DNA of 64,000 nucleotides from Rebecca billardiae RCC1528 (taxonomy: Eukaryota; Protista; Haptophyta). Below are positions 1 through 64,000 of the stretch, piece after piece. Under the pieces are notes generated by a model that worked only from the letters and a program-made list of their open reading frames with translations, searched no databases and was not told the DNA's origin. The stretch covers positions 558,001 through 622,000 of the forward strand of contig OZ251250.1 in the NCBI GenBank assembly GCA_965240325.2, in the 5' to 3' direction. Each line of letters begins with the position of its first letter. Positions within the stretch are counted from its first letter, which is position 1. The position numbers and the translations under genes are program-made.

Positions 1-477
1 CTCTGCTTGTCGCCGCGGTGCTGTGGCAATCGCGGCGGTGGGTGCGGCGCGCGCGCCGGCCTCGGTGCGTGCGGCGCGCGCGAGGGCGGGGCAGGCGGCG
101 TGGGCGCACGGCCTCACAGCACCCGCACCGTGAGGACCACCTTGGGCATTGGCGCGCGAGCCCCCTCTGGGGCTCGCCGCCTCGCGGCGGGCGCCTTGCG
201 CTGCGGCGCATGCATTATCGGCCGGCGGCTTTTGCGGCCGGCATCCGGTGATTGGCCACTAGGCGCCGCCCCCGCGCACGCGGACAGAGCACACTGGCGG
301 ACTACTTGGCGAGCGCGATCCGGAAAGCGCGACGGCGCTCGACCGTCACGGCCCACTCAGATCTTGACGAGGCGGGCGTGCCGCCCAGCTTGTCCTTTCG
401 CGCGCGGGTGGACGCCGCGCGAGTGCTCGAGGCGTCGACGCGCCGATCGATCGCGGCGCGGCGCGCAGCGCGCAGCC

Positions 478-1318
478 ATGGAGCGCCGGTCGACACGCAG
501 TGACCCGGCGCCGGCGGGCGCAGGCTACAGGTGCGCGCGCGCCGCCCGCGAGCGCGCCGCGCGCCCCTCGTTGACGACGTGGCGCACGCGCCGCGCAAGC
601 CGGACCGCATCGCGCGGCAGCCGGACGCGCGGGCGCGCGATGGCCCCGCACGCGTGTGCCGTGGCCCACCGGCCGGTGTGCGCGCGCCACTCACGTGCGC
701 TGCTACGCCCGCGGCCGCCGCGCGCGCGCCGCTTTGCCCCGGCTGTCGTGATCCGCCGCGCCGGCGCGCGCAGCCTGCGCTCAGCCGGGAAGCGCCCAAT
801 GCCGCCGGCCGAGCTGCCCGCGGCAGGGCCGAAGCGGTGTGCGCCGACACGCTGCTCGCGCGCCGCGCCGCGCCGCGCACGCCGGCTCGCGCGCCGGCGC
901 GGCCGGCGCGCGGCGGTGGGCGCGCATGCGCGCGGCCTGCTGCCGGCGCGCCGCTGAGCCGTGCCTTGCCGCGCCGCGCGCGCGCGCACGCCGCGCCGCG
1001 CCGCGCCTCCGCCCGCCGCCGCGCAGGTCGAAGCGGCCCGTGCCCACGCCGCGCGGCAAGATGGCCGCCACGCCGCCGCCGCCGCTGCCTCCCAAGAGCG
1101 CTCCCAGCGCGTCGCTGCCACCGACGCAGCCGCCGCCGCCGCGCGCCGCGGCCGCAGACGGCGGCGGCAGCGGCGGCGGCGGCAGCGGCGCGGCGCGGGG
1201 CCTCCCGCCCGCCCACGAGCTCCCGCCCGAGCTGCGCGCGCACCTGCCTGCGCTCGACGCCGCGCTCGCGGCGGTGGGCAGCTCGGTGGCGGAGGTGACT
1301 GGCGGCGGCAGCAGACTC

Positions 1319-1349
<31 letters not shown>

Positions 1350-2259
1350 GCGGCGGGAGCAGCAGCGGCGGCGGCGGCGGCAGTGGCAGTGGCGCGGGCG
1401 GCTCGACGCTGCACTCGCTCCTCCGCCGCCTCTCCGCCGTCGAGCCCTCCCTCCTCGCCGCCTCCCAGGTGCCGCCGCCCGCAGCCCTCGAGGCGCTTCT
1501 GGAGGCGACGGGCGCCGGCGGCGGCGGCGGCGGGAGCGGGAGCGGCGGCGGCTCGGGCGGGCGGCTCGGCCTCGCCGACGCGGCCGCGTTCCCGCCCTTT
1601 GGCGCCGCCGCCGGCGGCGGCCACTTCCGCCAGCTGCTCCCACGCCTCCGCGCGTCCGGCGACGAGTCCGTTCAGCTCGCCGCCCTCACGGAGCTGTGCG
1701 ACCGGCTGGCGATGGCGACAGAGGACACGCTGCTCGTGGGCGGGATGAGCGTGGAGGAGTACGCGCCGGCGCTCGTCGCGCTGCTCAAGGCGCCGCACTC
1801 CGCCTCGCTCATGCTCCTCGCCTCCCGCGCCATCTGCCACCTCGTCGACCTCGTGCCGTCGGCGACGTCCGCGCTCGTGCAGGTCGGCGCGGCGAGCACG
1901 CTTTGCGAGCGGCTGCTGTGCGCAGAGTACATCGACCTGGCGGAGGAGGTGCTCGGCGCGCTGCGCAAGCTGTCGACCGAGCACGGCGGCACCGTCCTCC
2001 GCGCGGGCGGCATGCTCGCCGCCCTCCAGTTCGTCGACTTTTACACGTCGGGCGCGCAGCGGGTCGCCGTCTCGACCGCGGCCGCTCTGTGCTCGGCTGT
2101 GACACCGGCGACGGTCGGGCTGGCTGCGGAGGCGGCGCCGACGCTGTGCCGGCTGACCGCCGCGGCGGACGGGAAGGTGCTCGAGTCGGCGGTCAACGGC
2201 TGCGCGCGCCTCGTCGCGTGCCACGCGGGCGCGATCCGCGCGGCGCGCGCGAGCGCCGC

Positions 2260-2295
<36 letters not shown>

Positions 2296-3942
2296 AGCGC
2301 TTGCCGCCGAGCGCGCGGCGGCCGCGGCGGACGCGGACGCGCAGCTGCGCGCGCTCGCGGCGCACGGGCTCCTCGTGAACCTGAGCACGCTGCTCGGCGC
2401 GCGCGCGCCGCCCAGCTCCGCCGCCGCCGCGGCCACCCGCGCCGCCGGCCTCCCGCCCGTGAGCGACGCCACCTTCACCGCGGTGGTTTCGACTCTCGCA
2501 ACCGCGGCAGGCGCCGTCCCTGCGCTCACCTCCGACCTGCATACGCTCGGGATCGCGGGCACGCTGCGCCAGGTGCTGGCGCCGGTGGCGTGCCTCGCCG
2601 AGCCGCCGCAGCACCACGCCGCCGCGCCCGCCGGGCCGACCGCCGCCGTGCCGGGCGGCGGCGGCGCCGAGCGCGGCGGCGGCGGCGGCGGCGGCGGCGC
2701 GGGCGCTGAGGGTGAGGGTGGCATGGGTGCCGCCGCGGCGGCGCATGGTCCGCAGCTGGACGCGTCCGCGGTGGCGACGCCCTCGCGCCTCAGCGCGGAC
2801 AGCCTGCACCACCTGCTCCGCCTCTGCGCCAAGCTGCTCCCGCGCGTCCCCGTCCCGTCCGTCGCAGCGATGCAGGACGCGGCCGCGCGCGCGGCGCCGG
2901 CGCTACCTGACGCGGCCGCGGCGTCGGCGGCGGCGGCGGCGGGCGGCGGCGGCGGTGGCGGCGGCGGCGGCAGGGCGCAGGGCGCGACGCCCGCCGCGGC
3001 GACGCGCGCGCGCGCGCCGCGCAAGCGCGGCCGTGGCGCCGCCGCCGCCGCCGCCGCCGCAGCACCCGCCGAGCCGCAGCCGCCGCCGCCGGCACCGCCG
3101 CCGAGCGCGTCTGCGGGCGCGGCCGGCGCCGGTGCCGGCGGCGGCGGCGGCGCGCTGGCCGCCGCGCCGGCGGCGGCCGTCGACCCCGACGCGCCGTCCG
3201 TCGACGTGCTCCTGGACTTCTCCGTGCAGCTCCTCCCGCTCCTCCTCCACGTGCACGACGCCATCCTCCAGCCCGCCGTGCGCGCGCGCTGCGTCGCCGT
3301 GCTGCGCGCGGCCGCCGCGCTGCTGCCTCCGGCCGGTCTCTCAGCGCTATGCCTCACGGAGTGCTCGGAGCTGAACGTGGCGCTGTTCGTCTCGCGGCTG
3401 CTCGCGCGCGCGCCCGCGCCCGCGGGCTCGGCCGGCGCGCACCACCACGCGCCGCCGCCGCCGCCGCCGCGCGGCGCCACGTTCGCGCCGCCGCCGCTGC
3501 CGCCGTCCGCTCGGCTGAGCGGCGGCGGCGGCGGCGGCGGCGCGCCGGGCGGCGCGGCCGCGGCGGCGTCGGAGCGCGATGCGACGACGCTCGCGCTGTG
3601 CGTGGTGGCCGACTTGCTGCTCAAGCTGCCCGGGCCGTTCGCGCGCGCGTGCCTGCGCGAGGGCGTCGCGCGGCAGCTGCTCCGCCTCGCGGGCGACGCG
3701 GCCGGCGGCGGCGGCGCGCTCGGCGGCGGCGGCGGCACCGCCGCTGCCGCCGGCTCGGGGGCGGCAGGGGCGGCGGCGGACGGCGGCGGCGTGGGCGCGC
3801 GCGCCGCAGCGGTCTGGGCGCTGTACGCGCGGTGCTGGCGCGCGCACTGCGCGCCCACTGGAGCGCGTGGCACGCCGTCGCCGACCGCGCCCGCGCCCGC
3901 GCACCCGAGTGGCAGCGTGCGCAGCTCCAAGGCCGCGGCCGC

Positions 3943-3976
<34 letters not shown>

Positions 3977-5320
3977 ATGCGCGGCGGCGGCGTGGCGGAG
4001 TCGGCGGCGGCGACGCCGGCGGCGCTCGCCCCGCTGCTCGAGAGCGCGCGGCTGTGCGAGCTGCGCGCGCTCGCGCGCGAGCTCAACGACGCGAGCGCCA
4101 ACGCCACCGCCGCCGCCGCCCACGCGGGCGGCGGCGCGGGCCGGCTCTCTCCGTGCGGCGGCGGCGGCGGCGGCGTCGCTGTTTCGTCAAAGCCACTCGT
4201 CCCGACGCCCCCGTCGGCGGCTGCGGCGATCATGCCCGCGGACTCGGCGGCACTGACGGAGCTGCGGCCGTTCCTGCCGCCCGAGTGCGCCGCGCTCGCG
4301 CCGTACTGCGTGGACGCCCCGCCGCCCACGCTCTCCGCCGGCGGCGGCGGCGGCGCGGCGCGCGCCGCCGACGGCGGCGGCGGCGGCACGCACGGTGGCG
4401 GGCCGTGCGCGCGCGCCGACCTTGCGGGGCTACGCCGGCTCGCGGCGATGCTGAGTGACGAGACGGGCGTCACGACGTACGAGCTCGTCAGCTCAGGCGT
4501 CGTCGGTGCCCTCGTCCGCTGGCTCGCGCCGCCCGCTGCCGCTGCCGCGGCGGCGGCGGGCGCGGCGGGCGCGGCGGCAGGGCCGCGCGGCGGCGGCGGC
4601 GGCGGCGGCAAGGAGGCGCGCTCGGCCTCTCCGTCCCCGCAGCCGCCCGCAGCCGCCGCCGTGCCGCCGTCGGTGGTGCGCGCACGCCGACTCGAGCTCT
4701 GGGAGTGCCTGCACGCCCCGCCGCCGATCGCCGCGCACGCCGAGCCGGCGGCGGCGGCGGCGCCGGGCGTCGGCGCGCCTTTGGCGCCCGCGCGCCTGCC
4801 GGCTGCGCACGCGCTCGCGGTGCGGTTGCAGGATGCATTGTCCGGTGCGGAGCAGCTGCCGGTGGTTGCGTGCGCGCCCGGCGCGGCCGCCGCGGCCGCC
4901 GCCGGGGACGCGACGGGCCTCGGCGGCGGCGGCGGCGCATACGGCGCCGACGGCGGCGCTGACCAAGCCTCTCTCGCCCTGCGGCTCTTCACACAGCCGA
5001 TTAAATTGCGGATTGTACGCGCCGCGCCCGCCGGCGCCGACGGCGGCGCGGGCTCGGGCTCGGCTGCGGCGCGCGCCGGGCTCGGCGCGGGCTCGGACCT
5101 CCTCCTCGGCGGCGGCGGCGGCGGCGGCGCCGAGCACACCACCACCGCACTCATCGAGCCGCTGGCGTCCGTGCGGGCAATCGCCGACTTTGTTCACCGA
5201 CACCTGCCGCCGCCGCCCGCGGCGGCGGCGCCGCCGGTGCCGGCCGCGCGCGGCGCAGCGTGCGCGAGCGGCGGTGGCGGCGGTGGCGGCAGCGGCGCGG
5301 CGGCTGGCGCGACGCGCAAG

Positions 5321-5358
<38 letters not shown>

Positions 5359-5884
5359 GGCAGGCGGCGGGCGGGTTGCAGGGGGCGGCGGCGAGGGCGG
5401 TGGCGGTGGCAGCGCGCGCGGCGCGCCGCCCGCGGCACCGCCGCCGCCCGCCGCAGGCGGCAGCTCGGGCAAGGCCCCGGCGACGCAGCCACCGCCACCG
5501 CCCTCGCCGCCGCGCACTCGGCGGCAGCAGCGCGCGGCGGCGGCGGCGGCGGCGCGCCCGGCGGCGGGCGGCGGCAGCACCGCGCGCGGCGGCGGCTCTC
5601 GCGCGCGCGCGGCGGCAGCCGGCGCCGCCGGCGGCACCGCGGCGCGCGGCGCGCGCGGCGCGCGCGGCGGCGCGGCGCGCGGTGCCGCCGCACCGTCTGC
5701 GGACGCGCTGGCGGAGGCGGCGAGCGCGGCGGCGCGGCGCGCGCTCGCCGAGGCCGACCCGGACGAAGATGAGTACAGGGACGGTTACGCCGACGGTTAC
5801 GCCGGCGGTTACGCGGACGGCGGCGCGGGCTTCGCCGACGGCCTGCGCCTCGGCCGCGCCGCGGGCGGGCTGCTCGGCAGCGCG

Positions 5885-5930
<46 letters not shown>

Positions 5931-8900
5931 CCGACGACGACGACGATGACGACGACGACAGCGGCCTCCCCCGCTTCCACGATGGCGGCGGCGGCGGCGG
6001 GCGGTACGGGCGCTTCTCTCTCTCGCTCGGCGGCGGCGCCGCCGCCGCCGCGGGCGGCGCCGCCCCCGACGTCCTCGCGGCCGTCTCGCGCCGCGGCCGC
6101 GCGGATGGCGGCGCGTTTGGCGGCGGCGGCGGCGGCGCGCCTTCGGAGCCGCCGGCGCGCGCCGCGCCGCCCGCGGGCGGCGGCGGCGGTGGGCGCGCGG
6201 CGGGCGTCGACGCGTCGGGGGTGCACACGGTCGAGCCTGGCGAGCGCGAGCTCGCGCTCCTCGCGCCGTCGGCCGCGGGCTCGGAGCCGCCGTCCAGCGC
6301 GCCAGCGCCAGCGCCCGGCGGCGGCGCTGGCGGCGGCGGCGGCGGCAACTCTGGTGGCGGCGGCGGCGCGGCGGCCTCGATCGCTCTGGTTCTGAATGGG
6401 CGCACGCTGCCGCATGACCTCTCGATCTTCCGCGCGGTGTGCCTGTACGGCCGCGCCGAGCTGCGCCCGCTGCTGTGCCTCGAGGCCGACTCGGAGGCGG
6501 GCGGCGGCGGCGGCGGCGACGGTGGCGGCGGGAGCGGCGGCGGCGCGGCGGCGGGCGGCGGCGCGGGCGCGGCGGCGCACGCGCCCGCGCCGGCGTATGT
6601 GACTCCCGCCGAGCGCGCGCGCGCGTACACACGGCTGTGGCATGCCACCTACTCTCTTACGTACATGCACGTGAACGCCGCGCCGCCGCCGCCCGCCGGC
6701 GTCGCGCCGTCGCCACCGCCGGCCGCGCCGCCGCCGCCGGCCGGCGGCGGTGGCGGCGGCGGTGGCGGCGGCGGCGGTGGCAGGCGCGCGGGCCGCGGCG
6801 GCGGCGCGGGCGACGCTGGCGCGGCCGCCGGCGCCGACGGCCCCAACGCCGCGGCCGGCGCGGCCGCGGACGAGCTCGGCGGGGCGCTCGCGCAGGTGGG
6901 CGCGCTCGCGGGCACGTGGGGGCTCTCGGCCGAGGCGGCCGAGGCGCTGCAGCTGCTGCAGCTGCTTCAGGCGCTGGAGGTGGAGGGAGGGCGTGCGCGC
7001 GCGCTCGAGGGGCTCGGGCTCGGCGCGGTGGTGGCGAGCGCCGCCGCGGCACCGACGGCGGCGGCGGGCGGCGGCGCGAGCGGCGGCGGCGGCGGCGGCA
7101 CCGGCGGTGAGACGGGCGGCGGCGCGCTGCAGCTGGCCGCCGCCGGCGGCGGCTGCGGCGGCGGCGGCGGCGGCGGCGGCGCGCCTCTCTCGGCCGCAAG
7201 CGCGCGCGGGGCGCTCGCTGCCGCGGCGGCGCGGCCGCTGCCCGCCGCGACGCTTGTGTCTTCGCAGCTCACGGCGAAGCTGTCGCGCGCGCTGCTCGAC
7301 CCGCTCGCACTGTGCGCGCACGCGCTGCCGCAGTGGGCGCGCGTCCTCCCGCGCGCGGCGCCGTTCCTCTTTCCGTTCGAGCTGCGCCGACACAACCTGC
7401 GGTGCACGGCGCTCGGCGCGACGCGAGCGCTCCAGCGCGTGCACGCGGTGCTGAGCGCGGACGACGGCGGCGCGCAGGCGGCGGGCGGCGGCGGCGGCGG
7501 CGCACACGCCGCGCACGGCCGCGCGGACGCCGCCGCCGCCGGCCTCGGCGCGCCGCGCGCCGGACTCGCCGGACTCGACGCGACGAAACTCTCGCGGCTG
7601 CCGCGCGAGAAGGTTCGCGTCTTCCGCGAGAACCTTCTCGCGTCGGCGGCGCGGCTGATGGCGCAGTACGCGCCGTCGCGCGGGATTCTGGAGGTGGAGT
7701 TCGCCGGCGAGGCGGGCACCGGGCTCGGCCCCACGCTTGAGTTCTACTCGCTCGTCAGCCAGGAGCTCCGCTGCGCGGCGGGCGTGTGGCGCGCGGACGG
7801 CGGCGGCGCGGACGGCTTGGACGGCGGCGGGCCGGAGGCGCTGAAGAGAGGCGTGAGCGGCGGCGGCGCGGCGGGCGGCGCGGGCGCGGACGCACACATG
7901 GCCGACGCGCCCGGCGGCGCGGCGTCCGACGGCGCGTCCGCCGCCGCCGCGACCTCGCAGGTCCGCGCCGCCGCGCCGCCGCCCGCCGCGCCGCCGCCGC
8001 CGCCGCCACTGGGGCCCAGGCAGCTTTTCCCGCGCCCGCTCTCGCCGGGGGACGGCGCGGGCGCGGCGCGCGCGCAGCTCGTGTTCACGCTGCTCGGCCG
8101 CTTCGTCGCGAAGGCTGTGCTCGACGACCGGCTGGTCGACCTGCCGCTCACCGCCGCCTTCTATCGAGTGGCGCTGCGCCGCGCCGACGTCGGTGCGCGG
8201 CGGCGGCGCGGCGCGCGCTCGCGCCGCGCGCCGCCGCGCCGCGCGCGCACCGCCGCCGCCAACGCCGCCGCCTCTGCGCGCGCCGCCGCGCCGCGCCGCG
8301 CCGCGACACCGCTCATCCGAGCCCGCAACCCACGCCGCACCCCGCGCGCCCCCGCGCCGCAGGGCTGCGCGACGTCGCCGAGCTCGACCCGCAGCTCGCG
8401 CGCACGCTCGCAAGACTCGCGGCGCTCGGCGCGCGCGCGCGCGCGCTGCTCGCCGCTGGCCTGTCGGCGGAGGCGGTGGAGGCGGGGGTTACGCTGGACG
8501 GCGTGCGCGTGGCGGAGCTCGGCCTCGACTGGACGCTGCCCGGCTTCGCGGACATCGAGCTCTGCGAGGGCGGCGCCGAGCTGGTGCGCGCCTTTGCATT
8601 CGTGTGCAAACGCTCGCGCGTGTGCTCTGCGCCGCGCGCGTGTGCTCTGTCCTGCGTGCGTGTGTGCCATCGCTGCACCGCGGGTGTTGCCGCGTGTGTG
8701 TGCCGTGGCGATGACGACAGCGCATGCACATTCGCTTCGAGCCTTCCAAGGCGCCCCGCCGCCTCTCTCCGGGGCGCGGGGCGCGGTGCGGTCAGCATTG
8801 CGCGGGGTCTCTGAGCCACGCACGCGCGCGGCACCGCGCGGCGGTGTGCGCGGCGTGTGCGTGCGCGGCGTGTGCATGCGCGGCGTGTGCGTGCGCGGCG

Positions 8901-10232
8901 TGTGCGTGCGCGGCGTGTGCGTGCGACCGCGGGTGGGGACCCCGTTGGCGCTGGCTGCTTTGATATTGGTTTTGTTCGGTTTTTTGGGTCGCTTTTCTAT
9001 GATTCTTTTCACCTTGAATTCCGACAGGCTGCTCCCCGCATGCACGCGCGGCGAGGCCCACCCTAGCCGGCCGTTTGCCCGCGACCTGTGCTACACGCCA
9101 CACGCACGACACGCGCACAACACGCACGCGCACGCACACACGCACACGCGCCGCCACAACTCAGCCGCGCACCCGCGCACACCGCTCGCCGCGCGCGCCG
9201 CGCGCCGTGCGCCGCGCGCCGCGCCTCAGTGCGTGGGCGCTCTGCAGCTGGAGAGCTACGTCGCGGCGGTGGTGCGCACGACGCTCATCCACGCCGTCGC
9301 GCTGCCCTTCGCCGCGTTCCGCCAGGGCTTCGAGGAGGTGCGAGCCGCGCCGCGCGCGCCCGCCGCCGCCGGTGGCGCGGTGAAGCAAGCTCACCACACG
9401 GCGCGCGCGCGGAGGGAGGCGCGGCGCGCCGGGCGGGCGCGGCGGCCGCGGCCGCGGCGCGGCGCTCGGCGCACGGCGCCCGCTCAGCACGAGCCCCCCG
9501 CCCGCCGCGCGCGCGCCAACCTCGCAGGTGCTGCCGCTGCACCACCTCCGCGCGTTCAGCGAGGCGGAGCTCGACGTGCTGCTGAATGGACAGCAGGTGC
9601 GCCCACCGCGGCACCCGCGCGCCCACTGCGGCACCCGCGCGCCCACTGCGGCACCCGCGCCCACCGCGGCACTCCTGTCCGCTGCGGCACCCGCCGCCCC
9701 ACCGCCGGCGGCGCCGCGGCCGCGGCGCCGCGGCCGCGCGCGCTCGACGCCTGCGCTCACCGCGCCCCGTGCCCACCTCACCCCGCCCGCGCCGCCACAC
9801 GCGCCCGCGCGCACACTCGCGCGTGCGTGCACACGCGACGCGCGCGCCGACGCGCCGTGCGCGCAGGAGCGGTGGGCGCGCGAGTGCGTGCTCGAGGCGC
9901 TGCGCTTCGACCACGGGTACACGCGCGACTCGCAGGCCGTCGGGTACCTCGTCGAGGTCCTCTGCGAGATGTGCGCCGCCGAGCAGGCGGCTTTCCTCCG
10001 CTTCGTCACCGGCTCGCCGCGGCTTCCGGTCGGAGGGCTCGCGCGGCTCTCCCCGCCGCTCACGATTGTTCAGAAGCGGCCGGAAGGTTCTGAGTCCGCA
10101 GACGCGTATCTGCCGTCGGTGATGACGTGCGCGAACTACCTCAAGCTGCCCGAGTACTCGTCGAAGCAGCTGATGCGCACGCGGCTGCTCACGGCGTGCG
10201 AGGAGGGGCAGGGCAGCTTCCTCCTGTCGTGA
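478..10232 (+). CDS. HECT E3 ubiquitin ligase, UPL3/TRIP12/Ufd4 family (ARM repeats + HECT), about 2660 aa, 6 exons
   Basis: Exons inferred from GT/AG sites with consistent phase: 478-530, 1027-8192, 8363-8583, 9230-9337, 9528-9596, 9867-10232. ARM region 'QLAALTELCDRLAMATED...LLCAEYIDLAEEVL'. HECT motifs 'LEVEFAGEAGTGLGPTLEFY', 'FLRFVTGSPRLPVGG' and catalytic 'LPSVMTCANYLKLPEYSS'. Confidence 0.95.
8851..8925 (+). repeat. Intronic 15-bp tandem repeat (CGGCGTGTGCGTGCG, about 5 copies)
   Basis: Directly visible in HECT intron 3. Confidence 0.85.
9600..9700 (+). repeat. Intronic ~20-bp minisatellite (GCCCACYGCGGCACCCGCGC)
   Basis: About 4 tandem units in HECT intron 5. A related array lies at 61205-61395. 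Confidence 0.8.
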
Positions 10233-10782
10233 CGACCGCCGCGCGATGGCGGACCGATGGTGACGCACACGGCAGTCTGCAAGCTCAGCCGTCAGCGAGT
10301 AGCGACGACGTCAATAACTGTTGGCGCGCGCGGACGCGCGGCGGCGCCGGACGGCGTCACACGGGCCCGGCGGGTGGCGTGTGCGCCGATACTGTATACT
10401 CTGTATGTACTCTGCTGGCGAACGATTGCCATTGTATATATATATACTGTACGACGACGGTGACGATGATGGCGGATACACGACTGCGTCGAACCGTGAC
10501 CGTCTTGCTGACTTGCAGCGCGAGTCTTGCTCTGAAGCCTCAGCGCGAAATAAAAACTATAAAAAGGCGCCGCCCGCCTGGCAGCAAAATAAGCAGCAGA
10601 AGAAATCAAGCCGGCGGGAGCGCGGCCCGCCCGGACTCTCTGCACAAGCTCCTCCAAAGCGCGCCGGTCGAGACGCGTGGCACCCCTTCGCTGCTGCCGC
10701 GCTCATCAGCAGCAGCAGTCCGCCGCGCGCCGACGACGACAGCTCCCCCGACGCGCCGCGCCGCCAGCGTCACGACCGCGCG

Positions 10783-11273
10783 ATGCCGTCGGCGTCGGAG
10801 CTGCAGCGCGGGGCGCCGGGCGAGGGCGAGGCCGACCCCGCCGCCGGCGGCGCGAGCCCGCACCTCGGCCCCTCCGCCACGCGCTCCGAGCGCTCGGAGC
10901 CAGTAGTCGGTTCAGATCGCTATCTCGACCGCGCGTTCGAGTCGCTGCTCGGCGCCGCGCGGCTGGAGGCGTACCTGCCGCAGCTGCGCGCGCAGGGCGT
11001 GGAGTCGCTCGCGGACCTGCTCGTCATCCCCGACGACGAGCTCGCCGAGTTCCTCCGCGCCGAGGTCGGCATGAGCCGCTTCGAGGCGCCTCGACTCGTG
11101 TCAGCCGTGCAGCAGCGGCGCGCGGCCGACGCGGCGGTCGCGGACGTGCGCGCGCACCCGTCGCGCGGCGGCGGCCGCGGGCTGGGGAGCGGGTGGGAGG
11201 TCGTGCCCCGCCACCACCACGACCACCACGCGCAGCCGCCCACCATCCCCATCCACGGCGGCGGCGGCGGCTT

Positions 11274-11309
<36 letters not shown>

Positions 11310-12848
11310 GCCCACGCTTGCGCTGGGCTTCGGCGTGGACGGGCGGCCCGTGCTGCAGCCCGCGCTCGGCGGCGGCGGTGGCGATGGCGCCGGCGGTGGG
11401 TACATGCTCACGCCGTGGGGCCCGCTCGTCGGCCTCGGCGGCGCAGGCTACGCGCCGGGCGCGCAGCCGTATTTGCAGCCGCCGCAGCCGCCGCCGCCGC
11501 CGCCGCCGCCGCCGCGCGCCGAGCCGGAGGTGGAGGCGAGCGAGGAGGAAGGCTGGGCGGGCGGGCGCGCGCGCGGCGGGCGGGGCCGCGCGCCCGGCGC
11601 GGCGCGCGAGCCGCCGCGCAAGCAGCACGCCGCCGACGGCGGCGGCGAGACGTCCGCCGCGGCGATCGCGTGGCGCGTGCTTATTATTACGCTCGGCACA
11701 AATGTCATTATTTTATACTCATGGAGCGTGCGCGACCTGCGCCCGCTCGCGCTGTGGATCGCGCTGCTGCTCGCCGCGCTGCTCTCGGCGGGCGCGGGCG
11801 GCGGCGCCGGCGCCGCCGACGCCTCGCGCGAGCGCAGGCGCGAGCGCGGAGGGCTGCTCGGCGCGCTGCTTGCCCTTGGGGACTCGGTGGCGTGGGCTGT
11901 GCGCACGCTGGCGCGCGCCGCGCTACTGTGCGCGCTGGTGTGGGTGCTGATCGCGGCGGTGCAGCCGCCGCCGCCCGCGCCGCCGGCGCCGCCGCTGCCG
12001 CAGCCGGGCGCGCAGCCGCACCCCGCCGCCGGCGCGGACGCGCCCCAGCCGCCGCCGCCGCCGCCGCCGCCCCCTCCGCCCGCAGGGCGCTCGCTAGCCG
12101 AGCAGCTGGCGAATTTCGAGTTTCGCGAGCTTGACCTCGACGCGTGGCTGGGGCTGGGCTCGGCGGGGGGCGCGCCGAGCGCGGCGGCGGCCGGCGGGGC
12201 CGGCGCGGACGGCGGCGGTGGCGGGGAGCGCGCGGCAGCCGCGGGCGGCGCCGCCGACACGCCGCCGGGGCCCGCCGCCGACGCGGCCGCCGACGCGGGC
12301 GGTGGCGCGTGCGCCGCGGATGCGGCGTCGGGCGCGTGCGAGGCCGAGGCGGCCGCCGAGCCGTGGTCCGACGCGCAGCGGCGCGCGGCAGCGAGCGCGC
12401 TCGAGGCCGGCGCGGCGCGCAAGGACGCCGGCGTCGCGCTGTACACCGCCGGCGACTTTGGCGGAGCGTTTGACGAATTCGGCGCGGCACTCGACGCTCT
12501 CGCGGCTGCGGTGCCGCCGAGCGCGCCGGAGGGCGCGGTGGCGCGCACCCCGGCGCAGGCGGCGGTGCCGCCGGACACGGCCGCGGCGGCGCGCGCGCTG
12601 CGCCTGGCCCTCCACCTCAACGCGGCGCGCGCCGCCCTCTCCGCCGACTCGCCCCTCGACGCCGTGGCCTCGGCGACGAAAGCGCTTCGACTGGAGCCGG
12701 GCTCGCAGAAGGGCCTGTACCGGCGCGCGCAGGCGCACACGGCGCTCGGCCAGCGCGAGATTGCAATCTCCGACCTCGAGGCGCTACTGGGCCGCTACCC
12801 GGATAACGGCCCGGCGGAGGCGCTGCTCGCGCAGCTGCGGATCGACGG

Positions 12849-12880
<32 letters not shown>

Positions 12881-15800
12881 GCGGCGGTGACGGTGGCGAC
12901 GGTGGCGGTGGCGGCGGCGGCGGGCGGAGGGGCGCAGCGGGCGAGGCGGCGGGCGCGCAGCCGACGGGTGCGCCGTCCTCCTCCGCCGCGTCGCCCGCCG
13001 CCGACGCCGCCGCCGACGCCGCCGCCGCGCTGCTGGCGGAGGCCGACGGCCTCAAGGCGCGAGGCAACGGCGAGATACAATCTGGCGAGCCGACGGCGGC
13101 GGCGCAGACATACGCGCGCGCGCTGCAGCTTGTCGCCCAGGCCGAGGCGGCGGTAGGCGCCGGCCCCGCCTCCGCGAGCGGTGAGCCTGCCGCCGAGCCG
13201 CCGGCCGCCGCCGCCGCGCCCACCGTCGCCGCCGCGCGCGAGCTGCGGCTGGCCCTCCACCTGAACCGCGCGGCTGCGGCACTTTCTGCGAACCTTCCGG
13301 CGGAGGCGGTCGCGGCGGCGACGGAGGCGCTCCGCCTCGAGCCCACCGCGCAGAAGGGCTTGTACCGGCGCGCGCAGGCGCATGCGGCGCTCGGCCAGCG
13401 CGAGATTGCAATCTCCGACCTCGAGGCGCTACTGGGCCGCTACCCGGACAACGGCCCGGCGGAGGCGCTGCTCGCGCAGCTTCGGATTGAAGCGCACGCG
13501 GAGATGCAAGCCACGGCGCAGCGGGCGAGATTGCAATCTCCGCCCATCGCCACGGCGCAGCGGGCGAGCGCCGCCGCGGCGGAGGCGCCGCCGAGGCCGG
13601 CGCCGAAGCCCGCGGACGCGATGGGCGCGGACGCGCGCGCGCCGCGCGAGCGTGCGCCGCAGGGGGCGGTGATGGCCGCCGCGGGCGGCGGCGGCGGCGG
13701 CGGCTTTAGCGCCGGGCTCGCGGCGGCGGCGGCCGGCGGCGCGGCGGGAGCGAGCGTGCCCGGAGCAGCGGCGGGAGGGGCGCTCGCTGCCGGCGGCGCC
13801 GCGGCCGCGGGGTCAGCGGCGGCCGCGGCCGCCGCCGCCACGCAGCCGGCGGCTGCGGCCGCCGCGTCGGCCGCGCGCGACGGTGCGGGCGCGCCGCGCC
13901 CAGATGCGGACACGCTGGCCGAGCGCGCGGCGGAGGCGAAGGCGGTAAGCAGCTGTGGCCGCGCCGCGCGCCGCGCGCGCGCGGGGGCTGCGCCGCGCCG
14001 CGCGCGCACGCGCGCGGGCGTTGCTCACTCGCGCCCGTGCCCGCCCCGCCGCGCGCCGCGCCGCGCGCGCATCGGCGCCCGCCCGCCACGCCGCGCCGCG
14101 CCCCTCCGCCGGGGTCTGGTAGGCAGCCACGGCAGCCTTCAGGCGCGGGGCGCACGGAGCAGCCCTCGAGCGCTACGCGGCCGCCGCCTCGCTCGTAAGC
14201 GAGGCGGCGGACGCGCGCGCCGCCGACGGCGACAAGCAGGCTGCCCTGGCTCTCCGCGCGCAGGTGCGTGCGCCCGAGCGGGCGCGCCTTCGCGCGCCTT
14301 TTCGCGCGGCGCGCACGCCTGCGCACGCCTGCGCGACGGCGCGCGCCGGCCTGTGCTGCTCCGCCGTTGTCGTTTGCCTCGTGCTCTGCGGTCGCGCCGT
14401 TCACGCGCGCGCGCCGGCGCTACCTCTGAGCCACCCCTCGCCACCGCCCCACGCCCACGCCCCGCGCCCAACCCCAACCCTAACCCCAACCCTAACCCGC
14501 GCCGCCGCAGCTCGGGGCCCTCCACACCAACGCCGCCACGTGCGCGCTCGCCACCAAGGCGCACGCCGAGGCGGCGCGCCACGCGGACGAGGCGCTGCGG
14601 GCGGAGCCTGGGAGCGCAAAGGCGCTGCTGCGCAGGGCGCACGGTACGCGCGACACACCGCGCACGCGCGCGCGCGCGCCGTGCCGCGCACGCGCACGCG
14701 CCGCCCATACCCACCGCTACGCCTCACGCGCCCGCCCGCGCCGCCGCCGCCGCGTTGCGCCCGCCGCAGCGCGCACCGGACTCGGCGAGCTGTCCGGGGC
14801 GCGGGCGGACCTGGAGGCGATCCTCGCGGCGGAGCCGGGGCACGCGCAGGCGACAAAGCAGCTGCAGGCCGTCACGGCGCTGCAGCGAAAGAAGGCGGCG
14901 GCGGAGGAGGCGGGCGCGGAGGCGGCCGAGCCGTCGGCCGCGGCAGACGCGGAGGCGGGTGCCGCGGCGCCCGATGCGGCGGCGGCGGCGGCCCGCGAGG
15001 CTTCCGACGCGCGCGGCAGCGGCGCAGGCGCGGGGCCTAGCACTCCCCCGGCCGCCGCGCTCGTCGCGCCGCCGAGCAGCGACGGCGCCGCCGCGGCCGA
15101 CGCCGCGGCCGCGCACAGCCAAGCCGCGCGCCGCATGGCGCTGGCCGCGCCGGCCACCCCGGCCGAGGCGGCCGCGGCCGTGATGGCGGAGGAGGGCGAG
15201 AGCGTCGACGCTGCGCCCTTGCCGCGCGCGGGCACGCCGCGCGCGTCGGCCGCCGCCACCGCGGCTGAGTCCGCCACGGCACCCGCCGCACCCGCCGCAC
15301 CCACCACCCAGCCAGCTTCCGCCGACGCGGCGGGCGCCGCAGCAGCCGCGGACGCGGACGCGGCTGCACGCCGCGCCGCTGCGAGCCCACCACCGCCGCT
15401 GCCCGCCGTGCCGGCGGGCCCGCAGGGCGCCACGGCCCTCAAGCAGCACGGTGCGCCAGCCGCGCGCCGCCACATCCGTCCGGCCCGCGCCGCCCCACAA
15501 CCACGCGCACGGCGTGCCCCGCCGCCCGCGCGCCGCGCCGCCGCCGCGCGCCGCGCCGCCGCCGCTCACCCGTGCCAATCCCTGCGCGCGCTCCACCCCC
15601 TCGGCTGCCGCGCATGCCGGCCGCTTCGACCGCCGTCCGGAATGGACTCTTCTGGAACGGCGGGCGCCGCAGGTAACCAACTGTACGCGGCCGGCGACTT
15701 TGCCGGCGCCCTCGCCGCGTTCGAGGGCGCGCTCGGCGCGCTCGGCGACGATGCGGCGGCGGCGGCGGCGGCGGCGGGCGGCGGCGGCGCGCCGCCACAC

Positions 15801-17534
15801 GACCCCGCCATCGCCCTCGCCACTTCGCTGCACCTCAACGCCGCCGCGGCGCACCTCGCGCTGCGCGCGCCGAGCGCGGCCGAGGCGGCGTGCGACCGCG
15901 CGCTCGAGCTCAGCCCGCGCTCGGCCAAGGCCCTCGTCCGGCGCTCGCACGCGCGCGCGGCGCTCGGCGACAGCGCGGGCGCGCGCTCGGACGCGGAGGC
16001 GGCGCTGGCGGTCGAGCCGAGCTCCGGCGCGGCGAGGGCGGCGCTCGACGCGGTGACGGGCGGAGGAGGCGGTGGGCGTGGCGACGGCGCCGGCAGCGCT
16101 GGCGCCGGCGCCGGCGCCGACGCCGCTGCCACCGGCGGCACCGCCGCGCCGCGCGCTGCGGCCGACGCCGGCGCGACGCCCGCAGGCGCGGCGCCGCCGG
16201 CGGCATCGACGCTCCGCGCGCGCATGGCGCCCACGCCCGACGTGGCCGGCACGCGCTTCGCGCGGCGGCAGCCGGGCGAGGATGGCGGCGAGGATGGCGG
16301 CGACGCCGCCTCTGTTCAGTCGGAGGCGGCGGCCGCCGCCGCCGAGCCGGCGGCCGGCCCCGAGGGCGATGGCGGCAGCGCGGCTGGCTCGCTGCTCGAG
16401 CCGGCGCTCAGCTCATCCGCCGAGGCGGCGGCGGAGGCGGAGGCCGACGCCGTAATGGCGGCCGCCGCCGCCGCCGCCGCGGACGAGGGCGGCGCGGAGG
16501 GGATGGCGGCGGTGGCGGCCGAGGCGGAGGCGGCAGCCGCGCTCGCGGCCATGACGGCCGCCGCTGCCGCGCAGCAGCAGGGCTCGGGGCAGGCGGAGGC
16601 GACGGCGGCAGCAATGGACGCCGCGCGCCGCGCCGCTGAGGACGCGCCTGCGGTCGCGTCCGCGGCGGTGGCGGCGCCGCCGTCCGCCGCCTCCGCTGCC
16701 GATCCGATGCGTGTCGCCGCGGACCCGCGCGGCGGCGGCGCTGCCGCCGCGGAGGCCGGCGTCAACGAGTCGTCAGCAGCAGCGGGGGTTTCCGTCGCCG
16801 CCGCCGCCGCCACGGCCGCCGGCTCTGCAGAGCGGGCTGCAGCACTGCGCATGCTGGCTGGCACCGAGGCAGGCGGCGCCGACGCGGCCGGTGCCGCAGG
16901 CGCGGCGGAGGGCACGGCCGCCGGCTCGGCTGAGCGGCCTGCGCCCGCCCTGGCGACCGAGGCAGGTGGCGCCGACGCGGCCCCTGCTGGCGCAGCAGCC
17001 GCAGCTAAGGGCGAGGGCAGTGCGGCGCGTGCCGACGGCGCCCGGCGCGGCGCGGCGGCGACGGCCGGCCCACCGGCGGCGGGCTCGAGCGGCTCGGACG
17101 CTGCTGAGCCGGCGGCGGCGGCGGCGGGCGGTGGTGACGGCAGGAGCGCGGCGGTGGAGCGCGCGGCCGCCGCCGCCGACGCCAACGCGACGGCGAGGCC
17201 GTCCCAGACAGCTGCCAACGCGACTGCCGGTGCCGCGGACGGCGGCGGGCGCGGCGGCGACGAGGAGCTGGCCGAGGGCACGCCCACGCCAAGCCCTGCC
17301 CTACCCTACCCTACCACCACCCCGCCCGCTGGGCCGGCCGGAGCGACGAGGCCGGCAGGCACGCCCGGCCGCGCCGCGGCCGCGTCGGTGGGCGATTCGG
17401 CACCGACCGGGGCCGACTCGGCGCGGCGGCGGCGCAGCGGCGCGGCAGGCGGGCCCGACGCGCGCCGCGGCACGCCGACGCCGGCCGGTGCTGCAAGTGG
17501 AGACGACAGCGAGGGCGCGACGACTGCTGGCTGA
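10783..17534 (+). CDS. SAM-like domain + transmembrane helices + four TPR modules (co-chaperone-type TPR protein), about 1990 aa, 5 exons
   Basis: Exons 10783-13944, 14123-14263, 14511-14643, 14770-15450, 15673-17534 keep frame. TPR signatures 'KDAGVALY...LHLNAARAAL...KGLYRRAQAH' and 'KARGN...LHLNRAAAAL', plus two more. SAM-like 'LEAYLPQLRAQGVESLADLLVIPDDEL...VGMSRFEAPRL'. Hydrophobic stretches at about 11660-11960. Confidence 0.85.
14470..14498 (+). repeat. Interstitial telomere-like (CCCTAA/CCCCAA)n in an intron
   Basis: AACCCCAACCCTAACCCCAACCCTAACCC. Confidence 0.7.
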
Positions 17535-17719
17535 TGAGCTGCATGGTAGCCGACTGCTCGTCACTGATGCTATATACATCATCACTCGTCGCGGGTAGTC
17601 AGACCGATGCGAGCCTGCTGCTGACTAGTGCACGCCCAACGCCCCTGTCATCAGCGCTGCGCCTGCGTATGTGCGAGCCGGCCACCGCGCCGCGCCGCCC
17701 TGGCCCTGCGCGGCCGCGC

Positions 17720-17855
17720 GCTTCTTGCGCAGCGCCGCCGGCAGGCACACCTTGCGCAGATCATGCAGCGCCGAGGTCTGCATGAACGAGTCCAGCCCCT
17801 CGAGCACGCGCATGTGGCACAGCCCCACCTCGCGGATCATCTCGAGCTTGGCGTC
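17720..17855 (-). pseudogene. Orphan terminal exon resembling the C-terminus of a replication factor C small subunit (RFC2/Rfc4 type)
   Basis: After an intron-like GCGCAG acceptor: DAKLEMIREVGLCHMRVLEGLDSFMQ, compared with RFC2 '[25 protein letters not shown]'. No upstream RFC exons are present in the window. Confidence 0.65.
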
Positions 17856-18001
17856 CTGCGCGCGGGCGGGCGGGCGGGCGCGCGCGGTGCCGGGCGGCGG
17901 CGGCGCGGACGTGAGCGTCCGGCGGCGGCAGGCTGGCGCACAGGACAACGCGTACGCGCACTATGCAGCGCCCGCCACCCACCTCCAGGCGACACGGGTG
18001 C

Positions 18002-19585
18002 TCAGTGGAGCGTGCCTGCGAGGGGCGGCAGCTGTGTCACGCGCTGGAGCGGCGCCGGCAGTGCCTCGGGCGACATGGGGATCGTCCAGCCTCCGATCTC
18101 GAGCGGCGGCGGCTGCGTCAGGACTGCGTCGTTGACCGTCAGGCCGATCCCAAGCCCGGCCGACTGCCGGCCACACGCGTACGTAGCGCCATCCGCAGTC
18201 ACGAACAGGCCGTGGCTGTCACCGATCGCGCAATCGAGCACGCGCGCATCTGCGAGACCAGCGACCCGCCAGGGAATGGACCATTCGGTGTGGGCGGCAG
18301 ACCCAAGCTGGCCGTTCTTGTTGCTGCCGAACGTGTGCACGCTGCCGTCCGCGCCCAGCACCGCGCTGCAGGCCCAGCAGCAGCTGGCGCGCACGGCGTG
18401 CACGTCTGCGAGCGCCTCGATGCGCTTGGGCGTCAGCTGGGTGTGCCACTCCGCCGAGAGGTCAATCACCCGGGCGTGTGCATGCCGTCCGCCGTGGCCG
18501 AGCTGGCCGTCCGTCCCGCGCCCGAACGAGTGCACGCCTCCCTCCGCGTCCACGACCAGGTTGTGCGAGTAGCCCGCGCTCACGTGCACAGCGCGCACGC
18601 CCACGAGCGCCTCGATGCGCTTGGGTGTGTGCTCAAACTGCTTGTCGGCGTGGCCGAGTGTGCATGCATCGCCACACGAGTACACGGCACCCGCAGTCGA
18701 CAGCAGCAGCGTGTGCGCGACGCCTGTGGCCACGCCACCCACGCGCACACGATCTAGCGCCTCGATGCGCGTCGGCTCCCACCGCCACTTCGTGTCGCCG
18801 TGGCCAAGCTGGCCGTAGCAGTTGTCGCCCCAGCTGTACGCACAGCCAGCTGCAGTGAGCGCGAGGCTGTGGAACCCACCTGCCGAGACGCCCACGACGG
18901 GCATGCCCTGCATGGCGTCGACGCGAGTAAACGAGTGCCGCCTCTTCATGTCCCCGAGCCCCAGCTTGCCGCACTGGTTGTCGCCGCACGCGTACACGGC
19001 ACCGCAGTCGCTCAGCGCGAGCACGTACTCACCGCCGGCCGCCACCGCGACCACGCGCACCGCACTGAGCGAGGCGACACGCGCTGGCACGCGCAGCGCG
19101 CGGACGACGCCGTGGCCCATCGCGACGTGCGCACGGGGCTCGTCCGGCACTTCGCCGTGCTCGTCCAGCTCATCAAACCCCTCGCCGCACGTGTGCAGCC
19201 AGCCCTCCGCGTCCACAAACGCGCTGTGGCAAGAGTGCCCCATCCCAACGGCCACGGCGCTCCGGTGAGCGCGCGCGAGCTCGAGCACGTGCTCGCGATC
19301 AAAGAGCTCCTCAGTCCACGAGCGCACGTCGGCGGGCAGCGACGGCGGCAGCGCGCAATCATGCCCACGCGCGAGCACGCGCGCGCGCAGCGCGTGCTCG
19401 ACCGGCGAGCGCTCACCTGGCACGCCGCGGAAGAGGCGCGCCGTGGCGTTGGCGGCAGCGAGGTCACGCGCGTGGTGGAGGTGGAGCAGCACGCGCGAGA
19501 TCAGCTCGGGCGGCACGTCGGCCAGCCGCAGCGCCCACGGGTGCGTCGCGCCGTGCTCGTTCGCCGCTGCTCCGGTACCAGACAT
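18002..19585 (-). CDS. F-box-like + RCC1 repeat protein, intronless, 527 aa
   Basis: N-terminal 'LADVPPELISRVLLHL...RDLAAANATARLFR' is F-box-like. About 7 RCC1 repeats follow, e.g. 'VSAGGFHSLALTAAGCAYSWGDNCYGQLGHG'. Confidence 0.9.
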   Translation of the reverse strand: MSGTGAAANEHGATHPWALRLADVPPELISRVLLHLHHARDLAAANATARLFRGVPGERSPVEHALRARVLARGHDCALPPSLPADVRSWTEELFDREHVLELARAHRSAVAVGMGHSCHSAFVDAEGWLHTCGEGFDELDEHGEVPDEPRAHVAMGHGVVRALRVPARVASLSAVRVVAVAAGGEYVLALSDCGAVYACGDNQCGKLGLGDMKRRHSFTRVDAMQGMPVVGVSAGGFHSLALTAAGCAYSWGDNCYGQLGHGDTKWRWEPTRIEALDRVRVGGVATGVAHTLLLSTAGAVYSCGDACTLGHADKQFEHTPKRIEALVGVRAVHVSAGYSHNLVVDAEGGVHSFGRGTDGQLGHGGRHAHARVIDLSAEWHTQLTPKRIEALADVHAVRASCCWACSAVLGADGSVHTFGSNKNGQLGSAAHTEWSIPWRVAGLADARVLDCAIGDSHGLFVTADGATYACGRQSAGLGIGLTVNDAVLTQPPPLEIGGWTIPMSPEALPAPLQRVTQLPPLAGTLH

Positions 19586-19672
19586 ACTACTATCGCGCGG
19601 GCGGCCAACGGACGACAGCGCTCGCGCAGCAAAGCGACTACAGCAGGGGCAAGGGCCGGCCCTTGGCAGGGG

Positions 19673-20779
19673 CAAGGGAGTCAAGGGTGCCCGCGCCCCA
19701 GTGGCGCGCTCGGCGGATGTGAGGATACACCTTTTTGCCCGCGGCCTGCGGCGGGCGGCGGCGAGGGCGTGCTCCGCTGGCGGGGCGAGCGCACGGGGCA
19801 CGGCGCTGCGGGCGCGGATGTGCCCGCGAAGCCGGCGCGTGCAGACGGGCTGTTGCGGGAGAGTATTCGGCGCCCTCCTGCGCCGCGCGACTTGCGCCAC
19901 GCCTCTTTCGCCTCGGCTCAGAGCAGCGCGCACGCACGCGCCGCCTCAAGGCCAGCCTTGCCGCGCCGCAGCCGGCCGCGCGCGCGCCGTGCGCGGCGCG
20001 GTCGGGAAGGAACGGGCGCTGCTGCCGGGCGAGATGGCAAAGGCATATGCGCACGCCATGCCGCCCCGCGGCGCCGCGAAAGAGCACGAGAACGGATCCG
20101 CACAGCTGTTGACGAGTGCTGATCACTTGTCGTGCACGAAGCCAGACCTGAGCTCGCAGAAGATGATGAAAGAGCATCAGCGCGAGGAAAGCGTCGCACC
20201 CAGCACTTCTACATGAACACGCGGTGATGAACATGCATGTAAGAGTAGCCCGCGTGCCCGTCTGGCACTGTTCTGTGTCTCAATGATCGTCCCGACAAGG
20301 GTCACGACCGCGCAGCCGTGCACACCATTTGACAAGTCGAAGAGGCATGCAAACAGACCGACGACACGCTCATCAAGGCGCCGCGGGGCGGCATGGCGTG
20401 CGCATATGCCTTTGCCATCTCGCCCGGCAGCAGCGCCCGTTCCTTCCCGACCGCGCCGCGCACGGCGCGCGCGCGGCCGGCTGCGGCGCGGCAAGGCTGG
20501 CCTTGAGGCGGCGCGTGCGTGCGCGCTGCTCTGAGCCGAGGCGAAAGAGGCGTGGCGCAAGTCGCGCGGCGCAGGAGGGCGCCGAATACTCTCCCGCAAC
20601 AGCCCGTCTGCACGCGCCGGCTTCGCGGGCACATCCGCGCCCGCAGCGCCGTGCCCCGTGCGCTCGCCCCGCCAGCGGAGCACGCCCTCGCCGCCGCCCG
20701 CCGCAGGCCGCGGGCAAAAAGGTGTATCCTCACATCCGCCGAGCGCGCCACTGGGGCGCGGGCACCCTTGACTCCCTTG
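19673..20779. mobile_element. Non-autonomous foldback TIR element E1 (~403-bp arms, ~300-bp spacer, 7-bp TSD GCAGGGG)
   Basis: 19673-20075 is the reverse complement of 20377-20779, with no mismatch noticed. Termini are CAAGGG...CCCTTG. GCAGGGG lies at 19666-19672 and 20780-20786. Confidence 0.92.
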
Positions 20780-20795
20780 GCAGGGGACTCCCCTT

Positions 20796-21818
20796 GGGAG
20801 GTGTCACCAAACCGAGCTCAGAATGAGGAGTGTACCGAGCTAAGCGGATGTACCATGGTACACTTTGGTACACAATTGGTACACTATTGGTACACTATTG
20901 GTACATGTAAAGATGTACCAAGTGTACCAATAGTGTACCAATAGTGTACCAAAGTGTACCAACGCATCCTGACAATGTACCAAATGTCATTGGGTGTACC
21001 ATGGTACATTTTGGTACATCCACATGCACATGTTGGTACATTACCTGATGTACCAACTCCTCCCAAATGTACCAACTCGTCCGAAGAATGTACCAATGTG
21101 TCCCAACGATGTACCAAATGTACCATACCATGTGTACCAACCGTCCCCCAATGTACCATCAATGTACCAACTTTTCATGAATGTACCAATAGTGTACCAT
21201 CGTCGGCGATTCAGAGCTGGTACACTTTCCTGGGTGTACCTGGTACACCCAGAATCCCTGGTACATCGGGGGGTCTAACCCTAACCCTAACCTAGGACGA
21301 GTTGGTACACTGTTGGTACACCCTGGACCAAGTTGGTACATTCCGCGGAAATTTGGTACACTTGGTACATTTATTTCAGGACGAGTTGGTACATTTTTTG
21401 GTACACCCTGGGACAAGTTGGTACACTTTGGGGAGCAGTTGGTACATTCAGGGAGGAGTTGGTACACTTGGTACACTTTTGTGTGCAAACTGGTACATGG
21501 TTGGTCGTACACGTTGGTACACTCATGAAATGTACCAAAGTGTACCATTTATGTACCAAAGTGTACATGGTACACCCAATGACATTTATATTGGTACATT
21601 GTCAGGATGATGCGTTGGTACACTTTGGTACAATATTGGTACACTATTGGTACACTATTGGTATACACTATTGGTACACTTGGTACATCTTTACATGTAC
21701 CAATAGTGTACCAATAGTGTACCAATTATGTACCAAAGTGTACCATGGTACATCCGCTTACAGCTCGGTACACTCCGGTTCTGAGCTCGGTTTGGTCGAT
21801 CTACCCAAGGATCTACCC
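20796..21818. mobile_element. Mutator/foldback-like element E2 built of TGTACCA/TGGTACA motif arrays, 10-bp TSD GACTCCCCTT
   Basis: Imperfect inverted arms ACCAAACCGAGCTCAGAA...TTCTGAGCTCGGTTTGGT with GGG...CCC ends. The direct repeat GACTCCCCTT lies at 20786-20795 and 21819-21828. Dozens of GTAC-cored heptamers, and CTAACCCTAACCCTAACC near the centre (~21275-21292). Confidence 0.85.
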
Positions 21819-21833
21819 GACTCCCCTTGACTC

Positions 21834-24221
21834 CAGCGGAGTCCGGCGCCGGAGCCCGGAGCTTGTCAGACAAACCCACGGTGGGGCCGCAAAAGTCCGG
21901 AAGGCACAGACGGCTCCCGGAACACACACCTGCCTAAGGAAGGTGTGTGTTCCGGGAGTAGCTGAATAGGCGTGGCGCGTGCGCGGGCGGCGCCGGACGC
22001 CCAGCCGCAAACGGCGGATGGCGTTCACTGGCGACGCGAGGCGGCGATGGCCCGCCTGCGCAACGCGCCCAAGGCCGCATACGAGCTTGACAGGCGTGCG
22101 CGGGCGCCTCGTGGTGGCGAGAAGACCCGATGGCAGCAATCGCGCCGCCTTGTCCCACGCCCTCGCCGCCCGATTTGCGCGCAGAGACCTGCTGACTGGG
22201 ACGCGCGGCTCCTCAGCCAGTGCGGCCTGGCCGACAAGCAATGACCGGGACCGGCGTGGAGGTATTCAACGGTCGTTTTTTCGCTTCTCTGCGTGAGCCT
22301 GAGAGTGATGAACATCACTACTGCGCCTTGAGCCATGCTGGTGTCGGTCAGGCCGCACGCACGCGCGTGACAGCCAGCAACCGGTTTAGTCATTACAGCC
22401 CTGGCGTGTCGGTCGGCGCCGCCGGCACGCCGCGTCGCACAGTTCGGGGACGTGTACGCATCCGGAGCTTCGATCAACTTCTGAACTAGCACGTCCGTTG
22501 CGTCTCCTGATACCTTGCGGTCTGCTTCGTCGCTCACTGTGTCTCGACCTCTCTGTGACTACCGCGCCCAGCCGGCGGAGCCGATGGCGGGCCCCGAGCC
22601 TGACCGGGCCATCTTCGTGCAGCAGTGGACACCTTCCTGCTCCACATCAGACCACACCACGCCATCAGCGGGGATGTGCACGAGCCTGCAGATGATCGCT
22701 CACATGTCGAGCGCACTGTCTACGCAGCAGGTGCCCGAGAACGTGCCATGCGGTAACATGTGCATTTGAGCTGTTCGAACAATATGCTCAACAAGCAACA
22801 AAACCGCTCATCTCCGCTGAGTATGCGCGGGCATCGTCGCGCGCGGGGGCTCGTCGATGCGCCAACACCTAGGCCCATCGGGCAGAGGCCGTGGCTCATC
22901 TTAATTGGGCCTCTGGCACACGCGCGCGCGCGCTCTCGCGTGGCGGGCCGCCTCCTGGACGCGTCGCGCGGAAAGTAGCCGGGCCCTGCGCGCGGCGAGG
23001 GCGGCGAGGGCGGGCGGGAGCGCGCGCGATTGAGCCCCATAGGTGTCTTGAGCCGCGCCGACCTCGCGCGCGCACCCGCAGCGGCCGTGGGTGCGCGTCC
23101 GAGCGCGCCGCGTGAGGTCGCCATCGTGCCGTGCGCGCGCGGGGCCGCCCAGCGTGGGTTTGTCTGACAAGCCCGGAGGTTCACTCCCAGATTTTTGCAG
23201 CGGAGCGGCCGCGCGGGGCCACCGCCGCTGTGGCGGGCCGCTCGGGGCGTGCACGGCGTGGGCTCGTGCGGCCGCTGCTGCGCACGCCGAGCGATTTAGC
23301 GCGGTCTCGCGGCTTGTCGATGGCCTCGCGCGCCGCAGCGCGCCGCGCGCCTTGCCTAGCTTCGCCTGTCTCGCGCCTCGGCCGCCGTGCACGCATGTGC
23401 CGCCAAACCGCAAGCTCGGCATACCTCTCAGCCTAGCGTGCACGTGCCTTGCGCGACGCGACGCGGGCATTGCCGCCGGGCGATGTAGGCGTAGTGTGAG
23501 CGCGCGCCGTGAAGCCTCGGCGCGGATCGAGAGTGTCTTCAACGTCTCGGTCAGCTGTCGACAACTGCTGACAGTACCAACCACCAATGGACATCACGGG
23601 CCTCCGTGAACGAAGGGCTATCGCGACGCAGCAACTCGTGAAGACTAGTCGAGCGTTGTAGTCATGAAGACATACGCCACTATGACGTGCGGGCGGGCCT
23701 TGCGTGACGATGCGACGTGACGATCGCCCCTGCAAGAGAGTCAGTCGTCAAGCTTTCTGCACTGCTCAACGCACAGACGGTCCACGCGCGCACGCGGCAT
23801 CGTCTCATTGCTCACGATCCGCGCCGAGGCTTCACGGCGCGCGCTCGCACTACGGCTACATCGCCCGGCGGCAATGCCCGCGTCGCGTCGCGCAAGGCAC
23901 GTGCACGCTCGGCTGAGAGGTATGCCGAGCTTGCGGTTTGGCGGCGCACGCGTGCACGGCGGCCAAGGCGCGAGACAGGCGAAGCTAGGCAAGGCGCGCG
24001 GCGCGCTGCGGCGCGCGAGGCCATCGATAAGCCGCGAGCCCGCGCCGGATCGCTCGGCGTGCGCGGCAGCGGCCGCACGAGCCCACGCCGTGCACGCCCC
24101 GAGCGGCCCGCCACAGCGGCGGCGGCCCCGCGCGCCGCGCCGCTGCAAAAACTCGGAGGTGAAGTTCCGGCGCCGGAGTGCTTCCGGACGCCACTGGAGT
24201 CGGCGACCCTGACCACCCTTG
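21834..24221. mobile_element. Foldback TIR element E3 (~350-bp arms at 23179-23530 and 23815-24165), left end split by E4; candidate 8-bp TSD CTTGACTC
   Basis: The arms are clear reverse complements with scattered mismatches. The right terminus read inward, CAAGGGTGGTCAGGGTCGCCGACTCCAGTGG, resembles the E1 terminus. CTTGACTC lies at 21826-21833 and 24222-24229. Confidence 0.75.
21862..23171. mobile_element. Nested TIR element E4 (19-bp TIR CTTGTCAGACAAACCCACG, 7-bp TSD CCCGGAG)
   Basis: TIRs at 21862-21880 and 23153-23171. CCCGGAG at 21855-21861 and 23172-23178. Internal 18-bp-stem hairpin at 21914-21958. No recognisable transposase. Confidence 0.85.
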
Positions 24222-33312: not shown

Positions 33313-34746
33313 TTAGACGAGGAACGATGACTGACGGCTCGATGGCGGATGATGGCCAGACAGAATCGGTCGGCCCTGCGCGTCGCCCCGTTGCCAGAGG
33401 TACTCCCACCTGGCACTCCGCACTCGCGCCAGCCAGTGCGACTGGTTTTGTGCATGGATGCTATCAACGCCGGCTTGCCGCAGGCACCCCAGCAATCCGC
33501 CGCCTCCAGTAGCACGGACGCTACCATCGGATGCCACGAGACCATGCGGATCACCAATCACGTCGGCCGTCTGGTGGAAATTGCCAGTAGCGGTTGCAGA
33601 TGACCCATTCTTGGCGCTGCGCTGCCAAGCCGGAGCCACGATCAGTGTGCTCGTAGCTACCCCTTTGGGCACCCACTCGCACGCACACGGGGTGAGCACG
33701 TGCGCGGCGGGATCGAGCGAGTCGTTGACGAGAGCAGTGAGAGGGGCGTACCCTGAGTACAGCCTGTTCCCGCAGCGGTGAACGTGACCAGAGTAGATGC
33801 CGAGCTCGACAAGCTCCTCCACAATTGGTCTGAATGTATGATCACAGCGGTTCACGAACATGACGGTGTCGTATCCTGCAGCATGTGCATTGCTCAATGC
33901 ACGAGTCCGCTTCCAGCGGCACAGCGCTCCAGTCAGCGGAATAGGGTCGTAATAATGCTGGGCATTGGACCACCTCACTAAGTCCAAGTGGGAGTCCAAC
34001 ACGAGCGTGCGGCCCATCCTGTACCACAGGCCAGAGCCAGGCGTCCGGTAGTACCACCTGTGCGGCGTCCTCAGACCATACGTCACGTGCTGGACCTCAA
34101 CCCAGCGCGCCGCGTCAGCGAGCCCGTACACGCGGACGGCTTCAGCACTCGTCTCATTCAGCGGCCCCAACGGGGTCGCAAAGGCGGGCGGCGCCATTGG
34201 CTCACGGGGGCTCTCGCACGACACTGAAGTTGAGGTGCTATTGCACAAAGTAGTGCGGCGATAGATGTAGACGGCCATCGTGGGTCTCATCAACGGTCCC
34301 AGACGAAGGTACAGCTCGCCAGCTCGCGGGACTTGCTGACTAGCCAAGCTCGCCGGCCAGCCGCAGTGAGTGACAATGTCCTGTGGCAGATGGCTCGTCC
34401 ATACAACGACTATGTCGCGATCCAAGCGGTCGAGGAAGTCGCTCGCACGCTCGACAGCCTCGTGCCAGTCGCTCGCATTGCCATAGACGGCATCGAGATA
34501 GGCGTGCAGGGTGCTTGGAGGGTGGCGTCTGAACGCAGCGATGATGGCACGGAGCGTGCAGCGCTGGGACTGTCCAGCACCATCGACGCGCTGCTGTTGG
34601 GCTCGAGAGCCCTTGGCCGGCCTGGGCCTCGAATCGGCGGCCCGCGCAGGTGAAGGGGCAGCGCTCACGACGTGAGTTGCGGAGCCGTGCCACTGCACGG
34701 TTGTGAGGCAAACAGCCGCCACGGCTAGGCTGAGGCGAGCCGCCAT
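33313..34746 (-). CDS. Hypothetical secreted or type II membrane protein, 477 aa, intronless
   Basis: ATG-initiated with a hydrophobic N-terminus and a complex globular sequence. Motifs WVEVQH, WYYRTPGSGLWYRMGRT and GYDTVMF. Confidence 0.75.
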   Translation of the reverse strand: MAARLSLAVAAVCLTTVQWHGSATHVVSAAPSPARAADSRPRPAKGSRAQQQRVDGAGQSQRCTLRAIIAAFRRHPPSTLHAYLDAVYGNASDWHEAVERASDFLDRLDRDIVVVWTSHLPQDIVTHCGWPASLASQQVPRAGELYLRLGPLMRPTMAVYIYRRTTLCNSTSTSVSCESPREPMAPPAFATPLGPLNETSAEAVRVYGLADAARWVEVQHVTYGLRTPHRWYYRTPGSGLWYRMGRTLVLDSHLDLVRWSNAQHYYDPIPLTGALCRWKRTRALSNAHAAGYDTVMFVNRCDHTFRPIVEELVELGIYSGHVHRCGNRLYSGYAPLTALVNDSLDPAAHVLTPCACEWVPKGVATSTLIVAPAWQRSAKNGSSATATGNFHQTADVIGDPHGLVASDGSVRATGGGGLLGCLRQAGVDSIHAQNQSHWLARVRSARWEYLWQRGDAQGRPILSGHHPPSSRQSSFLV

Positions 34747-34962
34747 CGTTATTTATTTGCCGCCCACGAGGGTTCCCGCCCGCGGGCCCGCGCGGGGCAC
34801 CTTTTATTGCCGACGCGTGCTGGCAAAAATGCGCAAAATACGTACCACCCCATCCGCGCTTGGCCCCCGCGGTACCGGCGAGGCCGCAGGGCGAGAGTCG
34901 AGCACGCGCCGCCATCGTCGCGGCCGGCAGGTCGGGCGCGCCCACGCCCTAGCCCTTCCGGC

Positions 34963-36444
34963 TCAGCACATGAAGGGCAGGCCGCCGGGCGGCGTCTCGC
35001 GCATCCGCTTGTCCAACACAAACGACCGGCCCTCCGGCCGGCTGTGGCTTGCGCACCAGAGCGCGTCCAGGGAGGCGTACGGGACGACGCAGTCGCCGCC
35101 CTTGAACGCGTTGGAGAGCGCGAGCGCGTGCCGGAACATGTTCGACGTGTGCTTGCCCACCAGCGCGTCCGCGTCCGCGAGCAGTAGCAGGTCCGTCATG
35201 AAGGCGCGCGCGTCCGCGCCGAAATCGAATGACGAGCGCAAATCGCTTCGTCGGTCGCCGCCGCCGCCGCGGCCCGCGCCGCCGCCGCCGCCGCCGCTCG
35301 CGGCGTTGCCGGCGGCGACGACGTCGTCCATGTGGCCGACGTAGTACATCGAGCGGTTCAGCTCGAGCGCGTACACCCGCTCCGCACCGCGCACGCCCAG
35401 CAGCTCCGCCGCGCGCGCGCGCGCCTCGCTCACAACTCGCTGATCGTCCGTTGCGATGAACACGGCATGGATGGCGTGCGCGCGCACGAGCGCGCGCACG
35501 TGCGGCGCGTACTCGGCGAGCCCGTCGCACCGCCTGCCGCGGTGCTTGTCGAGCACGCCGAGGGCGTGCCCGCTGCCCCGCCGCCGCGTCAGGCACGTGT
35601 CGCCATGCCGCACGTGCAAGCCGAGCACGCGCTGGCCGCGGGTCCAGCCCATGGCACGCTGCGCGGCGCGCGCGCGCTCGAGCGCCTCGCGCGTCGGGCG
35701 GAGGAGGCGCGCGGCGACCATCGAGGTCCACCAGAAGAGGCTGGCGTACCGGTCGTGCGGCGACGGCACGCGCGCCTCCATGGCCGCCGACCGCCCCGTC
35801 GCGCTCACGACAGCCGTCGCGCGCGGGTCGTGGACGCGGCCGCCTGAACACTCGAGCGTTGGGCGCGTGTCGAGGGCTGCGCTCAGGCTGGGCTTGCGCA
35901 GCCCCGGCCTCGAGTACTCGGCGTCGTCGAAGGCCTGCTGGGTCGCGTACGCGTTCGCAAAGGGCTTGAAGAGCGAGCCGATCTCCGCGCCGATGCCGAA
36001 TAACGAGCGCATGTGCGCCCGCATCGCGCACGCCTGCGGGTGGCCCCAAGAGAGATGGGGGCACGGTGCGGCCGGCGCGCGCGGCGGCACGCCGCCCGTG
36101 CACTCGCAGCCGCAGCGCGCGAGGTGGTCGAACTCGCGCTGGAGCGCGAGCGCCCGACGGTCCAGCGTGCACGCCCGGAACACGCCGGCGCCGGTCGTCC
36201 CCAGCGACGTGCGCGTCTCGGGGAAGCTCGTGCGCGTGCGCTCGCCGGCGGCCGACACGTTCAGAATCGTCGCCGGCGCGCCGATGCGCCGTGAGGGCGG
36301 CTCGTCGGCGAGGTCTAGGCCGCGTAAGTAGCCAATCGCGTCATCCTGCCGAGACGGCGCCGTGCGCGCCACGCCGGCCCACCACGCGCTCCAGGCAAGC
36401 ACCGCCATGATGCACGACCGCGGTCGGCCGCGGCCGCCCGCCAT
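34963..36444 (-). CDS. Alpha-1,6-fucosyltransferase-like protein (GT23/NodZ-type GDP-fucose transferase), about 493 aa, intronless
   Basis: Motif I 'VLGLHVRHGD', motif II 'VFIATDD', motif III 'DLLLLADADALVGKHTSNMFRHAL'. N-terminal hydrophobic anchor. Confidence 0.85.
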   Translation of the reverse strand: MAGGRGRPRSCIMAVLAWSAWWAGVARTAPSRQDDAIGYLRGLDLADEPPSRRIGAPATILNVSAAGERTRTSFPETRTSLGTTGAGVFRACTLDRRALALQREFDHLARCGCECTGGVPPRAPAAPCPHLSWGHPQACAMRAHMRSLFGIGAEIGSLFKPFANAYATQQAFDDAEYSRPGLRKPSLSAALDTRPTLECSGGRVHDPRATAVVSATGRSAAMEARVPSPHDRYASLFWWTSMVAARLLRPTREALERARAAQRAMGWTRGQRVLGLHVRHGDTCLTRRRGSGHALGVLDKHRGRRCDGLAEYAPHVRALVRAHAIHAVFIATDDQRVVSEARARAAELLGVRGAERVYALELNRSMYYVGHMDDVVAAGNAASGGGGGGAGRGGGGDRRSDLRSSFDFGADARAFMTDLLLLADADALVGKHTSNMFRHALALSNAFKGGDCVVPYASLDALWCASHSRPEGRSFVLDKRMRETPPGGLPFMC

Positions 36445-36526
36445 CGCTGCAACGCCAACGCCGCCTTCCCGACCGGCAGGACGGGAAGGCCCGGATTTCA
36501 GCAGCCAGGTCGTGGCGGCGATCGGC

Positions 36527-38304
36527 ATGGACGGCTGTGTCACGCCCGATGCGGGGGCGGGCCCCGCGCTCTGCCACCTGCCAGCAGACGCGCTCGCGCG
36601 TGTGCTTGGCTTCCTCGAGGATGCGCGTGATCTGGCGAGTACCAACGCGTCGTGCCGCCTCTTCCGCGGCGCGCCTGGCGGGCACTCGCCCGTCGAGCGC
36701 TCGCTGCGCGAGCGCGCGACAGCGCGCGGGCACGAGCGCGCGCTGCCGGACGCGCTGCCGACGGGCGCGTGCTCGTGGGTCGAGGTGCTGCTCGCGCACG
36801 AGCGCGTGCTCGAGATGGCCACGTATCACGCGTGCGCCGCCGCGTGCAATCGGTGTGGCGAGGAGTACTGCGCGGAGTACGTCATCGAATTCAGCGCGCT
36901 TGTGGACGCGGACGGCAGGCTCAGGACGGCACGTGCGGCGAGCGTCTGCTCGACGAGGTGTACGACGAGGACGACGTGCTGAAGGTGCCTGCCGTGCTCG
37001 GCCACCCGGACGCCGCGGAGGAGGTGCTCCGCCCGACACCTGTCGCCTCGCTCGCGGCAGTGCGTGCGTGCGCAGTAGCGGCGGGCTACGAGCACCTGCT
37101 CGCGCTGAGCGACGGCGGCGCTGTGTACGCGTGCGTTGACAACAGCCACGGCGAGCTGGGGCTGGGCGACAAGAGCGCGCGCCGCGAGTTTGCGCACGCG
37201 CAGGCGCTGCGGGATGTGCTCGTCGTGGGCGTTGCTGCCGGCGGCTTTCAAAGCCTCGCGCTCGGCGCCAACGGCTGTGCGTACAGCTGGGGTACCAACG
37301 CAGACGGCCAGCTCGGCCACGGCGACACGGAGGAGCGGTGGGAGCCGACGCGCATCGAGGCGCTGCACGGCGTGCGCGTGGGCGGCATGTCCGCCGGTGG
37401 TCTCTTCACGCTGCTCCTCACCACGGACGGGGACGTGTACTCCTGCGGCTCCGCCTTAGCCGGCCAGCTTGGCCACGGCGACCAGCAGGATCAGCGCATG
37501 CCAAGGCGCATCGAGGCACTTGCGGGCGTGCGCGCCGTGCACGTGAGCGCGGGCGCGTCGCACAGCCTGGTGGTGGACGCTGCCGGCCGGGTGCACGGCC
37601 TCGGGCGCAACAGTCTCGATCGTTGCCTTGAGCACGCAGATGCGAATTTCCTGGACACGCCCGTCGTCGTCAGCGCGCTGGCGGGCGTGCACGCCGTGCG
37701 CGCGTGCGCTGGGTGTGGGTGCAGCTCTGTCGTGGGCGCGGACGGCAGCGTGTACACGTTCGGGAGCGACATGCGAGGCCAGCTGGGAGCAGGCGTCGTC
37801 GCGGCCGACGAGCCCCTGCCTCCGATGCGCGTGGCCGCCTTGGCAGGTCAGCGCGTGGTGGACTGCTCCCTTGGGAGTTCCCACTCGCTCCTCGCGACGG
37901 CGGACGGGCACGCGTACTCGTGCGGCGAGCTGTCGGGCGCGCTCGGGCACGGAGTTCGAACCCCTCCTGACAGTGAACCTGCTGACGCCCTCGTCACCAC
38001 GGAGCCGGATGCAGACAAGCCCATCCCTCTGGACCGCCCGCTCCTGCCGCTCTGGCGTCGCTGGGCGGCTGCTGCGCGACGGCGGTCGATGGCACTGGCC
38101 TTATCGGGCCCGAACGATGCCTGCCACTGTACGGCCCCCAGGCCCGCGGGCAACACGGTCAGACGACGTGCCAGTGCATCCGCCATCAGCATGGCATCAC
38201 AAGGCGGCGGCGCATCACTAGTGACACTAGGCGCGCTGCCAACACTGCGGCGCGTGGCCGACTTAGGCCGGCGGGAGTTGGCCACTTGGCTCCGAATCAT
38301 ATGA
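36527..38304 (+). pseudogene. Frameshifted paralogue of the F-box-like/RCC1 gene at 18002-19585
   Basis: Colinear similarity (LPADALARVLGFL..ARDLASTNASCRLFRG..SPVE; WEPTRIEAL). Five extra nt (ACGGC, about 36926-36930) split it between two frames. Confidence 0.8.
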
Positions 38305-38626
38305 ACTCGTTCGGGGGACGCGGATACGGCGACGCCCGCCGGCCACGGGCGAATTCGAGACGGACGGCGAATATCGTCAGTCACGTCGTCGTAGTATATA
38401 TATATATATACTGATATGATCGGCTACGCCGATCTTCGGGTAGTAAACAACGAAGTTGAGGGCGCACGGCCCTGGTAGTTAAAGTGAGTCTAGTAGTTGT
38501 CGTGCGCATTCTTCACCGCCGAATCACGTGATGCGCGCGCCCCGGGCGCGTCGCCGTGCAGGAGGCGCGGGCGCGAGTAATCGACGCGATCGACGGCCTC
38601 GGGGGGCTGCGCCGTGTCGCGGCTCT

Positions 38627-40045
38627 TCATTCAGTCTTCACGCAGCCGGCGTGCCCCTCGAGCGCGCGCACGCACTCTGACTCGGCGGTGTCCCACGCCC
38701 ACAGCCGCACGACCGCGTCGCTGTCGTCGCCCGCGCTCGCCGCGACGCGCCCGTCGGCCGAGAGTGCGACCGCCTCCACCCAGCCGGCGTGCGCTAGCAG
38801 CACAGCCTCGCACGGCCCGCGCGCGGCGAGCAGGGGCGCTCGCGCGCAGTGCTCGCGCCCGCGCGCCCAGCTGGCGCGGGCGGCCGGGTGCGTGGCGCGC
38901 GGCGCGCGCCGCGCCCACGCGGTCGCGGACTCGTGCGGCGCCGAGCCAACCGGCTGCTCGAGGCACAGCGCGAGGCAGCGGCCCGGCGCCGTGGCGGCGG
39001 CGGAGGCGCTCAGCCGCGCGAGCTGCAGCCAGTCCGCGACGCGCGCGCGCAGCGCCGCAGCCTCCGCGCGCGCGGCCGCGCCCGGCTCGCCGCCGCCGCC
39101 GCCGCGCGCGTCGGCGTCGGCGAGCGCCGCGGCCGTGTCCGCGAGGTCGCGCACGTACTCGGTCTCGAGGCCGTGCCGCGCGCGCGCCCCCCACCCGTCC
39201 GCGCCCGCGTCGGTGAGCTCGCGCGCCGCGTCGGCCGCGCGCCCGGCCGCGAGCAGCGCTTGCACTAGCTCCTCGCACCGGCGCACATTGAGCACGGCGG
39301 CGTCGCGGCCGGCGAAGGCCGAGGCGCGCGGCGGAGAGGAGCAGGGGCTGCGGCGCGACGCGCCGCCGCCCGTCCTCGCCGCCGGTGGCCTTCGGGTGGC
39401 GCAGCGGTTTGGCGGCCTCGCCCGCCCACGTGCCAGCCCAGAAATCTGCGAGCGCGTGCGCGTCGGCCGCGCGGGCGTACCGTGCCGCCGCCGCCTCGGC
39501 CACCTGATGAGGCGGTGGTACCAGCGCAAACAAAGGGCCGTCGCCGCCGGCGGCGAGCAGCAAGCCGAGCGCGTCGCGCACGGCGAGCCACACGGGCAGC
39601 CGCACCACCGCCGGCACCCAGAACTCGAACACGGACGCCAGCACGTCCTCGTGCAGAGAGAGCGAGCCTCCTCCAGCTCGGCACTCGAGAGGCCGCGGCG
39701 CGACGCGCAGATGGCGCCGCACGCGCGCCGCACGAGCATCGCGCCGTGCAGCCGCTCGACGCGCTCGAAGGTGGCGGCGACGGCGGCGCGCGCGTCGGCG
39801 GGCAGGTGCGCGGGCGGCGGCTCGCCCGAGCGCCACTCCGCCGCCGCGTCGGCGAGCAGCACGGCGTGCAGCGCGCTCGGCGCCTCTCCGAGTGCCGAGC
39901 GCACCGCCTCGGCCTGCCGCGCGTCGAGCGTGCGCCCCGCCGCGCCGAGCCGGCCTCGCACCACCGCCTCCGCGTCCGCCGCCGAGAGCCCGCCGAGCTG
40001 CAGCGCGGGCACGCCCAGCTGCGCGAGCCGCGTCGCGCACCCGTA
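38627..40045 (-). pseudogene. Degraded NACHT-WD40 (NWD1/NWD2/TEP1-like) gene fragment
   Basis: 'FERVERLHGAMLVRRACGAICASRRGLSSAELEE / LSLHEDVLASVFEFWVPAVVRLP / WYHR / LADFWAGTW / RRVAPQPL / NVRRCEEL' is spread over shifting frames. One and a half WD40 repeats are followed by a stop. No P-loop. Confidence 0.8.
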
Positions 40046-40507
40046 ACGGTAGCCGCCAGCGTCACCGCCAGCGTCACCGCCAGCGTCAGCGCCCGAGTCG
40101 ATCTGCGCCAAAAAGGACAGAGTCAAGAAGCGTGTCGCCGAGCGGCGCGGTGGAGACTCACCGTGGAGAGCAGCGCGGAGTAGCGCACGCGCTCGCCGCC
40201 CTCAAGCACCGCCTCGTGCTCGTGCGCCGCGAACGAGCGGCTCGCGCCGCCGTCCTCGCTGGAGCCCGACGTGACGACGCGGCTCCGCGGTCTGCGCGCG
40301 CGCAGCCGCGCAAGCACCTGGGTATTTTTCGACCACGCTTGTCCCTAAGTGCGGCAGCTCAAAAAATGGCGTTTCGCTTCAAAGAATAATCGAATATACC
40401 AGCACCCTATGGGGGTTGAAAGAGATCGTACCTGTGCAAATACAAGAATTGATTGCCACCCGCATTGACGTCGCGCATCCGAGTAAGCTAGAGTGACCAA
40501 GAGTATA

Positions 40508-42227
40508 TTAGGGGGGCCAAACCGCCCATTTAAAAATGAAAAGCAAAGTCGCGTCGCATTTTCGCTCCGCCCTCGGCCTTTTAGGGTGGCGCGGAGCCTT
40601 TTTCTCGGACCCCGCTCGAAAATCGAGCTCCGACGCCGTCGGACGCTCAGAGCTCGGTTCCGCTCCAGCGCGAGCGGCCGGAGGCAGTGGACCGCCGCGC
40701 GCTCGCGACCTTTGAGACGCCGAGATGGTCTCGGGTGCGCGCGCGCGTGACGCTGGTGTGCGCTACTGACCCGTGCCTTTGCGCCACCAGCGGCTCACCA
40801 CCCGCTTCTTGGCCATCTCGCGCCGTGCGCGGCGCGCGTCGGCCGGCTTGAATTGGCGCGCTGCGTGCGCCCGTCACGCTACCGCACGGTGTGGCTCATG
40901 ATCAACTCGCACAGTTGAGATCGATGCTCGCACCAAGTGCCCATGTATGTATGTGGATGCCCAGCTCGCCTAACCTGCCCTGCTGCGCCGGAATCGCCGT
41001 CAGCAGACCGGCGCGAGCTCGCGCGCAACACCTCCGCGGAGCTCGCAACTGTCATGTTCCGCTTGTAGGGCCCGTGTTTGCACCTGCCGTGGCACTTGCG
41101 ATGGTCAGTACGTTGGGTATGGGTCACGTGTGCCCTCTGATGGCGTCTGGGCGCCTCCCATTCGCCTCTCAGGACGTCGCGGGGCGTGCTCGCAGGCAGC
41201 GGTTGGCTCATTCGACAGGTCCGACGTGCACTCGACCGTGCCTGCAAGCGCGCCCCTGTGACGCTCATGCCTGCAGAAGCAGATGCAGATGGGCCCTCAT
41301 GCACCCTGGTGCGCCCAAGACCGGCGGGAGCGTCAGAGACCGTCTCAATCTTGACACCTTGCACACGCCGGCGCTTGCCGGTGGGCTCCGCGCAGCCAGC
41401 CAGGAGCGCCGAACAGCGCCGGATCAGCCTCTGTAGGCCGAATATCCGCCCCTAAGCCCAGAAATAGCGCGGAACAGGGTAGTGCGTACCTATATGGACC
41501 AATCCCATCCAGCCTGGTTTGGTGCAGACACGCCAGCCACCGCCTGGAGCAGACGTTTGCTGCCGAATCGCATGCTCGGCACTGTGCCGCACTGCGACGA
41601 CGACAGATTTGACCTGCCTCGTAGGTCTCGGCCAGGGAGCGGTGACGGTTGGCTCGAGTCACTTTAAACCTTGACTATGACCGAGAGCACTCCCGGGCTA
41701 AGGACGTGGGGCCGGTGCTTTGGGTCTACTATGTCTGCAATACGCCGTACGCGTGGCCGTATACACAGTCTGAAAACGTATCTCGCAGCTCGAGATCAGA
41801 CGAGGCTGTATTCATCAGCATGGCGCCTATATACACAGTTGGTATGTAACGATCGGTGGCTTCTAGGAAACTACATATTTGACAGCCTGCCAGTACACAG
41901 CCTATATCGCATGTTGGGACCTGCTGCTGCTGGGGACTCAGAACGATCTCGCTGAGATGCTCTATCAAAGTGAGGTCGACATGGTCTATATGTCACATAT
42001 AGGACGACCGTTACATACCGTTTCCAATAAGTTCAGGCTCATTCTAATAAGTAAATATGCTAGCCGTTACGCCCTATATTCAGGGTATGTGCACCTGATT
42101 TTTTTACATGGCCGGCCCAGACCCCTCCAGAGGGCAAATGATCCAGCCCGAAATCAGCTCTAAACACTCGCTAGGACCCGCGCTCGTGGCCGTCAGTAAC
42201 GCTACAGTGCCACTTTGGCCCCCCTAA
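40508..42227. mobile_element. Putative ~1.7-kb non-autonomous TIR element (TTAGGGGGGCCAAA ends, TA context)
   Basis: 40508-40521 is the reverse complement of 42214-42227 and both are flanked by TATA. The interior has no intact ORF. Confidence 0.6.
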
Positions 42228-42999
42228 GTATATCACTCAATATCAGCGTGGCGGGAACGCCGGTTCGGGCTACCCGCGCAATGACATCTCGTGTGTATGA
42301 ATCAAGGGTAATCAAGGGGCTTAAACCCGCCACTGAGAAGCTGACGGTTCATGACTTCATATGCCGGCATAATACTTTAATTCAAGCGACATAAAAGCCG
42401 ACCCAACTTCTCTTTTCTATGGTTGGCGAGCTGTTTCAGGCTCTTCACAGCAACGATTTCTTTTTTAAAGCGGCCGTTAAGGAAACTCCAACAAATGAAT
42501 TTTCGGCCGTTAACGGCTGAATCTGGTGGTCCGGGCCAAATCCCGAGAGCGTTCGTCGCTCGGCGTCGCACGGACGCCGTCGCAGGGCTTGGCGAGCGGA
42601 CGTTCGACTCGCGGTGCGAGCGCGCGCCGTGCGTGCGCGTGTGGCGGCGTCCACGTCGCCGCTGCGCCACCGGTGCTCTAATCGCGGGTGTTCCCCAACC
42701 TATCCCCCGCCTGCCCCGCACCCGCTCCGCGTCCCGACGCGCCACACCGATCTACTTTGCTAGGTCTGTTCGTAACACGGTGCGAATTCGCGCCCGCCCG
42801 CACGCCGCTGCGCGCGGGGATGCAGGAAGTGTATGGAGGGGCGCGGAGTTGTTATTCAGGCGGCGGGTTACTCGTGATGCACGCACATGCGCAGCGGGAA
42901 CGCTTACTTTTGCATGGGTGACCGGGAATTTGCATCAGACTAACTTGCTGCGGCTGCGCCCGGCACGGCCGCGCCGGACCGCGCTCGCCGCGCGCAGCA

Positions 43000-45821
43000 A
43001 TGGCGACGGCTGTGCTCACCGTGGGCAAGGGCAAGCGTTCCTGCGCGAAGCCTAGGAAGCCCAAGCTGCATCGCAAAGGTGCCTAACGCATCGGGCGCCA
43101 CGTCTCTGCCGCATCTGCATGGCTGCGCATGGCCGCGGCGCTCAGCCGCACGAGATGCTCAAGCTGCGCGCGCGCGAGGCCGCGAGCGAGGTGGACCACT
43201 CGATCATGCCGAACGAGAACTACCTGGCGGAGGTCAAGCGCAGCGTCAACAGCCTCGTCGCCATCAAGGCCCAGCGGAAGAAGAACAACCTGCTGCGTGT
43301 AGCCAAGCTGCGGCTCTTCTCGTGAGACGCGCTCGTCTTGCATGCCTTCACCTCGCTCGACGACGAGGGCGTCGTGCACTAGGCGCGCGAGAAGGACCGC
43401 ACACTGAGCATCGTGGGCTCGCGCCAGCCCGAGAGTTCTCGACGTGGCTCAACCTGGGCATGCGCCACCCGATCCCGCCGCCGGTGGCTGGCTCACGTGA
43501 GAGCGCGCTGCGCAATCGCGAGCACGCGGGCGCGGGCGTGATGATGATCGGCAGCGAGTCGGCGGCGCGGCCGTGGGCGCAGGCCGTGGGCGCCGTGCTG
43601 GATCGCTTGGAGCACTACGGCAAGTCCGCGCGCCCGCGCGGGCAGCCGCATGTCCTCCTCCTCTCGGCGGACACGGGCCAAACGCAGCGCACTCGCGCGC
43701 GGCCACGATCGCCATCGTGCGCAACTATGAGGGTGTTGCGCTCGCGTCGTCGGAGGCGATCGCCATCTCGGAGCGGCCGGACTCGGACATGCCCGAGCTA
43801 TGGAGTGCGGACGCCGACGGGATCAATGACGTGATCCGGAGCGGCCGGCTCCCACCGCGACCGGCGCCGCCAGCTGCCGCCGCTGCACGTGGCCAGCGCG
43901 GCAGGGCGGCGCGGCTGGCGGCGCTGCAGGCGGCGCGGCCGGCGACGCGGCCGGCGGCGCGGCCGGCGGCAGCGGCGGCAGCGGCAGCGGTAGCGGCGTA
44001 GCTGGCGGTGCCGCCGGCGCTGGAGTCCGCGCGGCCGGTTGCGCGGTCGGCGGCGCGGCCGGCGGCGCGGCGGGCGGCGCGGCTGGCAACGCGGGCGCGT
44101 CCGCGGGCACGGGCGGCGGCGCGGCCGGCGCGAGCGGCAGCGGCAGCGGCGTGGCTGGCGGCACAGTCGGCGCTGGCGTCCGTGCGGCCGGTGGCGCGGC
44201 CGGCGGCGCGGCCAGCGGCGCGGCTGACAGCGCGGGCGGTGGCGCGGCCGGCGGCGGCACTGCCGGCGGCGGCGCGGCCGGCGGCGCGGCCGCGCGCGGC
44301 CGGCGCGGCCGGCAGCAGCGGCGGCAGCTGCAGCGACAGCGGCGTGACTGGCGACACAGCCGGCGTTGGCGTCCGCGCGGCCGGTGGCGCGGCCTGCGGC
44401 GCGGCCGGCGGCGCGGCTGACAGCGCGGGCGATGGCGGGCCCGGTGGCGGCGCGCCCGACGGCGGCACGCCCGACAACTGCGCGCCAGGCGGCGGTGCGC
44501 CCGGCGACGCGGCCGGACGCGGCCGGCGGCGCGGCTGGCAACGCGGGCGCGGGTGCTGGCGGCGGCGCGGGCGGCGCGGGCGGCAGCTGCAGTGGCGTGG
44601 CTGGCGGCACAGCTGGCGTTGGCGTCCGCGCGGCTGGAGGCGCGGCCGGAGGTGCGGCCGGCGGCGCGGACAGCGGCGCGGCTGACAGCGCTCGCGATCG
44701 CGCGGCCGGCGGCGGCGCGGCCGGCGGCGGCGCGGCCGGCGGTGGCGCGGCCGGCGGCGGCGCGGCCGGTGCGGGCGGCAGCAGCAGCACTGGTGGCAGC
44801 AGCAGCGGCAGCTGCGTGGCTGGCGGCACCGCTGGCGCTGGCGTCCGCGCGGCCGGTGGCGCGGCCGGCGGCGCGGCCGGGGGCGCGGCCGGGGGCGCGG
44901 CTGGCAACGTGGGCGCGGGCGCGGGCGCGGGCGGCGGCGTGGGCGGCGCGGCCGGCAGTGGCAGCGGCGTGGCTAGCGGCACAGCCGGTGCTGGCGTCCG
45001 CGTGGCCGGTGGCGCGGCATGTGGCGCGGCCAGCCGCGCGGCTGACAGTGCGGGTGGTGGTGCGGCTGGTGGCGGCGCGGCCGGCGGCGGCGCGGCCGGC
45101 GGCGGCGCGCAGCAGCGCGGCCTCGGTGGCAGCACTGCCTCGGCAGGCGGCAGCGCGGCCGGCGGCGGTTTTGGCGGCGGCGCCGAGGCGGCCGACTACG
45201 CGGAGGAGCAGAAGGCCATCGTGGCGTGCACCGGCGCTTACGTCAGCCTCGCCAGCCTCGCCGGCCAGGGCTCGCACAACGTCCCACCGCTCCGCTTCAA
45301 CGTCTGGGCGGTCACGGAGGCGGGCGCAGACGGCGTCTCGCCTCAGGCGGCGGGGGCGCCTCGTGCAGCTCGCGGACGAGCAGGTGCAGGGGCATTTCGT
45401 GCAGGTGACCAAGCGTGCGATGCCGCTCGTGCACGCGCGCAAGTCACTCGACTCATTCGTCCGCGAGTACGCCGAGGGGAAGAAGTCGACGGCGGAGCCG
45501 CACATCTCGACGGTCGCGCAGCTCGTGCGCCGCGTGTCGCTTGCGACGTGGGCAGAGGAGTTCGGCGACAAGGTGCGGCGGCTCTGGCTGAAGAAGTACG
45601 CCAAGCGGCAGCGCGAATGGCAGCGCAGGGCGGAGACCGACGCGATCGACCTGATCGCGGAGTGCATGACGGCGCGCAAGCTCCTGCGCGAGGAGGCTGG
45701 GCTTCCGGAGAAGGAGTTTTCGGCACTCAGGAGCAAATTGATGGCGGCGCGCTCGCCGGACCGCTCGGTGACGGTGATTTACGGCGCGGATGTCGCGCGC
45801 GACGGTAGCGGGGCTGGGTAG
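43000..45821 (+). pseudogene. Interrupted ORF of unknown family inside the inverted repeats
   Basis: Coding-like blocks (HEMLKLRAREAASEVDHSIMPNENYLAEVKR..., REFSTWLNLGMRHP..., ADYAEEQKAIVACTG..., GHFVQVTKRAMPL...WLKKYAKRQREW) are separated by stops and frameshifts. Confidence 0.55.
43880..45185. repeat. GC-rich higher-order minisatellite based on GGCGCGGCCGGC
   Basis: Recurring units GGCGCGGCTGACAGCGCG, GCTGGCGGCACAG and GGCGTCCGCGCGGCCGG. Confidence 0.85.
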
Positions 45822-46447
45822 CGGCAATCAGGCAGCTGACGGTGCGGGCATGCAGGGGGGACCAGCCGCGCGCGCGCGCCGCCCCCTAGGGGCGCGCGCG
45901 CAGCGCATAGTAATTTTTCGAAAATTAATCTGGCCGCTGGACACGCTAACGGCCGCTTTAAAAAAGAAGTCGTTGCTGTGTTACAATTCAGGCATCTTAC
46001 TATGACGGAATGTTCGAACTGACACGGCTGGTGTTATGTGCTATTCCACCCTGCATTCCCCTAAGTGTTACTATCGTTAAAATTAAGGGGCAGTACAAAC
46101 GCAATCATTGGCAGCGATATCCATGCTCATACGCTAGGCCACCTACCGAAAAAACCCAAAATCCTGCGCGCGCATCCTCTTTTTGATTTTGCGGAGCACG
46201 TGCGCCGCCCCCCCCGGCTTTCGCTCACGCTCAGACCTTTCGGGGGGGCCGTGCGCCATGATCGATGATCGACGACGATCGATCGATGATGTCGTGCTGG
46301 CAGTATATAGTCGTCCGGTCCTGCGGTCCACCGGCGGGCGCCCCGGCGGACCTCTGTATGCATATCCGCAGCGCCGCATCGCGCCGACCCTGCGGCGCGC
46401 GACGGTGGACTCGAGCACGTGGACTGCACGCACACCGCCCGCTTCCA

Positions 46448-46903
46448 TCAAATGATCGCCGCGCCGAGCGGCCGTCGCCGCCCGGCGTGCACCAGCGTCG
46501 CGAGCTGCGCAACGGTGGACTCGAGCACGTCGACGGTGCTCACGTCCGCTTGCATGTGGCGGAAGATCCAGCCCTTCATCAGCGTGGCGAGGCGCGAGTC
46601 GAGGACGTCGGAGACGCGGGTGTCCGGGCTGAACTCGGGCGCGAACGCCGCGCGTATCCTGCCGAGCCCATCCTCCGTCGCCGGCGCGGACTCTAGCAGC
46701 GTGGGGGCGGCGGCTGCCGCAGCGGGCGCATCCGCCGCGGCCAAGTGCGCGACCTCGCGCAGTTGGGCGAGGATGATGTCCACGACGAGCGCGAGCTCGC
46801 GCTCGGCGTTGGGCTCGAGCCGCTCCAGATCAGCCACGAGCGCGTCGACGCGCGCGCCGCCATCCACGCCGAGGCGCTGCCGCTTGAGTGCCGCGTTCAC
46901 CAT
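46448..46903 (-). CDS. Hypothetical helical protein, about 151 aa
   Basis: ATG start and coding-like codon use. A degenerate second copy of its last segment (HVLESTVA) lies downstream of the stop. Confidence 0.5.
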   Translation of the reverse strand: MVNAALKRQRLGVDGGARVDALVADLERLEPNAERELALVVDIILAQLREVAHLAAADAPAAAAAAPTLLESAPATEDGLGRIRAAFAPEFSPDTRVSDVLDSRLATLMKGWIFRHMQADVSTVDVLESTVAQLATLVHAGRRRPLGAAII

Positions 46904-47128
46904 TGCCCGCTCGGGGGTGGACGTGAGGCGCGGCGCGGCGGGGGGCCACCGAGTCGACGGGCGAAAAGCAGCAGCCAATAAAAAGCAGCGAGAGGCCTGG
47001 GCCGACGAACGAATCCCGGGCCTCCATGCACAGATTTACATGATTGCAGCTTGTTGACGAATGACGATTCGCTGGCTGGCCAGGAAGCTGAGTAACGTGC
47101 GCCGCAGGCTGCGGTGCCCGCCACCATC

Positions 47129-47784
47129 ATGGATCAGGCCACGGAGGCGGCGTTCCTCGCGCAGCTCGAGCGCAAGCGGACGGACATGCACGACCATATG
47201 CGGCAGCGGCGGCTGCGCAAGGCGGGCAAGCCGCCCCCCATGCAGCAGATGCTCGCCGCCGCGAGCCAGCCCCCCGCAGACGTGCTCACTCTCGAGCCCA
47301 GCTTTGGCGCGGCCGAGGAGGCGAGCGAGCGCGAGATGGAGGAGCAGGAGGTGGAGTGGGCGCGGCAGAAGTGCGCGCACGCGCGCGCGTACTGGGCGAC
47401 GAAGGAGGCGCGGTACCGGCCAACCCCCGCCGCCGCCCGCGCTCCGCGCTCACCGCCCCCACCGCTGCTCCGCGCGCGCGCGTGCGCGCACCTTGCCCCC
47501 CCAGGGCGTTGAAAGTGCTTGCCGGCGACCCTTCCGGACTCAGCAGCCAGTCGTCGCTCTTCAACCTGCGCCGCGTGGACGACGGGTTCGGGCGGCTGTC
47601 CCCCGATCGGCCCAGCGCCAACGCGTCCCTGCCCACCACGGCGCAGACCGAGGTGCGCCTCTCGCCGCCCGTGGGCGCGCCGCAGTCAATCATCCAGCGC
47701 CGGATACGCAAGGGCACGGGGCGGCGCGCCGGGCTCGTGCTGTCATGCGACGGCTGGGGGCTGCCGAGCGAGTCGTTGCCCTAG
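47129..47784 (+). CDS. Hypothetical protein, 2 exons (47129-47412, 47505-47784)
   Basis: A GTACC...CCCCAG intron restores the frame. Divergently oriented to the previous gene. Confidence 0.6.
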
Positions 47785-48257
47785 GGCGAGGAGCATGCGC
47801 GCGAGGCGGCATCTTCGAGGCGAGCTCGCGCTGTGAGGCGTACCCTGGCACGAGTCCGGATGCCATTCCGGAACAGTGCCATCAGTCCGAGATTTGAGTC
47901 CGTGCCCCGACGCCGGACACTTTCATCCGAACCCCCGGCGGGGCACCCGTGCTCCGCCGCCCGCGCCGACTGGCCGCAACGACTACCACGGAGAATGTGC
48001 GCGCCGGTGACCCAGGCACCCGGCGACGATGTATACTCAGTGTGACTTCACCCAAGCGGGCTGCCCACGGCCGCGCCTGACCGCCTGTTTCAGCGGGGCA
48101 CCGCCGAAAACATGATCCGCTATCTGCTCTGTCCGAACGTCTTCGTCTGTTACTTCGATGGCATTGCCGTACCAGTAGATATTGTAACGGTGAATGAACG
48201 GTCGTCGCAATCGCGAGCACTACGAGGAGCGCCCGACGCGTTTCCGGGGCAGACGCG

Positions 48258-48767
48258 ATGACCCTGGCCACCGCGCGGCTCGCGAAGGAGCGGCAGAGCT
48301 GGCGCAAAGAAGTCAACCCGCCGAAAGGATTCGTCGCGAAGCCCACTACGCGCGCCGACGGCTCGGCCGACCTGCTCCGCTGGGAGTGCCTCGTGCCGGG
48401 CAAAGAGGGAACCATCTGGGAGGGCGGCGAGTACCCGGTCACTCTGCAGTTCTGCTCGGACTATCCGACCAAGCCGCCGGTGTGCTCGTTCAAGCCCGGC
48501 TTCTTGCACCCCAACGTCCACACGGACGGCAAGATCTGCCTGGATATCATCAACGACAGGGCGAACGGCGGCAGGTGGAACCCGGGCACCACGATTAAGA
48601 TGATTCTGATCGGCATCCAGGAGCTGTTGGACAGGCCTAACATCAACTCGGCCGCGCAGCAGCGAGCGTACGAGCTGTACAAGCGAGACCACACGGCTTA
48701 CGAGAGAGAGGTCCGGGCGCAGGCGAAGCGACACGCGCCAGTCGAGCTGATTGACCTTACGCTCTGA
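48258..48767 (+). CDS. UBC9: SUMO-conjugating enzyme Ubc9-like (divergent, intronless), 169 aa
   Basis: RLAKERQSWRK, WECLVPGKEGTIWEGG, HPNV...ICL (catalytic Cys), TIKMILIGIQELL, YEREVRAQAK. Confidence 0.9.
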   Translation: MTLATARLAKERQSWRKEVNPPKGFVAKPTTRADGSADLLRWECLVPGKEGTIWEGGEYPVTLQFCSDYPTKPPVCSFKPGFLHPNVHTDGKICLDIINDRANGGRWNPGTTIKMILIGIQELLDRPNINSAAQQRAYELYKRDHTAYEREVRAQAKRHAPVELIDLTL

Positions 48768-49474
48768 CTGGCGCGTGGGTGGATGGCCATGCCAGCAGTC
48801 CGCGAATCATGTCAGGAATCAAGTCCGCTGGATGATGCCTTGACGCCGACGAAGTTGAAATTGAATTGCAACGCGGACGGCCCCGGCGGACGGTATATAT
48901 AGTACGTCTGCTGGCTGATGCGTCGTACATACTAACGACACACCCGGCCGGGCGCGACGGCAGTCACACGGCACGGAGTCCGCGGCCGCCCGGGCACGGC
49001 GCCACCGTGCCACCGGGGCGAGGCATCAACCCCGGTGACCGACCGGTCGGCGTCGGCGTCGCTGGCAACGCTGAACGCAACCACTACTGGCCAGGCACGA
49101 TCACGCCGGGAGTCCGTCCGAGACAGAGACGGCGGCTCGCGCTCGCGAAATTCTAGTCGAGCCCGAGAGAGATGCCACCGGGCGAGCGTGCACTCTCCCT
49201 CGGGGCGGCCGCGCGCGCGAGTCGAGGGCCTGTGGCGGCGAGGCCAGCTCGCAGCGTGGCTGAGCCGCCGGCGCGCCGCGCGCCCGTCCGGCCGTCGCGC
49301 CTTGTTGCGGTGCTCCGCGCCAGTCCGGGACCACGGGTCCACGTCAGCGGCCGGACTGCCTCGCACGTTGGAGCCGGTGGTGACACGCGCCGGACGCCCC
49401 TCGCTCGCGCCGATCCGGCGCGGCCCGCGCCTCCGCAGGCCCGCGCCTCCCGCGCCGCACACTGCTGCTGCTGC

Positions 49475-51824
49475 TCACATGATGGCACACTTGCTCTCCG
49501 GCACACCGTCAGCGCCGAGCTCGCCCACAGGGCCCGTGGGCGGCTCCGCCTCGCCGACCGCGTTGGCCTCGGCGCCGACGCGGCCGATCTCCGTGCCCGA
49601 GGGGGCGTACAGCACCGCCTCGTCGCCGGCGTCGTTCCACATGTAACTGTGGCGGTTACGGTGTCGGTTACGGCGGGGCGAGCGGGTGCGAAGGTCAGGG
49701 CGAGCATGGCGGCTACGGGGCGTGCGCCGGTGTGCGCCCGCGCCCGCGCCGCCCGCACGGCGCGGGCAGGCACGCAGGCGCAGGGCGTGCGGCGCGCGCG
49801 CGCGCGCGCAGGCGGGCGCAGTCACGCCGCGCGGGTCCCGCGCGCGCACGCACCGCGGCGACCACCAGAGCTCGGTGAGCGGGTCTCGCTTCTTGCGCTG
49901 GTTCTTTTTGCCCGACCAGACCGTAACTGCCATCCCTGGCTGCAGCACAAAGTCCGGTGGGAAGTCGAACTGCAGGTCGTCGGAGTGGACGGACTTGACC
50001 TGTGCGCGTGGCGGGCACGCCGGCGCGCGCGAGGACAACGGCGCGCGTGAGCGCACGCGGGGCGGCGGCGCGCGCGCATGCCGCCGTGTGCGGCGGCGGC
50101 GGCGGCGCACAGCGCTGTGCGGCGCGGCGCACCGAGAAGCCCCCGAGCGGCGCGGGCGCGTCGCCGGCGTTCTTGAGCGAGAAGCAGTCGTTCGGCAGGT
50201 CGAGAGTGGCGAGGTAAGGCCGTGGGCCGAGGGCGGCGCTGCCGCCCGCGCCACCCGCCGAGCCGGCGCCGCCACCCAACGTGACGCGCCGTCGCTTCGG
50301 CTCCTTGGTGGGCGTGATGCCAAGCCGCTCCTCCTCGCCCTCGAGCAGCTTCGTGTACGTCTTCAGCTCCTCCGACAGCGAGATCTTCACGTCCATCAGC
50401 TCGTTGAACTCGACCTCCTTCTGCTGGCGCGCGGCGCGCGCCTCTGCGCGCGGGAAAAAAGCAAAAATAAGCCATATAAGAAAAGAACAGTCAGTAGAGG
50501 CGCGCGGGGGCGGCGAGTGAGCGCGCGCGTGCAGCGCCAGCGGCGGGTGCGCGGGCTCCGCGCGGCCGTGTAGGCCGTGGCGCCACCACCTGCCCGGCGG
50601 CCGACCGGCCGGTCGGCACGGCGCCGCCACGCTCGCGCCGGGGCCCAACTGCTGCACGGCGCGCGCGACAGGACAAGACAAGGGCGCGGCGCGGCGCGGC
50701 GCGGCGCGGCGAGCGGACAGCAGCGCGCGGCGCGCGCACCCTGCAGCTGCTGATCGAGGCGCGCGATGGCGGCCTCGAAGTGGGCGACGCGGTCGCCGAG
50801 CTTCTTCTCCAGCTCGGTGGCCTTCGCCTCCGCCGCCGACGTGCGCGCGCGCAGCTCGCGCATCTGCTCCGTGAGCTCGGTCGCGCGCGCGCCCGCGCCC
50901 TGACGCGCGGCCTTCTCCTCCTCGACCGACCGAAGCAGTTCCGCTTCGACGGCGTTGAAGTGGGCCTGGAGCGCGTCGAGCTCGGCCTGGCGCTCCTCCT
51001 CGGCGCGCTTCTTCTGCTTCTCCATCGCCTCCTGCAGCTGCTTGTCGTAGCTCGCCTTCAGCCGGTCCACCTCCGAGCGCGAGCCACCGGACAGCTCGGC
51101 GATCTGCGCGCGATACGTTTCAGACTCTTTGCGCCGGAGCTCCTCGGCGGTGGCGAGCTGGTCGCGCAGCGGCGCGAGCTTCTTCTCGAGCAGCGCGGCC
51201 TTGGACTCGGAGACCTGCATCGCCTTCTGCAGCTCCGCCACGCGCTCCTCCGCCTCGCGCGCGCGCCCGCCCAGCCGGTCGCGCTCGTCCGTCACGGTGC
51301 GCAGCTTGATCTCGAGATCGTCTGCGAGCGCCGCCTTCTTCGACGCGGCGTTGCGCTCCTTGACGGCGTCATTGGCCTGCGTGGTCAGCGCGCCGACCTT
51401 GCCCTTGAGCTCGGTGATCAGCTCCACGTCCTTCTCCGCCGTCTTGCGCATCTCCGCCAGCTGCTTCTCGTAGAGGTTCCGCATGGAATCGGACTGCGCC
51501 TTGTGCGTCGACGCGGCCACGTCCACGCGCGACTGGAGCTCCTCGTTGGTGGCCTCGAGCTCCTTCATGCGCGAGAGGAAGTACTGCAGCCGCGCGTTCA
51601 GGTTGTGCAGCGTGTCGCGCTCCTCCACGCGCGACAGCCGCGTCGCCGAGTCGCTGCCCACTGCGCGGCGGAGACGAGCGCGCCGAGCCGGGCCGCACCG
51701 CGCCGCGCGCGCGACACGCGCGGTGAGACAGGCGGCGGGCGAGGCCGCGCGCGCGGCGGTGCGGACGCATCGGCACGGCGCGCGCCACGAGCGCGCGCGC
51801 ACTCGATGAACGCCGCTCCGTCAT
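49475..51824 (-). CDS. Nuclear lamin (B-type architecture), 523 aa, 5 exons
   Basis: Exons 51824-51803, 51660-50740, 50443-50133, 49999-49854, 49646-49475 (1572 nt). Coil 1A 'SRVEERDTLHNLNARLQYFLSRMKELEATNEEL', rod end 'LMDVKISLSEELKTYTKLLEGEEERL', NLS 'PKRRR', Ig tail 'FDFPPDFVLQPGMAVTVWSG...WNDAGDEAVLY', CaaX 'CAIM*'. Confidence 0.95.
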
Positions 51825-52065
51825 CTCCGCCGCCGTCCGATGCGTCGCCGCGAGCGCCGAGGTGCCGAGCTAGCAAGGGTGCCTGCCTGCTCACCAGCCG
51901 AGCTCGGCAGTCGGCCGTGAGCTTCCGCAGGCGTTGGTCTGGCCGGACAGTCCGGAGGCAACAGGCACATTGCCAGTGCAGCGGTGCAGCCCGGCGAGCG
52001 GGAAGCAAGCGCAGAGGGCGTGCGCGCCACAGGCGCGCGGTGGCCGTGCGAGATCCGCCACGCCC

Positions 52066-52957
52066 ATGTCTGCCGACGCCGAGGTCGCCTCGCGGCTGCA
52101 GCACCTGATCGCGCAGGGCCAGTCGCAGGATGTCGTCCAGTACGCCGAGGAATTTGAGCTCGCCGTGCGCGCTGCGCGGCCGCGTGCCGTCCGCCGCGCC
52201 TCGCGTCGCGCGGCCGCGCGGCACAGCGACGCTTACCGCTCGCGCGCGGCCGCACTGTTCTGCTCGCGCAGCTCGGCCACGCGAGCGTGAATGCGCAGAC
52301 CTCGTGCGTCGTGTACACGGCGCAGCTCCTCGGCTACCTCATCTCGCGCGATCTGAACAACGCCAGATTTCTGTGGAAGCGCATTCCGGCCGACACGCGC
52401 GGGGCGGACGCAGAGCTGGGGAAGGCGTGGCAAGTGGGCAAGCACATGGTGCGCGCGCGCTCGTGGGCACCCACGCCACGGGTCCTCCTGGGCAGCCGCG
52501 CCGCCGCCCGCGCGCGCTTCTCACCCTCGCTCGCCGCGCGCTCTGTGCGCGCTCTGCGCGCGTGCGTGCGCACCACGCCTCCGCCGCGCCGCGCCGCGCC
52601 GCGCAGTGGAAGGGCGAGCGCGGCGAGGCGCTCCGCGCGCTCGGCGCCGCGAGCGGCTGGAGCGCGCTCGCCGCCCCACTCGTCGGCATGCTCCACGCCG
52701 CGCTCACCGAGCACACGCTCCGCCTCATCGCCGACAGCTACACGTCGATCCAGCTGGCGGATGCGGCGCAGATGCTAGCGACAACGGCGGACTCGGTGGC
52801 GTCGCTCGCGCAGCAGCGCGGCTGGGACGTGCAGCCCGCGCCGGGCGGCGGCGCGGCGGTGCTGCTGCCGAGGCCCGCGCCGCGCGCGGCGTGCGCGCAT
52901 GACCTGCGCCTGAGCCAGCTCACGCAGCTCACCAAGCTCGTCGCTCAGCTGGAGTGA
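52066..52957 (+). CDS. CSN8: COP9 signalosome subunit 8, 208 aa, 3 exons (52066-52164, 52272-52448, 52607-52957)
   Basis: 'YTAQLLGYLISRDLNNARFLWKRIP', 'LIADSYTSI', 'RGW' and C-terminal 'QLTQLTKLVAQLE'. Confidence 0.93.
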
Positions 52958-53688
52958 CGTCGCGCGGCCGCGGGAATTGCCACGGCTTGCCTTGTCCAGC
53001 GTGGCATGGGCATCACGGAGTCGCGGCAGCCGCGCCGCCGTGCGCCGCGGGCGGACGCGCCAGCGGCCTGATGCGCCGTGGTATGGCACAGCATATACTG
53101 CGTCAATGGCGGCATCATGGCCTCCGCCCGGCTCTGGCCGCGCGGCGGCGCAGTGCCGAGTCCGCGAAGCGGCGAGCCGTGCCACTCTGTCTCTGATGCT
53201 GCTGCACTCGTGAAGGCGTGACGCCGCGCCGCGGCGGCTCATGCCTCGTGAGCCTCGTCGACCGCCGCCGAGCAAGTGAAGACTGTAGTGCTAGACTTAG
53301 CAGCTGACCGCTCCGGGCAATCGGCACTCTAGACGGTATGTAGCACAACAGTGAACAGACACAGTTCACGCCGGGTGCCAGCCAGCACCGACTGTCACAC
53401 CCGGCCCACCGACCAGTGACCGACCGGACCGCACTCGGCCTCGGGCGGCACTCGCCGACCGGACCACCCATGCGCGCACTACTGACGACGTGCCACAGGG
53501 CCCACTGCGGCCGCGTCGTCGTCGATACAGCTTGCGCGGATGAGTGGATCGTGCAATCGCGTTAACGGTCAGCGCAGATCGTCATCGAAAAAATGCGTGT
53601 GTCTGCGAGCTGCTGCCCCCAGCTTAGATCGTGCTCGCGAGCGCAGAGCCTCCCCGCGCCCAGCACGGCCGCGCTCAGCCAACCCCGA

Positions 53689-53967
53689 CCCGCGTCACAG
53701 CTCGGAGCGCGTCTTCGCCTCGAGCTCCTGCTGCCTCGGGTCGCAGAACACGATCTCGACGCGGTACGTTAGGTTGACCCGAACCCCAACCCGCGTCACA
53801 GCTCGGAGCGCGTCTTCGCCTCGAGCTCCTGCTGCCTCGGGTCGCAGAACACGATCTCGACGCGGTGCGTTAGGTTGACCCGAACCCCAACCCGCGTCAC
53901 AGCTCGGAGCGCGTCTTCGCCTCGAGCTCCTGCTGCCTCGGGTCGCAGAACATGATCTCGACGCGGT
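53689..53967. repeat. ~100-bp tandem triplication including the stop codon of the adjacent gene
   Basis: CCCGCGTCACAGCTCGGAGCGCGTCTTCGCC...TCGACGCGGT occurs three times, with TCA at 53696, 53796 and 53897. Confidence 0.92.
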
Positions 53968-54715
53968 AGCAGCCCACGATCACGCACAGGTAGAGGACTG
54001 GCGTGATGACGAGGACGATGATGAAGGCCATGATGCTCGTCGCGCGCGGGTTCTGCCAGTTCAGCGCGGCGTAGATGTACGGGCTGCTCCCGTCCTCGAA
54101 CGTGCCGCCCGCCGCCCAGTAGATGAGGGTAAAAGCCAAGTACAGGAGTGCAAACGCCACGGGGAAGACCACCTGCGCCGCGCGCACCGGCTGGCGGTTG
54201 AGCAGCGCGTCAACGACCATCACGACGAAGTTGACGCCGTGCGTGAAGGTCGAGAGCACGTACAGCGTGCCGCTGAACACGAGCGTCCAGTACATCAGGA
54301 AGATCATGAAGGAGACCGGCAGCATGATGTTCTGCAGAACGAGCGTGACGATCACATACGCCGGCCGGATTGAGCGCGCGTCGTTCGCGTCGCTGAAGAC
54401 GGCCTTGTACGAGGTGAACGTGGCGAGGCCAAGGTAGACGCACTCGAGGACGAGCCCCCAGTGCGTCAGCTTGGTGAACCAGTACGTGATGTACCCGGGC
54501 CGGCCCTCGCCGTCCTCTTCGACCGCCCAGTCGATGAAGCTCCACAGCGTGACGCCGAACCAGAAGACGAAGAGGCAGGCGCGCGTCGCGACCCACGCCT
54601 TGGGCGGCATGTACCCGGACGTGCCGAAGCGCGCCTGCCAGCCCGCGTCGTCGTCCTCTATCGGGCGCATGTCCACCGTCAGCGTCTCCTTGAATGTGGC
54701 CCACGCAGCCGCCAT
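53897..54715 (-). CDS. Rolling stone-like multi-pass membrane protein (FAR-17a/AIG1-related), 272 aa, intronless
   Basis: 'WFTKLTHWG', 'FLMYWTLV', 'THGVN' and 'PYIYAALNW', with about 6 TM helices. Confidence 0.85.
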   Translation of the reverse strand: MAAAWATFKETLTVDMRPIEDDDAGWQARFGTSGYMPPKAWVATRACLFVFWFGVTLWSFIDWAVEEDGEGRPGYITYWFTKLTHWGLVLECVYLGLATFTSYKAVFSDANDARSIRPAYVIVTLVLQNIMLPVSFMIFLMYWTLVFSGTLYVLSTFTHGVNFVVMVVDALLNRQPVRAAQVVFPVAFALLYLAFTLIYWAAGGTFEDGSSPYIYAALNWQNPRATSIMAFIIVLVITPVLYLCVIVGCYRVEIMFCDPRQQELEAKTRSEL

Positions 54716-54938
54716 CTTTCACGGGCAAGAAGCGAAGCGCGTGACCAAAATCTTCGTGGAAAGCGTGATGAGCGGCCCAACTTTCGTCCAATGTCATACC
54801 TCGTCACGAAACGACAACGAAATACTGCTGGTACAGTTTATTTGTTTTAACGTGCGTAAGGCTCACGGTGGCAGGTTGCCGCGCCATCCTTCATCGCACG
54901 CTCTCCGAAGAGAGACCCGGAAACTGTAGTACCCCCAT

Positions 54939-55407
54939 GGCTCTGGCTTCGGTTGACCCCTGCCAGAGACGGGCACTGTGAGCTCCTTCATGAAGTCACT
55001 CGTGAAAACTGCACAGGAGGACCTCAATGGATGCCTAGATGATGACTTCAGAGCGATATTGCCATTGGGCCAACAAGCACTTCCTCTATAGTTCAGACTC
55101 TATTTTCACTATGTATTTACCCATTTCAGACTCTGGTCAGAATGCGGTCCGGGAGCGATCCGGATGCACCCGTAGCTATTGGAAATATGTCACCGGACTG
55201 GGTAAATAGCTATGAAAAATAGAGTCTGAAGTAGTCACAAACTGAGTTTCACACCCTGGGCACTTATTGGCCATCCATAGTAACCCTACTTGCGGAGCCC
55301 TGTGGGACACTTCGGGCGTTCATTCGACCGCAGGAATGCGAAGATCATTTTCGGTACGCCCGGTTTCTATGACCGGACTCGGGCAGGGGTCAACCGGAGC
55401 CAGAGCC
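54939..55407. mobile_element. MITE-like element with 26-bp TIR and an inner ~140-bp inverted-repeat unit (about 55093-55230)
   Basis: GGCTCTGGCT(T/C)CGGTTGACCCCTGCC at both ends. Inner TTCAGACTCTATTTT...TATTTACCCA / TGGGTAAATA...AAAATAGAGTCTGAA. TSD unclear. Confidence 0.75.
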
Positions 55408-55531
55408 CCAGTACTACGTTCTTGTTAATCCACGTATGACGAGCGATTGGAATTCGCACGGAAAGCCGACGCAACCGGCATCAACATCCTATATATCGCG
55501 TCAAGTAGCAGTACTGCTAGCTATACATTCG

Positions 55532-55946
55532 TCACCTCGGGTTGGAGCGCGCGCGCCCGCGCCGTCGCTTGTTGCGCACGGCGGCGCGCGCGTGCGTGCG
55601 TGCGCGAGAGGACGCCGTGCTCGCCGTGGCGGCGCGCGGCAGCGTGAGCGCGTCGATGTCGCCCGCGCTGGAGACGCGGCGCATCGCCCTCGCGCGCACC
55701 GCCGCGCCCTCCGGCAGCAGCAGGTGCTCCAGGTCGGAGACGTAACTGCTTTCCGTAACGGCCGTACCCGGCCGCTCCCACGGCAGCCGTGACGGCTGAG
55801 AGCTCGGCCGGCCCAGGGCATCCTCGTCGGGCGGGTTGAGGCGGACGACCTGCAGCGGGTGGTGCGCGAGCGGCGACTCGCCGTACGCCGAGCCGCCCCG
55901 CCCGCCTCCCGCCCCGCCGCCGCCCGAACCCTCCGCCGAACCCTCC

Positions 55947-55977
<31 letters not shown>

Positions 55978-56276
55978 TCAGCTGCTCGAGCTCCCGCCGG
56001 TATTTAGCATTTGCGATGTGGCCCATTTCGAGCACGCCGCGGTGGTAGAAGGAGACGGGGAGGCTCTCGCGCTGCTCGGCGGAGGCGTACACGCGCCGCG
56101 CCTGTGCCGGCGGCGGGGCGGGGCGGGGCGGGGCGGGAGGGCGAGCCGCGAGGCGGCGGAGGCGCCACGGCGCGGGTGCAAGGCTGAGCGCGCGCACACG
56201 CGCGCGCACGCGGCGCCGCGCGTGGCTGTGCGCGCGCCGCGACGCCGCCCCCTGCCCCGTCGCCGCCTGCCCGCGG

Positions 56277-56307
<31 letters not shown>

Positions 56308-57003
56308 TCCGCCCACCTGAGCCCGCCCGCGACGCGCCGCGCTCCCCTTCCCCGCCCCCACCACGCGCGCGCGCGCGCGCGCCCACACCGTGACGTCTTC
56401 AAAGAGCTGCTGGGCTTTCAGCATGGCCGCCGCCTCCTCCTCCTCCCGGTAGAGGACTGAGTCTGAGGAGAGCGCGAGGAGGGAGGGCTGCGCGGAGGAG
56501 GGGGGCGAAGGGGGCGAGGCGACGGAGGCGTGCACGCGACGCCCGCGCGCCGTGCCACCCGTGCGCCCGCCCGAGCCGCCGCCCACGGGCACCCGATTCT
56601 GCGGCGGCGGGGACTGCGAGTGCGAGCGCTGCGCGCCGCGCGCCGCGGCGGCGGGCGGCGTCGAGCCGAGCAGGCGGCCGTCGAGCGAAGTGCTCGAGCC
56701 GGGCGTGGTGGGCGTGGCCTCGCGGAGGGCCGCACCGAGCGAGCTCGGCGGCGGGTAGCTCTGCCCGTGCATCGCTGCCTGCTGCTGAGCGCGGCCGACG
56801 ACGCTCGGCGGTGATCGAAGTGCGCTCGCGAGCGGCGTCGGGCTGGTGATGCGCTGCCCGCCGGTGGGCTCGCGCCCGGCGGCGCGCGTCTCCGTGGGGC
56901 CCATCATGATGATGGGCACGCTCGCCGGCGTGCTGAGCCCCTGCGCGGGCCGATGCCACTTGGGCTTGGTCGACGTCCGCTTCGCCTTCGTCGCGGGCTG
57001 CAT
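55532..57003 (-). CDS. Hypothetical low-complexity protein, at least 2 exons (57003-56389, 56101-55532)
   Basis: A GTGTGG...GCACAG intron containing (GT)n joins the two frames in phase. Confidence 0.6.
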
Positions 57004-57676
57004 CGTGCCGGCCGCGCGGAAGCACCCCCCGGCCGGAAACAGACGACGACGCGCAGCTGTCGGTTCTTCTTCGTCCGGAATTTCGCCGGGGCGGGTCTAG
57101 CCAGAGCGGTGCATTCAGCATGGCTGCTGCCTCACCACCTGACGCCAAGTCGCCCCCTTGCCGCAAACAAGGCCCCGGAGGGCCGAACAGCGTCGACGCC
57201 GCCGCCACGCCACATGCGCGTGCATGACTGCCACTCACGGAGTTGCCGCCCACGCTCCCGACGACTCCAACTGCTATCCGTAAGCTAGCAGCAATCCGGT
57301 ACCGTCCGGCCGCGCCGCGCGCGGCGTCGCCGCGGACCCGGCGGTCAGCGACGCGGCGACGCAGCGGTCGTCGCCATCGGTCCGTGGCTAGTAGTGACGA
57401 CGCGGCGACCCGCGCCGCGGCTGTCGCGGTCTGAAGTGAGTGAAGTCGTGCGGACGGACCGTGACCAACGAGCGTCACGCGCTGCGTTGTCCACTCCGCG
57501 GCGCCTGCCAGCCGGCCTGCCGCCGTGACTAAGTTGTCAGTTTTGAGTGAGTTTACTCGTCAACTGTCGTATCAATTCCCGCGCATCAGTATCACTCTAT
57601 GGCGGTACGTCAAATAGTTGATTACTGATGAATACTACTGTCTTAGAGTAGACTTATAGTCTTATGTATGACTCTC

Positions 57677-57710
<34 letters not shown>

Positions 57711-57730
57711 GACTATGAGACTGCTGAGCT

Positions 57731-59422
57731 TCAGCGGTAGTTGGTGGTCGGTACAAGACCGGCGTAGCGCGCTGCCGGGTGGCGCTGCGCGTCCTGCGGC
57801 AGGCTGCCGCCCACGACGCCGGCGACGCCGCCGACCACGCCCGTGCCCACCGCCCCGCCCGCCGCAGCCTGGGACTTGCCACCGTTCTGGCTCGCCGCCA
57901 GCTGCTGCGCACGCTGGCCGCCGCCGCCGCCACTCGGCGCGACGACGACGGTACCCGCCGCGGCCGCGCTCGCCGCCGCCGCCGCCGAGAGCTCGGCGCG
58001 CGCCGCAAGCCGCTCGCGCGACTGCAGGGCCACGCGGAGCTGCTTCGCGCGCAGCGCCTCGGCGCGGACGGCGTCCCTGTACCCCGAGCGCTCGTCCTCC
58101 AGCTGCGGGCGCGAGGCGGCGGAGGCGCGCGCACGGCGCGCGCGAGTGTTCGCGCGCCACGCGGGCGCGGGTAAAGCGGGTAAATCGGGGAGCGGCGCGG
58201 CGTACGGGGCGGGGCGTGCGCAAAGCCCCGCGTGCTCGCACGGAAGGCGCCCCCGCCCGCCCTGCGCCACTGGCACGGAGCGCGTGCCCTCAGCCCCCCC
58301 TAGCCCGAACCACCGCCACCGCAAGCCGGCGCGCGCGCGCGCATGCGTGCGTGCATGCGCGCGCCGCGCGTGTGCATGCGCGCGCGCGGGCGCGCGGGCA
58401 TGCGCGCGCGGGTGCGCGTGCGCACGCGCATGGCGGGGCGCGTTGGCGCGCGGGCGCACCTTTCGAATGTGCTCGGCGGTCTTGTGCGAGGCGAGCTCGG
58501 CGAGCACCTCCGCCTCGATCTTGGCGCGCTGCTCCAGCTGCCAGCGCGACACCGCCTGCGCAGGCCACGGCGCCTGCGCACGCGCGCGGCCGGCGCGCAG
58601 CGGCGCGCGGCGCGGAGCGCGCGGCGCGGAGCAAGGGTGTGCAAGTGAGCGCGCGCGCGCGCGCGCGGGCGCCGTGCGTGCGTGGTCCGCGGGGCGCGGC
58701 GTGGCGTGGCGGAGGCAGGGCGAGGCCGGGCGCCCTGCCGGCGGCACGCACGCGGGGTGCGCCGCCCGACCGAGCGCCGCGCGCGCACGCACACGCCCGC
58801 ACACACGCGCGCACACACGCGCGCACACACGCGCGCACACACGCGCACACACGCGCGCACACACGCGCACCCACACGCCCGCACACACGCGCACCCACAC
58901 GCCCGCACACACGCGCACACACGCGCGCACACACGCGCGCGAGAGCGCGGGCGCACGCGCCGCGCACGCGCCACCGCGCCGCGCGACCGCGCGCACATGT
59001 GAGTGGCCGCCCGAGCGCCAGGCCGCCACCTCCTCCCGGAGCTCGGCGACCGTCAGCGCCTCCAGGCCCGCGCCCGGCCCCGCCGCCGCCCCGCCGCCGC
59101 CAACGCCGCCGCCAGCGCCCTCAGCGGCGGCCGCAGCCGCGATCGCCGCCGCGGCCGCGCCGCGCGGCGGTGTGTCGGCGCGCGGCGTGAGCGTCCCCCG
59201 CGGCGTCTGGACGAGCGCGCCGCCGGCGTCGCCGCGCGGCGTGGGCACGAGGTCCGCCGCCGCGCGCACGTCCGCGTGCTGCTGCCGCTGCGCCAAGTTC
59301 CCCGGGAGCTGCGGCCGCGCGAGCGGCGCCGACGGCGGGCGCGCGCCGCGCGGTGTTGTTGCCCGTGACCCTCGGGGCACGTCGGCGCCGCGCGGCGTCG
59401 CGCCGCCGCCGCCGCCGCCGCT

Positions 59423-59455
<33 letters not shown>

Positions 59456-59801
59456 GACCCCGCCGCGCGGCGTCGCGCCACCGGCGCTGCCGCCCGCGCG
59501 CGGCGTCGCGCCGCCGCCGCCGCCGCCTCGCGGCGTGGCGCCGCCGCCGCCGCGCGGCGTGGCGCCGCCGCCGCCGCTGCCGCCGAGTGCGCCGCCGTGC
59601 GCTGGCCAGCCTGCGAAACTTCCGGAAAGTTCCGAGCCGCCGCCCGGCCTGAGCGCGCAGCTGGCCTGGCTCGGCGCGCGGCCGATCGGCGCAGCGCCCT
59701 CCAGCGGCAGCGGCAGCAGCTCGGCCAGCTGCGCCTGCGTCAGCCGCGCGCTGGGCGGCAGCGGCGGCTGCGCGCGCGCGCCGTGCCGCGCGCCCGGCGG
59801 C

Positions 59802-59850
<49 letters not shown>

Positions 59851-62800
59851 GCTCTGCGGCGGCGGCGCCCCCGACCCCGCTGCCGCCGCCGGCGACGGCG
59901 CCGAGCGTGAGCCCGAGCGCCGCCGAGCCCTCCTCCGCCACGCGGCCGTGCGCGCGCAGCACCTCGCGCAGCGCCGGCAGCGCGCTCAGCTCGAGCGGCG
60001 GCGCGCGCATGTGCGCGGGCACCAGCACTCTGTAACGGTCCGAATTTACCCGTATGGGTAATTCGCCGCGCTCGACGCCCTCGAGCGACGCGCAGAGGCG
60101 GAGGAGCGCGTTGAAGAGGACGGCGAGGTCGTGCGCGGACGCGCCGTCGCGCGCGCTCGCCGCACCCTCCGCCGCCTCCGCGCGCGCCGCCGCCTCGCGC
60201 GCCGCGCCCTCCGCCGCGTCCGCGCGCGCTGTCGCCTCCGCTTGCGCGCGGCGCAATTGCGCGCTATGCTCGGCGCGCAGCGTTGCGAGCTCGCGCGCGT
60301 GCGCGTCGGCCGCGCGCTGCGTCGCGCGGCGCACGGCCGCGTCGGTCTCGTGCGCGCCCTCCGCCGTGGCGCGCAGCGCGTGCGGCACCGCGTTCACGAT
60401 CGCCGCCTGCTCGGCGAGCAGCGACTGCGAGCGCGCCGCCACGCTCGCAACCTCTCGAGCGCGCGCGCGCGCGTCGGCGCGCAGTCCTTCGGCCTCCCGG
60501 CGCGCGGCGGCCGCGTCGTCCAGAGCCTGCTTGAGGCGCTCGCGCTCGCGGGCGAGCTCGGCGCGCAGCTTGGCCTCGCGCTCGGCGGCGGCGGCGAGCT
60601 GTGCGTACGACCCCTCGTCCACGCCGCCGCCCGCGCCGCCGCCCGCGCCGCCGTGGCCGCCGGCCGCCGCGGCCGCCGCAGCCAACAAAGGGTGTTGTGT
60701 GCCGGAGGCGCCGGGGCGGGAGGCGCCGCCGCCGACACCGCCGCCGGCGGCGGCAGCGCTGGCTGTGTTGTGTGCACCGAGCAGCGCCGCCATCATGCCC
60801 ACGCCGCCGCCGCCCGGCGCGCCCTCGCCACCGCCGCCCATCCCACCAACCCCGCGCCCCGGCGCACCCGCGGCCTCGCCCGCCGCGGCCGCCGCACCTG
60901 CCAACACAGCGCGAACCTCTGGCGGCAGCGCGCCGTCCGCGCCGCCGCCCGCCGCGCCGCCTCCCAGCAGGGCTTTGAGCTGCTCCGCGTGCGCGGCGGA
61001 GACGTTGGCGAGCTCGAGCTTGAGCGAGGCGACCTCCTGCTGGAGCGCGTGGATCCTCGCGAGCTGCGGGTTCATAGCCTCGCCGCTCGACAGCGTCGGC
61101 TTGTTCATCACCTGTGGCGGCGCGCGGCGCGGCAACACCCGGGCCAACGGCGGCGGCGGCGCGGCGTGAGCGGCGGCGGCGGCGCGGGAGCGGCGCGCGA
61201 GCCGCCCACTGCGGCGCCGCGCCCACTGCGACGACGCCGCGCCCACCGCGGCGGCACCCGCCCACGCCCGCCCGCCGGCGCGCGCGCCGGCACGCCCACC
61301 GCGGCACCCGCCCACCGTGACGCCGCGCCCACCGCGGCAACCGCCTGCGCGCCCACTGCAGCACCCGTCCGCGCGCCCACTGCGGCACCGCCCGCGCGCC
61401 CGCGCGCGCACACCTGCAGACAGCGCGAGGCGAAGAGCAGCGTGTTGGTCGACTCGTCGTGCGCGTCGTGCGCGGGGTTGATCGTCGCGAGGAGCGTGGT
61501 GAACGAGTTCCCGCCGAGCGACTCCTGCAGCATCCGCGTGAGCTTCGAATCTCGGAACGGAATGTGCATGCCGCCGGGCCGGTTAGCGCCCGCGCCTGCA
61601 GACGCGCTGTTCAGAGCCATGACCACAGAACCGAGCGCCGAGAGAGAGCGATTGATGGTGAGCGCCTCCTTGAGGCGCTGCCCCTCCGAGCCGGACTTGT
61701 TGAGCCGCTCCGAGCCCGCCAGGTCCACCAGGTGCAGCTTCCCCGCGATCGTCTTCCCCGTCTCCGCGTTCGTCTGCACGAGCTGCAAAGTAAACACAGT
61801 ATGCGAGCGCGACGAAACTTCGTTCAATAGCGTCTCGTGCGTCGCGCGCAGCGCGGAGCACGCGGAGATGACGGCCATCACCTCCTCGATCGAGGAGACC
61901 TCGATGTGCTCGAGCTTGTCCACGAACACCCGCCCGTCCGCCGCCTCCCGGATCTCCGTCCGGATGTTCTTCCGCAGGTCCTCCACCGTGAGGTCGTGGC
62001 GCGCGCGCTCGCGCTCGCTCCAGCCCGCGCGCGCGCGGCCGTGCAGAGGCGCGTACTCAGCCGAGCCGCCGAGGAGGGCGGAGGCGCCGCCGGCGCCGCG
62101 CTGCGGCGGGTGGGAGGAGGCGGAGGAGGACTCGGCGACGATCGAGCCGCTCGTCGCGCGGCGCGCGAGCTGCACCGCCCGCGCCACGTCGGCGAGCTTG
62201 CCGCGGCCGCCCGCGCCGCCGCCGCCCGCGCCGCCCGCGCCGCCGTCGAGCGTCGTGCGCGCCTGCTGCACCGCGCGCCCGAGGTCGTACAGCTGGTCGA
62301 GGTAGTTCTCGACGAAGGAGACGAAGACGCTCGCGCGCACGTTCGAGCCCACCAGCCGCTTCCGCCGCTCCACCTCGGCGAACATGAACTCGAGCGCGCG
62401 CGGCACGATCCCGCGGTCCGCGCCGCCCTCGCCGAAAATCGAAAACGTTTTTCCCGAGCCGGTCTGCCCGTAGGCAAAGCAGCACGAGTTGAAGCCCTTG
62501 ACGACGTGCGCGCAGAGCGGGCGGCAGACCGAGCTGAAGATGTGCTCCTGCGCGGCGGCGGGAGCCGACGCGCCGCGCCGCGCGCCGCGTGAGCGCACGC
62601 GAGCGGCGGCCGGGCACGCGCGGATGCGCGCGCGCGGCGCAGCGCCGCGCCGCGCCGCCTCGGCCATGCGCGCGCACCTGCGTCGTCTCGGGCATGAAGA
62701 CGTCGTCGAAGCTGAACTCGCGCTCGGGCTTCGTCTCCTCCTGCCCCTTCGGCGGCCGCACGTGCAGCGTGCCCGGGTCAGACGGGAACGTGGTGTACAG

Positions 62801-62935
62801 CTGCTGCGCCGGCGGCTCGGCGTGGCGGCGCAGCCGCACGCACACGCGCACGCGCGTGCTGCCGTCGGCGGCGGGCTGCGCGCTCGCGGGCGGACCGGCA
62901 GGCCGGAGCACCTCCGACACGCCGTCCGAGCCCAT
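57731..62935 (-). CDS. Kinesin motor protein with coiled-coil stalk, about 1324 aa, 5 exons
   Basis: Exons 62935-62678, 62547-61414, 61111-58997, 58555-58460, 58102-57731. RVCVRLR, FSFDDVF, P-loop GQTGSGKT, switch I NEVSSRSH, switch II LVDLAGSE, HIPFRDSKLTRMLQESLGGNS. Confidence 0.95.
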
Positions 62936-63255
62936 CGGCCGCGCTGCGCCGCTCAAGCCCGTCCGAGGAGGCGGCGCGGCGCCGGGCCGGCGAGCGTTAG
63001 AGCCTGCGCAGCTCAAGGCCAGCTAGCTGCTGCTCACCACCGGTGCCAACCGGCTGTTTGATGACTACAGGAGTATGCACAGGTTGATCATGAATGGCCG
63101 ACTGGCCGCTCAATATTAATCGTGCTAGCATCGGCTGCTTCGATGCTGCTAAACGGATTTACTTGCTTCAACAGCCAAGAAATCCGGGGCTCCACCCAAG
63201 GACTGGATGAGAATCCGGCTTCTCTTTGCCGCTGACGTGGCCCATCAAGCCCAGA

Positions 63256-63705
63256 ATGGCGTCGGGCGCGGGCCCCCGCGCGCGCGGGACGGATGGCTCG
63301 GACCACAAGTACCGGCAGCGCGTCGAGTCGCACTACACGGTGATGGCGAGCGCGCGCAAGCGCCTCCATGCCGCGAGCCAGCTCCACGCCGCGCACGTCG
63401 TCAGCACCGTCGCCGCGCTCACGAGCGGCTACATGACGAGCGGCGAGCTCGACGTGACGGCCGGCTTCCACATCGCCACGGCGGTCGCGTCGGGGATGGT
63501 CGGGCTCAAGGCGCGCGCCTCGTCGAAGGCGTCGGTCGTCGGCCCAGTCGAGGCCTACTCGCGCCAGCTCTCGTACCAGTTCTTCCTCTGCGCCCTCTCC
63601 GCCGCGCTCTGGTCGTACGTCTGCCTCACGGCGCAGGCGGGCGCGGACGCGCCTCTCCACGCGCGCATGGGCATCCTGGCGCAAGTGTTCGGCGCGGCGT
63701 CGGAC
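63256..63705 (+). CDS. JAGN1: Jagunal homologue, first exon (gene probably continues beyond the window)
   Basis: MASGAGPRARGTDGSDHKYRQRVESHY, compared with JAGN1 [33 protein letters not shown] donor at 63706. Confidence 0.85.
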
Positions 63706-64000
63706 GTGCGCGCGTGGGCGCCGGCGGGGCGAGCGCGCGCGAGCCCCGCGCCCACGCCCGTCGGCCGCGGCTGACTCGGCGCCTCGCCCCCTGCCCCTGT
63801 GCGCGCCGCCTGCCCGCCCGCCCGCCCACCCGACCGCTGTGTCTCTCAGCTCTTTGGCTTCAGAGCGGCTGCGGCGCTCGCCGGCGCGCTGCTGGAAGCG
63901 AAGGGGAAGGGGCGGAAGTGACGAAGCCGAGCGGTGCACGCGGCCACGTGTGCCCATGCCGCGCGCAGCACACGAGGCCAGGCGGCCCGCCCAGGGCGGC

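Follow-up and report, generated by a model that had tools for sequence, protein, structure and literature searches.

A divergent Ubc9-class SUMO E2 of the haptophyte Rebecca billardiae with a predicted SUMO-interacting motif at its extreme C-terminus

SUMO conjugation is usually pictured as the work of one invariant SUMO E2, with specificity and chain building contributed by a handful of E3s, largely via SUMO-interacting motifs (SIMs) that place SUMO on Ubc9. A gene of the haptophyte Rebecca billardiae RCC1528 raises the question of whether such a motif may also be built into the E2 itself. The gene lies at positions 48258..48767 (+ strand, stop codon included) of the window, that is, the whole 64,000-nucleotide stretch of contig OZ251250.1 considered here, and it encodes a protein of 169 residues, referred to as P0001. 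A first-pass annotation had described this product as a divergent Ubc9 with a C-terminal SIM and remodelled binding surfaces, and had gone on to propose a neofunctionalised E2 paralogue that is recruited to already SUMOylated targets, for chain extension or for a different modifier.

The open reading frame runs uninterrupted and without introns from ATG to TGA, and the sequence strings on which this description relied are all present in the product: RKEVNPPKGF at residues 16-25, HPNVHTDGKICLDII at residues 84-98, and AQAKRHAP followed by VELIDLTL. P0001 is a Ubc9-class SUMO E2. It matches one full-length Pfam UQ_con domain (PF00179; 133 bits, profile positions 1-138 of 140), and the best 28 distinct sequences in a HMMER comparison with solved structures are all Ubc9/SCE1 (163-176 bits, E-values of about 1e-50, the best being 4e-51). 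The top non-Ubc9 E2 reaches 101 bits, a gap of about 75 bits from Ubc9 chains at 174-176 bits. A scan of NCBIfam, a library aimed at prokaryotes, gave no match. The AF2 model of P0001, built on a 72-sequence alignment, has a mean pLDDT of 95 and a pTM of 0.88 (a 4-sequence alignment gave a poor model, pLDDT 66), and contains a helix at residues 3-17, a loop at 18-25 that holds an insertion described below, a strand at 26-31 and the last helix at 145-158. In a Foldseek search of the PDB with this model, ranks 1-41 are all Ubc9/SCE1 (TM 0.9-0.98, rmsd ~1.1 Å), followed by Rad6-type E2s, and in a maximum-likelihood tree the protein falls within Ubc9. With Ubc9/UBE2I/SCE1, the single SUMO E2 of animals, fungi and plants, P0001 has 47-51% identity and the UBC fold in common, together with the HPN motif, the catalytic Cys, the β1-β2 hairpin, the R13/R17/K18 corner and A129/Q130.

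As first described, a lamin-like gene on the minus strand, at 49475..51824, is the convergent neighbour of the E2 gene (Pfam Filament 41 bits; LTD 25.5 bits, which is below the curated cut-off), with the two stop codons about 700 bp apart. Because the Filament and LTD domains are split over open reading frames of three reading frames, this neighbour has introns, and the E2 gene has none. The base composition of the window is uneven: positions 1-18000 and 58000-60000 are extremely GC-rich (0.80-0.84, counted in 2-kb windows) compared with 0.56-0.70 around 20-34 kb, and long spurious open reading frames occur in all six frames of this GC-rich DNA.

The nearest relatives of P0001 in a database of 5.8 billion clusters are P0002, from Logan contigs (70% identity), and P0003, an MMETSP transcript (66%). 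P0002, which is 70% identical to P0001 at the protein and 75% at the DNA level, is canonical at the key sites (RKDHPHGF and HPNVYDDGKICLSII). Its gene is intronless and is found at L001:1009-1506 and L002:1006-1503, on Logan contigs of ERR14847148 and ERR14847151; the called open reading frame has a 34-residue N-terminal extension, probably an ORF-calling artefact. The contigs encoding P0001 come from ERR14847151 and ERR14847149, and align collinearly with 4.5 kb of the window at 99.96-100% identity, a stretch that takes in intergenic DNA as well as part of the lamin-like gene. Since they retain intergenic DNA and the introns of that gene, the ERR runs look like genomic DNA. The GC3 values of P0001 (0.88), P0002 (0.92) and the lamin rod open reading frame of the window (0.90) match well. 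P0002 is a more canonical Ubc9 in the same run as P0001, ERR14847151, and, judged by the shared samples from which its genomic placement derives, it is probably a second copy in the same genome as P0001. When a neighbouring open reading frame of L003 was looked up to link P0002 with the genome of the window, only the same contig was returned; for P0003 no contig is recorded, and inspection of L001 by eye for the recurrent 24-bp motif of the window revealed nothing obvious.

The two genes appear to have evolved at different rates. In the maximum-likelihood tree, P0001 (branch length 0.53) stands next to a pair formed by P0002 (0.058) and P0003 (0.29) on a shared stem of 0.12, with supports of 90/69 and 99/84. 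Measured from the common node, the path to P0001 is 0.53, compared with 0.18 to P0002 (about 3-fold) and 0.41 to P0003 (1.3-fold); with a median terminal branch of 0.29 in the tree, the P0001 branch is no outlier. Nei-Gojobori estimates for P0001 and P0002 are dN 0.21 and dS 0.54, giving a dN/dS of about 0.4, which is high for Ubc9. Together with the GC3 of 0.88, this ratio indicates that P0001 is coding and constrained and no pseudogene. A pseudogene reading was rejected, as the open reading frame and catalytic residues are intact, codon bias is strong and dN/dS is below 1.

How far the binding surfaces have been remodelled was assessed by counting residue frequencies over 125 collected Ubc9 relatives, at columns corresponding to functionally defined residues of human Ubc9 (human numbering). 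In the active-site segment HPNVHTDGKICLDIIN (residues 84-99; 48507..48554, + strand), the catalytic Cys94 of P0001 is encoded at nucleotides 48537-48539, and the HPN motif is H84-P85-N86 with Asn86 retained. P0001 keeps the invariant columns N85, C93 (125/125), G90, A129 and R13, as well as Q130 (present in 117 of the 125 relatives), R17 (123) and K18 (117). All five residues used for recognition of the ψ-K-x-E consensus site (Y87, S89, T91, K74 and D127) differ from the human ones, and the loss of the Tyr87, Ser89 and Thr91 equivalents had been singled out in the first-pass annotation. Most of these differences are natural variants: D127S occurs in 51/125 relatives, T91K in 37/125, S89D in 17/125 and K74V in 15/125. 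D127S, T91K and S89D, being common in Ubc9s or sub-family-wide, were rejected as signs of neofunctionalisation, and K74V gives no sign of it either. Tyr87 is another matter, with Tyr in 116/125 relatives and His in only 2/125, P0001 included. Elsewhere in the set, His at this position is confined to P0006, an SCE1-like protein of Cuscuta campestris (HPNIHTSG), so Y87H arose at least twice in Ubc9-like proteins. At the adjacent position 88, P88D is found in 16/125 relatives and the Thr of P0001 in 3/125; P88T, like S89D and T91K, is of the type seen in the sub-family.

The second gene-specific change lies in the α1-β1 loop (EVNPPKGF, residues 18-25; 48309..48332, + strand), placed as a loop by the AF2 model and unique among the 125 relatives. 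The HMMER alignment with human Ubc9 puts a 2-residue insertion here (RKD--HPFGF); the loop also has D19E and has lost the equivalent of H20, which is present in 118/125 relatives. The replacement of the canonical RKDHPFGF by RKEVNPPKGF was therefore correctly noted, and among the 125 it is found only in P0001. K14Q and D19E occur once each, in P0001, and its F22K falls outside the six commonest residues at that column. This loop surface is the binding site for backside SUMO, the E1 UFD and E3s. SUMO in the backside position contacts Ubc9 through its Asp68, which reaches R13 and R17, and its Glu90, which reaches H20 and the backbone of Gly23 (PMC8636563); the R17/K18 corner is named in PMC12687455. 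Read against these contacts, half of the backside SUMO interface is apparently retained in P0001 and the other half rebuilt.

P0001 also departs from canonical Ubc9 in the loop before helix 2 (NDRANGGRW; 48552..48578, + strand), which is 3 residues longer than in human Ubc9. This is a sub-family feature: in alignments, the 'GG' insertion is common to P0001, P0002-P0004 and P0014-P0016. Of the surfaces said to be remodelled, the α1-β1 loop and Tyr87 thus remain as gene-specific, whereas the longer loop and the S89D, T91K, K74V and D127S substitutions recur in relatives or are widespread among Ubc9s. Over the near-invariant columns (at least 90% one residue; n=52), P0001 breaks 5, compared with a median of 1 and a 90th percentile of 3, which places it joint third among the 125, in a ranking headed by a sequence whose N-terminus is garbled. 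For P0002 the count is 1. The changes in P0001 concentrate on the backside loop and Y87, and change at functional sites has been asymmetric and accelerated on its side (path 0.53 vs 0.18; 5 vs 1 broken columns). What survives of the proposed neofunctionalised paralogue is that P0001 is among the most divergent Ubc9s (5/52) and has a canonical counterpart in the same samples; four of the five consensus-site substitutions lend the proposal nothing.

The most distinctive feature of the protein is its C-terminal tail, VELIDLTL (residues 162-169; 48741..48764, + strand, with the stop codon at 48765-48767). The alignment with human Ubc9 stops at the ...AP of P0001, leaving the last eight residues without a counterpart; canonical Ubc9s extend 0-3 residues past the core. 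L164-I165-D166-L167-T168 fits the type-b SIM consensus [PILVM][ILVM]DLT, as the first-pass annotation had recognised, and overlaps a ψ-x-ψ-ψ core, VELI. Compared with the PIAS1 SIM VEVIDLTI, six of eight residues are identical and the other two conservative. The PIAS1 motif is given as K-V-E-V-I-D-L-T-I by a mutagenesis primer and a 'VIDLT to AADLT' entry in PMC4907222, and the PIASx peptide KVDVIDLTIE serves as a SIM competitor (PMC3526273). In the AF2 model, the tail is a coil after helix 145-158, with a mean pLDDT of 75 over residues 161-169 compared with 93-98 in the core, and the linker between core and motif is essentially nil, consisting of Ala-Pro. Modelled on the amino-acid composition of the 125 relatives or of P0001 itself, a random 8-mer carries the type-b pattern with p = 3.6e-5 to 7.9e-5; for a match to any one of the three standard SIM patterns the figure is about 2e-4. 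A chance match seems unlikely even across several hundred independent Ubc9 lineages, though the origin of the finding in a very large scan leaves it some room. By sequence, P0001 is a true Ubc9, intact though unusually divergent, that ends in a textbook type-b SIM sequence.

The SIM is not conserved in the nearest relatives. P0002 ends in ...FAPTDLTL, a partial match lacking the ψ-ψ core, and P0003 in ...FAPTDGDC, with no SIM. Among known sequences the complete PIAS-type tail occurs in P0001 only, and no orthologue closer than 70% identity was found among 5.8 billion clustered proteins, so that conservation, by which short motifs are usually judged, lends it no support. The refuting observation named in the first-pass annotation, a tail absent from relatives, is half borne out: the ending xDL..TL recurs in P0002, and the SIM core is absent from both. 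At the DNA level, the tail reads GTC GAG CTG ATT GAC CTT ACG CTC TGA in P0001 and ACC GAT CTC --- --- --- ACC CTC TGA in P0002. The two tails have Leu, Thr and Leu in common, with synonymous differences at two of the three codons, and this retention of residues despite codon changes points to translation of, and constraint on, the tail in both genes. A five-residue tail starting with T-D is found in P0002 and P0003, and the shorter tail of P0017 (T-D-V) has the same start. Because of this common start, the full SIM looks derived in P0001, and looks like the product of a three-codon gain and a T-to-V change in a short tail. In other lineages, Ubc9 tails vary freely, from 0 to 31 residues, many without SIM character.

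SIM-like tails are also found on the Ubc9 of unrelated green algae. Ten of the 125 relatives have a tail matching a SIM pattern, namely P0001 and nine members of a single clade with support of 100/99. By source name, its members are Micromonas pusilla, M. polaris and Mantoniella antarctica, plus many marine contigs (Mamiellales); the nine proteins are P0019, P0021, P0025, P0026, P0043, P0046, P0059, P0063 and P0072, with cluster members P0132-P0177. All nine proteins, and some 45 additional cluster members, close with the tetrapeptide V-I/V-x-L/V (VILL, VIML, VIVL, VICL or VVIL); an acidic stretch of two or three residues usually comes just before it, reduced to a single one in P0043. Upstream of these residues lies a Gly/Ala-rich linker of 16-23 residues that varies in length and sequence, in contrast to the Ala-Pro of P0001, and a constant end after a variable linker is what a functional short linear motif usually looks like. 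A Ubc9 cluster of Tetraselmis striata (P0027/P0126) ends in SDDDEIVL. The Mamiellales and Tetraselmis ends have the appearance of a conserved C-terminal SIM carried by a SUMO E2, placed, like that of P0001, at the extreme C-terminus. They differ from it in class, as an acidic run followed by V-I-x-L is SIMr-like and of the opposite type, and in the proteins that bear them, which have the canonical RKDHPHGF and Tyr87. As the motif class differs and the tree keeps the clades apart, the origins are independent of the P0001 tail. We found no literature description of a SIM on Ubc9 itself, green-algal tails included. The green-algal parallel raises the prior for selection favouring a C-terminal SIM on a SUMO E2, and is no proof for the haptophyte tail.

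The reading we favour, tentatively and at close to an even chance, is that P0001 is a functional SUMO E2, the divergent member of a pair, with a PIAS-type SIM tail that contacts SUMO in cis. P0002, the slower-evolving canonical copy, would most likely carry out housekeeping SUMO conjugation. P0001 keeps the catalytic apparatus (the HPN Asn, Cys94 and A129/Q130) and the basic R13/R17/K18 corner for the SUMO E1 UFD and backside SUMO, has rebuilt the α1-β1 loop and exchanged Tyr87 for His, and would have gained its SIM, directly behind the last helix, from an ancestral short tail (xTDLTL). The flexible tail may insert as a β-strand into the β2/α1 groove of SUMO, thereby supplying a second non-covalent SUMO contact that is cis-encoded on the E2. 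Either the tail could clamp backside SUMO, as the terminal SIM2 of Nse2 does in trans, and might thereby make up for the rebuilt H20 loop, or it could tether P0001 to a SUMOylated protein or chain. In both cases, P0001 would favour chain elongation and substrates already primed with SUMO, with less need for a consensus site or an E3-supplied SIM, and the change at Tyr87 would likewise make it less reliant on consensus-site recognition. In PMC12687455, backside SUMO binding is described as dispensable for mono-SUMOylation and needed for chain elongation; it may also bring Ubc9 to sites that already carry SUMO, and serves many E3s as an anchor.

Several known systems invite comparison. The SIMs of PIAS proteins (KVEVIDLTI in PIAS1, KVDVIDLTIE in PIASx) and the P0001 tail have V-E-(L/V)-I-D-L-T-(L/I) in common and lie in a disordered segment; the PIAS motif sits inside an E3, with a Ser/acidic stretch behind it, whereas that of P0001 is the extreme C-terminus of an E2, followed only by the carboxylate. 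In Nse2, backside SUMO is held on Ubc9 by a SIM made of the last four residues, whose deletion lowers kcat/KM 4-fold (PMC8636563). The C-terminal SIM2 of Nse2 (see also ZNF451 and the SIM-like elements of Siz/PIAS) resembles P0001 in that the SIM is made from the last residues, and the proposed role, holding a second SUMO on the E2 so as to stimulate discharge or the growth of chains, is the same; the Nse2 motif acts in trans from an E3 bound to Ubc9, and that of P0001 would act in cis. An E2 with a modifier-binding module of its own is known from the ubiquitin system, where UBE2K/Ubc1 consists of an E2 core and a C-terminal UBA domain that binds the modifier non-covalently and is associated with chain building. 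That module is a folded domain, whereas P0001, in the SUMO system, would rely on a linear motif of 8 residues.

Against the favoured reading stands a plainer one, somewhat unlikely in our view, in which the tail is neutral, sits on an ordinary or relaxed duplicate Ubc9, matches a SIM by accident and does nothing new with SUMO. The absence of the full motif from P0002 and P0003 fits this account, as do the many lineages in which Ubc9 tails vary in length and sequence without SIM character, and a dN/dS of about 0.4 accommodates relaxed constraint as well as adaptation; picking the finding from a very large scan also calls for some look-elsewhere discount. It has to contend with a type-b chance of 4-8e-5 per 8-mer and six-of-eight identity with a proven SIM, that of PIAS1, with an intact reading frame, intact catalytic residues and strong codon bias, with the residues kept through synonymous changes in P0002, and with the SIM-like C-terminal ends that other algal Ubc9s evolved and conserved. 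The tail might instead be a different short linear motif that governs localisation or partner choice. A Rev-like leucine-rich nuclear export signal (NES) is defined as LxxLxL, EAR-like repression motifs as LxLxL or DLxL, and class II PDZ ligands as φ-x-φ-COOH. LIDLTL fits the first of these, and DLTL-stop, common with P0002, the last. All three patterns are far less specific than an 8-residue match to a PIAS SIM, on a SUMO enzyme the function of a SIM is readily understood, and the green-algal tails (DDDVILL and the like) are SIM-like and resemble neither NES nor EAR, which makes this alternative improbable.

The two remaining alternatives concern the gene as a whole. P0001 and P0002 could come from two organisms or strains in the culture, P0001 then being the sole Ubc9 orthologue of a fast lineage. 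Their link is one of sample co-occurrence, P0002 being found also in ERR14847148 and P0001 in ERR14847149, so that joint presence in every run is not demonstrable, and the tree places P0001 outside P0002 and P0003, as expected of a more distant species. We nevertheless consider two organisms unlikely: both genes are present in ERR14847151, their GC3 values of 0.88 and 0.92 bracket the 0.90 of another gene in the window, dS is only 0.54, the rare xDL..TL-stop ending is common to both, and the look-up went by exact product and was non-exhaustive, so absence from a run means little. This question touches the paralogue part only and leaves the SIM reading unaffected. The first-pass suggestion of a different modifier fares worst, a switch of P0001 to another ubiquitin-like protein being very improbable. 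It could draw on the changes at K14, H20, Y87, S89 and T91, but every sequence and fold comparison places P0001 in Ubc9, with all top matches there and about 75 bits above ubiquitin E2s; R13, R17 and K18 are retained, and most of the changed residues are shared with otherwise canonical members of the sub-family. The modifier specificity of E2s is imposed mainly by the E1-E2 interaction, according to a review (PMC12687455).

We return to the reading of P0001 as a SUMO E2 with a cis-acting SIM and to what it would mean. A SUMO E2 that brings a SUMO-binding hook of its own may be a design that recurs and has yet to be described. More speculatively, the built-in SIM could possibly be a real and convergent design of marine algae, seen in P0001, the Mamiellales and Tetraselmis, in which E2/E3 hybrids would hold backside or substrate-borne SUMO in cis, and would build chains or modify SUMO-primed targets without an E3-supplied SIM. 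If true, a natural E2 with its own SIM would mean that E3 function is movable onto the E2, and would offer a minimal natural system for dissecting the positioning of backside and donor SUMO. It would also hint at the organisation of SUMO chain formation where recognisable SUMO E3s are few, as in tiny-genome picoalgae, and, if canonical and SIM-bearing copies do coexist in the haptophyte, they would provide an example of sub-specialised SUMO E2s.

Follow-up and report, generated by a model that had tools for sequence, protein, structure and literature searches.

The window analyzed here, i.e. the whole stretch of 64 kb with a GC content of 72%, harbors on its minus strand a gene for a lamin, the protein lining the nucleus in animals, which extends from position 51824 to 49475. 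It consists of five exons separated by four introns, and its reading frame is unbroken. Summed over the exons, the coding sequence amounts to 1572 nt, corresponding to 523 codons and the stop codon TGA, with the start codon ATG at 51824 and the stop codon at 49477-49475 (-). All elements named in the first-pass annotation were found on this strand, where it had placed them. Its remark that the gene is fragmented in the ORF track was also borne out, as a bacterial-style ORF list gives three overlapping minus-strand ORFs over 49475-51824. The gene is thus missed by ORF-based tracks in a genome of 72% GC with very GC-rich introns.

The four introns have lengths of 142, 296, 133 and 207 nt and GC contents of 76-85%. 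All four are of the GT-AG type, beginning with GTGCG at the 5′-end and terminating with CAG at the 3′-end, and three of the exon joints split a codon (Met, Glu and Arg). Exon 1 (22 nt; 51803-51824, minus strand as for all following features) encodes MTERRSS, which includes the basophilic motif RRSS, and the first base of the split Met codon; its donor is GTGCGCGCGC. Intron 1 (142 nt, GT..AG, 85% GC; 51661-51802) is followed by exon 2 (921 nt; 50740-51660), which encodes the remaining head and most of the rod from coil 1A to late coil 2, as seen by the Pfam Filament match and by alignment with the orthologues and human lamin A/C. A start upstream of exon 2 by in-frame read-through was rejected, as this frame lacks an ATG and only offers GTG. 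Intron 2 (296 nt, GT..AG; 50444-50739) contains a pyrimidine-/AT-rich tract ahead of its acceptor. Exon 3 (311 nt; 50133-50443) is supported by the Pfam Filament match and by its identity to the orthologous protein P0001. Encoded by it are the rod end, a linker that carries the motif TPTK and a putative nuclear localization signal (NLS), and, behind a Gly/Ala-rich spacer, the lamin tail domain (LTD) in its first strands. Intron 3 (133 nt, GT..AG; 50000-50132) lies within the tail domain. The central LTD strands are encoded by exon 4 (146 nt; 49854-49999; Pfam LTD positions 48-77/109; 66-77% identity to the orthologues), and behind intron 4 (207 nt, GT..AG; 49647-49853) exon 5 (172 nt including TGA; 49475-49646), matched by the orthologues in tblastn, provides the last LTD strands and, after an acidic/Gly spacer, the CaaX box.

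The splicing of the gene is supported by comparison of its sequence with those of related algae. P0001, the closest orthologue, is a contiguous ORF of 513 aa on the intronless 1920-nt contig L002, and its residues 4-315, 310-411, 402-459 and 460-513 were mapped by tblastn to exons 2, 3, 4 and 5, respectively. The HSPs obtained with five orthologues against the window likewise ended at the modelled exon edges, and transcript-derived orthologues continue through each of the joints. The annotated Diacronema lutheri gene KFE25_006612 (L001:6001-8113) possesses three introns, which are located after MSEGRRSS, ...QQLE and ...WWSPR. Their positions are the same as those of introns 1, 2 and 4 of the window, the last one being intron 3 in D. 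lutheri, whereas window intron 3 is an extra intron inside the tail domain, which the D. lutheri gene does not have. The D. lutheri gene also starts with a short exon of eight codons (MSEGRRSS) whose intron is found at the equal place, and the start M-S-E-x-R-R-S/L-S is present in four of the five orthologues. Furthermore, a CSN8_PSD8_EIF3K gene is arranged head to head with the lamin gene both in the window and in D. lutheri. Taken together, the HSP ends at the exon edges, the intron positions in D. lutheri and the synteny with CSN8 speak for a short exon 1 and for each of the four splice junctions. An alternative first exon restoring S-P in the head, which the first-pass annotation had considered as a refutation of its reading, was not found in the window: exon 1 fits the start and the intron of D. 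lutheri, and the heads of the transcript-derived orthologues are devoid of S/T-P.

Domain searches on the window were run exon by exon. The Pfam scores obtained refer to single exons and not to the whole protein, and each single exon falls below the gathering cut-offs (40 bits for Filament, PF00038; 34.3 bits for LTD, PF00932). Exon 2 matched the Filament profile at positions 1-273/313 with 39.1 bits (E 8.9e-10), exon 3 at positions 276-313/313 with 32.4 bits (E 1e-07). As the two matches are collinear and jointly span the model, the rod is complete. LTD was detected on exon 4 only (48 residues, 16.7 bits, E 0.0095), the domain being split over exons 3, 4 and 5. For the rod, the HMM check that had been proposed came out in favor of a lamin. 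The five orthologues clear both cut-offs, reaching 64-74 bits for Filament and 38.5-41.9 bits for LTD (41.6 bits for the LTD of P0001). Further weak Pfam matches were recorded. Where the D. lutheri lamin weakly matched other GC-rich parts of the window in tblastn, this was put down to low-complexity Ala/Arg/Glu translations.

Exon 2 alone matched five full-length proteins of 509-520 aa that contain both Filament and LTD (E 4.8e-118 to 4e-69, 51-72% identity), which lies far outside the range of chance matches. Among them, Diacronema lutheri KFE25_006612 is the sole named one, and another one is an MMETSP transcript. The identity to P0001 is 72% over 312 residues for exon 2, 82% for exon 3 (residues 310-411 of P0001) and 52-82% for the tail exons. 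In a word-based search with a profile made of the five orthologues, eight Pavlovales-type sequences were followed only by animal lamins; these eight were the Pavlovales-type lamin sequences among 5.8 billion clusters. The best matches outside the Pavlovales in the profile search were lamin B1 proteins of fish (E about 1e-33 to 1e-30, 93% of the length). Sequence matches of exon 2 in the PDB were confined to human lamin A/C (chains 6jlb and 6yf5).

The motifs of the deduced protein are arranged in the order of a lamin: the head MTERRSS-M-GSDSATRLSR, the coil 1A start LHNLNARL, the rod end YTKLLEGEEERL, G-I-T-P-T-K, K-R-R-R, the Gly/Ala spacer, the tail and C-A-I-M. The rod-end consensus (50322-50357) takes the position that YRKLLEGEEERL occupies in vertebrate lamins. 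Nine residues past the rod end, the monopartite basic cluster K-R-R-R (50286-50297) resembles an NLS, which would be its function; K-R-R-R or K-K-R-R-R occurs in all five orthologues. The lamin tail (Ig-fold) domain, recognized by exon-wise identity to the P0001 tail, spans 49577-50216 and is broken by introns 3 and 4. As read from exon 5, the CaaX box C-A-I-M (49478-49489) directly precedes the stop codon, and all orthologues end with C-A/V-I/V-M. The first-pass annotation was correct in reading the gene as a complete lamin, equipped with rod, NLS, Ig-fold tail and CaaX, and in placing it in an alga-like genome, which is that of a Pavlovales-type haptophyte. It was also right that the head is short, yet its estimate of about 15 aa was too low, since the head has about 19 residues by the Pfam rod start. 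From motif to motif, the rod spans 331 residues in the window and in the five orthologues versus 352-354 in vertebrate lamins; with alignment gaps scattered, the deficit of about 22 residues cannot be placed reliably. The long rod typical of lamins exceeds that of vertebrate cytoplasmic intermediate filament (IF) proteins by six heptads in coil 1B.

The fold of the tail was modelled with AlphaFold2 on residues 352-513 of P0001 as a proxy for the window tail. The input alignment included vertebrate lamin tails. In the core of the model the pLDDT values were 88-95. A Foldseek search against the PDB gave lamin Ig domains for all of the top 16 matches, the best of which was human lamin B1 (3jt0_A; E 5.4e-09, TM 0.81 on the target, rmsd 2.2 Å). 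According to this model, the tail of the closest orthologue is folded like the lamin B1 Ig domain.

Lamins of haptophytes have been reported before. Koreny and Field (2016) described lamin homologues in twelve lineages including haptophytes, considered the oomycete, dinoflagellate and haptophyte lamins as nearest to the inferred ancestral architecture, and printed the lamin sequences of Pavlovales sp. CCMP2436, Pavlova sp. CCMP459 and Pavlovales sp. RCC1486 (PMC5630835). P0003 matches the CCMP459 entry, and P0001 matches the RCC1486 entry if errors in the machine-read text of the supplement are allowed for. The metazoan-style lamin of an alga is thus real, but the first-pass annotation cannot claim its discovery, because the lamins of three Pavlovales strains were already listed in 2016 (PMC5630835). 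The paper by Kollmar (2015; PMC4448529) contains no mention of haptophytes, Pavlova or CDK1. The window locus represents a further Pavlovales lamin orthologue from a related and apparently different species.

Compared with the lamins of RCC1486, CCMP459, CCMP2436 and D. lutheri, the deduced protein (523 aa) belongs to the same length class, and its head, 331-residue rod span, T-P, K-R-R-R, LTD and C-a-a-M follow each other in the same way. These lamins share the S-A/V-T-R head with the window protein, to which they are 51-72% identical in the part encoded by exon 2 and as much as 82% in that encoded by exon 3. The window sequence is nevertheless distinct at the species level, its best match being 72% identical on the rod. 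The Gly/Ala-rich spacer between NLS and tail is restricted to the window protein and P0001. The vertebrate lamins B1 and B2 have similar rod-end motifs, a head that can be aligned without gaps, an NLS past the rod and an Ig-fold tail (by the orthologue model), and the CaaX box of vertebrate B-type lamins ends in Met as in the window. However, the identity is only 21-27%, and the window protein differs by its shorter head (about 19 versus 30-50 residues), rod span (331 versus 353) and tail (150-160 versus about 200 residues). The non-animal lamins of Dictyostelium (NE81) and Phytophthora likewise contain a rod, an NLS, an LTD-type tail and a CaaX box.

From these data we conclude that the region 49475-51824 (-) very probably is a single-copy-type lamin gene of a Pavlovales-like haptophyte, orthologous to the lamin genes of Pavlova sp. 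CCMP459, Pavlovales sp. CCMP2436 and RCC1486 and to Diacronema lutheri KFE25_006612. Three other explanations of the locus were weighed. It is very improbable that it is an unexpressed or decaying pseudogene whose functional copy resides elsewhere. The exact protein was absent from the protein collection searched, in which the best match to exon 2 was 72% identical, but the reading frame stays open through all five exons, the exon borders follow the canonical GT-AG rule, and every motif kept invariant among the orthologues is intact. Moreover, there is synteny between the locus and the D. lutheri gene, which is a single one, and Koreny and Field report that genomes of such taxa each contain one lamin gene. 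The rod, which is 22 residues shorter than those of vertebrate lamins, and the tendency of coiled coils to draw spurious matches, as illustrated by the weak additional Pfam matches and the weak tblastn matches elsewhere in the window, might be taken as signs of a cytoplasmic IF-like or generic coiled-coil protein instead of a nuclear lamin. This is still less probable, as both rod-end motifs, the NLS-like cluster, LTD and CaaX occur together in lamin order, and the next best profile matches are lamins and not cytoplasmic IF proteins. That the gene stems from contaminating animal DNA, or was recently acquired from an animal by horizontal transfer, is hardly conceivable in spite of the strikingly metazoan-like architecture and of the CAIM sequence, which is identical to the CaaX box of human lamin B1 (PMC5630835 supplement). 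Identity to animal lamins is only 21-27%, the window has a GC content of 72%, the introns with their 76-85% GC and GTGCG donors are not of animal style, the locus is syntenic with D. lutheri, and the lamin phylogeny that has been published follows that of the species (PMC5630835).

With the lamin gene of the window, the few haptophyte lamins are joined by a genomic copy that reveals the exons, the conserved introns and a neighbouring gene in synteny; the published Pavlovales lamins came from transcriptomes. The gene lends further weight to the view, already published, that a B-type-like lamin is older than the animals.

The head of the protein was compared in detail with those of other lamins. 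The window segment SATRLSRVEERDTLHNLNARL was aligned by phmmer without gaps to the head of human lamin A/C, SATRLSRVEER being located over the S-P-T-R region. In this alignment S-A-T-R (51638-51649) occupies the position homologous to the CDK1 site S-P-T-R of animal lamins, as the first-pass annotation had proposed. An equal register was obtained with about 25 vertebrate lamins, which read S/T-P-T/A-R. The proline is replaced by Ala in the window and in four orthologues and by Val in P0005, and it is thus missing in all six Pavlovales sequences. Judged from these sequences, the head CDK1 proline is missing order-wide and not in this alga alone. No S/T-P is encoded by exons 1 and 2 of the window gene. 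The whole protein has two of them, one in T-P-T-K past the rod and one in W-W-S-P inside the Ig domain. T-P-T-K (50304-50315) begins three residues downstream of the rod and is the sole full CDK consensus (S/T-P-x-K/R) of the protein, which agrees with the earlier statement that a CDK consensus is retained at this position. Its T-P is invariant in the five orthologues; the full T-P-x-K is present in the window and in P0001 only, whereas most orthologues have T-P alone. The conserved exposed S/T-P of Pavlovales lamins is thus a single one, directly past the rod.

Vertebrate B-type lamins differ from this arrangement by S-P in the head and S-P-S-P past the rod, compared with S-A and one post-rod T-P in the window. 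The head CDK1 site is a feature of regulation and not of structure, and some accepted lamins are known to lack it (PMC5630835). According to the supplement of the 2016 study, a dictyostelid lamin (M-S-P-S-R, Polysphondylium) and the Phytophthora lamins (L-S-P-I-K) keep S-P ahead of coil 1A, a proline that the Pavlovales have lost, and the Symbiodinium lamin has no S-P at the head position (PMC5630835). In the lamin literature searched, the combination of a lost head proline with an invariant post-rod T-P is not spelled out. For Dictyostelium NE81, S122 in the head flank has been demonstrated to be the CDK1 switch for mitotic disassembly, and assemblies of the S122A mutant persist through mitosis (PMC7464662).

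On the basis of established lamin biology, the window protein would dimerize and form filaments via its rod, would be imported into the nucleus through KRRR, and would be farnesylated at the Cys of CAIM. A CaaX box in which X is Met directs farnesyltransferase. In this way the protein would build up a B-type-like lamina beneath the inner nuclear membrane. Among such lamins, published heterologous expression is limited to those of dinoflagellates and oomycetes, the Symbiodinium and Phytophthora proteins giving nuclear filaments when produced as GFP fusions in HEK293T cells (PMC5630835). If the lamina of the alga is dismantled at mitosis, one may speculate that the single conserved T-P past the rod is the likely trigger, possibly helped by basophilic-kinase sites of the head (RRSS and R-L-S-R).

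It is plausible that mitotic disassembly is controlled differently, as had been suggested before. More tentatively, it is possible that the Pavlovales lamins as an order correspond, in nature, to the classical mutants of the head site (lamin A S22A, NE81 S122A), with one exposed proline-directed site left, and that their mitotic dynamics are governed by the T-P of the C-terminal flank or by kinases other than CDK that phosphorylate the basic head (RRSS, R-L-S-R). If this is true, these algae would offer a simple natural system for asking which rod flank suffices for lamin disassembly. The order-wide loss of the head proline together with the invariant T-P gives a testable hint on the control of lamina disassembly in organisms other than animals and amoebozoans, which is a small step. 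No usable account of the mode of mitosis in haptophytes or Pavlovales was found in the literature searched. An open mitosis is probable for Pavlova.

The lamina might also not be disassembled by CDK at all. The lamin would then stay polymerized or be acted on by other kinases, and mitosis would proceed without full breakdown of the lamina. We consider this unlikely, though several data are in line with it. The persistence of the S122A lamin in Dictyostelium indicates that loss of the head site can suffice to block disassembly (PMC7464662), the head proline is missing in 6/6 Pavlovales sequences, and four of the five orthologues have a minimal T-P past the rod and not T-P-x-K/R. The invariance of this T-P across the order, on the other hand, suggests that it is under selection. 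It is also textbook knowledge that the disassembly of animal lamins involves sites at either flank of the rod.

The lamin gene (49475-51824, minus strand) lies head to head with an intron-containing gene of the CSN8/PSMD8/eIF3K (PCI) family on the plus strand (52067-52957), the start codons of the two genes being separated by only about 240 bp (51825-52066). The same divergent pair is present in Diacronema lutheri, where the CSN8-family gene and the lamin gene reside at 4995-5844 and 6001-8113, respectively, of the stretch L001 containing the annotated orthologue KFE25_006612. The fact that this arrangement is common to both algae suggests a conserved bidirectional promoter for lamin and its CSN8-family neighbour.

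All four introns of the lamin gene (within 49647-51802) begin with GTGCG, end with CAG and have a GC content of 76-85%. Only intron 2 harbors an AT- and pyrimidine-rich tract of 45 nt immediately before the acceptor (approximately 50450-50500) as well as a short stretch in which CGCGC-type pentamers are repeated (approximately 50690-50725). The intron within the tail domain (50000-50132, after ...GGFS) is absent from the D. lutheri gene (compared at L001:7361-7777), a difference which is due to gain or loss inside the Pavlovales.

The base composition of the window is strongly mosaic. In 2-kb bins over positions 1-64000, GC was as low as 56% at 20-22 kb and reached 83% at both 2-8 kb and 58-60 kb. 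Tblastn searches of the window with the lamin rods of P0002 and P0005, two full-length orthologues from Pavlovales, gave weak matches in very GC-rich stretches at 758-1351, 7178-7918, 10765-11544, 44441-45175 and 59166-60622, with identities of 25-35% and E values between 1e-4 and 1e-9. These are probably low-complexity translations rich in Ala, Arg and Glu, while it is possible that the stretches instead contain coiled-coil genes. At 59-61 kb, the matches fall on both strands.
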